Below are positions 1 through 64,000 of a stretch of DNA of 64,000 nt, piece after piece; positions within the stretch are counted from its first letter, which is position 1; the number at the start of each line of letters is the position of its first letter. The notes below the pieces were generated by a model. That model made no database searches. It was not told where the DNA came from and worked only from the letters and a program-made list of their open reading frames with translations. The stretch comes from an uncultured Chloroflexia bacterium (lineage in GTDB: Bacteria; Chloroflexota; Limnocylindria; Limnocylindrales; CSP1-4). The DNA lies in contig CAVVCZ010000001.1 of NCBI GenBank assembly GCA_963746845.1, positions 324,635-388,634 on the forward strand, read 5' to 3'. Both the position numbers and the translations under genes were made by a program.

Positions 1-168
1 CGGGGCGGAGCTCGGCGTGCCGGCCGGATCGGCAGAGGCGCTCGCGTCGGGTGCCTGGCCCGGATCGGCCGCGAGACCGGCGACGGGCGACAGGAGCCAG
101 CCCAGGATCAGGGTGATCTGGAGGAAGGCGAGCAGTCGGTAGCGCGCGCTCGGGGTCCGGTTGGTCAA
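1..168 (-). CDS. secreted protein, 5' end only (runs off window)
   Basis: My translation from TTG at 168: MTNRTPSARYRLLAFLQITLILGWLLSPVAGLAADPGQAPDASAS. This is a signal peptide followed by a Pro/Ser/Ala linker. Confidence 0.55.
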   Translation of the reverse strand, partial: MTNRTPSARYRLLAFLQITLILGWLLSPVAGLAADPGQAPDASASADPAGTPSSAP

Positions 169-316
169 GGTCGTTCCGTGGTGCCGTTCTGACGCGTCGG
201 GACGGCGTGGAGATGATCGCGCGGAGCCCGCGCGATCAGGGCAACCCGACCGTACGATGGCTGATCCCCACCGGCCACAGTACCTTTGGGGGGTGCGGCC
301 GGCCGGCCCGGTGGCC

Positions 317-1291
317 TCAGCCGGCGAGGGTCGGGCTCGGGTGGACGATGACCTTGATCCCGGTCCGGGCCGCGAGCCTGGCAAATGCCTCCGGAGCCTC
401 CGCCAGGGCATGGCGGTGGGTGATCAGCCCGGCCAGGTCGACCCGTCCGTCCACGGCGAGGGCGATCGCCCGATCGAGGTCCTCGGCGCGCATCCGGCGG
501 CTGAACACGAGCGACAGCTCCTTCCGCCGGGCCGTGCTCGCCCGGAGGCTCGACCGGTCGCCGGGCGGGATCCCGACGAGCACGGCACGTCCGCCGGGCC
601 TCGCCGCCTCGATCGCTGCCGCCAGCCCCGCATCGGTTCCGGCCGCGTCGAAGGCGACGTCGACAGCGCCGCCATGGCCGGCCGCGTCCGTCGCCCCGAG
701 CGCGAGCGCGGCCGCCAGCCGGTGCGGCAGCGGGTCGCTCGCGAGGATCGGGTGCACGCCGGCCAGCCGGAGGACCTGGACGATCAACAGCCCGATCGGG
801 CCGCAGCCCACCACGGCGGCGCCGTCGCCTGGCTGGAGCTGCGCCAGGTCGACCGCGTGGAGCGCGACGCCGAGCGGCTCGAGCAGGGCCGCTTCGTCGG
901 GCGTGATCGGCTCCGGCACGGGCCTGAGGAGTCGGGAGGGCCACCACATGGCCGAGCGCAGTGCCCCGTCCGTGTCGCTGTGCCCGGCGAAGCGGGTCGT
1001 GAGGCAGAGGTGCTCCAGGCCGGTTCGGCACGCCGGGCACGATCCGCACGGGATGCACGGATCGGCAACGACGAGCCGGCCGTCGTCGAGCCGCCCGCAG
1101 AACTCGTGCCCGAGGACGAGCGGATGGTCGAGTCCGGAATCGCCGATGGCGCCCTCCTCGAACCAGTGGAGGTCCGAGCCGCACAGGCCCACAGCGGCGA
1201 CGGTCAGACGGACGTCATCCGGACCGACCGGAGGCTCCGGCTCGTGGACCACCCGGATGTCACGCGGGCCGAACAGCCGGGCCGCCGCCAC
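317..1291 (-). CDS. zinc-dependent alcohol dehydrogenase (sorbitol/L-iditol dehydrogenase-like, MDR family)
   Basis: GLCGSD, LGHEF, CxxCxxC...C structural Zn motif, LEPL and GCGPIG. The start is probably GTG at 1291, although the ORF is open to 1366. Confidence 0.9.
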   Translation of the reverse strand: MAAARLFGPRDIRVVHEPEPPVGPDDVRLTVAAVGLCGSDLHWFEEGAIGDSGLDHPLVLGHEFCGRLDDGRLVVADPCIPCGSCPACRTGLEHLCLTTRFAGHSDTDGALRSAMWWPSRLLRPVPEPITPDEAALLEPLGVALHAVDLAQLQPGDGAAVVGCGPIGLLIVQVLRLAGVHPILASDPLPHRLAAALALGATDAAGHGGAVDVAFDAAGTDAGLAAAIEAARPGGRAVLVGIPPGDRSSLRASTARRKELSLVFSRRMRAEDLDRAIALAVDGRVDLAGLITHRHALAEAPEAFARLAARTGIKVIVHPSPTLAG

Positions 1292-1512
1292 CGAGCCGCG
1301 GTCACGGCCGTCCCTGCCCGGAGTTTCCGCCGAAGACGCTCGGCGTGCCGAGAAGTCTGCCTGCATCGCGATCGCCTCGTGCGGGGCCGGCGAGATGAGT
1401 CAACCGTGCGGATGCCATCTTCATCCGGATCCCGGTCGAGCGGTACAGGACGCTTCTCACGCTCCCGGTCGAGCCCTCGCAGTCGGCAGGCCGAACCGGC
1501 AGGGCAGACGGG

Positions 1513-3009
1513 TCAGCCGAGGGCGGGCACCGAGACCCTCCCCGCGTGGATGGCCGCGACGTACGCCGCGTGGTCCCGCTCGTTGACCGTCGCGTAGGTC
1601 TCGGAGAAGTCGGCGATCGCGCCGTCGAACCTGTCGCTCGTCCCCAGGTACGCCGTGATGGCCACCGCATCGCCGGTCACGGCGTGGGCCCGCGCGAGCG
1701 ACCAACCGCAGACCGCGCCGTAGAAGCCGAGGCCGACCGGATCCATCGTGGTGATGTCCACCGAACCCTTCATGTCCCAGAGCTGTCGCAGATAGAAGTC
1801 GTGGCCGCTCGGTCCGCGCGTCCAGCCGAGGAGGATGTCGGGCGTCGCCTGCATCCGCTGCTGCCCGACCACGACCCGCTCCGCATGGCTCGCATGCGCG
1901 CTCTGGTCGACATACGGCGCGAGGACCGACGCGGTTGCCTCCTTCGCCTGGAGGATGAGCGGGTCGTTCTCGTCACGCCCCTGGAGGACGAGCACGTAGC
2001 AGCGCGTCCCGACGCTGCCGACACCGACGACCTTGAGAGCGAAGTCCACGAACCGATAGCGCTCCAGGAAGGCGCGCCGGTGCTCCGGCATCGTCGCGCG
2101 GTAGTCACTGAAGACCTTCTCCAGGGCCTTGGAACCGCCGATGCCCTCGATATCAACGTGGGTGATGACGGGCGGGTCGTCGAGGATCGTTCGGCGTCCG
2201 TCCACGACGGCCGTCAGCTTCTCGAAGGCGCGCATCCCGTCGCGCTGGCGGGCCTTGCTGAAGATCGCCTCGAGGTTCCGGCGGCGAACGATGCCTTCGC
2301 GGCCCTGGAGTCTTCCCGTCGCCTCGGTGGCCTCCCGGATGTCGGCCTCGGTGATCGAGGCGTACCAGGCCGCCATGAGGCTCATGCCCGCGTAGCGGGC
2401 CATCCATTGGCGATAGCTGCGGACCGTGGCCATCGCCGCCCCCCGGTTCTGGGCGGCGCTGAAGCCCCGCGCCCGGCCGGCGATGACGACGCTCGCCGCG
2501 AGCCGTTTGACATCCCACTCCCAGGGCGCGGGTAGCGTCTCATCGAAGTCGTTGGCGTCGAAGACGAGCGTCCGCTCAGGCGAGGCGAACAGCCCGAAGT
2601 TGCTGAGGTGGGCGTCACCACTTGCCTGGACGAGGATGTCCGTGCGAGGGGTGGTCCCCAGGTCGAACGCCATCACGGCGGCTGTCCCGCGGTAGTAGGC
2701 GAACGCCGACTCGGCCATCCGCTCATGGCGGACGGGAACGAGGTCCTGGAGCCGGTCCACCTCCTGGGCGGCCAGGATCGCGATCGGGTCACGGCCGAGG
2801 GCGGGGTCGAAGGCGGCATGGCTCACCCGTGGGACACGCTTGCGGGCTGCCTTGCCCGTCGCACTGCGCTCGCTCGGCGGGAGCCATGGTCGAGCGGTCC
2901 AGGCGCCATTGGTCGGGTGATCGGCCTGCGCTGTCGCGTCGAAAGCCGTTGCGGTTGTGATGTCGGGAGTCGTGCTCTTCGGCCGTCGTGCGGTCGTCGG
3001 ATTGGTCAT
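1513..3009 (-). CDS. DUF2252 family protein (kinase-like fold, function unknown)
   Basis: Family motifs GDAHLSNFG, FDANDFDET, WEWDVKRL, KVVGVGSVG, LQAKEA, FYLRQLWDMKGS and LARAHA. Confidence 0.9.
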   Translation of the reverse strand: MTNPTTARRPKSTTPDITTATAFDATAQADHPTNGAWTARPWLPPSERSATGKAARKRVPRVSHAAFDPALGRDPIAILAAQEVDRLQDLVPVRHERMAESAFAYYRGTAAVMAFDLGTTPRTDILVQASGDAHLSNFGLFASPERTLVFDANDFDETLPAPWEWDVKRLAASVVIAGRARGFSAAQNRGAAMATVRSYRQWMARYAGMSLMAAWYASITEADIREATEATGRLQGREGIVRRRNLEAIFSKARQRDGMRAFEKLTAVVDGRRTILDDPPVITHVDIEGIGGSKALEKVFSDYRATMPEHRRAFLERYRFVDFALKVVGVGSVGTRCYVLVLQGRDENDPLILQAKEATASVLAPYVDQSAHASHAERVVVGQQRMQATPDILLGWTRGPSGHDFYLRQLWDMKGSVDITTMDPVGLGFYGAVCGWSLARAHAVTGDAVAITAYLGTSDRFDGAIADFSETYATVNERDHAAYVAAIHAGRVSVPALG

Positions 3010-3078
3010 TGGGATGTCCTCGGATCAGGGCCAACGGGAAGACCGCCTCTATTTCAGGGGCTCGTGACGGCCGGAGCA

Positions 3079-3095
3079 TCCTCCCATTCGGAGGA
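3079..3095. promoter_or_regulatory. palindrome TCCTCC-N5-GGAGGA, copy 1 (candidate LuxR-type operator)
   Basis: tcctcc cattc ggagga in the divergent DUF2252/DUF1269 intergenic region. Confidence 0.5.
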
Positions 3096-3166
3096 CACCG
3101 TTCAGTCCAGCCGCGGCGGTCGCCGAGCCCAACGTCTTCCGCGAGCCGCGATCCCAGCTCCCGTCC

Positions 3167-3183
3167 TCCTCCGACGGGGAGGA
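3167..3183. promoter_or_regulatory. palindrome TCCTCC-N5-GGAGGA, copy 2
   Basis: tcctcc gacgg ggagga, about 100 bp upstream of the DUF1269 start. Confidence 0.5.
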
Positions 3184-3281
3184 TGCGGACGAACGGTGAC
3201 GTTGCCTACGGTGACAGCGCGCCAAGCGCCGTCGGCCGGAGGGCGATGCTCGCACCGATCGCAAGGAGCCGAGGTATCGAT

Positions 3282-3914
3282 GTGACCGAACAACACACGA
3301 CCGAGACACTGTCGGCCATCCACGCCGACGACGCGGTCGCCATCGTGAGCCAGGTGGCGGCGTCCGAGCCAGGTGGCGAGATCGCGGGCGCGGGGCCGCA
3401 GGCCCTCATCGTCGCCCGATTCGCGGACCCGACGCTGGCGCTGAGTACGTATGACGACCTCATCGACGCCGAGGTCGCGGGTCTCCTCGAGGTCGACGGC
3501 GTCCTCGTCGTCAGGTCGGACGAGGACGGCAAGCTCCACGTCCAGAAGATGACCGATCACAGCACCCGGACCGGCCTCAAGTGGGGCATCGTCGGCGGCG
3601 TCGCAGCAGCGATCTTCCTGCCCGCCACGATCGTCGCCGGCGCAGTTTCGCTCGGAGTCGCCGGTGCTGCGGCCGGCAAGGCGCGCAACCTCCACCATCG
3701 GGTCGGGGTCGAGAAGGAGCTCGCCGACGTGCTCAAACCGGGCACCTCCGGAATCCTCGCGCTGGTTTCGGCAGTCGATGCGGATGCCGTCGCGCGGAAG
3801 ATGCCGGAGGCCGAGCAGGTGAAGACGGTCCCGGTCGACGAGGAAACCGCCGGGGCGATCAAGGCCGCCGCCGCGGCAGCAGCGTCCCACGACGCGCCGG
3901 CAACCACAGCCTGA
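3282..3914 (+). CDS. DUF1269-type membrane protein
   Basis: GTG start after gaggt, a Gly/Ala-rich hairpin (WGIVGGVAAAIFLP) and LKPGTSGILALV. Paralog of 5049..5672. Confidence 0.75.
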   Translation: MTEQHTTETLSAIHADDAVAIVSQVAASEPGGEIAGAGPQALIVARFADPTLALSTYDDLIDAEVAGLLEVDGVLVVRSDEDGKLHVQKMTDHSTRTGLKWGIVGGVAAAIFLPATIVAGAVSLGVAGAAAGKARNLHHRVGVEKELADVLKPGTSGILALVSAVDADAVARKMPEAEQVKTVPVDEETAGAIKAAAAAAASHDAPATTA

Positions 3915-3989
3915 GCGAGCGCGGGGACGTACCCGACGGGCGAGACGACCGGCGCTCGACGCAGGGAACCAAGGTCGAGGAGAGCAGGC

Positions 3990-4991
3990 ATGCCAGACAA
4001 GCACGTGACCGGCCCGATCCAGGTGTTCGTGGTCGGCTTCGACAAGTTCGAGATGACCGGCCGGATCATGGCCGAGCTGCGCCGGGTCCGAAGGCGCGGC
4101 GTGATCCGTGTCGTGGACGTGATCTTCGTCCAGAAGGACAAGCGCGGTGACATCGAGAACTCGATGCACCTGACCGACCTCTCGGAGACCGAGCGGATGC
4201 GCCTCGGCTCGATCGCCGGCGGGCTCATCGGGCTCCACGCCGGTGGCGTCGAAGGCATGGCCGAGGGGGCCGAGCTCGGTGCCCTCGCTGTCGCCGAGCG
4301 CGACGCAGGACTCTCGGTGGATCGCATGCGGGAGCTCGCCGCGTCGATCCCTTCGGGCGGCGCGGCGGCGATCCTCGTCATCGAGCACCACTGGGCGGCG
4401 AGCTTGCGCGACGCGATCGTCGACGCGGGCGGTCGAACCCTCATGCAGGCGATGATCGCGCCCGACGCGCTCGCGATCGTCGGAGACGAGCTGCGCGTGA
4501 AGATGGAGGCCGAGGACGCCATCGAGGCAGCCGAGGCAGTCAAGCTCGCCGCCGCCATCGAGGTCGCCCAGACGCTGGTCGAGGCAGAGCTCATCGAGGA
4601 GGCCGCCATCGCCGAGGCCGCGGAGGTCGTCGCCACGGCGCTCGCGGTCGAGGACGCCGCCGCCGAGGACGTGGTCGACACGCTCTTCGCGGCCGAGCTC
4701 ATCGAGGAGGCGGCCAAGGAAGAGGCGGAGGATGTCGTCCGCATGTCGCTCGACGTCGAGGAGGCCGCGACGGAGGAGGCCGAGGAGGCCGTGGCCGAGT
4801 CTGACGAGGTCGTGGCGGCGGCGGCGCTTCGGGCTGTTCGCGCGCTCATTGCGGCGGACCTCTTTGGGCGCGAGGCGGCTCAGGAGGCGGTCGACGCCCT
4901 CGTCGCGGCCGAGATGATCGAGCAGGAAGCGGCGGACGAGGCCCTCGCGTCGGTTCTCGCCGGTGAGGAGGTGGCGGCCGGCGTGAGTTGA
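3990..4991 (+). CDS. DUF1269/DUF6325-like protein with a long acidic Ala/Glu helical tail
   Basis: GPIQVFVVGF, VIRVVDVIFVQKD and AAILVIEHHWA, followed by about 160 aa of repeated AELIEEAA-like units. Confidence 0.75.
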   Translation: MPDKHVTGPIQVFVVGFDKFEMTGRIMAELRRVRRRGVIRVVDVIFVQKDKRGDIENSMHLTDLSETERMRLGSIAGGLIGLHAGGVEGMAEGAELGALAVAERDAGLSVDRMRELAASIPSGGAAAILVIEHHWAASLRDAIVDAGGRTLMQAMIAPDALAIVGDELRVKMEAEDAIEAAEAVKLAAAIEVAQTLVEAELIEEAAIAEAAEVVATALAVEDAAAEDVVDTLFAAELIEEAAKEEAEDVVRMSLDVEEAATEEAEEAVAESDEVVAAAALRAVRALIAADLFGREAAQEAVDALVAAEMIEQEAADEALASVLAGEEVAAGVS

Positions 4992-5048
4992 GGAGACTGC
5001 AACCAGACGCTCGTGGTTCGAGCATCATCCGACGAAGGAGACCCTCAA

Positions 5049-5672
5049 ATGAGCGACGAGACGAAGAACGCGGCGGCAGCGCCGGATCAGCCGGTCGACG
5101 CGGCTGTTGCCACCCTCAGCGACGACCGCGGTGTCGAAGCCGCGGCCGGGATCGCCGTCCAGGGCGACCAGGCGCTCATCGTGGCGCAGTTCGCCGACAT
5201 GGACTCCGCCAAGAACGCCTACTACGCGCTGATCGACGCCGAGGTCAAGCGGGCCATCGACATCGACGGCGTCCTGGTCGCCAATGCCGACTACCAGGGC
5301 AAGATCCACATCCAGAAGATGACCGATCACAAGACGCGGAGTGGCTTCCTGTGGGGCGCCGTGGGCGGTGCGGCCATCGGGCTGATCTTCCCGCCCACGA
5401 TCCTTGCCGGCGCCGTGGGCGTCGGCGTCGCGGGGGCGGCGGTCGGCAAGGCGCGCAATGTGCTCATGAAGAGCGAAGTGGCCGACGAGCTCGCAGGCGT
5501 CATTACATCCGGCACGTCGGGCATCGTGGCGCTGGTGTCCATCACCGCGGTCGATGCGGTGGAAGCGACGATCCCCGACGCCAAGGTGGTCAAGTCCGCT
5601 CCGGTCAGCGACGAGGCCGCCGCCGCGGTCAAGCAGGCGGCCAAGGCCGGGGGCGATCAGACCGCCGGCTGA
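5049..5672 (+). CDS. DUF1269-type membrane protein
   Basis: AAGGAG RBS. HIQKMTDHKTRSGFLWG matches HVQKMTDHSTRTGLKWG of the 3282 gene. Confidence 0.78.
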   Translation: MSDETKNAAAAPDQPVDAAVATLSDDRGVEAAAGIAVQGDQALIVAQFADMDSAKNAYYALIDAEVKRAIDIDGVLVANADYQGKIHIQKMTDHKTRSGFLWGAVGGAAIGLIFPPTILAGAVGVGVAGAAVGKARNVLMKSEVADELAGVITSGTSGIVALVSITAVDAVEATIPDAKVVKSAPVSDEAAAAVKQAAKAGGDQTAG

Positions 5673-5842
5673 AGCGTCCGCTGAAGCTGCCGGACGGAAG
5701 CCCGTTCGCACGCTGAGCTAGGGATCGAGGCGACCCGGGGTCGTGCCGAGCGACCCGGGCCGCCCGCGATCCATGACGCACCCGGGGTGCCCCAGATGGA
5801 CCGATCTGACCTCGGTCAGACACATGATGGAGCTGCTACCAG

Positions 5843-6208
5843 ATGAACAGCCTTGGTGATTTCCTCCTCTGGACGATTGAGGTGTTTTTCCTCTTCCTCG
5901 CGATCTGGGTCTTCATCGCGATCTTCTCGGACATCTTCCGACGGACCGACATCCACGGCGGCGCGAAGGCCGGCTGGATCCTGTTGATCTTCGTCCTGCC
6001 GTTCATCGGCTGCCTGATCTACATCATCGCCCGTCCGAAGGTCACGCCCGGGGACGTCCAGATGATGGTCCAGGCTGAGGCCGCCCAGAAGGCGGTCGCC
6101 GGCGTGTCGACGGCGGACGAGCTGGCCAAGCTGCAGCAGCTCAAGGATGCCGGAACGATCACCCCGGCGGAGTACGACTCGCTGAAGGCGAAGACGATCG
6201 CGAGCTGA
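5843..6208 (+). CDS. PLDc_N + SHOCT domain membrane protein
   Basis: DIFRR..KAGWILLIFVLPFIGCLIYIIARP and the SHOCT motif ADELAKLQQLKDAGTITPAEYDSLKAK. Confidence 0.88.
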   Translation: MNSLGDFLLWTIEVFFLFLAIWVFIAIFSDIFRRTDIHGGAKAGWILLIFVLPFIGCLIYIIARPKVTPGDVQMMVQAEAAQKAVAGVSTADELAKLQQLKDAGTITPAEYDSLKAKTIAS

Positions 6209-6338
6209 GCCGAGCCGCCGGTCGCGGAACGACGGTCTCCGCCGCTGCGGCGAGTGGACCGCCCCCTCGTCGTTCCGCTAGGCTGCGGTCATCGACGAAG
6301 GACTCGGTCGAAGAACCGGGCCGCCAGCCCTGAAGCCC

Positions 6339-8675
6339 ATGCCCACCCCAACGTCCACCCTCGACAGGGGATCGACCCCACAGAGAGAGTTCGCGCGAGA
6401 GGCGCGCGCTCCTGCTCCGGCGGAACCTCTCCTCGAGGCCAGGCTCGTCATGCCGCGGCGCCACCTCGGGACGCTTCGTCGGACGAGGCTGCTGCGGCAG
6501 CTCCGGTCGGCCCGGGATCGACCCGTCATCTCGATCGCCGCGCCTCCCGGCTACGGCAAGTCGAGCCTCCTGGTCCAGTGGGCCACGGAAGACACCCGGC
6601 CCGTCGCCTGGCTGACGGCCGACGACAGTGACAGCGACCCGGTAGTGCTCCTCGCCGACCTCGCGGCGGCGATCGACCGCCACGTGCCGCTCGGTCCAGA
6701 GCTCTTCAGCGCGATCGCGTCGGACACGGTCTCGTATCGGACCGTGGTGGGCCGATTGCTCGCGGCGATGTCGCAACCCCCTGAGTCCATCCGGATTGCC
6801 ATCGACGACGGGCACCGGATCACTTCGAGAGCGTGCCTGGACATCCTGGCCGAGCTGGCCGAGCACGTCCCCGAGGGTTCGCAGGTGGCCATCGCGGGAC
6901 GCGCACGGATGCGCCTTCCGTTCGCCCGCTGGCGCGCCGGGGGCTCACTGCTCGAGCTCGGTCCCGCGGAGCTGGCGATGGACGAGCGTGAGGCCGTCGG
7001 GCTGGCACGGGAGCTCGGCCTGCGGCTAGCGGCCGAAACGACGACGCGCCTGACACGAGAGACCGAAGGGTGGCCGGCTCTCCTGGCGCTCGCGATGCTC
7101 GGAGCCAGGACGACCCGGGAAGGATCTGATCGGATCAACGCCCCCACCGATCTCCTCGTCGCCGGCTATCTGCGGTCCGAAGTGCTTGAGCGCCGATCGG
7201 CGCCCGAGATCGCCTTCCTGACCCGCACGTCGATCCTCGAGCATCTCACCGGACCGCTGTGCGATGCGGTGACGGATCGACAGGAATCGACCGATGTCCT
7301 ACGAACACTTGCAAGGTCGACCCTGCTGATGGACGAGTACGGCGGTTCGTATCGCTATCACACCCTGCTCCGGGACTTCCTGCGTGACGAGCTGACGACG
7401 CGCGAGCCTGCGCGGGTGACCATCCTCCACCAGCGAGCCGCCACGTGGTACCAGGCAAACCACGCGATCGAGCCCGCAGTTGAACACGCATTCGCCGCGA
7501 ACGATCTCGACCTCGCCGCCTCGCTCGTTGGCAACGGCTGGCACCTCTATCACTGGTCCGGCCGACGAGCGACGATCCGGGCATGGGCGAGGCGGTTCGG
7601 TGCCGCCGCTCTCGCGGCACACCCATGGCTCGCCGTGCTTGCCGCCTGGGAGGAGATCGCCGCGGGGGATGTCGCCGCGGCGGTTCGCTTCGCGGATGTC
7701 GCCGAACGTGGGTCGTTCAACGGCTTGCCCCCCGACCGCACCGCCTCCTTTGAAGCCGGGCTCGCGATGCTCCGAGCCGGCATGGCCCGCAATGGCGCCG
7801 ACGACGCGCTGGCGAATGCCGCGCGAGCGGTCGAGCTTGAAGGGGACCTTGGCTCCTGGCGGGACTTCGCGCTGTGGCAGCTGGCCTTTGCGCGCCTCAC
7901 GTTGGGCGATCTGGCCGGCGCAGATGCGGCCCTGGCCGCCGCGGCCGCGGCGGCCCGATCGTCGGGCGACGTCGTCGTCCGGTACTGCGTGCTCGGGCAC
8001 CGCGCACTCGTGGCCGTCGAACAGGGCGCCTGGGATGCGGCCGCCGCGTTCATCGAGGAGAGCGACGCGATCGACCCGGCACTCCAGATCGACGGATACC
8101 TCTCGACGATCCCGTCTCGCGCGGTGCGCATCAGGCTGATGATCCACCGCGGAGAAATCGCCGCGGCGCGTCGCGAGCTCGTTCGCGCGACGGGGCTGCG
8201 ACCACTCCTGACGGCAGCCGTGCCTGGAGGCGCCGTCCAGCTCCTCGTCGCGCTCGCTCGCGCGCACCTGGCGGTCGACGACCCGGCCGGCGCGCGTGCC
8301 CTCGTCGCGCAGGCGAGCGACGTGATCCACGATCGACCCGACCTTGGCGTGCTGCCGGCCGAGGTCGACGCACTCCGGGCGACTGTCGCCGCCCTGGAGC
8401 CCAAGCGCGCCTGGGGTGCCACGAGCCTCACGGTCGCAGAGCTCCGCGTCCTCGCGCTCCTGCCCTACTACCTGTCCTTCAAGGAGATCGGGCAGCGACT
8501 CGGTGTCAAGGAGACGACGATCAAGTCGCAGGCGCTCGCGATCTACCGCAAGCTGGGCACGGCGACCCGCAGCGACGCCGTGGATCTGGCCGTCGAGGCT
8601 GGATTACTCGAACGGTTCCTCCCGGTCGTCGCGGCCCCGCCATCGAGCGAGGTCACGGTTCGACGAGATCCTTGA
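6339..8675 (+). CDS. MalT-like ATP-dependent LuxR family transcriptional regulator
   Basis: Walker A APPGYGKS, TEGWP, YRYHTLLRDFL and a C-terminal LuxR HTH (LTVAELRVL...IYRKLG). Confidence 0.92.
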   Translation: MPTPTSTLDRGSTPQREFAREARAPAPAEPLLEARLVMPRRHLGTLRRTRLLRQLRSARDRPVISIAAPPGYGKSSLLVQWATEDTRPVAWLTADDSDSDPVVLLADLAAAIDRHVPLGPELFSAIASDTVSYRTVVGRLLAAMSQPPESIRIAIDDGHRITSRACLDILAELAEHVPEGSQVAIAGRARMRLPFARWRAGGSLLELGPAELAMDEREAVGLARELGLRLAAETTTRLTRETEGWPALLALAMLGARTTREGSDRINAPTDLLVAGYLRSEVLERRSAPEIAFLTRTSILEHLTGPLCDAVTDRQESTDVLRTLARSTLLMDEYGGSYRYHTLLRDFLRDELTTREPARVTILHQRAATWYQANHAIEPAVEHAFAANDLDLAASLVGNGWHLYHWSGRRATIRAWARRFGAAALAAHPWLAVLAAWEEIAAGDVAAAVRFADVAERGSFNGLPPDRTASFEAGLAMLRAGMARNGADDALANAARAVELEGDLGSWRDFALWQLAFARLTLGDLAGADAALAAAAAAARSSGDVVVRYCVLGHRALVAVEQGAWDAAAAFIEESDAIDPALQIDGYLSTIPSRAVRIRLMIHRGEIAAARRELVRATGLRPLLTAAVPGGAVQLLVALARAHLAVDDPAGARALVAQASDVIHDRPDLGVLPAEVDALRATVAALEPKRAWGATSLTVAELRVLALLPYYLSFKEIGQRLGVKETTIKSQALAIYRKLGTATRSDAVDLAVEAGLLERFLPVVAAPPSSEVTVRRDP

Positions 8676-8684
8676 GGGCGTGGC

Positions 8685-8713
8685 GGAACATCCTCCGACA
8701 CGGAGGATGTTCC
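8685..8713. promoter_or_regulatory. 13-bp perfect inverted repeat containing TCCTCC-N5-GGAGGA (copy 3), directly followed by TTGACG
   Basis: ggaacatcctccg aca cggaggatgttcc, upstream of the MFS gene. Confidence 0.55.
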
Positions 8714-8799
8714 TTGACGATCCATCGGACAGTCTCTTCCGGGTTCCGGAGCCGGGGCCGTACGGTTCGAGGCAGGTACGCCAGGATGGGGTTGTCCCG

Positions 8800-10434
8800 A
8801 TGAAGAACAGGTCTGCCCTGATCGCCCTCGCCGGCGCCCAGTTCGTCATGGTCCTCGACCAGACCGTCATGGGGGTCTCGATCAGTCAGCTGGTCGCCGA
8901 CTTCGACACGACCGTTACGACCATCCAGGCAATCATCACCCTCTACTGCCTCGTGATGGCCATGTTGATGCTCGCGGGCGGCAAGATCGGCGACATCATC
9001 GGGCGCCGCCGGGCCTTCCGCGTCGGCCTCGTCATCTACGGTTGCGGCTCCGCCTTGACGGCGCTCGCCCCAACGGTCGTGATCCTCACCCTTGGCTGGT
9101 CGATCCTCGAGGGCATCGGCGCCTCGCTCGTGCTGCCCGCGATGGTCGCGCTGATCGCCGGCAACTTCGAGGGCAGGGACCGCAAGGTGGCCTACGCGGT
9201 CATCGGCGGCGTCGCCGGCGCCGGCATCGCCGTCGGTCCGATCCTCGGCGGGTGGGCTACCACGGTCCTCACCTGGCGGGTCGTCTTCGCCGGGGAGGTT
9301 CTCCTCGTGCTCGGGATCTTCGCGATGACCCGGTTCGTCGGTGACGCGCTCCGGAGCGGGCCGAAACCTCGACTCGACGTCGTGGGCGCCGCACTGTCTG
9401 CGACCGGCCTCGGGCTGATCGTTTTTGGGACCCTGCAGTCGAGCGTCTGGGGTCTGATCGAGCCGAAGGACGCGCCGGTCGAGCCGCTCGGCCTCGCCCC
9501 CACCTTCTTCGTGATCGCGGCGGGCGGGGTCCTGCTGTGGGTATTCGTGGCCTGGCAGCGCCACCGTGAGGCGATCGGGAGCGACCCACTGGTCCACCTC
9601 GACCTGCTCAAGATCCGGCCGCTCCGATCCGGCCTTGTCGGTCTCTTCACACAGAACCTTCTCCTGATGGGCGTCTTCTTCACCGTTCCTCTGTATCTCC
9701 AACTCGTCCTCGGCCTCGACGCGCTCCAGACCGGCCTCAAGATGCTGCCGGTCTCGATCGCGATGTTCGCGGCGTCCGCCGCGGGGTCTCGCCTGTCGAC
9801 CCGATACTCCGTGCGCACGATCACCAGGACGGGGCTCGTCCTCTCCGGGATCGCGTGCGCAATGCTGCTCGCGACGATCAAGCCCGACCTGGCCGACCTC
9901 GCGTTCGCGACGGCCATGGGGGTGCTCGGTGCCGGGATGGGCCTGATGGCTTCGCAACTCGGCCTCGTCGTGCAGTCGTCGGTCGACGCCTCCGGTCGCG
10001 GTGAGGCCGGCGGCCTGCAGTTCACCGGGCAGCAGTTGGGGTCGTCCCTTGGGGTCGCCCTCATCGGCGCCATCGTCCTGGCGGGCCTGACGACGACGTT
10101 CGCATCGACCATCCAGGCCGACCCACGCCTCAGCCAGGAGGTCGCAGGACAGGTGGGGACCGCGGTCGGCACCGGGATTGACTTCGTCTCGTCCGCGGCG
10201 ATCGAGACTGCCGCACAGGAGGCCGGGCTCGACGCGGCCACGACCGCCGCGATCGTGGAAGACTACGAGCAGGCGCAGCTTCGGTCGCTCAAGGCCGGCT
10301 TGCTCGCGGCGGCGCTCCTCGCCCTCGTGTCACTCGCGTTCACCGAAGGCTTGCCGGGAACCGTGCCGATCACCGCGTCGGTGCCCGGGGACGGCGCAGC
10401 GTCCCGCGACGGACCCACATCGGCGACCGCCTAG
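8800..10434 (+). CDS. MFS transporter, DHA2 (14-TMS) type
   Basis: AQFVMVLDQTV, GGKIGDIIGRRR, GPILGGW and WRVVF, with many TM segments. Confidence 0.9.
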   Translation: MKNRSALIALAGAQFVMVLDQTVMGVSISQLVADFDTTVTTIQAIITLYCLVMAMLMLAGGKIGDIIGRRRAFRVGLVIYGCGSALTALAPTVVILTLGWSILEGIGASLVLPAMVALIAGNFEGRDRKVAYAVIGGVAGAGIAVGPILGGWATTVLTWRVVFAGEVLLVLGIFAMTRFVGDALRSGPKPRLDVVGAALSATGLGLIVFGTLQSSVWGLIEPKDAPVEPLGLAPTFFVIAAGGVLLWVFVAWQRHREAIGSDPLVHLDLLKIRPLRSGLVGLFTQNLLLMGVFFTVPLYLQLVLGLDALQTGLKMLPVSIAMFAASAAGSRLSTRYSVRTITRTGLVLSGIACAMLLATIKPDLADLAFATAMGVLGAGMGLMASQLGLVVQSSVDASGRGEAGGLQFTGQQLGSSLGVALIGAIVLAGLTTTFASTIQADPRLSQEVAGQVGTAVGTGIDFVSSAAIETAAQEAGLDAATTAAIVEDYEQAQLRSLKAGLLAAALLALVSLAFTEGLPGTVPITASVPGDGAASRDGPTSATA

Positions 10435-10451
10435 AAGGGAGCTGAACACCG

Positions 10452-11174
10452 ATGGAGCCCGATCGACCCACCGATGAGGAACGGACCGACCCGGCCGCCG
10501 GGCGATCGGTGGGCCGCAGCCGCACCTCCCGACCGGCCGATGTCCTGCCGCTTGACCGCTTCAACGCGTTCACCGATGGCGTCTTCGCGATCGCGATCAC
10601 GCTGCTGGTCCTCGAGCTCTCGGTTCCGGCCATCGGCGGTCGCCTCCTGCCGGCCCTCGCGGAGCAGTGGCATGAGTTCCTCGGGTACCTGATCAGCTTC
10701 GTGTTCATCGGGGGGATCTGGGTCAGCCATGCCGGGATGACGAAGCTGATGCGACACGCCGACACGTTGGCCTACGGGATCGACCTGCTGATGCTGCTCT
10801 TCGTCGGAGTCCTCCCGTTCTCGACGAATCTGATGGTGACCCACCTGTCCGGTCCGGACGTCGAGCCCGCGGTCATCATCTACGGCGTCAATGTGCTGCT
10901 GGCGTCACTGACACTGAGCCTGCTGATGTTCTACATCGCCAGCGAACGGACGCTCGTCGTGGATGGCGTAGCCGACGAAACACTGGAAGCAAAGGTCCGT
11001 CAACGCTGGGTCCTGATCGCCGTGAATATCGCCGCGATCGCCCTCGCCCTCGTGGCGCCGCTCGCCGCTGTCGCGGTGTATCTGGCCATGACGTTCCTCG
11101 CCCTGGCGCTTCCGCTGATCCATCTTCGTCGACGTCGTCACCAGGACCCCGGAGGTCGGCACCCAGCGACCTGA
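10452..11174 (+). CDS. TMEM175 family (DUF1211) potassium channel
   Basis: Signature RFNAFTDGVFAIAITLLVLEL, plus YLISF..IGGIWVSH. Confidence 0.9.
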   Translation: MEPDRPTDEERTDPAAGRSVGRSRTSRPADVLPLDRFNAFTDGVFAIAITLLVLELSVPAIGGRLLPALAEQWHEFLGYLISFVFIGGIWVSHAGMTKLMRHADTLAYGIDLLMLLFVGVLPFSTNLMVTHLSGPDVEPAVIIYGVNVLLASLTLSLLMFYIASERTLVVDGVADETLEAKVRQRWVLIAVNIAAIALALVAPLAAVAVYLAMTFLALALPLIHLRRRRHQDPGGRHPAT

Positions 11175-11224
11175 CCGTACGAGAAGGACCGCCCGGCACG
11201 CGAACACCACCGGGGCGGACGCGT

Positions 11225-13765
11225 TCAAGGCCCGTCCTGCCCGCCGATCCTGCCCGCGAGCTGGGTCCGACGCTCAGCGCCGAGCTTCAGCATCGCCGAG
11301 CTGAGGATCCGAGCGACCGTCGGGCGGCCGATGCCCAGCCGACGGGCGATCTCGAGGTTGGTGAGCCCGCGATCCACCAGCTCGACCAGCTCTCGCTCGC
11401 GCGCCGTCAGGCCCATCGTCCCGGTCGCACCGCGGGCGGAGCCGGGTGACCGCACGCCCGACTGCCGGAGTGAGCGACGGATCCGGGCGGCGATCGGTTC
11501 GGCCGACATCGCCGTCGCCGCGTGCAGGGCGCTCGTCAGCGCCGCGGTTGCCTCCTCGAGGCGTCCCGAGCGACGGAGCGCGTCGCCCGCGGCCCAGCGG
11601 CACAGCACCTCGTGGGTGGCATGGAACCCGGCCCAGCGTTCCGCCGCGGCGTCGAATGCCGCGGCCGCCTCATCGAACCGGCCGCCGTGGAGGTGATCGA
11701 GTCCCCGGAGCTCGTCGCCGGCGCCGGCCAGCGACGGTGCCAGGACGTCGTCGATCGCGTCCGCGGGCGCGCGCCCGAGGTCCAGGTGCGCCCAGGCACG
11801 GACCAGCCGCGGCTCGACGTGGGCGACCGGGATCGGGGCCGGGATGGCGAGCGACGACTCCGCGGACGAGATGGCCGCGGCCGGTCGGCCGCTCCAGTAC
11901 GCGAGCTCCGCCTCCCTGGCGAGCGCATCGCCCCGTCCGAGGAAATCCGGCGTCGCCGTCGCGAGGAGCGGGCGGAGCGTGGCCTCGCACTCGTCGAGCC
12001 GGCCCAGCGCGATCAGGGCCCTGGCTCGATGGACGCCGGCGCGCTGTCGCGCGCGGAGCGGAGCCGGACGTTCGAGGACCTCGTCCGCCAGGGCAAGGGC
12101 GTCCACATGGTTGCCGGCCAGGACGGCGGCCAGCGCGGCATCCGCCCGGAACTCGAGGGCGACGCTCGCCAGCCCGACCTCCTCGAACCGTGTCGCCTGC
12201 TCGAGGAGGAACGCGAGGGCGTGCGCCGGACTGGACGTCATCAGGTACAGGTACTGGAGCACCCGCGCCCGGTCGGTGGCGGTCCGATAGCGATGGGCCG
12301 CGAAGGCCTCGTCCGCCCCCGCCTCGACCAGCGCGACCTGGTCCGGCACCGGCCGCGCGAGCAGCGAGATCGCCGCGCGGAGGACGGTGAGGTCACGGGC
12401 GGCGACGGGACCAAGCCCGGGTGTCCCGAGAGCGTCATCGAGCGCCGCGAGCGCCCCGGGCCAGGCCCCCTCGACGTTGACGAGGAACGTCGCCACCTCG
12501 ATCGTCCGACGCACGGCCGCCGGCGACGTCGGGTCGACCATCCGCTCCTGCGCCCGGGCGAGGTGGGCGCGGCTCGCCTCGACCGCACCGGTGCGGTAGG
12601 TGGCATGCGCCACGAGCGCGTCCCGCTCGACGAGCAGCTCGGCCGTCCCCGTCGACCCGGCGCCGTCGAGGATCCGCACGATCGTCTGCCACTCGCCGAC
12701 CTCGTCGAGCAGTCGCGCGGCCCGGACATCGAGCTCCAGCGCCCCCGTGCCCGCGCTGGCGTCGGCTGCCGCGACGAGCAGGGCTGCCCGGGTCCGCGGA
12801 TCGCCGGCCGTCGTCTCCGCCTCGATCCGGGCCAGTGCCTCCAGGGCGACCCGTCGCCCGTCCGCGTCCCGGCCGGCGGCCGTCAGGTGACGCGCGGCAT
12901 CGGCCGGGTCGTCCGCGAGGTCCGCTGCCCGAGCGTGCAGCGCCCGGGCGTCGGACGGGCTGAGGGCGTCCCGGACCGACCCGGCGACGAGGTCGTGGCG
13001 GATCCGGAGGCCGTCCCGGCTGTCACGGACGAGGCCGAGGTGGCACGCCTCGGTGACGGCCGGATCAATTCGCTCGGCGAGCACGGGCCGATCGACGATT
13101 GCGAGGAGCTCGACGGCGTCCCGTGCCCCGGCGGACAGACGATCGACGGAGGCGGCCAACGCATGGGCGAGGTCCCGCGACGGCTCGCCGCCCTCGCTGA
13201 GCTCCTCGAGCAGCAGCGGGTTGCCGGCGGCGCGCTCGACGATCTCGTCCAGCCGCGCCGCGTCGATCGTCGGTCGGATCGCCCGGACGATCTCGCGCGA
13301 GGCGGCCGCCGGGAGGGGCTCCACGGACAGCAGTGTGCCGCCCGACGCACTGAACGCCGCCGCGGCCTCGGCCGCGCCGGCGTCGCCGCTCCGGACCGCC
13401 CCGATGACCAGGATCCGTCCGATCAGCAGTGACAGGGCGGCGAGTGACTGCTCGTCCGCCCACTGGAGGTCGTCGATGAACAGGACGTCCGGACCGACGA
13501 CCGCCTCGACGACGGACGCGACGCTCGACGGATCGCCCGCGAGGACCGCGCCGACGGCGAGCTCCAGGGGCAGATACGGCCGCCAGGAGAGCGTCGCGTA
13601 CGAACCGCCCTCGCGGATCCCACGCCGGGCATCGGCTGCTGCCGCGCGCGCGAGGGCCGTCTTCCCCACACCGGCCTCGCCGACCAGGGCGACGGACCGA
13701 TCCTCCCGGATGACCTCCGCCAGGTCCGCCAGCTCGGTCTCTCGTCCGACCAGCGCCGGCGTCAT
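11225..13765 (-). CDS. AAA ATPase-LuxR family transcriptional regulator
   Basis: LVGRETEL, GEAGVGKT, DDLQWAD, GNPLLL and a C-terminal LTARERE HTH. Confidence 0.9.
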   Translation of the reverse strand: MTPALVGRETELADLAEVIREDRSVALVGEAGVGKTALARAAAADARRGIREGGSYATLSWRPYLPLELAVGAVLAGDPSSVASVVEAVVGPDVLFIDDLQWADEQSLAALSLLIGRILVIGAVRSGDAGAAEAAAAFSASGGTLLSVEPLPAAASREIVRAIRPTIDAARLDEIVERAAGNPLLLEELSEGGEPSRDLAHALAASVDRLSAGARDAVELLAIVDRPVLAERIDPAVTEACHLGLVRDSRDGLRIRHDLVAGSVRDALSPSDARALHARAADLADDPADAARHLTAAGRDADGRRVALEALARIEAETTAGDPRTRAALLVAAADASAGTGALELDVRAARLLDEVGEWQTIVRILDGAGSTGTAELLVERDALVAHATYRTGAVEASRAHLARAQERMVDPTSPAAVRRTIEVATFLVNVEGAWPGALAALDDALGTPGLGPVAARDLTVLRAAISLLARPVPDQVALVEAGADEAFAAHRYRTATDRARVLQYLYLMTSSPAHALAFLLEQATRFEEVGLASVALEFRADAALAAVLAGNHVDALALADEVLERPAPLRARQRAGVHRARALIALGRLDECEATLRPLLATATPDFLGRGDALAREAELAYWSGRPAAAISSAESSLAIPAPIPVAHVEPRLVRAWAHLDLGRAPADAIDDVLAPSLAGAGDELRGLDHLHGGRFDEAAAAFDAAAERWAGFHATHEVLCRWAAGDALRRSGRLEEATAALTSALHAATAMSAEPIAARIRRSLRQSGVRSPGSARGATGTMGLTARERELVELVDRGLTNLEIARRLGIGRPTVARILSSAMLKLGAERRTQLAGRIGGQDGP

Positions 13766-14418
13766 CCGGCCCCGTGCTCGTTCGTCGGTTCGAGCCAGCC
13801 CCGTCGTCGCGCGACGGCGATCGCCTCGGTCGTCCGCTCCACGCCGACGGCCCGCCGCGCGTCGGCGAGACGTCGGTCGGCCGTTCGCCGGGCGAGGCCG
13901 AGGGATTGCGCAGCGTCGCCCAGGGACAGCCCCTCCGCCAGCAGGGCGAGCAGCGCCCGTGCCTCGCCTCCCAGCTGCGGCGAGCCCGGCGGATCGGTCG
14001 CCTCGCGCACCTCGACCCGCCCCACGTGGCGGAGGTCACCGACGAGCGCGTCGACAAGCTCGCGATCGGCGTGTGTCGCGACGAGCAGGCCAGCGCCCCG
14101 CACGGCGGCCAGGACCGCTCGGGCCGCATCGTCGGCCGTTCTGATGACCGCCACCCGGACGACAGAACTGCCCGGTGGCGGATCGGCGATCAGGCCTCGG
14201 ACGACCGGGTGACCGGCCAGGCGGAGGCGGGCGACCTCGTGCTCGGGGACCGACGCCGACCCGTCGAGGACGATCAGAGGCGGGCGACCCGGCGTGGCGC
14301 CGTTCGTCTCCGCCGCGCGATGGATCGGCCGGTCCCCCATGACCGCTCGGCTCGGCGCGCCCCTCCCCAGGACGATCCTCGGTGGATGGCCAGGATCGTT
14401 GCGCCGATGGTAGTGCAC
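13762..14418 (-). CDS. small LuxR-type HTH protein (start possibly 14340)
   Basis: C-terminal LLAEGLSLGDAAQSLGLARRTADRRL. Its stop overlaps the start of the AAA-LuxR gene. Confidence 0.7.
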   Translation of the reverse strand: MHYHRRNDPGHPPRIVLGRGAPSRAVMGDRPIHRAAETNGATPGRPPLIVLDGSASVPEHEVARLRLAGHPVVRGLIADPPPGSSVVRVAVIRTADDAARAVLAAVRGAGLLVATHADRELVDALVGDLRHVGRVEVREATDPPGSPQLGGEARALLALLAEGLSLGDAAQSLGLARRTADRRLADARRAVGVERTTEAIAVARRRGWLEPTNEHGAG

Positions 14419-14491
14419 GGGAGGCGCGCGAAGACGTGCGGTCGCGGCCCCGGGCGGGCCCGGGGCCGCGCCGAGTGCGCGCGACGAACGG

Positions 14492-15040
14492 TCAGGAGGT
14501 GTGGCCGATCGTCACCTGGACGCCGGTGCTGCCGTCGCCGGCCGGGAAGACCGACACCGCGCCACCGAACGAGCCATTGGCGTCGTTCGCGATGATCCAG
14601 CTGTATCCGCCGTTGGACGATGTCGTCGAGATGATCTGGAGCCCGGTCTTCGGGATCGTGCTCTCGTAGAACGACTTCAGGGTGTCGGGGGAGTCCGTCG
14701 ACTGATACATCGCGAAGAACGTGCCCTCCGCGGCGGTACGCGTCACTTCGTGTGAGTTCGGCGGCACGAGCTGCTTCGCCACCGCCTCGGTGTCGCCACC
14801 GACCCCGGTGGTCGTCCCGCCGCCGGTGGCAGCGGATGGGCCGCCGGTGTCAGCCGATGGGCCGCCGCCCGCGTCGGGGTTGGCCTGGCTCGGCTGGGCC
14901 GCCGGGGCGCTTGCACCTCCGGTCGTGCCGCCGCCGCCTCCCGCAGATGCGGCCGGCGTCCCGGACGACGAGCCGCATGCCGCGACCAGGCCGACCGCCA
15001 TCGCCAGGGCCAGGAATCGATGCTGTCTGGTGGAGCCCAC
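14492..15040 (-). CDS. lipoprotein
   Basis: GGAGG RBS with GTG start, lipobox LVAAC, Gly/Ala linker and a small globular domain. Confidence 0.7.
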   Translation of the reverse strand: MGSTRQHRFLALAMAVGLVAACGSSSGTPAASAGGGGGTTGGASAPAAQPSQANPDAGGGPSADTGGPSAATGGGTTTGVGGDTEAVAKQLVPPNSHEVTRTAAEGTFFAMYQSTDSPDTLKSFYESTIPKTGLQIISTTSSNGGYSWIIANDANGSFGGAVSVFPAGDGSTGVQVTIGHTS

Positions 15041-15160
15041 GGTCCTCCCCTCGTGCCGGCACGCTGCCATGTTGGCCCGATGCTCGGCCCGAGGACCCTG
15101 CCCGTCATCGTCCACCTGCGCCACGACGCGGGCCGGAGTGCCGCCCGGGCAGCCGCCGGA

Positions 15161-15270
15161 TCAGGGACGGAACAGACGCGCGATCGGGATGACCTCGCTG
15201 CCATCGACGCTCCCGCCGGCGACGAGCACGTCCCCGTCCCGGAGCGTGGTCACAGCGGCATCCATCGCCA
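15161..15270 (-). pseudogene. Kelch/galactose-oxidase repeat protein 3' remnant, copy 1
   Basis: AMDAAVTTLRDGDVLVAGGSVDGSEVIPIARLFRP*. It is a diverged direct repeat of 27850..27959. Confidence 0.65.
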
Positions 15271-15362
15271 ATCGGAATTGGACCGCCAGTTCGGTCCACT
15301 CGGCCCTGTCGCGGCTCTCGACCGGGGTGGGACGATGGCGGTTGACCCTGGAGGAGTTGGAC

Positions 15363-15611
15363 ATGGGAAAGGAACGGCAGGTGGTCGCGGACGTGATGAC
15401 CATCGATGTGATGGTCGTCGCCGTGGACGCCTCCCTCGAGGAGGCTGACAAGGCGCTTCGGTCGACCGTCGTGACCGGCCTCCCCGTCGTCGACGGCAGC
15501 GGTGCCCTGGTGGGTGTCATCAGCCATGCGGACCTCGCCGCGCACCGATTTGCCGATCGGAGGCCATCGGCCGAGCCGGACCCGTCGGGCCCGGAGCCGG
15601 CGAGGCGATGA
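15363..15611 (+). CDS. short CBS-domain protein (single CBS, possibly truncated)
   Basis: GGAGGAG RBS and VADVMT...GLPVVDGSGALVGVISHADL. Confidence 0.7.
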   Translation: MGKERQVVADVMTIDVMVVAVDASLEEADKALRSTVVTGLPVVDGSGALVGVISHADLAAHRFADRRPSAEPDPSGPEPARR

Positions 15612-15612
15612 G

Positions 15613-17334
15613 TTGTCGGCCACCGCGCTGCCGCCCGCGCCGACAGCGGTGAGTCAAGGCACAGCCCCTCATCTCGCTGTTCGGAGCCGTGGGCACGAGT
15701 TGATCGCGAACCCTCTCCTCAACAAGGGGACGGCGTTCACGATCCGCGAGCGAGATGCGTTCGGCCTTCACGGTCTGCTGCCGCCGGGTGTGGCGACGAT
15801 CGACGAGCAGGTGAGGTTGGAGCTCGAGCACGTCCGTCGCAAGGCCGATGACCTCGAGCAGTACATCGGACTCGCCGCACTCCAGGATCGCAACGAGACG
15901 CTCTTCTACCGACTCCTCGTCGAGAACCTCGAGGAATTCCTTCCCATCGTCTACACGCCCACCGTGGGTCTCGCCTGCCAGCAGTTCAGCCACATCATCC
16001 GGCGCCCGCGTGGTGTCTGGATCACACCCGATGACCTCGGCCGGATCGACGTCATCCTTCGATCGATCGGCGACGACATCCGCCTGATCGTCGTCACCGA
16101 CAACGAGCGGATCCTGGGCCTCGGTGACCAGGGGGCCGGCGGGATGGCGATCCCGGTGGGCAAGCTGGCGCTGTACACCGCGGCCGCGGGTATCCATCCG
16201 GCGCGGACGCTGCCCGTCTCGCTCGATGTCGGGACCGACCGTCGGGAGCTCCGGGACGATCCGCTCTACGTCGGTTACCGCGCGCCGCGGTTGCGCGGAA
16301 CCGAGTACGACGCGGTGGTGGAGGCGTTCGTGGACGCCGTAGCCCGGGTGTTCCCGGCGGCCATCGTCCAATGGGAGGACTTCAAGGGACACAATGCGGT
16401 ACGAGTCCTCGACAGCTATCGGCACCGGCAGCCGAGCTTCAATGACGACATCCAGGGGACCGGAGCGGTCGTCCTCGGTGGTCTCCTCGCTGCGCGCCGA
16501 GTGCGTGGGGGCCTGACCTCCGACCGCTTCCTGTTCGTCGGCGCGGGTGGAGCGGCGATCGGCATCGCCGCTCTCCTGCAGCGCGAGCTCATCGCCGAGG
16601 GCATGGATCCGCACGCCGCGGCTGCGGCCATCGTGATGCTCGACAGCAACGGCCTGGTCCATACGGAACGCCCGGCATTGCCCGACGATCAGCGGACGTT
16701 CGCCGTCGATCCCGCTCGGCTCCTGGGCGCCGGGCTGCGACCGTCGGAGCTGGTCGACCCGGTCGCGATCGCCCGTGTCGCCGAGTCGACGGTGCTGATC
16801 GGCGCGACCGCCTGCTCGGGTGCGTTCACGGAGGCCCTCGTCCGCGAAGTTGGACTCCACGACGCGGTGCCGATCGTGCTGCCGCTGTCCAACCCGGGCT
16901 CCTGCGCGGAGGCACGTCCGGAGGACATCCTCGCCTGGACCGGAGGACGCGCTCTCGTCGCTGCGGGTGGCCCGAGTCGCGAGGTCGACGGGCCCGAGGG
17001 CGTTCGGGTCATCGGCCAGGCGAACAACGTCTTCATCTTCCCCGGGATGGGCCTCGGTGCGATCGTCGCCCAGACGCGCGAGGTGACCGACGACATGTTC
17101 CTGGTGGCCGCTCATCGCCTGGCCGATCTCGTGTCGGACGAGCGATTGCGGTCGGGCGCGCTCTACCCGCCCGTGGCCGGGCTCCGAGCCGTGGCGCGGG
17201 CGATCGCGATCGCCGTGATCGGCAAGGCCCGCGATGACGGGCACGGGCTGGCCTACACGGATCCGGAGATCGAGGTCGCCGTCGATCGTTCGATGTGGTG
17301 GCCCGACTACGTCGCGCTCGAGCCGGGCGACTGA
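15613..17334 (+). CDS. maeA: NAD-dependent malic enzyme
   Basis: NKGTAFT, VTDNERILGLGDQG, QWEDF, FNDDIQGT, LSNP and GQANN. Start is approximate. Confidence 0.92.
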   Translation: MSATALPPAPTAVSQGTAPHLAVRSRGHELIANPLLNKGTAFTIRERDAFGLHGLLPPGVATIDEQVRLELEHVRRKADDLEQYIGLAALQDRNETLFYRLLVENLEEFLPIVYTPTVGLACQQFSHIIRRPRGVWITPDDLGRIDVILRSIGDDIRLIVVTDNERILGLGDQGAGGMAIPVGKLALYTAAAGIHPARTLPVSLDVGTDRRELRDDPLYVGYRAPRLRGTEYDAVVEAFVDAVARVFPAAIVQWEDFKGHNAVRVLDSYRHRQPSFNDDIQGTGAVVLGGLLAARRVRGGLTSDRFLFVGAGGAAIGIAALLQRELIAEGMDPHAAAAAIVMLDSNGLVHTERPALPDDQRTFAVDPARLLGAGLRPSELVDPVAIARVAESTVLIGATACSGAFTEALVREVGLHDAVPIVLPLSNPGSCAEARPEDILAWTGGRALVAAGGPSREVDGPEGVRVIGQANNVFIFPGMGLGAIVAQTREVTDDMFLVAAHRLADLVSDERLRSGALYPPVAGLRAVARAIAIAVIGKARDDGHGLAYTDPEIEVAVDRSMWWPDYVALEPGD

Positions 17335-17361
17335 TCCATCCCGGATTGTCCGGGCGGGCCC

Positions 17362-18603
17362 TCAGACGCGTTCGAAGGCCATCGCCACCGACCCGCCGCC
17401 ACCGAGGCAGAGGGTCGCGAGGCCGTAGTGGCCCTGGCGACGCTGGAGCTCGTACAGGAGGGTTGCAACGATGCGCGCGCCCGATGCTCCGATCGGGTGA
17501 CCCAGGGCAATCGCCCCACCGTTCACGTTCACCTTGTCCCAGTCGAAGCCGAGCTCGCCGCCGTCGGCGAGGGTCTGGGCCGCGAACGCCTCGTTGATCT
17601 CGACGAGATCGAACGCCTCGATCGGCATCTCGATCCGATCGAGCAGCCGGCGGACGCCCTGGACCGGCGCGAGGAACAGCCACTTCGGCTCGACCTCCGC
17701 CTGGGCATAGCCGATGATCCTGGCGAGTGGCTTGAGGCCATATCGCTCGACGGTCCGCTCGCTGGCGACGACGGTCGCGGCCGCGCCGTCCGTGATGCCC
17801 GGGGCATTTCCGGCCGTGACCGTGCCCTCGGTCGCGTCACCGCGATCCTCGCCGTCGGGCAGCGGGAAGACCGCCTTGAGCCGCGCCAGGGCCTCGATCG
17901 TCGAATCGCGCCGGGGACCCTCGTCGACGGCCACCACGGTCTCGCGACCCTTGGCATCGCGCAGGGTGACCGGCGCGATCTCCGCCTCGAACCGGCCTTC
18001 ATCGATCGCCGCAACCGCCCGCTGGTGGCTGCGCAGGGCGAACTCGTCCTGGTCCTGACGGCTGACGTTGTTCGAGATCGCGACGCGCTCGGCATGGGTG
18101 CCCATGTGACACCCTTCGATCGCGCAGGTCAGGCCATCCTGGACCGTCGCGTCGACCAGCGTTCCGTTGCCCAGGCGATAGCCGAAACGCGCCCGAGGCA
18201 GGAAGTAGGGCGCGCCGTTCATGCTCTCCATCCCGCCCGCGACGACCACTTCGGCGTCGCCGGCCCGGATCTCGGCCGCCGCGAGCATGATGGCCTTGAG
18301 CGCGGAACCGCAGACGCGGTTGATGGTCGTCGCGCTCGTCGTGACGGGCAACCCGCCACGCAGGGCTGCCTGACGTGCGGGTGCCTGACCGACGCCGGCC
18401 TGCAGCACCTGGCCCATGAGGACCTCGTCAACCGGGACCTCGGCCGGCAGGCCACTCCGCTCGACCGCGGCCCGAATGGCGACTCCGCCAAGCTCGACTG
18501 CCGGCACATCGGCCAGCGCGCCCCCGAACTTGCCGATGGGTGTCCGTGCTGCGCTCACCAGATAAACGCCACCATTGCGTTCGGCGCGGGCCGTGTCAGT
18601 CAT
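17362..18603 (-). CDS. phaA: acetyl-CoA acetyltransferase (beta-ketothiolase)
   Basis: INRVCGS, NEAFA, GAIALGHPIGASG and LCLGGG. Located in the PHA cluster. Confidence 0.9.
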   Translation of the reverse strand: MTDTARAERNGGVYLVSAARTPIGKFGGALADVPAVELGGVAIRAAVERSGLPAEVPVDEVLMGQVLQAGVGQAPARQAALRGGLPVTTSATTINRVCGSALKAIMLAAAEIRAGDAEVVVAGGMESMNGAPYFLPRARFGYRLGNGTLVDATVQDGLTCAIEGCHMGTHAERVAISNNVSRQDQDEFALRSHQRAVAAIDEGRFEAEIAPVTLRDAKGRETVVAVDEGPRRDSTIEALARLKAVFPLPDGEDRGDATEGTVTAGNAPGITDGAAATVVASERTVERYGLKPLARIIGYAQAEVEPKWLFLAPVQGVRRLLDRIEMPIEAFDLVEINEAFAAQTLADGGELGFDWDKVNVNGGAIALGHPIGASGARIVATLLYELQRRQGHYGLATLCLGGGGSVAMAFERV

Positions 18604-18663
18604 CGTGTGTCTCCTCTGGGAGCGATCGGTCTCGATGGAAACGAAGGGTCGACGGGCCGGAGA

Positions 18664-19407
18664 TCAGGTATACAGCCCGCCGTCGATGGCGATCACCTGG
18701 CCGGTGATGTAGTCGCCGTGCGAAACCAGGAATTCGACCACCTGGGCGATCTCCTCCGGCCGCCCGAAGCGACCCATGGGGATCTTCGCGAGGATCCTGG
18801 CGCGGACCTCCTCCGGCATCGCCGCGATCATCTCGGTCTCGATGAAGCCCGGCGCGATGGCGTTGACCGTGACGCCCTTTCGGGCCAGCTCAAGCGCCGC
18901 AGACTTCGTGAAGCCGATGATCCCGGCCTTGGCCGCCGCGTAGTTCGCCTGGCCGAAGTTGCCATGGACGCCGATCACCGAGCTGATGTTCACGATCCGG
19001 CCGTAGCCGGCCTCGACCATGTGCGGCAATACCCGGGACGTCACGAGGAAGACGCTGGTCAGGTTCGTCTGGAGGACGGCGTTCCATTCCTCGAATGACA
19101 TCTTGGCGAGCGACCGGTCGCGGGTGATCCCGGCGTTGTTGACCAGCACGTCCAACTTGCCGAAGTGCTCCATGACGCTCGCGACGGCCGTCTCGACGGC
19201 AGCGGGATCCTGGACGTCGCAACCGAACGCGAACGCCGTGCCGCCGTGCGTTGCGATCTCGGCCGCGACCTGCTCGGCCGCATCACGGTTGCTGGTGTAG
19301 CCGACGGCGACGGACGCGGAATGCCGTCCGAGCTCGAGCGCAATCGCCCGGCCGATGCCGCGCGACCCGCCGGTAACAAGGCAGGCCCGGCCTGTCAGAT
19401 CTGTCAT
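18664..19407 (-). CDS. phaB: acetoacetyl-CoA reductase / 3-oxoacyl reductase (SDR)
   Basis: TGGSRGIG, NNAGITRD, GQANYAAAK. Sits between the phasin and thiolase genes. Confidence 0.85.
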   Translation of the reverse strand: MTDLTGRACLVTGGSRGIGRAIALELGRHSASVAVGYTSNRDAAEQVAAEIATHGGTAFAFGCDVQDPAAVETAVASVMEHFGKLDVLVNNAGITRDRSLAKMSFEEWNAVLQTNLTSVFLVTSRVLPHMVEAGYGRIVNISSVIGVHGNFGQANYAAAKAGIIGFTKSAALELARKGVTVNAIAPGFIETEMIAAMPEEVRARILAKIPMGRFGRPEEIAQVVEFLVSHGDYITGQVIAIDGGLYT

Positions 19408-19494
19408 CGCACAACCCTCCTCGAGTCGGCGGAGCCGCAAACGAAATGGCCGGCGATCAGTCGCCGGCCACGTCGTCGCCGATCAGCAGCTTGC

Positions 19495-19887
19495 TCAGCG
19501 CTTCGCGGTCTCGGTCGCCTTCGCGGTGGCCTTGATCGTTGACTGCCACGTCTCGAGCGTCGCCTGCTGGGTTCGCTTGAGGAGGTCCGTGAACTGCGCG
19601 ACAGCCTGCTTGTTGCTCTTGACGCTGAGGTCGAAGAGGCTCAGGCCCGCGTCGATCGCCGCGTTCTGCGCGCCGAACGCCGTCCGAAGGACGGCTTCGC
19701 TCTGCGTGGACCAGGTGCTCAGGAGGTCCCGGCCGAGGACGCTTGCCTCGTCGAAGGACGAGCGCGCAGCCTCGATCGAGGCCTTGGCATTCTCGGTGTT
19801 GGTACGGGCCGCCTGGGCGGCGATCCGGGTGGCTTCCGCGACGGCGGCCGCCGCGGTCTCTGGCATGTCGTTCACTGGGGTGGACAC
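19495..19887 (-). CDS. phasin-like PHA granule protein
   Basis: 130 aa Ala/Thr-rich amphipathic helical protein with a GAAGGAG RBS, heading the phaB-phaA operon. Confidence 0.6.
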   Translation of the reverse strand: MSTPVNDMPETAAAAVAEATRIAAQAARTNTENAKASIEAARSSFDEASVLGRDLLSTWSTQSEAVLRTAFGAQNAAIDAGLSLFDLSVKSNKQAVAQFTDLLKRTQQATLETWQSTIKATAKATETAKR

Positions 19888-20013
19888 GGTGCTCTCCTTC
19901 GCCTATGATCTCGTTGACTCTACCTGCGCATCAACTCTAGGTGCATTGTGCACATAGTGACTCGCACTTGTCAAGCCACTCTGAAGAGAGAGCCGAGAAC
20001 GTCGTTGTGAACC

Positions 20014-20523
20014 ATGTCTGACGAACACGCCACCGCCAGGTCGGTTCCCGATCCGGGGGAGTCGCTCGACGAGCGCGAGCCGCTGTCCGGCTGGCCGCCG
20101 CGCGACGTCCTGGCACCGTTCGTCCTGCTGGCCGTGTCAATGCAACGCGCCCACGGCTACGTGATCGAGGACTATCTGCGAGCTCTCGGCGTGTTCGGGA
20201 TCACCATGAGCACGCTGTACCGGACGCTCCGCCAGATGGAGAAGGACGGCTTCCTCGAGTCGACGTGGGAGCCCGGGCCAACGGGTCCCGCCCGGCGCGT
20301 CTACTCGATCACCGACGCGGGCCACACGTGGCTCGACTCCTCGGTGGTCATGCTGGACGCCTATCGCCAGACCATCGACCGGTTCCTCGACCTGTACGGC
20401 ACGGGCCCCCGCGCGACACGCAAGGCAGCCGACCCGCCGACGGACGGCAAGGGGACGACCAGGCAGCGGACGGCCGCGAAACGGACGAAAGAACAGGGGA
20501 CGAGGAAAGGGACAGACCGATGA
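20014..20523 (+). CDS. PadR-family regulator, PhaQ-like
   Basis: AHGYVI, TLYRTLRQMEKDG, STWE, GPARRVYSITDAG. Closely resembles Bacillus PhaQ, and the context agrees. Confidence 0.8.
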   Translation: MSDEHATARSVPDPGESLDEREPLSGWPPRDVLAPFVLLAVSMQRAHGYVIEDYLRALGVFGITMSTLYRTLRQMEKDGFLESTWEPGPTGPARRVYSITDAGHTWLDSSVVMLDAYRQTIDRFLDLYGTGPRATRKAADPPTDGKGTTRQRTAAKRTKEQGTRKGTDR

Positions 20524-21215
20524 CGAAGGCCCAGGAAGCCAGCCAGGACACCGATGCGTTCGCGGTCTGGCGCCAGCTCTACGACGCCAATGAGAGGGCC
20601 TGGAACTCGGCCCTTGAGGGGGCGATGGGCAGTCCGGAGTTCGGCGAATCGAGCGGGCGACTGCTCGAGACGATGCTCGCCGCCCAGAAGTCGGTTCGCG
20701 ACAACATGCGGGCCTACCTCGAGACGATGAACGTACCGACCCGCGAGGATATCGCCCGGCTCGGGGAGCTCGTCGTCGGGCTCGAGGAGAAGAGCGATCA
20801 GATCGCCGACCGACTCGACGTCCTCGAGGACGCCGTTCGCAGCCGACCGGCCGAGGTCGCCAAGATCGATCGGATCGCCAAGCGACTCGACACGATCGAG
20901 CGAGCGGTCCGCAGCCGACCGGCCGAGGTCGCCAAGATCGATCGGATCGCCAAGCGACTCGACACGATCGAGCGAGCGGTCCGCAGCCGACCGGCCGAGG
21001 TCGCCAAGATCGATCGGATCGCCAAGCGACTCGATACCATCGAGCGAGCGGTCCGACCCCGAGCCGCGGACGCGGCCAGGACGGCGACGCGAGCCACCCG
21101 CCCTGCGGCCGCCAAGGTCGCCACGGCGGCCGCGGCCGCCGGCCCGGCCCGGTCCGCGGCCAAGGTCGCCGCACCCGCAAAGCCGGCCACGACCCCGGCT
21201 GGCACGGCCGAATGA
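20520..21215 (+). CDS. PHA synthase partner subunit (PhaR/PhaE-like) with an internal tandem repeat
   Basis: WRQLYDANERAW...MNVPTREDIARLGELVVGLEEK. Translationally coupled to both the PadR gene and phaC. Confidence 0.75.
   Translation: MTKAQEASQDTDAFAVWRQLYDANERAWNSALEGAMGSPEFGESSGRLLETMLAAQKSVRDNMRAYLETMNVPTREDIARLGELVVGLEEKSDQIADRLDVLEDAVRSRPAEVAKIDRIAKRLDTIERAVRSRPAEVAKIDRIAKRLDTIERAVRSRPAEVAKIDRIAKRLDTIERAVRPRAADAARTATRATRPAAAKVATAAAAAGPARSAAKVAAPAKPATTPAGTAE
20838..21053 (+). repeat. 3 x 72-bp near-perfect tandem repeat (RSRPAEVAKIDRIAKRLDTIERAV)
   Basis: Units start at 20838, 20910 and 20982. Confidence 0.95.
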
Positions 21216-22282
21216 CCACGACCGCGGCGGCCACCTACCCGGACGCGGCCAACCTGTGGTCGTCAGCCGACCGCGCGCTCGAGATGGCCCGTGTCGTGCT
21301 CGGCTCGGCCGACGCGCCCGTCGGCCTGACGCCGAAGGAGCTCATCTGGCGCAAGAACAAGGCGCGACTCTACCGCTACGTCCGATCCGAGCCGGCCGCT
21401 CACCGGACGCCGATCTTCCTCGTGCTGCCGCTCATCAACCGTGCCTACATCCTGGATCTGCGGCCGGGAGCGAGCTTCGTCGAGTATCTCCTCGGCGAGG
21501 GCTTCGACGTCTTCCTGATCGACTGGGGGACACCCGGGGACGAGGATCGGGCCCTCGACGTCACGACCCTCGTGACGCGCTACCTGCCGCGTGCCGCGAA
21601 GGCGATTCAGCGAGCCACCGGGGCAGAGCAGATCACGGTGCTCGGCTACTGCATCGGCGGCGCTCTCGCGACGTGCTTCGCGGCCCTCCATCCGGAAGTC
21701 GCACGGAACCTCGTCCTCCTGACGGCTCCGCTCGATTTCGCCGACGCGGGTCAGTTCGGTCGGATGACGGCGCGTGGCGTCTTCCCCATCGATCTGCTGA
21801 CGGACACGTATCCGACGATCCCCGGGCAGATGCCGGATGTCGGCTCGAAGCTCCTCAACCCGATGGCCAACTACGTGGGCACCTATCGCAACCTGTGGCA
21901 GAAGTTGGGTGATCCTGCCTTCGATGTCACCGCCTGGCAGGCGATGTACCGGTGGGTCAACGACAGCGTCCCATTCGCCGGCGCGGCATTCCGCCAGTGG
22001 ATCGTCGAGTTCTACCAGGAGAACCGGCTGACCCGGGACATGCTCGAGATGGACGGCCGGCCCGTTCGTCTGGCCGACATCCGGTGTCCGGTCCTCAACA
22101 TCGCCGCGAGTCGGGATCAGATCGCGCCGCGGCCCACGACGAGCGTCGTCAACGGACGCGTCGGAAGCGAGGACGCGTCCGAGATCCTCATCGAAGGCGG
22201 CCATGTCGGCATCGTCGTCGGCCGCTCGGCCAGCCAGAACCTGTGGCCAAAGGTGGGCGCCTGGCTCAGCGCCCACGACTGA
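21212..22282 (+). CDS. phaC: class III/IV polyhydroxyalkanoate synthase
   Basis: LINRAYILDL, IDWG, lipase box GYCIGG, Asp in ASRDQI and His in GGHVG; 356 aa. Confidence 0.92.
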   Translation: MTTTAAATYPDAANLWSSADRALEMARVVLGSADAPVGLTPKELIWRKNKARLYRYVRSEPAAHRTPIFLVLPLINRAYILDLRPGASFVEYLLGEGFDVFLIDWGTPGDEDRALDVTTLVTRYLPRAAKAIQRATGAEQITVLGYCIGGALATCFAALHPEVARNLVLLTAPLDFADAGQFGRMTARGVFPIDLLTDTYPTIPGQMPDVGSKLLNPMANYVGTYRNLWQKLGDPAFDVTAWQAMYRWVNDSVPFAGAAFRQWIVEFYQENRLTRDMLEMDGRPVRLADIRCPVLNIAASRDQIAPRPTTSVVNGRVGSEDASEILIEGGHVGIVVGRSASQNLWPKVGAWLSAHD

Positions 22283-22308
22283 TCCGACCCGGAGTCGGCG
22301 ATCCGCGG

Positions 22309-23322
22309 TCAGCCCCCCGGGGAGACCCACGATCGAAGCGTTCTCATGTAGTTGGCGCGCTCGAACGCTGACGGGTCCTCGGTGGTGGCCTGGCTCGCGC
22401 TTCCCTTGAGCTGGTCAACCGATTCGTACTCATGCTCGATCAACCACGTCCGCATCTCCGCCTCCACGGTGGCGACATGCTCGGCGCCGTGTCGAAGCAG
22501 GGCTGACGTCATCATCACCACATCCGCGCCGACCATCAGGCCCTTGACCGCGTCCGTCCCGGTCTGCACGCCGGAGGTTGCCGCCAGGGACACGCCGGGG
22601 CCGAGCTGCGGTCGCAGGATCGCGATCCAGCGGACCGGCAGTCGCATCTCCCAGGGCTGGCTCAGGTCGAGTCGCGGGACGACCTCCATCGTCTCCAGGT
22701 CGAGATCGGGCTGGTAGAAGCGATTGAACAGGACGAGGCCATCCGCGCCGGCATCGACGGCCGAAGCGGCGAAGTTGGCGAACGCCGAGTAGTACGGGCT
22801 CAGCTTGACGGCCAGCGGGATCGCCACCGAGTTGCGGACAGCGGCGATCAGCTCCAGGTCGGCAGCTTCCATGTCGGCCGCGGTCCGCGTCGGATCGGCG
22901 GCGAGATGGTAGAGGTTCAACTCGAGCGCGTCGGCTCCCGCCTCCTCGATCCGCCGTGCGTACGTGACCCAACCGCCGGCGGAGCTGGCGTTCAGGCTGG
23001 CGATGATCGGCACCGCGATCCTGCGCTTGACCACTTCGAGCGATGCGAGGTAGCGATCCGCCGCGCCGACGAACCCCTCGACAGCGGGAAAGTAGTCGAG
23101 CGCCTCGGCGAAATGCTCGGTGCCCTGCTCCAGCGAGCGGTTGAGCTCGATCTCCTCCGCCACGATCTCCTCCTCGAAGAGCGACGGGAGGACGATCGCG
23201 CCCGCCCCGGCGCGCTCCAGGAGCGCCGCCATGGCCGGCTCCCCATTGTGCGGAGCTGCCGAGGCGACGATGGGCGAGCGGAGCTCGAGACCGAGGTAGT
23301 GGGCGCGCAGATCGACGCTCAC
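22309..23322 (-). CDS. dihydroorotate dehydrogenase-like FMN protein (PFOR-associated type)
   Basis: YLGLELRSPIVAS, SLFEE, ALELN, VKLSPY, VLFNRFYQPD and FERANY. Confidence 0.88.
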   Translation of the reverse strand: MSVDLRAHYLGLELRSPIVASAAPHNGEPAMAALLERAGAGAIVLPSLFEEEIVAEEIELNRSLEQGTEHFAEALDYFPAVEGFVGAADRYLASLEVVKRRIAVPIIASLNASSAGGWVTYARRIEEAGADALELNLYHLAADPTRTAADMEAADLELIAAVRNSVAIPLAVKLSPYYSAFANFAASAVDAGADGLVLFNRFYQPDLDLETMEVVPRLDLSQPWEMRLPVRWIAILRPQLGPGVSLAATSGVQTGTDAVKGLMVGADVVMMTSALLRHGAEHVATVEAEMRTWLIEHEYESVDQLKGSASQATTEDPSAFERANYMRTLRSWVSPGG

Positions 23323-26300
23323 GCCGGATCCTCCTCGCCCTCATCTCGGTAGCCCGCGTCGCTCTCTACCTCGGGCACGATGTCCGGGTCCGGTCGATGC
23401 ACGTGCGGAACGGTGCGTTCGACACCCGCGAGCTGCTCGTAGTAGCGCCAGCGTTCGTCGGCGTCGGCCTGGGCGAGGACCGCGAGCTCGGCAGCTCGAT
23501 CGGGATGCGTCCGCTGGAGGATCGCGAAGCGCGTCTCGGTCGCGACGAAGGAGGCGATCGGGATCGATGGGGCGGAGGAGTCCAGCTTGAAGGGCTTGCC
23601 CCCTTCGATCTCGGACGGGTGGAAGCGGTACAGCGGCCAGTAGCCGCTCTTGACCGCCTCCTTCTGGTGGGTCATCGACTTGCTCATGTCGATCCCGTGG
23701 GCGATGCACGTGCTGTAGGCGATGACGAGCGACGGACCCGGCCAGGCATCGGCCTCGAGCAGGGCCTTGGTGGTCTGCTGATCGTTCGCGCCCATCGAGA
23801 CCTGGGCGACGTAGACGTTGCCATACGAGCGGGCGATCGCTCCGAGGTCCTTCTTGGCCGTTCCCTTGCCTGCAGCGGCGAACTTCGCCACGGCGCCGCG
23901 CGGCGTCGCCTTCGAGGACTGGCCACCGGTGTTGGAATAGACCTCGGTGTCGAGGACGAGGATGTTGACGTTCCGACCGGATGACAGGACCTGGTCGAGG
24001 CCCCCGAACCCGATGTCGTAGGCCCAGCCGTCCCCGCCGATGATCCAGATGCCCTTGCGGACGAGATCGCCGGCGAGGGCGAGCAGGTGTCGGGCATCGG
24101 AGGCGCGTGGCCCCTCGACGTGGGCGAGTGCGTCGCGGAGACGGCCGACCCGCTCTCGCTGGAGCCCGATCTCGACCTCGCTGTCCTGGACGGCTCCGAG
24201 GAGCCCGCCGACGAGGTCGGTACCAACCTCGGGTGCGAGGCGCTCGAGAAGCCGTCGGGCGTGATCGGTCAGGGCGTCGACCGCGAGGCGCATCCCGAGG
24301 CCGAATTCCGCGTTGTCCTCGAACAGCGAGTTGCTCCACGCCGGTCCACGGCCGGTGGCGTTGACCGTCCAGGGCGTGGTCGGCAGGTTGGCGCCGTAGA
24401 TCGACGAGCAGCCGGTCGCGTTGGCCACGATCATCCGATCGCCGAAGAGCTGGCTCACGAGCCTGATGTACGGCGTCTCCCCGCAGCCTCCGCACGCGCC
24501 CGAGAACTCGAAGAGTGGTTCCAGGACCTGGCTGCCCTTGACCGTATCGTGCGCGATCAGGCTTCGATCGAGCGGGGTGATGGACTGGAAGAAGTCCCAG
24601 CGCGGTCGCTCGATGTCGCGGTGTTCGGCGACGGGCTCCATGTTGATCGCCTTGTGGCTCGTATCGGTCTTGCTCTTCGCGGGGCAGACATCGACACAGA
24701 CCCCGCAGCCGGTGCAGTCGTCGGGCGCGACCTGGATGGTGAGCCGGTGGTCAGGCAGGTCCCGGGAGCGGAACTCCTTGTGCAGGAAATCGGCGGGAGC
24801 GGTCTCGACCGCGGACGATGGGAACACCTTCATCCGGATCGTCGCGTGCGGGCAGACCATCGCGCACTTGCCGCAGTCGATGCAGATCGCGGGATCCCAG
24901 ATCGGGATCGTCTGGGCAATCGCCCGCTTCTCGTATTTCGCGGTCCCGGTCGGGAAGGTGCCGTCGACCGGCAGGGCGCTGACCGGCAGCATGTCGCCGT
25001 CACCGGCCATCAGCCGGGCGGTGATTCTGGCGACGAAGTCGGGCACGTCGTCGGGCACCGGCGGGGTCGTCGGGCGGCTGTTGGTGACGCGGCCGAGCGG
25101 GACATGGGCGAGACGCCCGAGCGAGCGGTCGATCGCGGCAAAGTTGCGGGTCACGATGGCTTCGCCGCGCTTCGCGTACGTCTTCTCGACGAAGGCCTTG
25201 ATTCGGCTGATCGCTTCGTCCGCGGGCAGGATGCCGGCGAGCTGGAAGAAGCACGGCTGCATGACCGTGTTGATCCGGCTGCCCATCCCCGCCTCGTCGG
25301 CGACCGCGACCGCATCGATCACCCAGAAGTCGATCTCCTTGTCGAGGAGCAGCTTCTGCATGCCCCCGGGCAGGTGGTCCCAGACCTCGTCGGGACCGTA
25401 CGGGGCGTTGAGCAGGAACGTCGCCCCGTGCCTGGCGTGCTCGAGCACCTTCGTCTTGCCGAGCAGCCCGAACTGGTGGCAGGCGACGAAGTCGGCCTCC
25501 TCGATGAGATAGGTCGATCGGATCGGCTCGGGGCCGAAGCGCAGGTGCGACACGGTGACCGAGCCCGACTTCTTGGAGTCGTAGACGAAGTAGCCCTGGG
25601 CGAACAGATCGGTGCTCTCGCCGATGATCTTGATCGACGCCTTGTTCGCACCGACCGTACCGTCCGAGCCGAGCCCGAAGAAGACTGCCTGCACTTCACC
25701 CGCCGGACGCGGGTGCCGGAACTCGCCGTCGATCGGCAGGCTGAGATGCGTCACATCGTCGTAGATCCCGACCGTGAAATGCCGTTTCGGGCGCGTCGCA
25801 GCGAGCTCATCGAAGATCGGCTTGATCATCGCGGGCGTCATCTCCTTGGATGACAGCCCGTAGCGTCCGCCGATGACCCGCGGCGCCGTCGCGAACGGCG
25901 GAGCGTCGCCGTCCATCTCCTCGGCAAGGCCCGCGACGACCTCCAGGTAGAGCGGCTCGCCGACGGCGCCCGGCTCCTTGGTCCGGTCGAGGACGGCGAT
26001 CGCCCGGACCGTCGAGGGCAGGGCGGCCACGAGCTGCGCTGCCGGGAACGGCTGGAACAAGCGGATCCGGAGCATCCCGACCTTCTCGCCCGCGGTGACG
26101 AGCGCATCGACGGTCTCTTCGACCGCACCGCTGGCCGAGCCCATCACGATGACGACGCGGTCGGCGTCCGGGGCGCCGTGATAATCCACCAGCCCGTACT
26201 GCCGGCCGGTCCGGGCTGCGAGCTCGTCCATGACCTCCTGGACGATCCCGGGCGCCGCGAGATGGAACGGGTTCGCCGCCTCGCGAGCCTGGAAGAAGAC

Positions 26301-26969
26301 GTCGGGGTTCTGGGCCGTCCCCCGAACGACGGGAGCATCGGGGGTCAGGCCGCGACTGCGGAAGGCCAGCACGTCGTCGTCGCGCACCAACGACCGGATG
26401 TCGTCCTCTTCGAGCACCGCGATCTTGTTGATCTCGTGCGACGTGCGGAAACCGTCGAAGAAGTGGAGGAACGGGATCCGGGTTCGGAGCGTCGCCGCGT
26501 GGGCAACGAGCGCGAAGTCGTGCGCCTCCTGGACCGAGCCCGACGCGAGCATCGCCCAGCCGGTCGTGCGCGCGTGCATCACATCGCTGTGGTCGCCGAA
26601 GATCGAGAGGGCGTGGGTCGCCACGGTCCGCGCGGCGACATGGATCACCGTTGGCGTCAGCTCGCCGGCGATCTTGAACATGTTGGGGATCATCAGGAGG
26701 AGGCCCTGCGACGCGGTGAACGTCGTCCCGAGCGCGCCGTTCTGCAGGGCGCCGTGGAGGGCCCCTGCCGCGCCGGCCTCGGACTGCATCTCGACGACAT
26801 CCGGAACCTTGCCCCAGAAATTCGGCCGGCCGGCTGCCGCCCAATCGTCGCAGTGCTCGGCCATCGGCGAGGCCGGGGTGATCGGGTAGATCGCGATCAC
26901 TTCGGACAGGGCGTACGCGACCTGTGCGGCCGCCTCGTTGCCGTCGAGGCACTCGTGACGATGGGCCAT
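23319..26969 (-). CDS. nifJ: pyruvate:ferredoxin (flavodoxin) oxidoreductase
   Basis: YPITP, EMQSEAGAAG, two CxxCxxCxxxCP ferredoxin motifs, FSGACGGCGE and GGDGWAYDIG. Confidence 0.95.
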   Translation of the reverse strand: MAHRHECLDGNEAAAQVAYALSEVIAIYPITPASPMAEHCDDWAAAGRPNFWGKVPDVVEMQSEAGAAGALHGALQNGALGTTFTASQGLLLMIPNMFKIAGELTPTVIHVAARTVATHALSIFGDHSDVMHARTTGWAMLASGSVQEAHDFALVAHAATLRTRIPFLHFFDGFRTSHEINKIAVLEEDDIRSLVRDDDVLAFRSRGLTPDAPVVRGTAQNPDVFFQAREAANPFHLAAPGIVQEVMDELAARTGRQYGLVDYHGAPDADRVVIVMGSASGAVEETVDALVTAGEKVGMLRIRLFQPFPAAQLVAALPSTVRAIAVLDRTKEPGAVGEPLYLEVVAGLAEEMDGDAPPFATAPRVIGGRYGLSSKEMTPAMIKPIFDELAATRPKRHFTVGIYDDVTHLSLPIDGEFRHPRPAGEVQAVFFGLGSDGTVGANKASIKIIGESTDLFAQGYFVYDSKKSGSVTVSHLRFGPEPIRSTYLIEEADFVACHQFGLLGKTKVLEHARHGATFLLNAPYGPDEVWDHLPGGMQKLLLDKEIDFWVIDAVAVADEAGMGSRINTVMQPCFFQLAGILPADEAISRIKAFVEKTYAKRGEAIVTRNFAAIDRSLGRLAHVPLGRVTNSRPTTPPVPDDVPDFVARITARLMAGDGDMLPVSALPVDGTFPTGTAKYEKRAIAQTIPIWDPAICIDCGKCAMVCPHATIRMKVFPSSAVETAPADFLHKEFRSRDLPDHRLTIQVAPDDCTGCGVCVDVCPAKSKTDTSHKAINMEPVAEHRDIERPRWDFFQSITPLDRSLIAHDTVKGSQVLEPLFEFSGACGGCGETPYIRLVSQLFGDRMIVANATGCSSIYGANLPTTPWTVNATGRGPAWSNSLFEDNAEFGLGMRLAVDALTDHARRLLERLAPEVGTDLVGGLLGAVQDSEVEIGLQRERVGRLRDALAHVEGPRASDARHLLALAGDLVRKGIWIIGGDGWAYDIGFGGLDQVLSSGRNVNILVLDTEVYSNTGGQSSKATPRGAVAKFAAAGKGTAKKDLGAIARSYGNVYVAQVSMGANDQQTTKALLEADAWPGPSLVIAYSTCIAHGIDMSKSMTHQKEAVKSGYWPLYRFHPSEIEGGKPFKLDSSAPSIPIASFVATETRFAILQRTHPDRAAELAVLAQADADERWRYYEQLAGVERTVPHVHRPDPDIVPEVESDAGYRDEGEEDPA

Positions 26970-27256
26970 GACCGAAGGCTCCCTTCGAGGTCTGCCGGGA
27001 CGCGTCGTGAGCGGGCACCAGGTGGGATCGGACCCGGAGACACGAGTATGCCTCGCCCAGGGAGATCGGCTGGCAGGCCATTGGGCGCCTTCTCGGGGGC
27101 CGTTCAGCTGGGACGACGGTGGCGAAGGCCCGGCTGTGACCAATGGACGGCGTCGACGGGCCATTCGGCCGACGCGACGTGGATCGGTTCCGCCGACTAT
27201 CGGGCCGACGGGCGCCGATGGCGCGTCAGGAACGGGGAGAACGACGAGGACTGATC

Positions 27257-27700
27257 ATGAGCGGCCAACCGACGGAGACCTCCTGGCAGCTGCGCTTCGA
27301 TCGCCTCGCGGTTGCCGACGTCATGACGATGGACCCGGTCACCGTCGGCGTCGACGCCACCATCGAGGCCGCCGAGCAATTGCTCGCGGCCTATCGGATC
27401 AGCGGTCTGCCGGTGATCGATGGCGCCGGCCAGCTCGTCGGGGTGTTGAGCCGCACGGACCTGTTCCTCGACGGCGGGACGAGCCTCTCCCAGCTCGTGC
27501 GCGGGCGAGCGTCGGGGCTGCGCGTCGGCGAGCTCATGTCCCGGCCGCCCCTGACGGTGAGCCTGTCGGCGACGCTCGTCGAGGCCGCTCGGATGATGCG
27601 CAACGAGCAGGTCCATCGACTCGTCGTCGTGAACGAGCAGGACCAGCCGATCGGAGTCCTGAGCGCGACCGACTACGTGAGGTTGGTCGCCGACGGGTAG
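27257..27700 (+). CDS. CBS-pair domain protein
   Basis: VADVMT..ISGLPVID..VGVLSRTDL, and a second CBS unit (VHRLVVV..IGVLSATDYV). Confidence 0.88.
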   Translation: MSGQPTETSWQLRFDRLAVADVMTMDPVTVGVDATIEAAEQLLAAYRISGLPVIDGAGQLVGVLSRTDLFLDGGTSLSQLVRGRASGLRVGELMSRPPLTVSLSATLVEAARMMRNEQVHRLVVVNEQDQPIGVLSATDYVRLVADG

Positions 27701-27849
27701 CGGCCCGCAGGGAGATGGCAGACCGGGGCCGGTCAGACCGGCATGATCCGCACGAGCACCTCACGGACCACGGCGATGGTCCCGGCTGCTGCCTGAGCCA
27801 CCAGGTGGTCCCGGCGCGTGCAGGGCCGTTGCCGCGGGGACGGCTCCAA

Positions 27850-28062
27850 TCAGGGATGGAACAGGCGCGCGCTCGGGACGACCTCGCCTCCGTTGACGCT
27901 CCCACCCGCGACGAGCACGTCCCCATCCCGGAGCCCCGTCACGGCGGCATCCATCGCCACGAGTGAGCGCGGGACCTCCTCGAAGCGCATCGTCGACGGG
28001 TCGAACAGCTCCGACGGCAGGTCCGAGGTGTCCTGCGACGGGTACCGGTCGCCACCGGTGAC
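27850..28062 (-). pseudogene. Kelch/galactose-oxidase repeat protein 3' remnant, copy 2
   Basis: VTGG..SELFDPSTMRF..AMDAAVTGLRDGDVLVAGGSVNGGEVVPSARLFHP*. No credible start. Confidence 0.65.
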
Positions 28063-28153
28063 GGAACCAAGTGGCGAGTCCGTCCATACCTCATCCGACG
28101 ATCAAGTGGCCAATTCCGTCTCAGACCGCTGTGGGTCCCCGTTCTCAGCTTTC

Positions 28154-29305
28154 TCAGCCGAGGACGGCGCGCACGGCGCCGTCCAGATCGGCCCACAGGT
28201 CCTCGACGTTCTCGATGCCGACCGACAGGCGGCAGAGGGTCGGGCCGACGATGGTGGCGTCGCCGGCGTACCGCGCCCGGCGCTCGATCAGGGACTCGAC
28301 GCCGCCGAGGCTCGTGGCGTGAGTCACGAGGCGCAGCCGCGCCAGGAACGCCTCGGTCTGCTCGACCGTGCCGGCGACCTCGAACGACAGCATCGACCCC
28401 GACCCGTTGGGCAGCACGCGCGAGGCGCGCTCGTGCTGGGGATCGCCGGGCAGACCCGGATAGTGGACCCGCGCCACGTGTGGATGCGCCGCCAGGCGGC
28501 GGGCGAGCTCCGCGGCCGACGCCTCGGCCCGGTCGAGCCGGACGGCGAGGGTCCGCAGGCCCCGCAACGCGAGGAAGGCGTCGAAGGCGCTCGGGATCGA
28601 TCCATGGTCATGGCGGTACGTCGCCAGGAACGCCGCGTGCGCCGACTCCCTGCAGACCGCGGCACCGAGCAGGAGGTCCGAGTGCCCGGCGATCAGCTTC
28701 GAGGCGGCATGCAGGACGATGTCGGCGCCGAGATCGAGCGGACGCTGGCGGAGCGGCGTCGCGAATGTCGCGTCGACCACGGTGATCGCGCCGCGCTCCC
28801 GTGCGCCGGTCGCGATCGCATGGACGTCGGCGACCACGATCAGCGGGTTGGCGATCGACTCCACCCAGACCATGTCGGCGCCGGCGGCGGCCGCAAGGAC
28901 GGCCTCAGTGTCGTCGGCCGGGACCGGGCGAAGGGTGAGCCGGCCATCCGTCTGCAGCCCGTCGAAGATGTTCCGGACACCGTGATACGTCACCGACGAC
29001 AGCACCACGGTCCCGCTCGGCGGGACCAGGGCGGCGATCGCGGTGGCCGCGGCCAGACCGGAGGCGAACGTCACCGCTCGACCACCGTCAAGTGCGCCGA
29101 GCGCCGCCTCGAGCGCGCTCCACGTGGCGTTGCCGTCGCGCCCGTACTCGATGCCCGCGTCGTGGACGTAGGTCGAGCTCAGGGTGATCGGCGGGTTCAT
29201 GGGAGCGCCCGCCGTACGCGCGGGCCGGCCGGCCTGCACGGCGACGGTGTCGGCCGACCACGTGAGGTCTAGGTCCACGTGTGCGGGATCCGACGACTCG
29301 GTCAT
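28154..29305 (-). CDS. cystathionine gamma-synthase/lyase family PLP enzyme
   Basis: YGRDGN, FASGLAA, VDATFATP, ASKLIAGHSD, SLGGVESL and RLSVGIE. Confidence 0.9.
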   Translation of the reverse strand: MTESSDPAHVDLDLTWSADTVAVQAGRPARTAGAPMNPPITLSSTYVHDAGIEYGRDGNATWSALEAALGALDGGRAVTFASGLAAATAIAALVPPSGTVVLSSVTYHGVRNIFDGLQTDGRLTLRPVPADDTEAVLAAAAGADMVWVESIANPLIVVADVHAIATGARERGAITVVDATFATPLRQRPLDLGADIVLHAASKLIAGHSDLLLGAAVCRESAHAAFLATYRHDHGSIPSAFDAFLALRGLRTLAVRLDRAEASAAELARRLAAHPHVARVHYPGLPGDPQHERASRVLPNGSGSMLSFEVAGTVEQTEAFLARLRLVTHATSLGGVESLIERRARYAGDATIVGPTLCRLSVGIENVEDLWADLDGAVRAVLG

Positions 29306-29321
29306 GCCCGGGGCCGGCCGA

Positions 29322-29705
29322 TCAGTCCGGCATCGGCTTCGGCTGCCACAGCTCGATCTTCGTCCCTTCCGGGTCGAGGAGGTGAGCGAAGCGGCCGTTG
29401 GGCTCGTCGGGGAGAACGGTCGCCTCCACCCCGTGCGATGCGCAGCTCGTCAGGATGCCGTCGAGATCGTCGACCGCGAGATTGATCATGAAGTCCCTGG
29501 TCGAGGGCGCGAAGTAGGTCGTGTCGGCCTCGAACGCGCTGAACACGGTGGCCGCGCCCGGCTGGCCGGCCATCGCCTCGGGCCGGAAGATCACGCCGCC
29601 CCAGTCCTGCAGTTCGAGGCCGATCACGTCGCGGTACCAACTGACGAGCGTGGCCGGATCCTTCGCCTTGAAGAACACGCCGCCGACCCCGAGGACTCTG
29701 GCCAT
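29322..29705 (-). CDS. VOC/glyoxalase family protein
   Basis: MARVLGVGGVFFKAKDP...DPEGTKIELWQP, with an AGGAGG RBS. Confidence 0.9.
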   Translation of the reverse strand: MARVLGVGGVFFKAKDPATLVSWYRDVIGLELQDWGGVIFRPEAMAGQPGAATVFSAFEADTTYFAPSTRDFMINLAVDDLDGILTSCASHGVEATVLPDEPNGRFAHLLDPEGTKIELWQPKPMPD

Positions 29706-29793
29706 CTGACCCTCCTGACCGCCTGACCATACGCCAGCGAGGTGGCATTGAGAGGACGAGCCTATCGTCGGCGGAGGATCGCTCCGTCCAGGC

Positions 29794-30030
29794 GTGACTC
29801 GTAGCGTTCCCCTCGTTGGAATGGCCGTCGTCGGCCTGGCGGCGATCGCCGGCGGTCCGATCGGCATCGCCGCCCACCGGCTGCCCCAACCAGATGCAAC
29901 GCTGAGCGGGATCCTGCTGGCGGTCGCTGTCGGGAGCTTCGTCGCCGCGGTCGCCAACAACCTGCCGGCCGCAGCCTTCGGGGCGGTGTGGCTCGCCCGC
30001 GTCCACCCTGCGACGCTGGTCGCCAGCGTG
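29794..30030 (+). pseudogene. fragment of an ArsB/SLC13-type membrane transporter
   Basis: Hydrophobic stretch with AAVANNLPAAA; the remainder of the protein is missing. Confidence 0.4.
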
Positions 30031-30147
30031 GCGCTATTCCGACAGGCGAACGGTGCGGCAGGTTGCGAGCCGACTGGTGTCGATCCCGCGTTCAGTGCAG
30101 ATCCGGGACGCGGCGCCGTGTCTGCGGACCGCGTCCCGGTGCGGAGG

Positions 30148-31332
30148 TCAGTGGTGGCTCTTGTTGTATGCCGCCAGACCCGACCAGTCGCCCCGACTGG
30201 CGTACGAAGCCTGGGTCGGCCAGGAGTCGATGCTCGCCGGGGGCAGGGCGCCGCCGGTGGCGATGATCTGGCGCAGGTCGCCGCCGTTCGAATGCTCGAC
30301 CTGGGCGTAGCTGGTGATCCCGCCGTCGTTGAGGATCGACGCGATCCGGGGCCCGATGCCGTTCAGCTGGGTCAGGTCATCTGACGGCTCGGCGACGGCC
30401 ACCGCCGCCTTCTGTGGGGCGGGTCGGGACTTGGCCGCCTGGTTGTTGTACTTCATCAGGCCCCGCCAGTCGCCCTGGGACGCAAGGCTGGCCTGCATGG
30501 GCCAGGTCCCCACGTTCGCCGGTGGCGCCATGTCGGCATCGTGCAATGCACGTCGCACCTGCGGCTCGTTGAGCTCGGACAGCGCCGCATAGCTGGTGAC
30601 CCCGGCCGCGGCGAGCGCCGCCGCCGCCTTGGGCCCGACCCCCACCAGCTGGGTCAGGTCATCAGCCTTGGTCTCGGGGGCCGCGACCGCCGCGACGGCC
30701 GCCACCGCGGCGGCTTCCTCCACCGGCGCGGCGGCCTCTGCCGGCGCCTCCTCGACCTCGAGCTCGTAGTCCGCGACGACCTCTTCGCCACCCAGCGCCT
30801 CGACGGCAGGCTCCACCAGGGCCTGCAGCGCCGCGGCCTTGTCGGCCGGCAGCGTGCTGTTGAACAGGAGGGCATGCTCGTCGGTGATCGCCTGCTCGAT
30901 GAGCCCGATCGAGTGTTCCCAGCTGCCCTCGTACAGCACGAACAGGGCGCTCTTCTTCTTCTCGATCTCCTTCGAGACGGAGCGCATGAACTTGTCGTCG
31001 ATCCCGGTGTCGTGGATTCCGCCGCGCAGGCCGCCGAGGATGCCGCCGGCTGCGCCCATGGCGACCGCACCTGCGGGCCCGGCGACGATCGCCCCGACCA
31101 CCACCCCGAGGGTGCCGATCCGGACGCCGGTCTTGAGCGCGCCGCGATCGGTCGTCTGGTGGACGCTGATCCGACCGAAACGGCCACGGTCCACGACCGC
31201 GGCATCGACGATCTGCACGTTGTCGTTGGCCGCGTCGACGCGCTCGATCGCCTTGAGAAGCCGCCGCGCGGAGTCACCGCTGTCGACCGTGAATGCCGCC
31301 AGTGTCGTGTGAGCCTGCCCGTTGTCGCCCAT
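30148..31332 (-). CDS. DUF1269 domain fused to two helix-hairpin-helix (DUF4332-like) repeats
   Basis: N-terminal IVDAAVV / DTGIDDKFM, then two repeats DDLTQL.G.GP...WP.QA..AS.GDW.GL. Confidence 0.75.
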   Translation of the reverse strand: MGDNGQAHTTLAAFTVDSGDSARRLLKAIERVDAANDNVQIVDAAVVDRGRFGRISVHQTTDRGALKTGVRIGTLGVVVGAIVAGPAGAVAMGAAGGILGGLRGGIHDTGIDDKFMRSVSKEIEKKKSALFVLYEGSWEHSIGLIEQAITDEHALLFNSTLPADKAAALQALVEPAVEALGGEEVVADYELEVEEAPAEAAAPVEEAAAVAAVAAVAAPETKADDLTQLVGVGPKAAAALAAAGVTSYAALSELNEPQVRRALHDADMAPPANVGTWPMQASLASQGDWRGLMKYNNQAAKSRPAPQKAAVAVAEPSDDLTQLNGIGPRIASILNDGGITSYAQVEHSNGGDLRQIIATGGALPPASIDSWPTQASYASRGDWSGLAAYNKSHH

Positions 31333-31700
31333 GGATCCTCGTCTCCTTGGTCTGTCGTTCATGGCTCGGCGAGCGTGGCGCTCGCCGGCACTCAAAGCCG
31401 CAACCCGGGACGAGGGAAACCGTGGTTTGCACGTTGACCCGGTCCCCCGGCCAGGGCGGCGCACCGATCTTCGACGACCCGCCCTGCGCCGAAGCGGGGC
31501 CGTTTCTCTGGACCTGCGCTCGCGCACCTCCCCTTGAGGCGGCCCTGGATGTCGCGGCCGCCGCAGCAGCCCGCGCCGTGGTCCTCCACCGGACCACGGA
31601 TGGTACGCGCATCCTTAGCGGCTGGCAGGCCGATTGTCGAGTGGGTGGGCACGTCGCCGAGGGTGTCGTGATCACCGCCTGGCCCGATCACGGACGGAGG

Positions 31701-32216
31701 TCAGGACCCTCTCGCGTTCGCGCCCAGGGTGACGAGAAGCTCGTCCAGTTGCTCGAACGTCTCTCCCATCGCATCCGCGGCCCCGGTGCCGGCGGCGTCG
31801 AGTGCTTCCTTCGAGGGATAGAGCTCGCGCATGACCAGCAACGTCTTGCCGCCTTGTTCCGCGAAGGTCACGGTCGTGACCGAACCCTCGTCACTTTCCT
31901 CATTGGTCCAGACGAGGCGCGAGTGCGGTGTTACGTCGTTGTACGTGCCGAAGAACGCCGCCTGTGAGTCGCCGTGTGCGAACTCCAAACGGTAGCTGCC
32001 CCCGACACGAACATCCATTTCGCAGGAAAGCAGGGACATTCCCAGCGACTTCGGCACCCACCACTGCCTGAACAGCTCGGGCCTGGTCCACGCCTCGAAC
32101 ACGAGGCGCGCCGGGCCGTCGACCGTTCGCGTGACGACGAGCTCGCGCTCGGACGTCCGTTCCACCGTCGTACGGTTCTTCATGGCGGTCGGCTCACTCT
32201 CTCTCGTTGCGTCCAT
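31701..32216 (-). CDS. SRPBCC/AHSA1 domain protein
   Basis: ELVVTR..PARLVFEAWT..WW..DVRVGGSY. Coupled to the ArsR gene. Confidence 0.88.
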   Translation of the reverse strand: MDATRESEPTAMKNRTTVERTSERELVVTRTVDGPARLVFEAWTRPELFRQWWVPKSLGMSLLSCEMDVRVGGSYRLEFAHGDSQAAFFGTYNDVTPHSRLVWTNEESDEGSVTTVTFAEQGGKTLLVMRELYPSKEALDAAGTGAADAMGETFEQLDELLVTLGANARGS

Positions 32217-32559
32217 CGACCTTCTCCTTCCGATTCAGTTCCTCGACAACCTTGTCCAACTCGTCGAGGCGTGAGTCCCAGAGCTGGCGGTACCGCTCGA
32301 TCCATGCCGTCTCTTCTTCGAGTCGGCGCGGGCCGAGACGGCACGTCCGCACGCGCCCGACCTTCTCCGTGGTGACGAGCTCGGCCTGCTCCAGGACGCC
32401 GACGTGCTTCCTCATGCCCGTGAGGGTCATGTGGAACGTCTGGGCCAGATCCGTGATCGAAGCATCGGCACGTCCGAGCTGTTCCAGAACGCCGCGTCGG
32501 GTGGTGTCCGAGAGCGCGGCGAAAGAGCCATCGAGTCGGCCGATCGGATAGTGAACCAT
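32194..32559 (-). CDS. ArsR family transcriptional regulator
   Basis: FAALSDTTRRGVL, KHVGVLEQAELV, GRVRTC. Confidence 0.88.
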   Translation of the reverse strand: MVHYPIGRLDGSFAALSDTTRRGVLEQLGRADASITDLAQTFHMTLTGMRKHVGVLEQAELVTTEKVGRVRTCRLGPRRLEEETAWIERYRQLWDSRLDELDKVVEELNRKEKVDGRNERE

Positions 32560-32571
32560 ATGGTTCACTAT
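32548..32571. promoter_or_regulatory. 24-bp perfect palindrome over the ArsR start codon (autoregulatory operator)
   Basis: atagtgaaccatatggttcactat is fully self-complementary. Confidence 0.8.
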
Positions 32572-32872
32572 GCGCCAACGAATCGGCGATTGCAAGGGGG
32601 CTCCCCTGGAGGTCGTGGCCCACAGATCCGAGCCCGAATCGCGCCCGAGCGCACCGATCCCGCCACGACGGGAGCGCGACGCGCCTCCGACCACAGACTC
32701 GCCCGTGCACAAGGGGGGTCCCGTGGGTCACCGAACCCGGAAGATCATGACTGGCCGCGCACATGCGCGGCACCGAGCTCGTCGTGACCCATGCGCTGGG
32801 ACACGGCAGTTCCGATGATCCCCGCTCAGGCTGGCCGAGGCGCACGACCGACGGTATCGGTCGCCGTGTCGA

Positions 32873-34747
32873 TCAGGCTTCGTCCTGCAGCGCTGGTAGC
32901 ACCGAGACTTCAACCCCCGACGGTTGCGTCCGGCACCGCATGACACGCTGCGTCGCAGCCCGGAAATCCTCGGGCTTGGCGGTTGGGATGTTCACGAAGG
33001 TCTGCGGATTTCGATCCACCAGTGGGAACCACGTGCTCTGCACATGCACCATGACCCGATGGCCGCGTCGGAACACGTGGTTGACGTCGGGCATCGTGAA
33101 GGTCACGGCCTCGACGACGCCGGGGACGAACGGCTCGGGCTGCTGGAAGCTCCGACGGAACTTGCCGCGGAACGGTTCGCCTCGCACGAGCTGCTGGTAC
33201 CCCGCAAGCGTCACCGTCGGCGGCCCCACGTCCCGATCGCCGTCTGCTCCGCCCTTGGCCACCGGCGTGCTGCGGTTCGGCGGATAGACGTCGATCAGCT
33301 TCACGATCCAGTCGGAATCGGTCCCCGTTGTTGCCACGAACAACTTCGGCGAGACCGGCCCGGCCAGCGTAAGGTCCTCCTCGAGCGGCTCCGTCACGTA
33401 GACGACCACATCCGGCCGCGTCGCGGCGAACCGCTGGTCGGAGACCATGTATTCGTCGGGCATCACCTGGGCCGTGTAGCCAACCCACGGCACGGGCTTG
33501 GCTGGATCGCTCACGTAGGAATCGCTCGCGTCCGCGTCGTCCGGCGGCTCGAACGACAGCCCGCCAGCTTCCCGGAAATAGAGGATCCGGGGTTCCGCCT
33601 CGGGGGGCGGCCACGCTGAGTATTGGCGCCAGATGTTCGTGCCGGTCTCGAAGACGTAGGCCTCCGGCAACGCCGGGTCGGGCCCGTCCTTGAGGTGGAA
33701 GTCGAAGAACGGGAGCAGGATGTGCTCGCGGCAGAAGGCTGCGGTGTCCGACGCGAAGTCGACGCTCCCGAGGTGCCGGCCGTCGGTGTACGCCCAGCCG
33801 CCGTGGACCCAGGGTCCGACGACGAGGCTGGTGGCAAGGCCGGGGTTCTCGCGCTTGAGCGCTTGGTGGACCCGGAACGGTCCCATCAGGTCCTCGGCGT
33901 CGAACCAGCCGCCGACGGTGAGGACTGGGCACCGGACGTCCTTCAGGTGCCGCCAGATCGCGCGCGACTGCCAGAACTCGTCATTTGTCGGGTGGGCGAG
34001 GAGCTCGTCCCAAGTGGGATTTCCGGTTCCGAGCTCAGCCGTCAGGTTGGCGATCGGGCCGGCCCGGAGGTAGAACTCGTAGCCATCCTCCGTGCCGTAA
34101 TCGAAGGGGACCGTGGTCTTGGCTGGCGGCGTCGGCTCAGATTGGGGCTGGTAGACCGATACCGAGTTGAAGGCGTGCGCGAGCATGAACGCGCCGCCGT
34201 GGTACCAGTCGTCATCCAGGAACAGGTCGGCCACCGGCGCCTGCGGCGAAGCTGCCCGAATGGCCGGATGCGTGTCGATCATCCCCGCCGCCGTGAAGAA
34301 CCCCCCATACGAGATGCCGAAGAGGCCCACGCGGCTGTTGTGGTTGGGCACGTGTCGCAGCAGCCACTCGACCGTGTCCCACGTGTCGGACTGCTCGTCG
34401 ACATCGGCCGATCTGGGCTTCTCCGGACGATGCGGGGTCACGTGGGTGAACGTGCCCTCCGACATCAGCCGCCCGCGGACATCTTGCCGCACGAAGATGT
34501 AGCCGGCGCGCAGGAGCGCCTCGGTCTGGAGGCTGAAGGCGCCCTGCTCGTCGACGCCGTACGGGCCGACGCCGAACGGCGTCCGGGTGAGCAGGATCGG
34601 GTATGTCGTGGAGGTGTCCTTGGGCACGAGCACCGAAGTAAAGAGCCGCACACCGTCGCGCATCGGGATGCGGTACTCGTACTTCGTGTAGTGCTCGCGG
34701 ACGTCGTATCCCGCGCTGTCGGCTGCGGATCCTCCAGTGGATGTCAT
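32873..34747 (-). CDS. CocE/NonD family hydrolase (glutaryl-7-ACA acylase / amino-acid ester hydrolase-like)
   Basis: IPMRDGVRL, QDVRGR, GISYGG, GGWFDAED and GPWVHG. Confidence 0.92.
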   Translation of the reverse strand: MTSTGGSAADSAGYDVREHYTKYEYRIPMRDGVRLFTSVLVPKDTSTTYPILLTRTPFGVGPYGVDEQGAFSLQTEALLRAGYIFVRQDVRGRLMSEGTFTHVTPHRPEKPRSADVDEQSDTWDTVEWLLRHVPNHNSRVGLFGISYGGFFTAAGMIDTHPAIRAASPQAPVADLFLDDDWYHGGAFMLAHAFNSVSVYQPQSEPTPPAKTTVPFDYGTEDGYEFYLRAGPIANLTAELGTGNPTWDELLAHPTNDEFWQSRAIWRHLKDVRCPVLTVGGWFDAEDLMGPFRVHQALKRENPGLATSLVVGPWVHGGWAYTDGRHLGSVDFASDTAAFCREHILLPFFDFHLKDGPDPALPEAYVFETGTNIWRQYSAWPPPEAEPRILYFREAGGLSFEPPDDADASDSYVSDPAKPVPWVGYTAQVMPDEYMVSDQRFAATRPDVVVYVTEPLEEDLTLAGPVSPKLFVATTGTDSDWIVKLIDVYPPNRSTPVAKGGADGDRDVGPPTVTLAGYQQLVRGEPFRGKFRRSFQQPEPFVPGVVEAVTFTMPDVNHVFRRGHRVMVHVQSTWFPLVDRNPQTFVNIPTAKPEDFRAATQRVMRCRTQPSGVEVSVLPALQDEA

Positions 34748-34936
34748 TCGGACGAGCGCGCGCGCTCTGTCATGCGAGAGTCCTCCTAGCTCCGAACCGA
34801 AAGTGCTTCACCGCACGTGACCAGGCAACTGACATCGGATTTTCCGCGCCGCCGGCAACCAGATGGCACGAGCGCGCGCGTCCGCGACCAGCGCGATCGG
34901 CAGCGCGTGCCGTGAAGCGAGAAACTTCCCGACGTG

Positions 34937-36271
34937 ATGCCGCCCGATGTCTCCTACGCCAGAAGCGGCGACGTCGCGATCGCGTACCAGGTCGTGGGCA
35001 GCGGTCCGGTCGACATCGTGTTCGTCCGGGGGATCGCCGGCGATCTCCTCTCGACATGGGATCAACCGCTGCTCGTCCGTCACGTGCAGGGTCTCGCCGA
35101 GAGCGGCCGCGTCCTGATGCTCGACAAGCGCGGAACCGGACTGTCGGACCGCGTGCGGGAAGTGCAGTCCCTCGACACCGCCATGGACGACATCCGAGCC
35201 GTGATGGACGCAGCCGGATCGGATCGCGCGGTGCTGTGGAGCGGGGCGACGAGCACCGGGTTGGCCGTTCTTTTCGCGGCGACCTACCCGGACCGCTGTG
35301 CCGGTCTAGTGCTCTTCGATCCGCGGATCAAGGGAACGCGTGCGGACGACTACACGTGGGCGGACACACCCGAGCAGTGGCGCAGTCGGCTCGCTGACGT
35401 ACGGGCCGGCTGGGGAGCCCGAGATTACCTTGAGCGGCTCGCGGCGGAGTGGGCTCCGGAGGTAGCCGAAGACGACGCATTCCGAGACTGGTTCGTGTGG
35501 CACATGCGGCGCAGCCTCAGCCCGGGAGCGGCGTTGACGTCGTTCCGAACGGCGATGGACCTCGACGTCAGCGATGTCCTCGCGGCGGTTCGCGTCCCGA
35601 CCCTCGTGATGCCACGACCCGCGAATCCTGGCCCTGGGCAGTTCATCGCTGAGCGGATCCGAAGCGCCGAAGTCGTCGAGCTGCCGCCACTCCGCGGTCT
35701 CTACACGTGGGTCGACGACGACGTCCACCGGGCGACCATGGCCGCGACGGCGCGCTTTGTCGCGAAGGTGACCAACCTCGTAACCCCTGATCGGGTCCTG
35801 GCAACCGTTCTGTTCACGGACATCGTCGGGTCGACGGAACTTGCCGGCAAGCTGGGCGATGCCGCGTGGCGGGACCTCGTCGGCCGCCACCATTCGATCG
35901 TCCGGCGTGAGCTGGCGCGTTATCACGGCCGCGAGCTGGACACCGCGGGCGACGGGTTCTTTGCGGTCTTCGATGGCCCGGCCCGAGCCGTCCAGGCTGC
36001 TGCCGCGATCCGCGATCAACTCCGCGTCATCGGCATCGACGTCCGAGCCGGCTTGCACACCGGCGAATTCGAGATCGGCGACGGCAAGGTTGTGGGGATC
36101 GGGGTGTCGATCGGCGCACGGATCTCGGCGCTGGCGGGACCAGGCGAAGTATTGGTATCGAGCACAGTCAAGGACCTCGTTGCCGGTTCCGGCCTGCAAT
36201 TCGAAGACCGCGGCGAGCACGTGCTCAAGGGCATCGATGAGCCGTGGCGAGTGCTTGCCCTGAGAACTTGA
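34937..36271 (+). CDS. alpha/beta-hydrolase + class III adenylate cyclase fusion (LipJ-like)
   Basis: YARSGDVAIAY, DKRGTGLSDR, LFTDIVGST, AGDGFFA and GLHTGE. Confidence 0.9.
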   Translation: MPPDVSYARSGDVAIAYQVVGSGPVDIVFVRGIAGDLLSTWDQPLLVRHVQGLAESGRVLMLDKRGTGLSDRVREVQSLDTAMDDIRAVMDAAGSDRAVLWSGATSTGLAVLFAATYPDRCAGLVLFDPRIKGTRADDYTWADTPEQWRSRLADVRAGWGARDYLERLAAEWAPEVAEDDAFRDWFVWHMRRSLSPGAALTSFRTAMDLDVSDVLAAVRVPTLVMPRPANPGPGQFIAERIRSAEVVELPPLRGLYTWVDDDVHRATMAATARFVAKVTNLVTPDRVLATVLFTDIVGSTELAGKLGDAAWRDLVGRHHSIVRRELARYHGRELDTAGDGFFAVFDGPARAVQAAAAIRDQLRVIGIDVRAGLHTGEFEIGDGKVVGIGVSIGARISALAGPGEVLVSSTVKDLVAGSGLQFEDRGEHVLKGIDEPWRVLALRT

Positions 36272-36331
36272 TCGGTCAATCGGGCGTATAGACCGCTACC
36301 CGCAGGGTCGCTGGCTGCTGGGCTCGGCTCC

Positions 36332-37105
36332 TCACGCTCCGGAGTTGAACAGGCGGCCGATGAAGAAGCCGAGCGCCGCGGCGCCGAGGCCGATGGCCAC
36401 GAACTTCAGGCCGCTTTTGCGCCAGTCGCCCACCAAGGTCAGCGCGGAGTACGCGCCGACCCCGAACAGGGCGAGGGCGCTGAACACGATCGCCACGACC
36501 AGCGCCGGCGTCCGAGGCAGGAAGAGGAACGGCACAAGCGGGATCAGGTGTCCGATAAACGTCGCGATCCCGACGACGGCCGCAGTTCGACGGATGTCGC
36601 GCGATTGGACGGGCTGCAGATGGAGTTCTTCGTCCATCATCGTCGCCAACCAGGTGGCACGGTTGGCGGTGATGGTGTCGACCACGTCGTCGAGCAACGT
36701 CCCGCTGAAGCCCTTGGCCGCATAGATCTCGCGGACTTCCTGCCGCTCCGCGTCGGGCGTCGCTGCGATTTCCGTCGCCTCACGCGCCTGCTCAGCCTCG
36801 TAGTAGTCACGCTCGGAGATCGAGGACGTGTAGCCGACCGCTCCCATCGAGATCGATTCGGTGATCGCGGCCGCGAAACCGGCCACGATGAGGACGGTGT
36901 CCGAGCCACCTCCGGCGATCACGCCGAGGATGATGCCGAGGATATTGACGAGGCCATCCTGGCCGCCGAGGATCACGGCCCGCAGCCAGTTGCCGGCTCG
37001 ATGATTCTCGCGATGTTGCCCTGCGGTCACGGCGGCGCCATCCGTGGTGGCCCGCACGGCGCGACCCAGTCGGGTCGCTGCTCGGCCGTCAGCGTCGGCG
37101 ATCAT
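36332..37105 (-). CDS. VIT1/CCC1 family iron/manganese transporter
   Basis: LRAVILGGQDGLV, SMGAVGY and MMDEEL. Confidence 0.9.
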   Translation of the reverse strand: MIADADGRAATRLGRAVRATTDGAAVTAGQHRENHRAGNWLRAVILGGQDGLVNILGIILGVIAGGGSDTVLIVAGFAAAITESISMGAVGYTSSISERDYYEAEQAREATEIAATPDAERQEVREIYAAKGFSGTLLDDVVDTITANRATWLATMMDEELHLQPVQSRDIRRTAAVVGIATFIGHLIPLVPFLFLPRTPALVVAIVFSALALFGVGAYSALTLVGDWRKSGLKFVAIGLGAAALGFFIGRLFNSGA

Positions 37106-37159
37106 TCGTCCACCTCGCTGTTCATCTGCCGCGATCCGGAGTGGCAGAAGTCAGAGGGT

Positions 37160-38212
37160 CTAGGCGTTGCTCGACGGCGCCCACAGATTGACGTCGCCCT
37201 CGACGGCGAAACGATCGATCTCCGCGAGTTCGGCAGGCTCGAAGGCGAGGTGCTCGAGCGCCGCGAGATTGTCGTCGAGCTGCGCGACGGAGCTCGCCCC
37301 GACGAGCGCAGAGGCCACCCGCGGATCGCGTACCGTCCATGCGAGAGCCATCTGGGCGAGGCTCTGGCCCCGTCGCTGGGCGATCTCGTTGAGGCCGCGG
37401 ACGTTGGCGAGGTTCGCGTCGGTCAGCAGATCCTTGTTGAACGAGCCGCCGCGCGTCGCGCGCGAGCCTTCTGGTACGCCACCGAGGTAGCGGTCGGTGA
37501 GCAGGCCCTGCGCGAGGGGCGAGAACGCGATCGCGCCGATCTGCTCCTCGGCCAACACGTCGAGCAGCTCGGCCTCGATCCAGCGGTTCAACATCGAGTA
37601 GGAGGGCTGATGGATGAGCAGCGGCGTGCCGAGCCCCCGCAGGATCGCGGCGGCCTCGCGCGTCCGCCTCGCCGAATAGGAGGAGATGCCCGCATAGAGG
37701 GCCTTGCCCTGCCGGACGGCGGTGTCGAGGGCTCCCATTGTCTCTTCCAGGCGAGTGTCGGGGTCGAAGCGGTGCGAGTAGAAGATGTCGACATAGTCGA
37801 GACCCAGCCGGCCGAGGCTCTGGTCGAGGCTGGCGAGCAGGTACTTGCGCGATCCATGGTCGCCGTACGGACCTGGCCACATGTCGTAGCCGGCCTTGGT
37901 CGAGATGACCAGCTCGTCGCGATGGCTCCGCAGGTCGGACCCGAGGATCCGTCCGAAGTTCGCCTCTGCCGAGCCGTATGGCGGGCCGTAGTTATTGGCC
38001 AGGTCGAAGTGGGTGACACCGCGGTCGAACGCCCGGCGCACGATGGCCCGCTGGGTGGCCAGCGCCCGGTCGTCGCCGAAGTTCTGCCAGAGGCCGAGGG
38101 AGATCGCGGGCAGGTGGAGGCCACTCGAGCCGAGCCGCCGATAGGCCATCGCGTCGTAGCGATCCGGGGCCGCGATGTGCGGCGATGTCATGCCACTGGT
38201 CTCTTCTTCCAT
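37160..38212 (-). CDS. L-glyceraldehyde 3-phosphate reductase-like aldo/keto reductase (YghZ/Gpr type)
   Basis: SLGLWQNFG, FDLANNYGPPYGSAE, STKAGY and YSHRFD. Confidence 0.9.
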   Translation of the reverse strand: MEEETSGMTSPHIAAPDRYDAMAYRRLGSSGLHLPAISLGLWQNFGDDRALATQRAIVRRAFDRGVTHFDLANNYGPPYGSAEANFGRILGSDLRSHRDELVISTKAGYDMWPGPYGDHGSRKYLLASLDQSLGRLGLDYVDIFYSHRFDPDTRLEETMGALDTAVRQGKALYAGISSYSARRTREAAAILRGLGTPLLIHQPSYSMLNRWIEAELLDVLAEEQIGAIAFSPLAQGLLTDRYLGGVPEGSRATRGGSFNKDLLTDANLANVRGLNEIAQRRGQSLAQMALAWTVRDPRVASALVGASSVAQLDDNLAALEHLAFEPAELAEIDRFAVEGDVNLWAPSSNA

Positions 38213-38409
38213 CTCTCGCTCCCTCCGTCCGCGCTGCCTCAACCGCCCTGGAGCTTCGTTTGGCCGACGCCGGCTGCGCTCGACCCCTCCTGGATGACGT
38301 CGTCTTGCGCACTGCCTTCGACGGGGACGTCGTCCGCCGGAAAGTAGTGGTGGATGCTCGATGGGCCGGTTGCAAGCGCGTCGACCTGTCCCTCTTTCGT
38401 GCTAGACGA

Positions 38410-39276
38410 TCAGTCGATCCTGGTCGCGCCCGCGTTCCGCCAGCCGTGGACAGGCTCATAGCCCAGGACGCGGCGCGCCTTGTCGATCGAGAGCAGGGAT
38501 TCGTTGCGCCCCAGTTCCTTGCGGACCTCAACGCCCGGGAACGTGGCCGCGGCGAGTTCCGCGGTCGGGCGAGACATCAACGAATCGGCGTTGGCGATCA
38601 CGAAGATCTCCATGCCGGTGGCATCGAGCTCGAGCGCCCTGCGGACCGCCTGCGCGCCGTCGCGCGCGTCGATGTACGCCCACAGGTTCCAGCGACGAAG
38701 CAGGGGATCGGCGTCGTAACCGGGGAATGCGCCGTAGTCCGCGGGCTCCATCACGTTCGAGAAGCGCAGCCCGATCATCTTGAGGTCCGGGTCCCATCGG
38801 CAGAACTGGCGGGCCATCTCCTCCTCGAGGTCCTTGGCCAGCGAATACGCGCTCTCGGGGCTCGGCCCTACCCCTTCGTCGACCGGCAGGTAGGGCGGCG
38901 GCGTGTCGAACGGAATGCCGAGGACCGTCTCGCTCGAGGCCCAGACCACGTTCTTGATGCCGGCGTGCCGCGCGGCGGCGAAGACGTTGTACGTGCTGAC
39001 GATGTTGTTGGCGAAGGTTGCCGCATTGGGACTCTGGCCGGCGCCCGGGATCGCGGCCAGGTGCACGACGGCGTCGAGGCCGTCGTGGCGGTCGTCGATC
39101 TGGGTCAGCGCCTCGAAGGTCTGGCCGAAGTCGGTGAAGTCGACGCGGGTGTAGGCCGCGGCGGCATCCCTGGGCCGCTGGATGTCGAGGTTGAGGATCT
39201 CGAAACCGTGGTCGAGGAGGTCCGCCACCACCGCCCGTCCCAGCTTCCCGCTCCCCCCGGTGACCGCAACCCGCAT
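38410..39276 (-). CDS. NAD-dependent epimerase/dehydratase family protein
   Basis: TGGSGKLG, HLAAIP, ASS and YSLAK. Confidence 0.88.
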   Translation of the reverse strand: MRVAVTGGSGKLGRAVVADLLDHGFEILNLDIQRPRDAAAAYTRVDFTDFGQTFEALTQIDDRHDGLDAVVHLAAIPGAGQSPNAATFANNIVSTYNVFAAARHAGIKNVVWASSETVLGIPFDTPPPYLPVDEGVGPSPESAYSLAKDLEEEMARQFCRWDPDLKMIGLRFSNVMEPADYGAFPGYDADPLLRRWNLWAYIDARDGAQAVRRALELDATGMEIFVIANADSLMSRPTAELAAATFPGVEVRKELGRNESLLSIDKARRVLGYEPVHGWRNAGATRID

Positions 39277-39420
39277 CGTCGACCTCCTTGCGGGGTCGAT
39301 GGTAGCCGGGTCTGCCGGCGTGTCCCGAGTGGCACCAGCCCACGATCCCGACGACATTCCCGAGCACAACATCGAGCCGACGCAGATCGATGAGCAAGGC
39401 GCAAGCACGTGGACCAGACG

Positions 39421-39534
39421 CTGGTCGATACCTACCGCTGGCCGCATAAGGACTGGATCGACTGGACGGTGGGCACGCTGCTGCATCAGGTGTTCGGACG
39501 GGCGTCGCCCGCGCGCCACGACATCGCCCGGTAG
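39421..39534 (+). pseudogene. 3' remnant of a TetR gene paralogous to 51427..52089
   Basis: LVDTYRWPHKDWIDWTVGTLLHQVFG versus LVGTYGWPHDDWVDWCVTTLLDQVFG (19/26 identical). Confidence 0.75.
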
Positions 39535-39554
39535 CCGTCCGCGCAGGAGGAACC

Positions 39555-39700
39555 GTGACCGCGTGGCGTTCGCGGATCGTGGGCCACGCGGACGTGGCGC
39601 CTGCCGAGCTCGTTCCGAACCCGCCAACTGGCGGACACACTCCAGTGACCAGCAGCGCGTCGTCACTGGTGCTCTGACCGAAGTCGGCTGTTGCCAGCTC
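39555..39700 (+). pseudogene. frameshifted N-terminus of a phage-type ParB-like/DNA methylase protein
   Basis: AGGAGG RBS, then MTAWRSRIVGHADVAPAELVPNP, a frameshift, and ANWRTHSSDQQRVVTGALTEVG. Confidence 0.6.
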
Positions 39701-39834
39701 GCTTCTCCGTACCCATGGGACCGCTAGAGTCATCAGCGGTCGCCTGCGATCCTCTCCCCCGACTCGTCACTACGAAGCAATGGCGTGCTCGTTTGCACGG
39801 CTGCTAGATCGGAGACCTGATTGCCATCCTCGTC

Positions 39835-41415
39835 TTGGTTCGCCAGGCAGTCACGCGGCTGTGCGCAGTGAGCTTCGGCGGCCCCTTTGAGGGATTCGGC
39901 CGAGGGTCCATTGTCGGGCTGCTCGGGCTACTGGTCCTCGTCACGCTTGGGTGCGAGCCCGCAAGACTAGGCCAGGCCACGCTACCACCGGCCGTCGCGA
40001 CCGCATCCACGGGCCCATCGACGAGTTCGGGCCTTCAGGCCACCCCAGCAGTCGTCTCGCCCGCAGCCCCGCCCCCGAACCGCCTGGTCTTCCATGTCGG
40101 TGGCGGAGGACTCGACGTGGCTCCTCCGAACCTCGAGTCAGCCTCGCCGCGTGAGCTCGCGACGGGCATCCAAGCATCCGAGCCGACGATCGCGCTCCTC
40201 GATGGCGGGGCCATGGTTTACCAGGGATGGGATCGTCCAGCGAATGGCGCCGTCGGGACTTCGCGGGTGTACGTTGCCGAAGTGCCCGACGGCGGATGGC
40301 ACGAGATTTCTCCGACTCCTCCGGGGGTGACCCACGACCCGTACCTTACGACCGACCCACGTACCGGCCGCATCCTAAGCGCCGCGCTGCTAGTCCCGGG
40401 CGAGCTCGAGCCCGACAAGTTCTGCATCGTTGTCAGCTTCACGGACGATCGCGGCGCGAACTGGGACCAGAGCGATCCGATCTGCAGCGCCGACGCCGAC
40501 CGGCCGAGATTGATCGCCTCCGTACCCGTGACCAGCGAGACGGGCGACGCCAGTCTGATCACCCTCTGCTATGTGAATGGCCGCACCGACGGCCAAACGT
40601 GCCTGCGGTCCCTCGATGGTGGCGCCACGTTTCGGGCAGCAGGCCTGATCCCACCGGACGGGTGCGATCCGGGGCCTGCCGGTCCCCTCTTCGGCCACCT
40701 CGCAGCCGATGCGCGGGGGACCCTGTATCTCGGCCGGATCTCCTGTCGCCGGCCAGTGATCGCCATCAGCATCGACGAAGGAACGACCTGGACCGAACAC
40801 GTGATCGGGCCCGAGGGCTGGAACGGCTATCCGGAGGTCGCCGTTGCGGTCGACGACGACGGTGTCATCTATGGACTATGGGTCGCCGCTGACCGCCTTC
40901 CCTACCTGGTGGCGTCACAGGACGGTGGAACCACCTGGGCTGAGCCACTGCGGGTGTCCGCTCCCGGCATCGCCGAGGTCAACCTCGTTTCCATGGAGGG
41001 CGGCGCCGGTGGCCGGCTCGCGATCGGCGCGATCGTCAGCACCGATGCGCCTACCGGACCGAAATCGGCAGTGGCCGTTCAATGCAACGAGGGGCCGTGC
41101 ACTGACGCAGTCTTCTACGAAAACGTGACCTGGCACGCCAGCCTGACGGTGACGGTGGACGCCTCGGCGCCATCCCCACACTTCGCAACGGCGATTCTGA
41201 ACGATCCCGTCGCGCCGATCGTTCGCGGCAGCTGCGGCCCGGGGAGATGCAAGTCCAACGCGGATTTCACGGATCTGGTCATCGATGCGCAGGGCCAGCC
41301 CTGGATGGCGTTCGTCGCCTGTCCCGATGGAGTCTGTCCAACACGCCAAACGGGTGGCTATTGGGGTTCGTCGAATGGCATGCTCGGGACCATTGACGGG
41401 GTGCCACTGGGCTGA
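39835..41415 (+). CDS. secreted BNR/Asp-box (sialidase-like) beta-propeller protein
   Basis: Asp boxes FTDDRGANW, SLDGGATF, SIDEGTTW and SQDGGTTW, with a hydrophobic signal ending TLGC. Start uncertain. Confidence 0.75.
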   Translation: MVRQAVTRLCAVSFGGPFEGFGRGSIVGLLGLLVLVTLGCEPARLGQATLPPAVATASTGPSTSSGLQATPAVVSPAAPPPNRLVFHVGGGGLDVAPPNLESASPRELATGIQASEPTIALLDGGAMVYQGWDRPANGAVGTSRVYVAEVPDGGWHEISPTPPGVTHDPYLTTDPRTGRILSAALLVPGELEPDKFCIVVSFTDDRGANWDQSDPICSADADRPRLIASVPVTSETGDASLITLCYVNGRTDGQTCLRSLDGGATFRAAGLIPPDGCDPGPAGPLFGHLAADARGTLYLGRISCRRPVIAISIDEGTTWTEHVIGPEGWNGYPEVAVAVDDDGVIYGLWVAADRLPYLVASQDGGTTWAEPLRVSAPGIAEVNLVSMEGGAGGRLAIGAIVSTDAPTGPKSAVAVQCNEGPCTDAVFYENVTWHASLTVTVDASAPSPHFATAILNDPVAPIVRGSCGPGRCKSNADFTDLVIDAQGQPWMAFVACPDGVCPTRQTGGYWGSSNGMLGTIDGVPLG

Positions 41416-41422
41416 TCTCGCT

Positions 41423-41612
41423 CACGCGATCTACTGAGCGCATCGTTGTTGCGGGACCCACGTTCGTGAGCGCCCGACTCACCCCGGCGGCCTACCAGCA
41501 CGGTCTGGCCCTTGCGCCGCCTCAGGTTGTTATGGCGCGCCCGATCAGGATTCGCGCCTGCGCGCACCCGCGAGGAATGCAGGCTGATCCCGATCGATGG
41601 AGCGACGAGTGG
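41423..41612 (+). pseudogene. large serine recombinase 3' remnant with degenerate att site (GG at 41548-41549)
   Basis: HAIY/ERIVVAGPTFVSARLTPAAYQHGLALAPPQVVMARP...IPIDG..DEW, homologous to 50117..50374. Confidence 0.7.
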
Positions 41613-41756
41613 GATGCTGCGACATACGTGTGCAGCGCCCTACGAGTGGGCGGTGAAGAAGCCGCACGACCGGGCTCCAGGAGCGAGTGCCCGCGAGCTG
41701 CGCGTCGTGAGTTCCAACTGACGGCCCTCGATCTGGAGTAGAGAGTTTCGGCTCGG

Positions 41757-43763
41757 TCAGGTCAGGCCCCAGCCGATCAGGTGCCAGGCGGCGAGCTGCA
41801 CGGTCAGCCCGACGCTCGCAACGACGAGGACGGCATCTCGGAGCTGGATGGCGCTCGACCACCATCTCCTGACCCACCCCACGACGCCGAGGGTCAGCAG
41901 GCAGCCAGCCGCGACGGCGAGCGCCAGGGGCAGGTGCAGCGCCAGGCGCTGCACGAGGGGGAACTCGAGCCAGCCGAGGAACCCGGAGTCGACGAGCCCC
42001 GGGATGGTGGCGACGAGTGCGATCGTGGCGAGCCCGAACGCTGCACTGAGCGTCGCCGCCGCGAGGAACAGGCGGTAGGTCCCTGTGTTCTCCGGGCCGC
42101 GCGCCACGTCGGTGGCACTTCGGCGCCTGCGGATCATCGAGACGAGGCCCGCGATCAGCCACCAGGCCGACACGAGTGCCGCGACGACCAACAACGCCCA
42201 TTGCCACGGCGCCGGTCCGTTGGAGACCCGAACGAGCTCGAAGTTGCGCCAGGTCGCCACGGCACCTCGGAAGTCGAGGGCCTCGCCGTTATCGGCGAGG
42301 AAGACGCCGGTCTCGACCTCCGTCAGCCGATGGACACTGGCCGTGTCATTCCAATCGTGCCCTTCGAAGTAGGGCACGCCGGCGTCGACGAAGAACCGCT
42401 CCGGTGCGCCAGACGGATTCATGGCTCCCCAGACCGCCACCTTGAAGCTGCCGGCGTAGCGCGCCCAGCGGACCGCTTCGTCGCCCGATGGCGGCATGGC
42501 CAGGCCTTCGACGCGTTGCGCGAGGCCTGCCGGGGGCAGGTACCCGCCGTCAGGCTCCTCGGCCGGAGCCCGCGCGGGCAAGGCGAGCAGCCGGTCGTGG
42601 TACGTGGTGCCGGGCTCCTGCACCACGTCCTGGAGGATCGAGAGTGCGAGGTCGCCCTGGAGGTGGTGATCGGCCGAGTTGGTGAGCACCGCGATCCCGA
42701 GCTGCAGCTGGGGCGCCCACCACATGTCGGACAGGAAGCCGAAGCCACCGCCACCATGGTTGAACAAGTCGGTGTTGTTGCCGTTGAACCAGGTGTGGCG
42801 GACGACGCCCAGCGCGTAGCCCGCGGGCGCGCCGGCGTGCGGCGCCGGAACCGTCCGCATCTCGCTCATCAGCGCGCCGCCGAGCACGGCCTTGCCATCG
42901 AGCGTGCCGTCGTTCAGCTGGAACCGGAGGAACTGCGCCAGGTCCGTCGCGCTCGTATACAGCCCGCCTGCCGCCATCATCGGCTCGAACACGGGCACGC
43001 TCGGGATCGGACTCGAATGCCCCAGCGCGCGGTTCGCGGTCGCCCCGATCTCGTCGCGGTCGAAGGTGCTTTCGGTCATGCCCAGCGGTGCGAGCAACAG
43101 CTCGCGCATCACGGCCGCGTACGGCTTGCCGTACGTCCGCTCGAGGATGAACCCGGCGACGTCGATGCCCAAGTTCGAATAGGCGAAGCCCGTCCCGACG
43201 GGGAACCGCAGCCACGTGTCTGAGATGCTCCGGACGTGCTCGTCGAAGGTGCCCGGGTCGAGCTCGTCGTTGTTGCCGATCGGCGCCTCGTGGGTGAAGC
43301 CGGCGGTGTGGCTCAACAGCATGCGGAGCGTGATCTTCCGCTCGGGATGGTCCTCGAACGCGCTGTGCACGGTGAACTCCGGGAGGTAGGTGGTGATCGG
43401 CTCGTCGAGGCTGAGACGCCCGTCCTGGACGGCGCGCATGACGGCGGTCGCAGTGAACAGCTTCGACATCGACTGGACGCTGAAGAGCGTGTCGGCATCG
43501 ACCGAGCCCGACCCATTGCCATCGACGTGCCCAAAGCCCTGCGTCCAGAGCACCTGGTCGCCGTCGACGAGCGCGACGGCGAGACCGGGGACGTCCTGCT
43601 CGGCCATAAGCTCCGGGATGTGTGCCTGATACTTCGCGATCACGTTTGCCGCGTCAGTGGCGGCTCCCACGGACGGCACGGCGCCGAATGGAAGGACAGA
43701 AACGGTCGCGAGCCCGACGCACGCGGCAAGCGTCGCGATGAGCGGTCCCCGCCGCTTGCTCAT
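41757..43763 (-). CDS. membrane-anchored serine hydrolase, beta-lactamase class C/AmpC-like
   Basis: Signal peptide, SMSK (SxxK), LLSHTAG, YSN and HGG, with C-terminal TM helices. Confidence 0.88.
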   Translation of the reverse strand: MSKRRGPLIATLAACVGLATVSVLPFGAVPSVGAATDAANVIAKYQAHIPELMAEQDVPGLAVALVDGDQVLWTQGFGHVDGNGSGSVDADTLFSVQSMSKLFTATAVMRAVQDGRLSLDEPITTYLPEFTVHSAFEDHPERKITLRMLLSHTAGFTHEAPIGNNDELDPGTFDEHVRSISDTWLRFPVGTGFAYSNLGIDVAGFILERTYGKPYAAVMRELLLAPLGMTESTFDRDEIGATANRALGHSSPIPSVPVFEPMMAAGGLYTSATDLAQFLRFQLNDGTLDGKAVLGGALMSEMRTVPAPHAGAPAGYALGVVRHTWFNGNNTDLFNHGGGGFGFLSDMWWAPQLQLGIAVLTNSADHHLQGDLALSILQDVVQEPGTTYHDRLLALPARAPAEEPDGGYLPPAGLAQRVEGLAMPPSGDEAVRWARYAGSFKVAVWGAMNPSGAPERFFVDAGVPYFEGHDWNDTASVHRLTEVETGVFLADNGEALDFRGAVATWRNFELVRVSNGPAPWQWALLVVAALVSAWWLIAGLVSMIRRRRSATDVARGPENTGTYRLFLAAATLSAAFGLATIALVATIPGLVDSGFLGWLEFPLVQRLALHLPLALAVAAGCLLTLGVVGWVRRWWSSAIQLRDAVLVVASVGLTVQLAAWHLIGWGLT

Positions 43764-43782
43764 GGCCGGGTGGCCGACAACG

Positions 43783-44460
43783 TCACGGTGGACGCTCCGC
43801 CCCGACCTGGCGTGGACCAGCAGTCGGGCCCGCAGCGGCCCGCGCTGCGAGCTTCTGTGGCTGCTGGGCGGCCCAAAGGTTGAGCGCCATCAGCCCGACG
43901 TAGCCGAGGATCAAGCCGATCAGGACCCACTCCATCGGTGGCGTGTGCAGCACGAATCCGAACAGCACCGCCGCGGCCCCGGAGAGGAGGGCCCAGACAG
44001 CGATCGGCCGCCAGAAGGCGGGATGCCGATAGAGGAACAGGCCGGACAGCACCGCGGCTGTGGCCAGGATCTCGATGTTCCACATCGAGATCCAGCCGTG
44101 CATATCGGCGTTGAGGCTCTCGGGCAGGATGGCTGTCGCCACGGTTGTCGCGCCGCCGATGACGCCGAGGATCCGGACGGCAGTGAGCCGGTTGCGCATT
44201 CGTCGTGACGCGCCTTCGGCCCAATCGGCGAATCCCCAGAAGAAGCCGATGAGCGCCACGCCGGTCAGGCTCACGCCGACGTTGTAGACCAGCGCTCCGC
44301 CAGGGTTGAGCGTCGAGCTGCCAAGGTCACTCAGCCAATTGTCGGCGGGGCCGAACGGACCCGGATAGAGCATTTGGGCGGCGATCGTGAAGCCCAGGTA
44401 GCAGCCGATCGCAGCGATGCCGGCGACGGAGCTGAGCGGCCAACGATGTCTGCCATTCAT
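43783..44460 (-). CDS. DUF998-type membrane protein
   Basis: YPG..NWLSDLG..NPGGALVYN, with several TM segments. Confidence 0.7.
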   Translation of the reverse strand: MNGRHRWPLSSVAGIAAIGCYLGFTIAAQMLYPGPFGPADNWLSDLGSSTLNPGGALVYNVGVSLTGVALIGFFWGFADWAEGASRRMRNRLTAVRILGVIGGATTVATAILPESLNADMHGWISMWNIEILATAAVLSGLFLYRHPAFWRPIAVWALLSGAAAVLFGFVLHTPPMEWVLIGLILGYVGLMALNLWAAQQPQKLAARAAAGPTAGPRQVGAERPP

Positions 44461-44859
44461 CCACGTTTAGATAAGGGCGACGGCACCGTCGGCGGTAGAG
44501 CCGGAAGGCATGAACCAGGGGGCCCACGAGGAGCCTTGCGGCACTGGTATGAGGATCGACGAGAAGGCTGCGGTCCGGACTCGAACCTCCCGCAGCCAGG
44601 GTAGTAAGGACCCTATCGACCGATCGTCAAACGTCGACGGAGAGTCGCAACGAACCGGCCGACGGCTCGCTGCTTGGTGCGGCGAGGCTGGAGGATGACG
44701 CGGGCTGCTCTCCGACGTCCTCATGCAAAATTTCAGAAGTCGGCTACGTTGCGCTATTGCCTCCGCCTTCTCCGCAGTGGCACTGGACGGGTCACCGCCG
44801 ACGGGTCACCGCCGAGGTCCGCCGAGGCGAGAAGGTCGCACGTTCGACTAGGGATTCAA

Positions 44860-44955
44860 GCGCGCCCGACAGGTGTTGGACGCGCGATTTCAACCTACAC
44901 CATCCCGATCGAGGGGCGCGACGAGTGGCTGGCCGCTGCTAGGCGGCTGGCATGA
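44860..44955 (+). mobile_element. att junction (non-element left arm / P' right arm) with recombinase tail coding remnant
   Basis: gcgcgcccgaca GG tgttggacgcgc gatt tcaacct, encoding ARPTGVGRAISTYTIPIEGRDEWLAAARRLA*. Confidence 0.75.
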
Positions 44956-45200
44956 GGGACGGGTACCAGCGCGGGGTGCTTCCGCCGCAGGCGACGCGGC
45001 GCCAGATGGACGTGCTTGCCGCCTACGTAGCCGCCGGCGGGTCGGTCCACGACGCGGCCGAACTCGTGGGTATCAGGCCCAGCACCGTCAAGCGGCACCT
45101 CGCCGACCTACGAGCGCGGTCGGGACTGACGACCGAGCAGCTGATCTATTCGGGCCGCGCCCTTGGTTGGCTCGTCGTCCCGAGCCTGGAGCCAGCGTGA
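44952..45200 (+). CDS. small HTH DNA-binding protein coupled to the recombinase tail
   Basis: ATGA overlap; TRRQMDVL..SVHDAAELVGIRPSTVKRHLADLR. Confidence 0.7.
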   Translation: MRDGYQRGVLPPQATRRQMDVLAAYVAAGGSVHDAAELVGIRPSTVKRHLADLRARSGLTTEQLIYSGRALGWLVVPSLEPA

Positions 45201-45292
45201 TCTCTTGAATGCAGGCTGAGCCCCCGCGCGCGACCCCGAGTGCCCATCGCTCGCTCAAGCCGGACTATGCGCCAACCACTCTCGCTCCGCAG

Positions 45293-45994
45293 TCAGGCCG
45301 TGCCGATGGGATCGGCACGGTCGGGCGACGCCCGGAGGCTGTCCAGACCGGCGAGGATCAGATCGAGACCGAAGTCGAACTCGCTGGCGAAGTCGTAGCC
45401 GGCCTTGCCCACGTGCTCGGCAACGGACTCGGCGAGGTAGGGATAGTCGTCAGCGGGGAACTGGCTGAGAATCTCGATCGCCAACTTGTCGACCTGGTCC
45501 GTGCTTTCGAAGGGCAGGGTCTGCTCTTGCAGCGCGAAGCCGAAGATGAAGCTGTCGAGCAGGGTGAAGGCGTGAACGGCCATCGCGACGGAGAAGCCAG
45601 CCTGCCGCAACGCCCCTATCACCATGTCGTGGTATCGCATGTTGCCCGGGCCTGGATGGACGCGGGACTGGATCACCCCCAGCGCCCAGCGGTGACGCGC
45701 GAGCACTTCGCGGATCGAGTTGGCTTGCTGACGCATCGCCCCTTTCCAGTCTGACCCTTCGGCGGTGACGTCGATCTCCTCGTACATCACGTCGACCATC
45801 GCGTCGAGCAGATCGTCCTTGTTCGCGAAGTGGTTGTAGAGCGCCATGGGGTATACCCCCAGCTCCTGGGCGACGTTCCGCATGCTGAGCGACTCGATCC
45901 CGCCTTCATCAGCGAGCTTGATGGCCGTTCTGAGCACTCGCTGCCGGCTGAGTGGGACTCGTCGTCTGGTCCTCGATCGTTGCTTGACAACCAT
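45293..45994 (-). CDS. TetR family regulator (TetR_C type)
   Basis: LSMRNVAQELGV.PMALYNHFANKDDLL and FDFGLDLIL. Confidence 0.9.
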   Translation of the reverse strand: MVVKQRSRTRRRVPLSRQRVLRTAIKLADEGGIESLSMRNVAQELGVYPMALYNHFANKDDLLDAMVDVMYEEIDVTAEGSDWKGAMRQQANSIREVLARHRWALGVIQSRVHPGPGNMRYHDMVIGALRQAGFSVAMAVHAFTLLDSFIFGFALQEQTLPFESTDQVDKLAIEILSQFPADDYPYLAESVAEHVGKAGYDFASEFDFGLDLILAGLDSLRASPDRADPIGTA

Positions 45995-46025
45995 TTGGAT
46001 CCTCTCGGCACCTGGGTCTTGACGT

Positions 46026-46076
46026 ATGTACGCTGTACATCTAATGTACGCCGTATTGGCGATGTACGCCGTACAT
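46026..46076. promoter_or_regulatory. three ATGTAC-N3-GTACAT operator palindromes at 18-bp period
   Basis: 46026 atgtacgctgtacat, 46044 atgtacgccgtattg and 46062 atgtacgccgtacat, following TTGACG between divergent genes. Confidence 0.8.
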
Positions 46077-46091
46077 TAGCAGGAGACCACC

Positions 46092-47120
46092 ATGAAGGCA
46101 ATCGTTCAACCAACCTATGGCTCACCCGATGACCTGCAGCTGCGCGACATCGACCAGCCCACGATCGGCGACCGCGACGTGCTGGTGCGCGTGCATGCCG
46201 CGTCGGTCAACACCGCCGACCGGCTCATCCTGCGCGGCCGCCCCTATCTGATGCGCGCCGCGGGCTCCGGACACGGCTTTAGCCCGCGTCGACCCCAGTT
46301 CGCCGTCGCGGGCACGGACCTCGCCGGTCGTGTGGCGGCGGTAGGCAGTCTGGTGACCGCCTTCCGCCCCGGCGACGAGGTGTACGGGAGCGTCCCCGGC
46401 GCGATCGCGGAGTACGTCGCGGCGCCGGACACCGCCCTGGCGGCCAAGCCGTCGAGCCTCAGCTTCCAACAGGCCGCCGCGATGCCGCTGGCCGCGCTCA
46501 CCGCACTCCAGGGGCTTCGCGATGCCGGACAGGTCCAGCCCGGGCAGCGGGTTCTGATCAATGGGGCCTCGGGCGGCGTCGGCACCTATGCGGTGCAGAT
46601 CGCCAAGGTCCTGGGCGCCGAGGTGACCGCGGTGACCAGCGGCCCGAACGTCGAGATGGTTCGATCGCTCGGCGCCGACCACGTCATCGACTACACCAGC
46701 GAGGACTTCACGAAGTCAGCCAGTCGGTATGACGTCATCCTGGACCTTGTGGGCAACCACTCACTGTCGGCTCGACGACGCGCGCTGACCGCGACGGGCA
46801 CGCTGTTGCTGTCATACGTCGGTACCAACCGCTGGGTGGGGCCGTTCGGTCACATCCTGGCTGCCGTGGTGCTGACGCGGTTCACGAGCCACAGGATCGT
46901 CTCGTTCACGACCGCTCCGAGCAGTGCCGACCTGCTCGTCCTTGCGCAGCTGACAGACGAGGGAAAGATCGTGCCGGTCATCGACCGGACCTACCGCCTC
47001 GACCAAGCAGCCGAGGCGATCCGCTACCTGGAACTCGGACGTGCCCGGGGCAAGGTCATCATCAGCATCAGCGACCGCGGCGCGCTGGCCGCGCTGACGC
47101 CGGCGAGTGTGGCGTCGTGA
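46092..47120 (+). CDS. NAD(P)-dependent quinone oxidoreductase/MDR family protein
   Basis: MKAIV..YGSP, NGASGGVGTYAVQIAK and ARGKVII. Confidence 0.9.
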   Translation: MKAIVQPTYGSPDDLQLRDIDQPTIGDRDVLVRVHAASVNTADRLILRGRPYLMRAAGSGHGFSPRRPQFAVAGTDLAGRVAAVGSLVTAFRPGDEVYGSVPGAIAEYVAAPDTALAAKPSSLSFQQAAAMPLAALTALQGLRDAGQVQPGQRVLINGASGGVGTYAVQIAKVLGAEVTAVTSGPNVEMVRSLGADHVIDYTSEDFTKSASRYDVILDLVGNHSLSARRRALTATGTLLLSYVGTNRWVGPFGHILAAVVLTRFTSHRIVSFTTAPSSADLLVLAQLTDEGKIVPVIDRTYRLDQAAEAIRYLELGRARGKVIISISDRGALAALTPASVAS

Positions 47121-47773
47121 CGGCGCCAGCGATGCCAGTGGGGCCGTACGCGGCTCGTCTGACCATTGACTACCCCGAACGCCTTGATCGGGTCACGACC
47201 TTCTTTCGCCTGATCTGGGTCATACCGATCGCCATCGTGCTCGGAGTGATCACGGGGAGCGGGACCCAGATGATGGTCACCGCAGCCGGCGGGCACATCG
47301 TCGGAGCCGGCGGTGGACTGCTCGCTGGCTTGGCTTTCGCCACGGCGCTGATGATCGTCATCCGCATGCGCTACCCGCGCTGGTGGTTCGACTTCGCACG
47401 GGAGCTGACCCGCTTCGGCGCCCGCGTCGGTGCCTACGTGGCCCTGATCACGGACCGATATCCGTCCACTGTCGAGGAGCAATCGGTGCACCTCGAGATC
47501 GAGTATCCAGAGGTCGATCGCGACCTGAACCGCTGGCTTCCACTGGTCAAGTGGTTCCTGGCGATCCCCCATTACGTCGCGCTGGTCGTCCTGATCATCG
47601 GAGCGGCCCTCGCCATCGTGATCGCCTGGTTCGCGATCCTCATGACCGGGCGTTATCCCCAGCCGCTCTTCGACTACGTGGTCGGCGTCGGGCGGTGGAG
47701 CCTGCGCGTGAACGCCTACGCGTTCCTGCTCGTGACCGACCGCTATCCCCCCTTCAGCCTGAAAGCAGGGTAG
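47117..47773 (+). CDS. DUF4389 membrane protein
   Basis: Two repeats ending RYP..FDF / TDRYPPFSL. Confidence 0.88.
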   Translation: MTAPAMPVGPYAARLTIDYPERLDRVTTFFRLIWVIPIAIVLGVITGSGTQMMVTAAGGHIVGAGGGLLAGLAFATALMIVIRMRYPRWWFDFARELTRFGARVGAYVALITDRYPSTVEEQSVHLEIEYPEVDRDLNRWLPLVKWFLAIPHYVALVVLIIGAALAIVIAWFAILMTGRYPQPLFDYVVGVGRWSLRVNAYAFLLVTDRYPPFSLKAG

Positions 47774-47775
47774 TC

Positions 47776-48933
47776 ATGCGAATCCTCCGAGAGCTCTCGC
47801 GGCGCAAGCTGCGCACGAGCCTGACCATCACCGGCATCACCATCGGCATCTGGGCACTCGTGGTGTTCAGTTCGCTGGCCAACCAGATCAACGGCCTCGT
47901 CGGCATGGGCAGCGAATACTTCGCCGACAAGATCGTCGTCACCGACGGCATGGCCTTCGGCTCGTCGCCGATGCGCCTCGACGACGTTGAGATCATCGCC
48001 GGCCTCGACGGCGTCGGTGCCGTCCAGCCCAAGGTCGAGATCCCGTGGGACCCCGATCCCGCTATCGGGTTCGGCGCGCCGGACTTCCTGGTCGGGACCA
48101 TCCCGGGCGCCGCCGCCGGGTTCGAGACGTTCACACTCGAGCTGGCCACGGGACGCCAGCTCATCGCCGAGGACACCGGCAACGTCGTGGTCCTGGGGTC
48201 GACCATCGCCCGCAAGTACGGCGTCGTCGCCGGCGGGACGGTCGACATCCGAGGCGAGTCCTTCGATGTCCTTGGGACCCTGCAACCCACCCTCAGCTCG
48301 CCCGACACGAACGGCTTCATCCCGCTCTCGACGGCCCAGGCGCTGTACCTGGGCGACCTGCCCCCACTCGTCGCCGAGTCGCTCGAGGCGGACGAGCTGG
48401 CCAACCAGATCGTCGTCTTCCCCGAAGTCGGTGCCGACCCGACGACGGTGGCCGCGGCGATCGAGGCCGCGGTCGAGAACAGCGCGACCATGACCGGCGC
48501 CGAGTTCTCCGAGACGGTCGGCGCCACGACCGTGATCTTCAACGCGATCATCATCGGGGTGGCCGCCATCAGCCTCATCGTGGGCGGCCTGTCGGTGATC
48601 AACACGATGGCCATGAGCGTGGCCGAGCGGACCCGCGAGATCGGCATCCGGCGGGCCATCGGCGGCTCCCGGCGACGCATCGTCCGCGAGCTCGTCGCCG
48701 AGGCCGGGGTCATCGGGCTGCTGGGCGGCCTGATCGGGCTCGGCCTGGGCGCTGCGGTCGTCGTCCTGGTCAACGAGGCCGGCCGATCGAGCGGCACCGT
48801 CCTCTTCGAGCTCACCGCACAGACCGCGGCGTTCGCGGTCGGCTTCAGCACGATCCTCGGGATGGTGGCCGGGATCATCCCGGCCTGGACTGCCGCACGG
48901 CTCGACCCGGTGTCGGCCCTGCGTTACGAATGA
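47776..48933 (+). CDS. MacB/FtsX-type ABC transporter permease
   Basis: RRKLRTSLT, SVAERTREIGIRRAIG and AARLDPVSALRYE. Confidence 0.9.
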   Translation: MRILRELSRRKLRTSLTITGITIGIWALVVFSSLANQINGLVGMGSEYFADKIVVTDGMAFGSSPMRLDDVEIIAGLDGVGAVQPKVEIPWDPDPAIGFGAPDFLVGTIPGAAAGFETFTLELATGRQLIAEDTGNVVVLGSTIARKYGVVAGGTVDIRGESFDVLGTLQPTLSSPDTNGFIPLSTAQALYLGDLPPLVAESLEADELANQIVVFPEVGADPTTVAAAIEAAVENSATMTGAEFSETVGATTVIFNAIIIGVAAISLIVGGLSVINTMAMSVAERTREIGIRRAIGGSRRRIVRELVAEAGVIGLLGGLIGLGLGAAVVVLVNEAGRSSGTVLFELTAQTAAFAVGFSTILGMVAGIIPAWTAARLDPVSALRYE

Positions 48934-48962
48934 CCAACGACCGAACGACGAAGGAGCGAACG

Positions 48963-49685
48963 ATGAACCTGATCGAAGCGACCGACCTGCGCAAGACCTA
49001 CCGGCTGTCGCGCCGGACCAGCATCGATGCCCTGCAGGGTGTTGACGTCAGCATCGCCGCCGGCGAGATGGTGGCGATCATGGGGCCGTCAGGCTCCGGC
49101 AAGAGCACGCTCATGCACCTGCTCGGGCTGCTCCACGCGCCGGATACCGACGACGGCCCGGCCCCGACCCTGCGCATCGATGGGGTCGATGCGACGACCC
49201 TCTCGGACGGCGAGCGAACGTCCATCCGGGCTCGATCGATGGGCTTCGTGTTCCAGTCCTTCAACCTCGTCCCGACGCTCACCGCCGAGGAGAACGTGGC
49301 CCTCGCCGCCGAGTATGCCGGGACGTCCGGTTCGGCAGCCCGTGTGGCTGCGCGCGCCTCGCTGGCGTCGGTCGGCCTTGCCGAGCGAGCGGGGCACCGG
49401 CCGATGGAGTTGTCAGGGGGCGAGCAGCAGCGCGTGGCCATCGCCCGTGCCCTCGTGAACGACCCGAAGCTGATCCTCGGTGATGAGCCGACGGGCAACC
49501 TGGATTCATCCCGGGCCGCGGAAGTCCTGGGCCTGCTCCGTCGCTTCAACCGTGAGCGCGGGCAGACCGTGCTCATCGTCACGCACGACCAGGAGGTTGG
49601 CGCCGCCTGCGACCGGATCATCCGGATGCGTGACGGGCGGATCATCGCCGACGAGCGCGTGGCGGACGTGCAGGTTGCCGCATGA
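48963..49685 (+). CDS. ABC transporter ATP-binding protein (LolD/MacB-like)
   Basis: GPSGSGKST, LSGGEQQR and DEPTGNLD. Confidence 0.92.
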   Translation: MNLIEATDLRKTYRLSRRTSIDALQGVDVSIAAGEMVAIMGPSGSGKSTLMHLLGLLHAPDTDDGPAPTLRIDGVDATTLSDGERTSIRARSMGFVFQSFNLVPTLTAEENVALAAEYAGTSGSAARVAARASLASVGLAERAGHRPMELSGGEQQRVAIARALVNDPKLILGDEPTGNLDSSRAAEVLGLLRRFNRERGQTVLIVTHDQEVGAACDRIIRMRDGRIIADERVADVQVAA

Positions 49686-49704
49686 CGGCCGGAACAATGC
49701 GCGA

Positions 49705-50110
49705 TCACGCACAAGCACTCGGCGAACCGATCATCCGTGCCGGGTTGCTGGCAGGCGCCACAAGTCGCTTTGTCTTGGTCCCGCTAGCTACGAGTTCTCC
49801 ACCGCCCGCGCGCTTGACCAGCGCCTGGTACTGCGACCGCAGGACATCGACCTCGGCCTGGAGTTCGGCGCCCTCGGGACTGGCTGGGTCGATGTCCGCG
49901 AGACGACGCTCGACGGCTCGCCACTCGGCGAGCACGTCGCCGATACGGTACATCCTGGCCGAGAGCTTCGTGGTCGGCCGCTCGACCGGATAGAAGAGCG
50001 CCCGGAACCTGCCGTCGGCCTCTTCGAGGATCGCGGAACGGACCCGCACGAGCTCACCGTCGAGTCGCCGGAATGCCCCCTCGGCAAGGACCCTCTCCGG
50101 CCGCGACGCG
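49705..50110 (-). pseudogene. 3' fragment of a hypothetical (PAS-like + helical) protein
   Basis: Protein-like frame FRRLDGELVRV...VLAEWRAVERRL. Its 5' end abuts the recombinase remnant. Confidence 0.35.
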
Positions 50111-50116
50111 AAGTCA

Positions 50117-50374
50117 GCGACGTGGAGGGCGGCCGAGGTGCCCGCGGAGAAGGCCGATCTGCTCCACGCCATCTACGATCGGATCACCGTCGCAGGAAGG
50201 AGCATCGTGTCCGTCAGGCTCACTCCGTCGGCATACGCCCACGGATTCGCGCTCGCACTGCCCGAAAAGGTTGCAGTGGCGCGCCCGACAGGTGTCGGGC
50301 GCGCGTTAGCAACCTACGAGATCCCGATCGAGGGTCGCGATGAGTGGCTGGTCGCGGCGAGGCGGCAGGCGTGA
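50117..50374 (+). pseudogene. large serine recombinase 3' remnant spanning an intact attP-like site
   Basis: ATWRAAEVPAEKADLLHAIYDRITVAGRSIVSVRLTPSAYAHGFALALPEKVAVARPTGVGRALATYEIPIEGRDEWLVAARRQA*. Confidence 0.72.
50268..50315. mobile_element. 48-bp symmetric attP-like site
   Basis: aggttgc agtg gcgcgcccgaca GG tgtcgggcgcgc gtta gcaacct: perfect 12-bp inner and 7-bp outer inverted arms. Confidence 0.85.
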
Positions 50375-50415
50375 CGGTCGTGGACAGTACGCACCTGCCT
50401 CGACGTCCTCGTCGA

Positions 50416-50874
50416 TCAACGGCGGAGGCGGGGCCAGGCTGCGGCGATCAGGCCGACCCGCAGGAGCGCCAGGGCGGGCGGGATGGGCAGGGCGTAGCCG
50501 TACCAGAAGACTGCCTCGATCGGGATCATGGCGACGGCAAGCACGGCTCCAGAGCGGCGTCCCCGCCACATCAACCACCCGCCCCACGCGACCGCTGCAG
50601 TGACACCCGCGTATCCGACGAGCGTCGCGGCGAACGCCTCGGGACTCAACAGGCCCCACCACGGGCCGCCATACATCGGGAACAGGTCGCCGAGCCACGG
50701 CAGTTCCCGTTCCCGGAGTGCATAGGCCGCGATCGGCAACGCGGGCAGCCCGTATCCGGCCGCGTACACCCAGCACACCACCGCTGCACCACGCGCGACA
50801 CCGGGGACCGCCGCCGTCGCGGTCACGCGGTCCGCAGCCCCAGGGCGATCCCGATCCACGTGAACTCCGGTCAT
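50416..50874 (-). CDS. small membrane protein
   Basis: Four hydrophobic segments; overlaps the SRPBCC stop. Confidence 0.65.
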   Translation of the reverse strand: MTGVHVDRDRPGAADRVTATAAVPGVARGAAVVCWVYAAGYGLPALPIAAYALRERELPWLGDLFPMYGGPWWGLLSPEAFAATLVGYAGVTAAVAWGGWLMWRGRRSGAVLAVAMIPIEAVFWYGYALPIPPALALLRVGLIAAAWPRLRR

Positions 50875-51326
50875 GTCCTGGCCTCCGCCTCCGATTCCAG
50901 CAGGGCCCTTAGCACCTGATCATTCCGTTCGACGTCGCGGCGCAGCACACGTCCCATGGACGGCTCGATGAGCCGACCCAGTCCGGGGAAGCGGAGTTGG
51001 ACGCGACTGGTCAACGCGCTGGTGGAGGCGCTGGTCGGCTCGACGAGGTAGGACGCCTCTCCGGTCACTCCGCCCCCGGGCGGGATGTCGAAGGCGACGA
51101 AGCGACCGGGCTCGAACGCGACGAACTTGTTCCGCGACTCGATCCGCCGACCCGCGAACCGGCGAACGAAGCTGTGCTCTGACCCTACCCCGATAGGACC
51201 CGGTGTAAGGCGATGGACTTCGTCGAGCCCGGACTGCCAGCGCGGCGCGTTCGTCTGGTCGCTGACGAACGCAAACACGTCGGCGGCCGGCCGCCCGATC
51301 TCGATCCGTGTCTCCACGCTGATCAT
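50871..51326 (-). CDS. SRPBCC/polyketide cyclase family protein
   Basis: IEIGRPAADVFAFVSDQTNAPRWQ...LRALLE. Confidence 0.85.
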   Translation of the reverse strand: MISVETRIEIGRPAADVFAFVSDQTNAPRWQSGLDEVHRLTPGPIGVGSEHSFVRRFAGRRIESRNKFVAFEPGRFVAFDIPPGGGVTGEASYLVEPTSASTSALTSRVQLRFPGLGRLIEPSMGRVLRRDVERNDQVLRALLESEAEART

Positions 51327-51358
51327 CCGCAGGTCCCTTCCCCAGTGAACTGGCTGTA

Positions 51359-51380
51359 TCACTAGTGTGCACTCTAGTGA
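51359..51380. promoter_or_regulatory. near-perfect 22-bp palindrome, likely TetR operator
   Basis: tcactagtgtgcactctagtga, between the divergent SRPBCC and TetR genes. Confidence 0.7.
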
Positions 51381-51426
51381 GACGTCGGATAGTATCGCCT
51401 TCGCGACGGATGTCAAGAGGTTCCGC

Positions 51427-52089
51427 ATGGCCAGCCTGACCCGACGGGAGCGGTCCCGCGCCACCCACTGGAAGATCGTCGAGGCATCGCACCGCCTGTT
51501 CTCGACCCAGGGCTATGCCGCCACGACGATGGCGCAGGTCGCCGAGGCTGCTGGCGTCGCCGTCCAGACGGTCTACTTCGTGTTCCACACAAAGCCCGCC
51601 CTGCTCGCGCGGGCCATCGACTTCGCCGTAATGGGCCGGGATGACCCGCGTTCTCCTGAGGAGCAGCCGTGGTACCTGGCGATGACCGATGCCTCGGGGA
51701 TCGCCGAGGCGGTTCGCCACCTGGTGACCGGTGTCGGCTCGATCATGCCAAGGGTGATCCCGCTCAATCTCGCGGCGCGGGCGAGTGACGATCCCGACCT
51801 GGCCAGGGTCATGGCGGAATCCGAGGCCTGGCGGGCCGATGGCTACCGGGTCATTCTCGAGATCCTTCGGAAGAAGGCACCGCTGCGCGATGGGCTCGAT
51901 CCGGAGAGAGCAGCGCACCTGCTGCTCTTCTACGTTGGCGAGGACGCCTACCACTTCCTCGTCGGGACGTACGGCTGGCCGCACGACGACTGGGTGGATT
52001 GGTGCGTCACCACGCTCCTGGATCAGGTATTCGGTCTGGCCACGCCACCCGAAGGCATCCTCTCCGGCACGCAGCCGACGAACCACTGA
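51427..52089 (+). CDS. TetR family regulator
   Basis: GYAATTMAQVAEAAGVAVQTVYFVFHTKPALL. Confidence 0.9.
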   Translation: MASLTRRERSRATHWKIVEASHRLFSTQGYAATTMAQVAEAAGVAVQTVYFVFHTKPALLARAIDFAVMGRDDPRSPEEQPWYLAMTDASGIAEAVRHLVTGVGSIMPRVIPLNLAARASDDPDLARVMAESEAWRADGYRVILEILRKKAPLRDGLDPERAAHLLLFYVGEDAYHFLVGTYGWPHDDWVDWCVTTLLDQVFGLATPPEGILSGTQPTNH

Positions 52090-52196
52090 CGGTCGCAGGC
52101 CCTCGAGATCGTGGGTGTCCGGCTGACCCAAGCGGCCTACGCGCACGGGTTGGCGCTGGCGCTGCCCGAAAAGGTTGCAATGGCGCGCCCGACAGG
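52086..52196 (+). pseudogene. recombinase 3' remnant and P arm abutting the tRNA
   Basis: LTVAG/LEIVGVRLTQAAYAHGLALALPEKVAMARPTG; att arm aggttgc aatg gcgcgcccgaca GG. Confidence 0.75.
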
Positions 52197-52256
52197 ATTC
52201 GAACCTGCGACCTTCGGCTCCGGAGGCCGACGCTCTATCCACTGAGCTACAGGCGC
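52181..52256 (-). tRNA. tRNA-Arg(CCG)
   Basis: GCGCCTGTAGCTCAGTGGATAGAGCGTCGGCCTCCGGAGCCGAAGGTCGCAGGTTCGAATCCTGTCGGGCGCGCCA: full cloverleaf with encoded CCA. Confidence 0.97.
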
Positions 52257-52320
52257 GCGGACCGCGATGATAGCCGCTGAGCGTGGATCGACCATCAGCT
52301 TCTGGTCTGGACTGCCAGCC

Positions 52321-52641
52321 CTACGGTCCGAAGCGCAACGAGGCGACGACCGCGTCGAGCTCGGCGAGCAGGGCTGCCGTCGCGTCCTCGTCCGAGATCC
52401 TCGCCGCCGCAGCGAGCGTTCGCCCGTCGACGTCGACCACGTAGACCGTCATGGTCCATCCCGGATCGATGTTGGACACGCCGTGGCCTCCGGGATCTTC
52501 TGGGAACAGCCACATCGTGCCGTCGTCGCACGTTGTCGCGTCCAGGTCGGCTGGGAACGAGAGCGCGAACCGGCTTGCCTGGTTGCCGGAGATGCTGACC
52601 TCGGTCGGTCCGAGCGCCTCGGACCACGAGGTCGCGCGCAC
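52321..52641 (-). pseudogene. 3' fragment of a hypothetical secreted-type protein
   Basis: Protein-like C-terminus TVYVVDVDGRTL...AELDAVVASLRF; no good start. Confidence 0.4.
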
Positions 52642-52814
52642 TGCTCACCGCCCGATTCCCTCGCGGCGACCTGCCGCCTTGCCAATGATGTGCCCGACCC
52701 GCCCCCGGAAGGTTCCACATTCGGCCGCTGATCGCCGACAGGCGATGGGCATATCGTTCGAGGCGGCGCATCTCCCTCTTCCGGAGACGCGTCGTGATCT
52801 GGAGCCTCCCGACC

Positions 52815-54084
52815 ATGAAGCTGGACGTCCAACCGCTCGTCGCCCTGTGCGACATGCCCGTCCACATCGGCGTCAGCGACGTGCCAGAGGGCACCAAGGT
52901 CAAGGTCAGCGCGCGCATGGCGCTGCCGTGGGCACCCGCCGCCGGATATGAGTCCGCGGCCTGGTTCACGAGCGGACCGTCCGGGATCGTCGACCTCGCC
53001 AGACAGAGGCCGGACTCCGGCAGCTACGATTTCGTGGACCCCATGGGCCTCATCGTGTCGCTGCGGCGAACGGCCGGCTCCAACCTCGCCGACATCGCCC
53101 AGAACGTCTCCCCAGATGAGCCGATCCGGATCGAGATCGTGGCCGAGTGCGGCTCCGATCGAACGTCGGCCACACTCGAGCGCAGGTTCCTGGCTCCCAA
53201 CATCAAGCGCGAGCGCCTCCCGGCGCCCATGGTGGGCGAGCTCTTCTCCAGCCCCGAGGCCCGGTCAGACCGGGTGGTCCTTGTGCCGACCGGATCGGGC
53301 GGCGACCTCGGATCGGTCCTCCCGATCGCGGCTCTCCTTGCCTCGCACGGGATCAATGCCCTTGGCCTGGCCTATTTCGAGGAGGAGGGGTTGCCGGGCG
53401 CTCTGGCTCGGATCCCACTTGAGTATTTCGAGCAGGTCTTCGCGTGGCTGCGAGCCCATCCGACGGAGGGCCCGAGGGAGGTCGACATCCTCGGCATCTC
53501 CAAGGGTGGCGAGCTGGCCCTGCTCCTGGCTTCGCGTTACCCCTTGGTCACGAAGGTCGCGGCGTTTGCGCCGCATGCGTACTGCTTCCAGGGCCTCAAC
53601 TTCCGGACCGTGTCGTCATGGACGTATCACGGAGCCGATCTGCCGTTCATCCGGCTGAGCATCCGCGTACTCGTCGAGAGCATGTTGAGGGCGTTCATGC
53701 GTAATCGACCGTTCGGCTACGTGACCACCTATCGAAAGGGACTCAGAGCGGCGAAGAACACGGAGGCCGCGCGGATCAAGGTCGAGGACTCCAACGCCAA
53801 GATTTCTGCTGTTCGCCGGCAGACGCGACGGCATCTGGAACTCGTACGACGGCTGCGAGGTCGTGATGCGGGAGCTCGACGGGCGGGCGTATCGCCGCCA
53901 ACACCAGTTCGTCGGCTACGAGGACGCCGGGCACTCCTGGTACCCGCCCTACGTGATCCCGTGCACGGACACGACGGTCAAGATTGCGCCGCGGCTCAGG
54001 CTCGCGACTGGAGGGACACTCGAGGGGAATGCCCGCGCCCAGGCCGACTCCTGGCAGCGCGCGCTCGCGTTCTTCGCCTCCTGA
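52815..54084 (+). pseudogene. acyl-CoA thioesterase/BAAT family hydrolase with a +1 frameshift near 53803
   Basis: GISKGG in the first frame. Removing one T from gatttctg restores ILLFAGRRDGIW...YEDAGH, ending at 54084. Confidence 0.8.
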
Positions 54085-54129
54085 CCCAGGCTGCGAACGG
54101 GCACCGGATCAGCGGGACCCTGGCGGCTT

Positions 54130-54633
54130 CTACCAGAGGTCGACCTGCGGGAGGCCGTTGCGGCCGAGCGTCTCGTTCAGCTCGGCGACGTGGTAGACGT
54201 CGTGCGAGAAGACCCGTTGGATGACTGCGCCGCGACTGTGGACCCAGGTGTCGTCCCACTCGGGGTGTCGCAGCACCTCGACGAGTGATTCGAGCGTCAA
54301 GCGGTCGAGGCAGGCCTCGACGATCCGGAACGTCGAGTCGATCGCCTCGACGAGCTGATCGGCGTCGAGCACGTGCTCGAGATCGTCGTCTCCGGGACAG
54401 TCGTACCCGGCATTCGTGAACCGCGTGGACTCGGCGCCGGGCTCGCCGGCGAAGTCGCACAGCCAGAACACCCGCTGGCACAGCGCATGCCCGACCGTCG
54501 CCCAGACCGGCCAGCGATCGGGCGAGGGGCGGAGCGCCAGCTGGTCGGCCGTGAGTGCGCCGACCACGTCACGGAGGCGGCCGTTGTAGGTGGGCCACAT
54601 GCTGTACGCGGGCCGGATCATCGGGCTGCTCAT
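54130..54633 (-). CDS. DinB family protein
   Basis: WPVWATVGH...SHDVYHVAEL. Confidence 0.85.
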   Translation of the reverse strand: MSSPMIRPAYSMWPTYNGRLRDVVGALTADQLALRPSPDRWPVWATVGHALCQRVFWLCDFAGEPGAESTRFTNAGYDCPGDDDLEHVLDADQLVEAIDSTFRIVEACLDRLTLESLVEVLRHPEWDDTWVHSRGAVIQRVFSHDVYHVAELNETLGRNGLPQVDLW

Positions 54634-54669
54634 GGCGTCAAGCCTATTCGCGAACCAGGTCGGAACTTG

Positions 54670-55056
54670 TCAGAAACCGGTGCCGGCGCTCGCCGGGGCC
54701 TCGTCTGTGCGGCGTTCCTGCCATGGCCAGCGATGCTCGATCTCGACCACCAGCGACCAGCTCAGGAATGTCCGGATGAGCACGAGCAGGGCGAGGATGC
54801 CGACGTTGGTCAGGCTCGGCTCGAGGGCCACGGTCCGGACGATGTCGGCCGCCACCAGGATCTCGAGTCCGAGCAGGAGGGCCCGCCCGAGGCGGATCTT
54901 GTATTCCTCGTAGCCGGGCAGCCCGGCCGTCCGTCGGACCAGCCGGCGGACATAGGCAATGGTGGCGGCGATCGTCGCGATGATGATGATCGCGACGGCG
55001 AGCGTCTCGATCAGCACCGCCGCCAGCTCGATGGCCTCCTCGAGCTCTTGGGTCAT
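54670..55056 (-). CDS. DUF1622 membrane protein
   Basis: LGRALLLGLEILVAADIVRTV...IRTFLSWSL..EIE.RWPW. Confidence 0.9.
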   Translation of the reverse strand: MTQELEEAIELAAVLIETLAVAIIIIATIAATIAYVRRLVRRTAGLPGYEEYKIRLGRALLLGLEILVAADIVRTVALEPSLTNVGILALLVLIRTFLSWSLVVEIEHRWPWQERRTDEAPASAGTGF

Positions 55057-55326
55057 GAACTCGGACAGACCGACGGCACCACCCGCCACGGGCGGATCGA
55101 TCGTCGGCACGCTCGTTCTCGCATCACGGGCGGATCCTCCAACAGGAGCCCCGGCAGGGCAATGGCGTCGGCACACCTACGCCCGTGCTGGCGGCTCGCG
55201 ACCGGTCGCGGGAGGGCGCACCACTCGGCGATCCGGTGGTGCACCGCATCGCGCAGGTCGCGCAGGTCGCTATGCTGCGTTCACCCGACGCCTCGCGCTC
55301 GGGATGAGTGGAGGAGAACCGGCCAC

Positions 55327-55914
55327 ATGCATCGACCCCTTGGTATCACGATCCTTGCCGTGCTGGCGGGCCTGGCGGGCCTGTTCCAGGTCTGGCGGAT
55401 CCTCGTGTTCCTCGGCATCACCAGCTTCTCGTTTGTCGGAAAGACCGTCTCCTTTTCGGACCCGCAGTGGGGCTACGCGATCTGGGCGGCCATCCTCGCA
55501 GCGATCTGGTTCTGGGTCGCCGCCGGGTTCTGGGGCGTCAGGGCCTACGCCTGGTCGTTCGGCAACTTCATCGCCCTGTTCACGATCATCTTCGGCTTCT
55601 TCGCCCTCCTGGGTGGGTCGACGATGGAGGCCGAGACGGTCGGCTGGCTGCTCGCGATCGTGGTCTACATGTACCTGAACTATCCGGGCGTCCGTGACGC
55701 GTTCTACCAGAGCGAGGTGGGACGGCTGACCCCGGAGCAGAAGGCCGCGATGGAGCAGATGGAGGCGGCCCAGCGGGCCATGGCCCAGGCGACGGCCGCC
55801 ATCTCCGCGGTGCCCGCCGCTGCGGCGCCCGCCGCTGCGGCCCCGGCCGCTGCGGCCCCCGCTGCACCCGCGCCGCCCCCGGCGCCGACCGACCCCGGGC
55901 CGACGGGGAGCTAG
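55327..55914 (+). CDS. membrane protein with Pro/Ala tail
   Basis: GGAGGAG RBS, MHRPLGITILAVL, four TM segments and PAAAA repeats. Confidence 0.75.
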   Translation: MHRPLGITILAVLAGLAGLFQVWRILVFLGITSFSFVGKTVSFSDPQWGYAIWAAILAAIWFWVAAGFWGVRAYAWSFGNFIALFTIIFGFFALLGGSTMEAETVGWLLAIVVYMYLNYPGVRDAFYQSEVGRLTPEQKAAMEQMEAAQRAMAQATAAISAVPAAAAPAAAAPAAAAPAAPAPPPAPTDPGPTGS

Positions 55915-56004
55915 AGCCACCCGCTCATCGACCGGCCAGTCAGGCCGGACTCGATCGCTCCGGAGACCGATCGGCCCACGGCCGGTCGGTCTCATGCATC
56001 TGGG

Positions 56005-58164
56005 ATGGACGCCATGACCCGAGTGCTCGACTTCTACAAGACGCAGGTCCGCATCCTGTGGGAGTGGCGGGGCGGCCGGCGAGCGCTGCTCAAGCGGCTG
56101 ATCATCACGCTGATCGTCTCGACCGTCGCGTTCGTGCTGACGGGCGCCCTCCTCCCGGGGATCTCGATCGGGCGCCTGCTCGACGCCGTGATCGCCGTCC
56201 TGCTGATGACCCTCTTCAACGCGATCGTCCGCCCCGTGCTGCTGACCCTCGTCGCACCTCGATCCCTCGTGCTCCTCGGGGTTCTCGTCATCGTCCTGCA
56301 GGTCCTGACCTTCCTCGTCATCGCGCCGCTCGCACACGGTGTCGAGGTCGACGGGTTCCTGCCCGCGCTGATCGGCTCGTTCGTCTACGCGGCGATCAAC
56401 ACGATCCTCACGTCGATCCTCGGGGTCGATCGCGGCGGGTCGTTCTTCGGGTTGCTCGTGTCGCGACTGCTCGCCAACCGTCGTGTCACGACGACCGACA
56501 AGCCGGGCCTCGTGGTCATCCAGATCGATGGGCTGGCCCATCCGATCCTCGCCGGACGGATCCGTGCCGGATCCGTCAACACGATGGGTGGCTGGGTCCG
56601 GAACCGGACCCATCGCCTGTCCCGCTGGGAGGCGCTCCTGCCGTCGATGACGTCGGCGAGCCAGGCCGGGATCCTGCATGGCAACAACGACGGGATCCCG
56701 GCCTTCCGCTGGTACGAGCGAGACCGCAAGAAGCTGATGGTCTCGAGCAACCCGGAGGATGCCGCCGAGATCGTTCGGCGTCTGTCGAACGGTGAGGGCC
56801 TGCTGTCCAACCAGGGCGCCAGCATCTGCAACCTGATGACCGGCGACGCGACGCGGGCGTACGTCACGACGGGGGCGCTCAAGGACCAGTCGCAGGGCCT
56901 CGGCGACAGCCAGGCGTTCCTCGGCTTCTTCTTCAGCCCGAGCGGCTACCTCCGCTCGTTCACGATGTTCGTGGGCGAGTTCGTCAAGGAGCGGTATCAG
57001 GCTCGTCGGACCGTCCGGTCCGGGATCACGCCGCAGATGCACCGGGGCATGAAGTACGCCGGGATGCGGGCCGCGAGCAACGTCCTGCTCCGGGATGTGA
57101 ATGTCTCGCTGATCATCGACGAGATGTATCGCGGGGCGAACGTCATCTACGCGGACTTCACCGACTACGACGAGCTGGCCCATCACTGCGGACCCGAGCG
57201 GATCGAGTCGTTCCAGGCGCTCGACGGCGTCGACGAGGCGATCGGGACGCTCGCGAAGGCCGCAGAGAACGCGGCCCGCCCGTACAAGTTCGTGATCCTG
57301 TCCGACCATGGCCAGAGCCTCGGCGCGACGTTCAAGCAGCGCTACGGCCAGAGCCTCGGCGAGGTGGTCCGGGACCTCATGAGCGGGCGCGCGACGCTCA
57401 TCCAGGCAAAGACCCAGGGCGAGGGCTCGACGTTCGTCAACTCCATGCTCTCGGAGATCACCCGCAGCAAGGGCGTCGGTCCGGCGATCACCCGCGCGGC
57501 CCTGTCGAACCAGACGGACGCCGATGGTGTCGTCAATCTCGACAAGGAGGAGATCCCGCCGCCGGCCGACGAGTCGACGATCGCCGTCGTCGGCTCCGGC
57601 AACCTCGGGCTCGTCTGGTTCACCGGGCACGACCATCGGCTCACGGTCGAGGAGCTCGAGGACCTCCATCCGAAGCTCGTCGAGACACTCGCGGAACATC
57701 CGGGCGTCGGCCTGCTGATGGTTCGCTCGTCGGAGCACGGCGCGGTCGTCATCGGGCCTCGCGGCGTGCGCTTTCTCGACGAGGACCGGGTCGAGGGCGA
57801 GGACCCCACGACGATCTTCGGCCCGCACACGGTGATGAGCCTCCAGCGCGAGGATGCGATGACCCACGCCCCGGACCTGCTGCTGCTGAGCCAGTACGAC
57901 CCCGAGATGGGCGAGGTCGCCGCGTTCGAGGAGCTGATCGGATCGCACGGCGGTCTCGGCGGGTTCCAGACGGAGCCGTTCATCCTGCACCCGATCGAGT
58001 GGGAGCTCGACGAGACGGTTCCGCTCGGCGCACCGGCGATCTACCGGAACCTCCGCCGCTGGCTCAAGTCGATGGGGATCGAGCTGGGCAGGCCGGTGGA
58101 GCCGGCCGCTGCCGCCGCTCCCGCCGTCGGGCCGACCCCGGAGCCCGCAAGCGGCGCGTCCTAG
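56005..58164 (+). CDS. 4-TM holin-like (DUF360) domain fused to an alkaline phosphatase/type I phosphodiesterase domain
   Basis: NAIVRPVL, QIDGLA, SMTSASQ, YDELAHH, LSDHGQ and GSHGG. Confidence 0.88.
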   Translation: MDAMTRVLDFYKTQVRILWEWRGGRRALLKRLIITLIVSTVAFVLTGALLPGISIGRLLDAVIAVLLMTLFNAIVRPVLLTLVAPRSLVLLGVLVIVLQVLTFLVIAPLAHGVEVDGFLPALIGSFVYAAINTILTSILGVDRGGSFFGLLVSRLLANRRVTTTDKPGLVVIQIDGLAHPILAGRIRAGSVNTMGGWVRNRTHRLSRWEALLPSMTSASQAGILHGNNDGIPAFRWYERDRKKLMVSSNPEDAAEIVRRLSNGEGLLSNQGASICNLMTGDATRAYVTTGALKDQSQGLGDSQAFLGFFFSPSGYLRSFTMFVGEFVKERYQARRTVRSGITPQMHRGMKYAGMRAASNVLLRDVNVSLIIDEMYRGANVIYADFTDYDELAHHCGPERIESFQALDGVDEAIGTLAKAAENAARPYKFVILSDHGQSLGATFKQRYGQSLGEVVRDLMSGRATLIQAKTQGEGSTFVNSMLSEITRSKGVGPAITRAALSNQTDADGVVNLDKEEIPPPADESTIAVVGSGNLGLVWFTGHDHRLTVEELEDLHPKLVETLAEHPGVGLLMVRSSEHGAVVIGPRGVRFLDEDRVEGEDPTTIFGPHTVMSLQREDAMTHAPDLLLLSQYDPEMGEVAAFEELIGSHGGLGGFQTEPFILHPIEWELDETVPLGAPAIYRNLRRWLKSMGIELGRPVEPAAAAAPAVGPTPEPASGAS

Positions 58165-58191
58165 CTCGGGCTGGTCCCGTCGCTCCGACCC

Positions 58192-59925
58192 CTAGGCGGT
58201 TCGCGAGCCGCCGGCGGCGCCGTACAGCCCGAGCAGCCGGCCACGGAGCTCGCCGCTCGCCCCGACGAGGGCCAGGAAGTCGTCGCCGTCCATCTCGAGG
58301 AGCCGGCCCGGCTCGTCGGCGGTGACGGTCGCGGTCCGGACGGTCCGGTTCAGGAGGCCGAGCTCGCCGAACACCTCGTCCGGGCCGAGCGTCCGCAGCA
58401 GGGACGTGCCCCCCGCGTCATTCATCTGGCTGACCGAGAACCGGCCCCCCTCGATGATGAAGAAGCGGTCCGCCGGCTCGCCCTGCTCGATGATGACCTG
58501 GCCGGCGACGACGTCGATCGGTCGCACCTGTCCGAGCGCGGCCTCCAGTCGCGACGCGGAGACGCCGGCGAACAGCGGCAGCTTCGCGACCCGGGCCAGG
58601 ATCGCCTCGAACGGGCTGGCGGGACGACTGGTTGCGCCCCCCATCAGGGCAAGGCCGACGAGGCTCCCGGCGAACGTCAGGATCGCGAACCCGCCGAGCG
58701 CCAGAGCCGCGCCCAGCGCGACGATCAGGACGGGCATGACGAACGCACCGGCGGCGCCGGACACCGTGTTCGCGGTCATCAGCAGCCCGATCGCACGGCC
58801 GCGGAGCGCGTCCGGCACGAGGCGTTGGAAGATCGTCGTGAGGATGACGTCGAGGACGATCGATCCCGCCGCGGACAGACCGAGGGCGAACAGCGCCACC
58901 GAGAGGAGCGGGATCCCGCCCATCGCGGCGACACCGGCCGAGGTCAGCGCGGCGCCGGCCACGAGCGGGACGCCGAGGCTGCGGCGCAGGACGAGGACGC
59001 CGGAGACGACGGCACCGATGAGTCCGCCCACCCCGATCGCCGCATTCAGATAGCCGTTCGCCTCCTCGCCGGCGTTCAGGACGGTGACGGCGAGGATGAT
59101 CGTCGACGCCTGGAGCCCGCCGTCCAGGAACCCGACGATCACCTGGATGAGGCCGAGCCCGACCATCGGCGTCACCGGGATGGCCTCGGTCGCAGTCGTG
59201 GCCGCGACCGGTTCCGGCCGGGACTCGACCGACGTGCCCGCCGCCGTGGCGGCCGGCGCCGTGGCGGCCGGCGCCGTAGCGGCCGGCGACGGCGCCGGCG
59301 CTTCGATCTCGGCCGTCTCGGTCGGCTGGCCCGGGATCGACGGCGGCAGCGTCCACAGGATCGCGGCGATGACCCCGAACGTGACCGCGTTGAGGATGAA
59401 CGCGATATCGAGGCCGCCGGCCGCGATGAGGACGCCGCCGATCGCCGGCCCGACGATGAAGCTGACGTTCCCGAGACTGGCCCAGGCGCTGTTCGCCGGG
59501 CCGAGCTGACGTTCGTCCTTGGCGAGGGCCGGGAGATACGCGCCGACCGCCGGGTAGAAGAACGTCGATCCAGAGGCGGCGATCATCGCCACGCCGACGA
59601 TCGCGAGGATCGGCCCGTTGATGGCGACGAGCCAGGTCAGGACGAGCATGCACGCGCCGCGGACGAGGTCCGAGGCGAGGAGGACGAGGCGCCGGTCGAA
59701 GCGATCGGCGGCCAGCCCGGCCGGGATCGACAGCACGATGTACGGGATCATCCGGACAGCGCCGAACAGGCCGACCGTCGTCGCGTCGTTGGTGTCGCGG
59801 TAGATCACGACGAAGATCGCGACGATGTACAGCCAGTCGCCGATCCCGCTGATGAACTCGCCGAGGAGCAACTTGGTCAGCGGCCGGTTCGCCAGCAGGT
59901 CGCGGTAGACGCGAAGCGCTCCCAC
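58192..59925 (-). CDS. MFS transporter fused to a cyclic-nucleotide-binding domain
   Basis: GLAADRFDRR, then a C-terminal QGEPADRFF...FGELGLL..RTATV domain. Confidence 0.9.
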   Translation of the reverse strand: MGALRVYRDLLANRPLTKLLLGEFISGIGDWLYIVAIFVVIYRDTNDATTVGLFGAVRMIPYIVLSIPAGLAADRFDRRLVLLASDLVRGACMLVLTWLVAINGPILAIVGVAMIAASGSTFFYPAVGAYLPALAKDERQLGPANSAWASLGNVSFIVGPAIGGVLIAAGGLDIAFILNAVTFGVIAAILWTLPPSIPGQPTETAEIEAPAPSPAATAPAATAPAATAAGTSVESRPEPVAATTATEAIPVTPMVGLGLIQVIVGFLDGGLQASTIILAVTVLNAGEEANGYLNAAIGVGGLIGAVVSGVLVLRRSLGVPLVAGAALTSAGVAAMGGIPLLSVALFALGLSAAGSIVLDVILTTIFQRLVPDALRGRAIGLLMTANTVSGAAGAFVMPVLIVALGAALALGGFAILTFAGSLVGLALMGGATSRPASPFEAILARVAKLPLFAGVSASRLEAALGQVRPIDVVAGQVIIEQGEPADRFFIIEGGRFSVSQMNDAGGTSLLRTLGPDEVFGELGLLNRTVRTATVTADEPGRLLEMDGDDFLALVGASGELRGRLLGLYGAAGGSRTA

Positions 59926-60010
59926 ACGTCCCTCGAGCCCGGGCGATCCGGCGGCGGCGGCGCCGCCGTTCCACGCGCCGCCATGGTAGCGGCGTGGATC
60001 GGGCCTCTGC

Positions 60011-61333
60011 TCAGCCTCCGAACGCGGCCTGGACTCTCCGCCACGACTCGTCGATCCGGGCCGCCGGGATCCGACCCGCGGCCACGGCAGCCGCGACCAC
60101 TCCCACGACCCGCTCGACGACCCGCGGGTCGTAGACCTGCTGGTTGGCGAAGAGCAGCAGGTCGTTTCCCGCCTCGAGCGCGAGCAGGACAGCCTCGTCG
60201 CGACCGAACTGGCGGGTGATCGCGGCCGCCTGGAGATCGTCGGTGACGACGGGTCCGGTCCAGCCGAGCTCCCCGCGCAGGATCCCGGTGACGGTCGGCT
60301 TCGACAGCGAGGCCGGCCGGTGCGCGTCGAGCTGGCCGTTGACGACGTGGCCGGCCATCACGAGGTCCGCCTCGCCTGCCGTGATCAGCCGCCGGAACGG
60401 CTCGAGCTCCGTGCGGGTCCAGGTCTTCGTCACGTCGGCCACACCGAAGTCCGTGTTGGTCGTCGAGCTGCCGATGCCCGGGAAGTGCTTGAGCGTCGTC
60501 CGGACGCCGGCGGCTCGATGCGCCTCGATCTCGATCGTCGCCCGCTGGACGACGACGTCCGGATCCGCCGAGAACGCCCGGTCGAGCGCGCCGATCGCCG
60601 GGCTCCGCGGATTGACGTCGAGATCGACCACGGGGGCGAAGTTCAGGTTGATCCCCGCATCGGACAGGGTCGTGCCGATGCCCTTCGCCCACGTCCGGGT
60701 CGCCGCCACCGACCCGCGCCCGATCTCGGCCTCCGAGGCGACCGGCGGGAACCCGTGGGCCGGACCGAGCCGGGTCACGATCCCGCCTTCCTGGTCGACG
60801 CTGACGATGATCCCGCGGTCGCCGGCGGCGGCCCGCAGGTCACCCACGAGGGTCCGGACCTGCGCGGGCGAGAGGACATTGCGCTGGGCCCCAGTGGGCT
60901 GGTCGCGGTCGAACAGGACGACCCCGCCGAGCCCGCCGTCACGGAGCGCGGTTCGCAGCCACGGCGTCTGCTCCAGGCGCGAGCCGCGGAACCCGACGAT
61001 GAGCAGGCCGGCGATCCGGTGGCGGAGCTCCGCGTCGGTGATCTGCGAGGACGGGGCCGGTGTCCGGCTCGGGGACGGCGGCGGAGCCGAGGCGGACCCG
61101 GTCGGCGGGGACGGATTCGGTGATGACGAGGGGGCCGGTGACGCCGAGTCCGACTCGTCCGGCCGCGCCGACGGAGAGGGTGGCGGGGCCGGGGAGCCGC
61201 ACGCCGCGAGGAACATTGCCACGCCGCCCAGTGCCCCGGCTCGGAGCAAATCCCGGCGCGAGACGACGCGCACAGCACGAGGTCGGGCCGGATGGCCGGG
61301 AGCGTGATCGGTCACGATCGATTCACGTTCCAT
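60011..61333 (-). CDS. Tat lipoprotein GH3 glycoside hydrolase (NagZ-like)
   Basis: SRRDLL, LAAC, DQEGG, NFAPVVD, KHFPG and TDDL. Confidence 0.88.
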   Translation of the reverse strand: MERESIVTDHAPGHPARPRAVRVVSRRDLLRAGALGGVAMFLAACGSPAPPPSPSARPDESDSASPAPSSSPNPSPPTGSASAPPPSPSRTPAPSSQITDAELRHRIAGLLIVGFRGSRLEQTPWLRTALRDGGLGGVVLFDRDQPTGAQRNVLSPAQVRTLVGDLRAAAGDRGIIVSVDQEGGIVTRLGPAHGFPPVASEAEIGRGSVAATRTWAKGIGTTLSDAGINLNFAPVVDLDVNPRSPAIGALDRAFSADPDVVVQRATIEIEAHRAAGVRTTLKHFPGIGSSTTNTDFGVADVTKTWTRTELEPFRRLITAGEADLVMAGHVVNGQLDAHRPASLSKPTVTGILRGELGWTGPVVTDDLQAAAITRQFGRDEAVLLALEAGNDLLLFANQQVYDPRVVERVVGVVAAAVAAGRIPAARIDESWRRVQAAFGG

Positions 61334-62072
61334 CCGGCCGTGGCGCACGGCGGCGGCGCCGGCGACCGAGCCCGGCGAGCCCATCCAGCACCCGCTCGAG
61401 CCCGAAGGCGAAGCGTTCATCGAAGGTCAGGTCGTCGGCGGCGACCACGATTCGGGCGAACGCTGGGTACCGTCCGTCGGAGACGACCGAGCGGACCCAT
61501 GGTGCGACCGTCGCCCGCCATTCCTGTTCGGTGAGACCCGTCCGGCGCTGCTCGGCCGCCTCGGCGAGCTCCGCGCCGACGGCGCCCTGGACGTAGGACA
61601 GCAGGGTTGACGTGACCTCGGCCGCCGTCGTCGGATCGTCCGCGAGCTCGAGGGCGAGGGCCGAGACCAGCTCGGCGCCCCGGACCGCGTTCGGGCCGAC
61701 GGGGGACCTGGTCGCGTACTGCGAGGCGAGCCACGGGTGGGCGAGCAGCACCGTGCGCGTCGCGACGGCCACGAACCGCAACCCGTCACGCCAGCCCATG
61801 GGTGTCGCGGGCAGCTCCAGACCCGCCGAGCCGTAGGCCGCGTCGATCATCAGGTCGAGCAGCTCGTCCCGTCCTGCGACGTGGCGGTACAAGGTCGTGG
61901 TACCGGTCCCGAGCTCCACTGCCAGGCGCCGCATCGAGAGCTCCTCGAGCCCCTCCCGGTCGGCGAGGTCGATCGCGGCCCGGACGATCCGATCGAGCTC
62001 GCGGCGTGATCGCTCCGACAGACCGTCGAGGCGGAGCCAGACGACCTCGCGCTGGCTTGACGGGTTCGCCAT
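61323..62072 (-). CDS. TetR family regulator (TetR_C type)
   Basis: LSMRRLAVELG.GTTTLYRHV and FAFGLERVLDG. Confidence 0.9.
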   Translation of the reverse strand: MANPSSQREVVWLRLDGLSERSRRELDRIVRAAIDLADREGLEELSMRRLAVELGTGTTTLYRHVAGRDELLDLMIDAAYGSAGLELPATPMGWRDGLRFVAVATRTVLLAHPWLASQYATRSPVGPNAVRGAELVSALALELADDPTTAAEVTSTLLSYVQGAVGAELAEAAEQRRTGLTEQEWRATVAPWVRSVVSDGRYPAFARIVVAADDLTFDERFAFGLERVLDGLAGLGRRRRRRAPRPDGT

Positions 62073-62126
62073 CCGGTCTCCACGCCGCGTTCACAATCCG
62101 GAACGACCATCGTCGCCGGGGAACGG

Positions 62127-62182
62127 TTGACTCGAGTCTAACAACGCGGCTACAGTGTTGCCAATCCGGGAACACCGTTCCC
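62127..62182 (+). promoter_or_regulatory. sigma70-type promoter (TTGACT-N18-TACAGT) followed by palindrome GGGAAC-N3-GTTCCC
   Basis: Lies between the divergent TetR and ABC genes. Confidence 0.6.
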
Positions 62183-62218
62183 ATTCCCGCCCGCAACCTT
62201 GTCGCTCGGAGAGCCCAC

Positions 62219-63190
62219 ATGGACCCGATCATCCAGGTCGAGCACCTGGTCAAGCGCTACAAGAAGTCGACGGAGCCGGCCGTCGACGACATCAGCTTCG
62301 ACGTCCGGCCGGGCGAGCTGTTCGCCTTCCTCGGGCCGAACGGTGCCGGCAAGACGACCACGATCTCGATCCTGACGACGACCCTGGCCAAGACGGCCGG
62401 CACCGTCCGGATCGCCGGGCACGACCTGGACCGCGACGCGACGGCCGTCCGCCGGAGCATCGGGATCATCTTCCAGAACCCGAGTCTCGACCTGCACCTG
62501 TCGGGCGAGGAGAACATCCGGCTCCACGTCGCCCTGTACGGGCTCTATGGCTACCGTCCGGTCTATCGGCTCATGCCGGCCGACTACCGGAGCCGGGTCG
62601 AGGAGCTCGCCGAGGTGGTCGGGCTGGGCGACGACCTGCGTCGCCCGCTCAAGACCTACTCGGGCGGCATGAAGCGCAAGCTCGAGATCATCCGGAGCCT
62701 GATGCACCGGCCGGGAGTCCTGTTCCTCGACGAGCCGACGAGCGGCCTGGACCCGGTGAGCCGCCACTCCCTGTGGCAGTACCTGCTCCGCGCCCGCGCC
62801 GCCGATGGCACGACGATCTTCCTCACGACCCACTACCTGGAGGAGGCCGAGGAGGCCGACCGGGTGTGCGTGATCGACCATGGACGGATCGCGATGATGG
62901 GCACGCCGGACGAGATGAAGGCGGCGCTCCTCGAGCGCTCGATTGAGCTCGACGCCGTGGATCGGCCGGCCCTCCTGGCGGAGCTGGCCCGGTTCGGCCT
63001 CGAGCCGGTGGTCGGCGACGCGGGCGGCGTCCGAGTCGCCTACGACGGCGTGACCGCCCAGTCGATCATCGCCCGCATCACCACGCCGCTGACGGCCCTC
63101 CGGGTCCACGACCCGAGCCTCGAGGAGGCATACGTCGAGCTGCTCCGGTCCAGCGGATCGGACGCCGACGACGAGGAGGCCGCCGCATGA
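62219..63190 (+). CDS. DrrA-like ABC exporter ATP-binding protein
   Basis: GPNGAGKTT, YSGGMKRK, DEPTSGLD and TTHY. Confidence 0.92.
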   Translation: MDPIIQVEHLVKRYKKSTEPAVDDISFDVRPGELFAFLGPNGAGKTTTISILTTTLAKTAGTVRIAGHDLDRDATAVRRSIGIIFQNPSLDLHLSGEENIRLHVALYGLYGYRPVYRLMPADYRSRVEELAEVVGLGDDLRRPLKTYSGGMKRKLEIIRSLMHRPGVLFLDEPTSGLDPVSRHSLWQYLLRARAADGTTIFLTTHYLEEAEEADRVCVIDHGRIAMMGTPDEMKAALLERSIELDAVDRPALLAELARFGLEPVVGDAGGVRVAYDGVTAQSIIARITTPLTALRVHDPSLEEAYVELLRSSGSDADDEEAAA

Positions 63191-64000
63191 CCGCCACCGT
63201 CGTCCCGGCCACGCTCGCTCGCCCCGGCATCCGCAGCCGCTTCGCCCGCGAGGTGAACGCGACGTTCGCGATCGCCTGGCGGGAGATCCTGCGGGCGGTC
63301 AAGAGCCCGCTGTCGATCGCGTTCACGGTGATCTTCCCGGTGATCTTCATCGGGATCATGGGCGGAAGCATCTCGCAGAACCTGAGCGGTGCCCTGCCCT
63401 ACGCGTACCTGCCGTTCATGCTCATCGGGATGATCGCGAACACGATGTACCAGGGGACGATCACCGGCGTGACGAACCTGGTCGAGGAGCGCGAGAACGA
63501 CTTCACGGCCGAGCTCTTCGTCGCCCCGATCTCGCGCTACGCCGTGCTGCTGGGCAAGATCATCGGGGCGGGGATCGCGTCGCTGATCGCGCTGGTCGGG
63601 ATCATCGCGATGATCTTCGTCATGCAGATCCCGATGAACTTCGGGGACCTGCTCCGGGTGATCGCCCTGGCACCGATCCTCGCCCTCGCCGGCGGTGCGC
63701 TCGGGGTGTTCTTCATCGGCTTCGTCCACGATCCCAAGACTGCGGGTGCCGGTGTCGCGCTGCTGATCTTCCCGCAGGTGTTCCTGTCGGGCGCCCTGAT
63801 CCCGGTCGCGAACTCGACGGGGATCCTGGGTCTGCTCGCGAAGCTGATGCCGATGACCTACAGCATCGACCTCGCCCGGAACATCTTCTATGCGGGCAAG
63901 CCGGAGGCGGCCTTCACGGTCCTCCACCCGGCCTGGCTCGACCTCGTGATCACCGTCGGGTTCTTCCTCGTCTTCACGATCGTCGGGACGTACTTCTTCG
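63187..64000 (+). CDS. ABC-2 type permease (runs off window)
   Basis: ATGA overlap with the ATPase; hydrophobic frame with LLGKIIG, FLSGALIP and LMPMTY. Confidence 0.85.
   Translation, partial: MTATVVPATLARPGIRSRFAREVNATFAIAWREILRAVKSPLSIAFTVIFPVIFIGIMGGSISQNLSGALPYAYLPFMLIGMIANTMYQGTITGVTNLVEERENDFTAELFVAPISRYAVLLGKIIGAGIASLIALVGIIAMIFVMQIPMNFGDLLRVIALAPILALAGGALGVFFIGFVHDPKTAGAGVALLIFPQVFLSGALIPVANSTGILGLLAKLMPMTYSIDLARNIFYAGKPEAAFTVLHPAWLDLVITVGFFLVFTIVGTYFF

Follow-up and report, generated by a model that had tools for sequence, protein, structure and literature searches.

Cassette-like arrays at a single chromosomal site are known from several systems. Cis-mobilizable elements (CIMEs) keep both att sites but have lost their integration and transfer genes, derive by deletion from an autonomous element of the same integration specificity, and are mobilised in cis by excision of a composite with a functional neighbour. 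Their site-specific accretion at tRNA genes produces tandem arrays (Guedon et al. 2017, PMC5704250). In staphylococcal SCC composite islands, cargo cassettes bounded by large serine recombinase (LSR) att sites stack at the 3' end of one housekeeping gene, and some of them, the ccr-less or pseudo-SCC elements, lack the recombinase (bioRxiv 10.1101/336396; PMC3900703). Serine recombinases that target the 3' part of a tRNA gene are called rare, with examples in actinomycete integrative and conjugative elements (AICEs) in tRNA-Leu of Mycobacterium and in phage phiRSM1 in tRNA-Ser (Ghinet et al. 2011, PMC3218068). In SSV-type archaeal elements, attP lies inside the integrase ORF (PMC7253208). Integrons carry ordered gene cassettes, promoterless and with attC sites, next to a resident tyrosine integrase, IntI, with attI and a promoter.

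Here we examined a tRNA-Arg locus in a soil Chloroflexota genome, where two small gene packets without an integrase, left over from temperate phages and still bounded by phage attachment sites, sit in tandem. Nearly identical copies occur in other genera, so these packets appear to move as units. The window analysed is a stretch of 64,000 nt (GCA_963746845.1, contig CAVVCZ010000001.1, positions 324,635 to 388,634) of a 3.56-Mb assembly that is 92% complete. A sequence-only reading had proposed four att sites in one orientation, separating cargo modules without an integrase. We interpreted these modules in comparison with 400 other genomes of the family; G and L numbers below are our labels for genomes (or, where stated, a phage contig) and for loci of relatives.

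Attachment sites and cargo at tRNA-Arg(CCG)

In order to verify the proposed sites, we first searched the window for the core. The 14-mer GCGCGCCCGACAGG occurs exactly three times, all on the + strand, at 44860, 50279 and 52183. A fourth copy, at 41535-41549, has one extra base (gcgcgcccgaTcaGG). The GG-to-GG distances are 3324, 5419 and 1904 bp, and the core is antisense to the 3' end of tRNA-Arg(CCG). The observation made from sequence alone was thus confirmed, and the cargo had also been annotated correctly. The features are as follows.

31701-32599 (-): SRPBCC plus ArsR-like gene pair, beyond the array.
41423-41741 (+): site A, a degenerate attP-like relic, with a pre-core integrase remnant (41436-41543), a core with a 1-bp insertion, GG at 41548-41549, and a decayed post-core arm to about 41623.
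41757-44460 (-): beta-lactamase-family (AmpC-like) protein (41757-43763; Pfam Beta-lactamase, 3.8e-69) and DUF998 membrane protein (43783-44460; 2e-10), accessory DNA outside the attB-left junction.
44831-44873 (+): site B, an attB-left/attP-right junction, made of the native tRNA 3' end without an encoded CCA plus a 31-nt trailer, then the core and GG at 44872-44873.
44874-50291 (+): unit 2 (5419 bp GG to GG), with the post-core integrase tail (44874-44955), a LuxR-type HTH gene (44952-45200), TetR (45293-45994, minus strand), a zinc-type oxidoreductase (46092-47120), DUF4389 (about 47138-47773), a MacB/FtsX permease (about 47776-48933), an ABC ATPase (48930-49685), a stretch of unknown origin (49707-50029) and an integrase remnant (50030-50291).
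50268-50315 (+): site C, a hybrid junction of the pre-core half of unit 2 and the post-core half of unit 3, which looks like an intact attP, with 23-nt inverted arms (83% complementary) around GG at 50291-50292.
50293-52194 (+): unit 3 (1904 bp GG to GG), with the post-core tail (50293-50374), a membrane ORF (about 50416-50781, minus strand), an SRPBCC protein (50871-51464, minus strand; Pfam Polyketide_cyc2, 3.1e-17), a palindrome (51356-51383) overlapping the TetR start, TetR (51367-52089; TetR_N, 3.8e-13) and a 30-aa integrase remnant (52105-52194).
52181-52256 (-): tRNA-Arg(CCG), predicted by ARAGORN; it contains site D, the attP-left/attB-right junction, with GG at 52195-52196. The last 14 nt of the tRNA and its CCA are supplied by the cassette.

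The short core alone is not beyond chance. With up to 2 mismatches there are 10 matches against 5.5 expected, and 6 of 100 shuffles reach 10. In contrast, the extended flanks are well beyond chance. We built DNA profiles only from relatives' sites, leaving the window out, and searched with nhmmer. The pre-core profile hits 50181-50292 (E 1.5e-29), 52088-52196 (5.5e-29) and 41442-41544 (1.4e-16), and the post-core profile hits 44860-44965 (2.7e-30), 50279-50381 (1.3e-28) and 41535-41623 (9.5e-5). Neither profile gives any other full-length hit. Units 2 and 3 therefore have both half-sites, as expected of CIMEs.

We further found that the coding sequence around the cores is the C-terminus of a large serine recombinase whose attP lies inside its own 3' end, in agreement with the earlier proposal. 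The remnants, located by tblastn with full-length integrases, are 37 aa (41436-41543, 54-81% identity), up to 89 aa (50030-50296) and, before the core, 30 aa (52105-52194). At site C the reading frame runs through ...ARPTG and on into VGRALATYEIPIEGRDEWLVAARRQA to a stop codon, whereas integrated full-length integrases read on into the tRNA antisense strand as ...ARPTG followed by FEPATFGSGGRRSIH. The absence of an integrase was also confirmed: the only 4 peptide matches in the assembly are these four sites, and there are 0 Resolvase (PF00239) matches, while a control search found the family in 12 of 14 reference genomes.

The interval 41548-44872, which had been counted as a unit, is not a demonstrated cassette. 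Its right end is an attB-left-type flank: 43 bp at site B are 97.7% identical to the unoccupied tRNA-Arg site of a genus relative (G097; L028 12066-12108). Its genes have only 71-77% DNA matches in 401 genomes, including a 73% paralog elsewhere in the same genome. Homologs of the SRPBCC plus ArsR-like pair, at 75-91% DNA identity, lie 0.2-5 kb beyond the last att site in G380, G011, G321, G009 and G037, and are the conserved neighbour just beyond the array in other genera. The variable interval in this window may hence run from about 32.6 kb to 52.2 kb.

The parental integrase and its phage

To identify the parents of the remnants, we examined full-length relatives. PF00239 was found above the cutoff in 3 of 3 sequences scanned (4.8e-10, 1.2e-9 and 2.7e-11), PDB matches were obtained to the solved catalytic domains of a conjugative-transposon recombinase (3g13) and TP901-1 integrase (3bvp), and S29 in the RESTxGQ motif is invariant in 9 of 9 sequences. 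The Recombinase domain (PF07508) scored below the cutoff (E 0.003-0.2) but at the expected place, residues 218-276; no Pfam zinc-ribbon hit was obtained, and C299, C301, H320 and C324 are invariant. The sites have the inverted arms around a non-palindromic dinucleotide that are typical of this class, and the identity between phage and tRNA sites stops at GG on one side, although cleavage at GG is inferred.

The parents are temperate tailed phages of about 42 kb of Ca. Limnocylindrales-like Chloroflexota. The IMG/VR phage contig G401 (42.2 kb) has an integrase 92% identical to the reference one, an unrecombined attP at 40325 and an HTH gene right after it, as well as TerS, TerL, portal, major head, minor tail and primase-helicase genes. 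In addition, a 43.3-kb prophage lies between two cores in G402. The integrase 3' end and the HTH gene flank att in the window just as in G401. The unit-2 HTH is 45% identical to the phage gene that follows attP (E 8e-10), and the site C remnant is 95% identical to a full-length integrase. No structural phage genes remain in the units of the window. These results support derivation by deletion from an autonomous element of the same specificity.

Distribution of units 2 and 3 in related genomes

We then asked whether the units occur elsewhere. Unit 2 (44873-50291) is found at 97-99% DNA identity (over 44860-49706) in 9 of 400 other family genomes from 5 genera (G011, G308, G200, G213, G372 with two copies, G250, G268, G021 and G071). 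Unit 3 is found at 89-98% in 9 of 400 from 3 genera (G304, G361, G321, G228, G380, G191, G239, G133 and G009). In contrast, core flanking genes are only 73-91% identical. Identity starts exactly at the 16-nt core, and neighbours and array position differ between genomes. Across 45 pairs of unit-2 copies, the 40 nt outside the distal core average 27% identity, while the 40 nt inside average 86%, with a median of 97.5%. The cargo/integrase-remnant junction, ...atgcgcgat joined to ctgatgcac..., is the same in 6 copies from 5 genomes in 3 genera, and unit 3 keeps its TetR-stop/remnant junction and a length of 1897-1904 bp in 5 genomes. Shared deletion junctions indicate that the cassettes spread after losing the integrase. 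The position of unit 3 also varies: it is alone in G228, G380 and G239, outermost of three in G304, distal of two in G133, and proximal in this window. In total, 30 att-bounded intervals in 21 loci measure 685-5807 bp, and attP-like hybrid junctions are common in relatives' arrays. Of 15 carrier genomes tested, 14 show only 3' remnants of the integrase, and G250 has a 38%-identical homolog with an internal TAG; since all genomes are metagenome-assembled and 51-97% complete, an integrase can be missed.

These data bear on the possibility, already raised as the alternative in the sequence-only reading, that the locus is a graveyard of decayed prophages. In a static graveyard, the units decayed in place and never move as units, and shared copies reflect vertical descent or transfer of large chromosome segments. 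The phage parentage agrees with it. Moreover, the start points of integrase remnants vary widely (positions 267-514 of 543 in about 25 truncated copies), one relative has an internal integrase fragment fused directly to the tRNA (L027), and the right end of unit 2 shows a nested deletion series at 49706, 49727, 49759 and 49781, with 49851 seen in a soil contig. However, cassettes that are 95-99% identical lie in genera whose neighbouring genes are 73-91% identical, identity ends exactly at the core with unrelated sequence outside, deletion junctions are the same in different genera, and array positions differ. A static graveyard is thus contradicted for units 2 and 3, and we consider it very unlikely.

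Another possibility is that cassettes spread without any integrase, by uptake of DNA from relatives and homologous recombination between the conserved stretches of about 85-110 nt that flank every core, and the tRNA gene itself. All units share flanks that are 80-95% identical, and carrier genomes lack an integrase. The first roughly 30 nt of the post-core arm differ between unit-3 copies that are otherwise 95-98% identical, and the window's unit 2 has a different pre-core end from the common form. A crossover at GG does not explain either, which points to some homologous recombination in the att-flanking stretches. Nevertheless, in unit 2 the identity break lies at the core itself and not at variable points inside the flanking homology; 8 of 10 distal arms match the window's arm from the first base after GG, with at most two substitutions. 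Outside-left sequences include native tRNA trailers that share no homology with the donor context. We regard this route as an unlikely full explanation.

An artefact of assembly or binning, in which one abundant mobile sequence was wrongly joined to several tRNA-Arg loci, is less likely still. All genomes are metagenome-assembled, and contigs near-identical to unit 2 occur in many soil runs. However, the copies lie inside contigs of 0.25-3.7 Mb with host genes on both sides, the junction sequences differ between genomes in the expected att-specific way, and G372 holds two copies 5.6 kb apart with a distinct spacer.

Origin and proposed movement of the units, and comparison with described systems

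Taken together, these findings suggest, with reasonable confidence, that the interval is the tRNA-proximal end of a phage attachment hotspot at tRNA-Arg(CCG) in a Ca. Limnocylindrales-like (Chloroflexota) genome. In this view, the phages carry a large serine integrase whose attP lies in the last roughly 100 bp of the int gene, with a pre-core arm that copies the tRNA 3' end and a crossover at the GG at the T-loop/T-stem border. Integration would leave attB-left/attP-right at the far end and attP-left/tRNA at the near end. Internal deletions would then strip a prophage down to its att-proximal accessory genes plus a 30-90-aa integrase remnant, leaving an integrase-less unit that keeps both attP half-sites, and units 2 and 3 are two such cassettes. 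A later phage integrase would recombine the attP of an incoming phage or cassette circle with the hybrid site next to the tRNA. Units would therefore stack with the newest nearest the tRNA, and attP-like hybrid junctions such as site C would form between them. The cassettes would move between cells and genera either by excision by a phage integrase supplied in trans, or in cis as a composite with an adjacent prophage. As this genome has no integrase, its array would currently be frozen.

Our data show the recombinase family, the phage parent, the att anatomy, and the unit-wise distribution with sharp ends and shared deletion junctions, whereas the use of hybrid sites as targets, the order of insertion and the route of transfer, in trans or in cis, are inferred. 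No circle, excision product or empty-site read was seen in the public runs, which were examined as contigs, and the one joint leading back (52182 to 44860, in a run labelled X1) fits a tandem array as well as a circle. The cargo of units 2 and 3 was not found on any IMG/VR viral contig, so no composite of phage and cassette has been seen. In well-studied large serine integrases, such as those of phiC31, Bxb1 and A118, sites that mix an attP half with an attB half are not described as integration targets, and stacking here would therefore need a looser rule. Some internal junctions in relatives have attB-left-like left halves (L051 7466, L054 11664 and L052 18547), which the simple stacking model does not predict. 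The interpretation made from sequence alone was thus partly supported: discrete, non-autonomous elements gained unit by unit were supported for units 2 and 3, and the prophage alternative holds for their origin, so that these are prophage remnants that appear to have remained mobile, but mobilisation in trans remains an inference and the likeness to integrons did not hold.

A bolder possibility, which we put forward only tentatively, is that temperate phages of soil Chloroflexota run a cassette system resembling an integron but built on a serine integrase. Because attP sits inside int and its pre-core arm copies the tRNA end, every integration would recreate a usable target. Prophages could then be whittled down to att-flanked cargo modules of 0.7-6 kb, which later phages would capture, carry between genera and drop. 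This would require an integrase that accepts hybrid sites made of an attP half and an attB half. Its last 26 residues change between the free and integrated states, and that change could help set the direction of recombination.

Compared with integrons, the locus shares an ordered array of small cargo units, each bounded by recombination sites, at one chromosomal platform, but it differs in every defining feature that we checked. No recombinase gene lies in or beside the array, there is no attI site or common promoter, the sites are assigned to the LSR type and not to folded attC sites on the basis of their inverted arms, and the cassettes carry their own TetR regulators and genes on both strands. 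As in SSV-type elements, the recombination site lies within the integrase's own reading frame and integration changes the gene; those are tyrosine recombinases whose gene is split in two, whereas here only the last 26 codons are exchanged for tRNA-antisense codons. The serine-recombinase AICEs and phiRSM1 likewise target the 3' part of a tRNA gene, and Prim-Pol replication genes are present, but the host phylum, the tRNA and the element type (conjugative elements there, a phage here) differ, and we found no cassette arrays described for them (Ghinet et al. 2011, PMC3218068). The closest analogues are ccr-less SCC elements and CIMEs formed by accretion. Unlike in SCC islands, the target is a tRNA gene and not rlmH, attP lies inside the recombinase gene, and the parents are phages. 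The recombinase is only distantly related: the CcrB and CcrA models score far below their cutoffs (NCBIfam CcrB, E 7e-7, 28 bits against a cutoff of 900), and tblastn identity to staphylococcal recombinases is about 22.5-22.7%. The described CIMEs are ICE or IME derivatives, mostly with tyrosine integrases, in Firmicutes (PMC5704250). Here, the parent is a tailed phage with a large serine integrase, the host belongs to an uncultured Chloroflexota lineage, the units are as small as 0.7-5.8 kb, and the same integrase-less units are seen across genera.

Repeated att-like sites at the tRNA-Arg gene

In order to establish whether the repeated core at the tRNA-Arg gene is real, we first searched the window for GCGCGCCCGACAGG and found it exactly three times, all on the + strand, at 44860, 50279 and 52183. 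A fourth copy with one extra base lies at 41535-41549, and the copy at 52183 is the antisense of the 3' end of tRNA-Arg(CCG). The short core alone is not significant, since with up to 2 mismatches there were 10 matches against 5.5 expected. We then built DNA profiles from the sites of relatives only. The profile of the roughly 110 nt before the central GG matched at 50181-50292, 52088-52196 and 41442-41544 (E 1.5e-29, 5.5e-29 and 1.4e-16), and the profile of the roughly 95 nt after GG matched at 44860-44965, 50279-50381 and 41535-41623 (2.7e-30, 1.3e-28 and 9.5e-5). No other full-length hit occurred in the 64 kb, and no further att relic was found between 28 and 41 kb. The repeated feature described in the sequence-only reading is therefore real, and its annotation of the cargo (an AmpC-like hydrolase with DUF998; TetR, oxidoreductase, DUF4389 and ABC transporter; membrane protein, SRPBCC and TetR) was correct. 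The parts of the array are as follows.

41535-41549 (+), site A, the core copy with one extra base
Core at 44860 (+), site B, an attB-left/attP-right junction
50268-50315 (+), site C, a 23-nt inverted repeat around GG, joining the pre-core half of unit 2 to the post-core half of unit 3
Core at 52183 (+), site D, joining the pre-core half of unit 3 to the tRNA body
52181-52256 (-), tRNA-Arg(CCG)

The left half of site B is not an integrase remnant. It is a tRNA 3' end without CCA plus a 31-nt trailer, 97.7% identical over 43 bp to the unoccupied tRNA-Arg site of the genus relative G097, and site B is therefore an attB-left/attP-right junction. The integrase remnants of the array are 37, up to 89, and 30 aa long. 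The native trailer after tRNA-Arg in this genome (window 44831-44859) and in G097 (locus L028, 12066-12094) contains an inverted copy of the tRNA's own variable-loop/T-arm sequence, about 16 of 17 nt by eye, which could pair with the tRNA precursor. In several other genera the sequence just outside the core on the attB-left side holds a GAAC-N4-GTTC or near-palindrome that resembles an SOS box (relatives' loci L050 at about 6690 and 12335, L025 at about 9375, L058 at about 4340 and 9405, and L060 at about 9355).

Site A was first considered as a decayed tRNA fragment, because its first 16 nt after GG resemble the tRNA T-arm. This was rejected, since relatives have a second type of post-core arm of similar form (loci L015, L020 and L026) and the post-core profile matches site A. 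As it matches both profiles, site A is a decayed attP-like site. However, it lies beyond the attB-left junction and its neighbouring genes have no close copies elsewhere, so the interval between sites A and B is a relic of unresolved history and not a demonstrated cassette. Homologs of window 31701-32599 sit just beyond the arrays in five other genomes, and a hydrolase like the one at 32873-34747 is cassette cargo in the relative G136. The whole stretch from 32.6 to 52.2 kb may therefore be old hotspot material. On the other side of the tRNA, genus relatives have the homologs of window 58.2-61.0 kb within 0.1-2.5 kb of the tRNA-Arg 5' side. The roughly 5.9 kb at 52260-58190, which includes a BAAT/acyl-CoA thioesterase-like gene at 52794-54224, therefore looks like a second variable insertion. 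DNA searches with the window's flanks in 5 genus relatives found little beyond the tRNA, and tblastx was too noisy at this G+C content. ARAGORN also called a 97-nt tRNA-Glu(CTC) at 28176-28272, but this overlaps a high-GC3 ORF of 383 aa on the minus strand (28154-29305) and is probably a false call.

The recombinase and its parent phages

To investigate what the repeats encode, we translated the frame through site C, which reads ...LTPSAYAHGFALALPEKVAVARPTG/VGRALATYEIPIEGRDEWLVAARRQA and then a stop. In the window's own assembly this peptide matched only the four sites, and no Resolvase-domain gene was found anywhere in the 3.56 Mb, which is 92% complete. Of 151 genomes of the same family, 98 had matches, 55 of them two or more by our count, and about 16 genomes had open frames of 466-976 aa ending in the peptide. 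Those full-length proteins are serine recombinases of about 500 aa. Their Resolvase domain scored above the Pfam cutoff, whereas the Recombinase domain was sub-threshold but in the right place. They matched the solved catalytic domains of TP901-1 integrase and of a conjugative-transposon recombinase, and the serine of the RESTxGQ motif and a Cys/His cluster (C299, C301, H320, C324) were invariant in 9 of 9 aligned sequences. In integrated copies the gene reads ...ARPTG and then runs into the tRNA antisense strand (FEPATFGSGGRRSIH). So attP lies inside the 3' end of int, its pre-core arm copies the tRNA 3' end, and the exchange point is inferred to be GG. The unpublished genome G082 contributes one row (locus L017) to the lists of remnant end-points and sites, and counts in the tally of 151 genomes.

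We further found that the parents are phages. The 42.2-kb IMG/VR contig G401 carries an integrase 92% identical to the reference full-length one, and the site C remnant of the window is 95% identical to that same reference integrase. In G401 attP is unrecombined and is followed directly by a LuxR-type HTH gene. Unit 2 keeps an HTH gene next to its post-core arm, 45% identical to the phage gene in the same position. The contig also encodes a small and a large terminase subunit, portal, major head, minor tail and primase-helicase proteins. The portal belongs to family phrog_104, and a search for the portal family phrog_12 found none. The small gene upstream of int appears at both contig ends, which indicates a circularly permuted genome. 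A 62-aa protein encoded just upstream of int is a candidate directionality factor. A second viral record has two cores 43.3 kb apart, one at a tRNA-Arg, and is an integrated prophage. More distant integrases (47-50% identity) sit in a phage genome with terminal repeats and in a phage-like contig of a family member. The related loci are recorded mostly as Chloroflexota / Ca. Limnocylindrales MAGs, and an actinobacterial host, first assumed from the G+C content, was rejected for this reason. In contrast, the GenBank phage and PLSDB plasmid collections gave only matches at about 22.5-27.3% identity to the integrase, so no named phage or plasmid in them carries it. Among the integrase-bearing elements, four also encode a tyrosine recombinase (Phage_integrase 1.2e-17) a few kb from the serine integrase (L036 6673-7644 and homologs in L037, L041 and L046). 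An intact integrated element next to tRNA-Arg in the relative G131 (L034 4955-10870) carries a Type III restriction-modification pair and a RAMA/HSDR_N protein as cargo.

Near-identical units in other genera

In order to investigate whether the units occur elsewhere, we searched 401 family genomes with the DNA of 41400-52180. The unpublished genomes G353, G139 and G201 count only in this tally, and no cassette-sharing claim rests on them or on G082.

Table. Matches to the window among the other family genomes (of 400).
Unit 2, window 44860 to 49706-49781: 97-99% identity; 9 other genomes (G011, G308, G200, G213, G372 with two copies, G250, G268, G021, G071); 5 genera
Unit 3, window 50277-52180: 89-98% identity; 9 other genomes (G304, G361, G321, G228, G380, G191, G239, G133, G009); 3 genera
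Beta-lactamase-family gene of the A-B interval, window 41757-43763: 71-77% identity; several other genomes, plus a 73% paralog of this AmpC-like gene in the same genome (G000:C4:296398-297816); genera not counted

Neighbouring chromosomal genes in these genomes are only 73-91% identical to the window. The ends of the shared stretches are sharp. Across 45 pairs of unit-2 copies, the 40 nt outside the distal core average 27% identity, while the 40 nt inside average 86% with a median of 97.5%, and the outside sequences include native tRNA trailers, remnants of other units and unrelated DNA. The junction between cargo and integrase remnant is the same in 6 unit-2 copies from 5 genomes of 3 genera, and unit 3 keeps its junction and a GG-to-GG length of 1897-1904 bp in 5 genomes. 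So the units spread after they had lost the integrase. Of 15 carrier genomes searched, 14 have only 3' remnants of the integrase, and G250 has a 38%-identical homolog with an internal stop.

The position of the units also varies between genomes. Unit 3 is alone in G228, G380 and G239, the outermost of three units in G304, the distal of two in G133, and next to the tRNA in this window, whereas G071 has unit 2 directly at its tRNA with no unit 3. The G071 copy of unit 2 (L024 10528) lacks 157 bp inside the MacB/FtsX permease gene (window 48406-48563) and has an extra SRPBCC gene between the ABC ATPase and the integrase remnant. In 21 loci there are 30 att-bounded intervals of 685-5807 bp. One array (L054, G372:C4, 6017-16632) holds two 99%-identical copies of unit 2 separated by a 685-bp mini-unit bounded by att sites, and a 687-bp unit also occurs in G200.

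Signs of decay were also present. Remnant start points range from position 267 to 514 of 543, and one relative has an internal integrase fragment fused to the tRNA (L027). The right end of unit 2 forms a nested deletion series at 49706, 49727, 49759 and 49781, with 49851 seen in a soil contig, and the window holds the longest version together with a different pre-core end from the common form. Moreover, the inner roughly 30 nt of the post-core arm differ among near-identical unit-3 copies, and some internal junctions in relatives (L051 7466, L054 11664, L052 18547) have left halves that look like an attB-left trailer (cgaatgcaagtgttcg) and not like an integrase remnant, which simple stacking at the tRNA does not predict. 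A crossover at GG does not explain these last two points or the odd pre-core end of the window. They suggest additional homologous exchange within the conserved att-flanking stretches.

We next looked for traces of movement in public data. Of 24 listed soil runs, 23 (from 13 studies) hold part of 44000-53000, and in the four examined, all as contigs, sequences 99% identical to unit 2 were present. The joints found were 49701 to 50155 (the common unit-2 junction, with a shorter side of only 25 nt), 49851 to 52162 (another deletion variant) and 52182 back to 44860. None of these distinguishes a circle from a tandem array. A search of IMG/VR with the cargo proteins of units 2 and 3 found no relatives, and neither a circle nor a phage-cassette composite was observed in these data.

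Mechanism and comparison with known systems

Taken together, the analysis establishes the recombinase family, the phage parent, the location of attP inside int, the att anatomy of the array, and a unit-wise distribution with core-exact ends and shared deletion junctions. Cleavage at GG, on the other hand, is inferred, as is the use of the tRNA-proximal hybrid site as a target, by which the newest unit would lie nearest the tRNA, and the supply of integrase by an infecting phage, either in trans or in cis as a phage-cassette composite. The proposal in the sequence-only reading of integrase-less elements stacked at one tRNA like integron cassettes was partly supported.

If this view is correct, it would show that a phage serine integrase can maintain a shared pool of tiny, integrase-less cargo cassettes that move between genera in an abundant but uncultured soil lineage, the cargo here being TetR-controlled efflux, oxidoreductase and ligand-binding modules. 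This would extend the accretion and cis-mobilisation idea, and the SCC idea, to phages, to tRNA targets and to Chloroflexota. It also offers a natural serine integrase that seems to tolerate repeated insertion at one site, a property of interest for serial genome integration tools, and a concrete and testable case of attP embedded in the integrase reading frame. Our literature searches, as judged from listings, returned no paper on mobile elements of Limnocylindria and none on serine-integrase cassette arrays at tRNA genes. Table S1 of PMC3218068 may list more tRNA-targeting serine recombinases.

In summary, the array is a real feature. It is not an integron, and by its target and recombinase it is not an SCC element, although it resembles SCC composite islands with ccr-less elements. 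Serine-recombinase integration into tRNA genes has been called rare (PMC3218068). The process matches the decay-and-accretion scheme described for CIMEs (PMC5704250).
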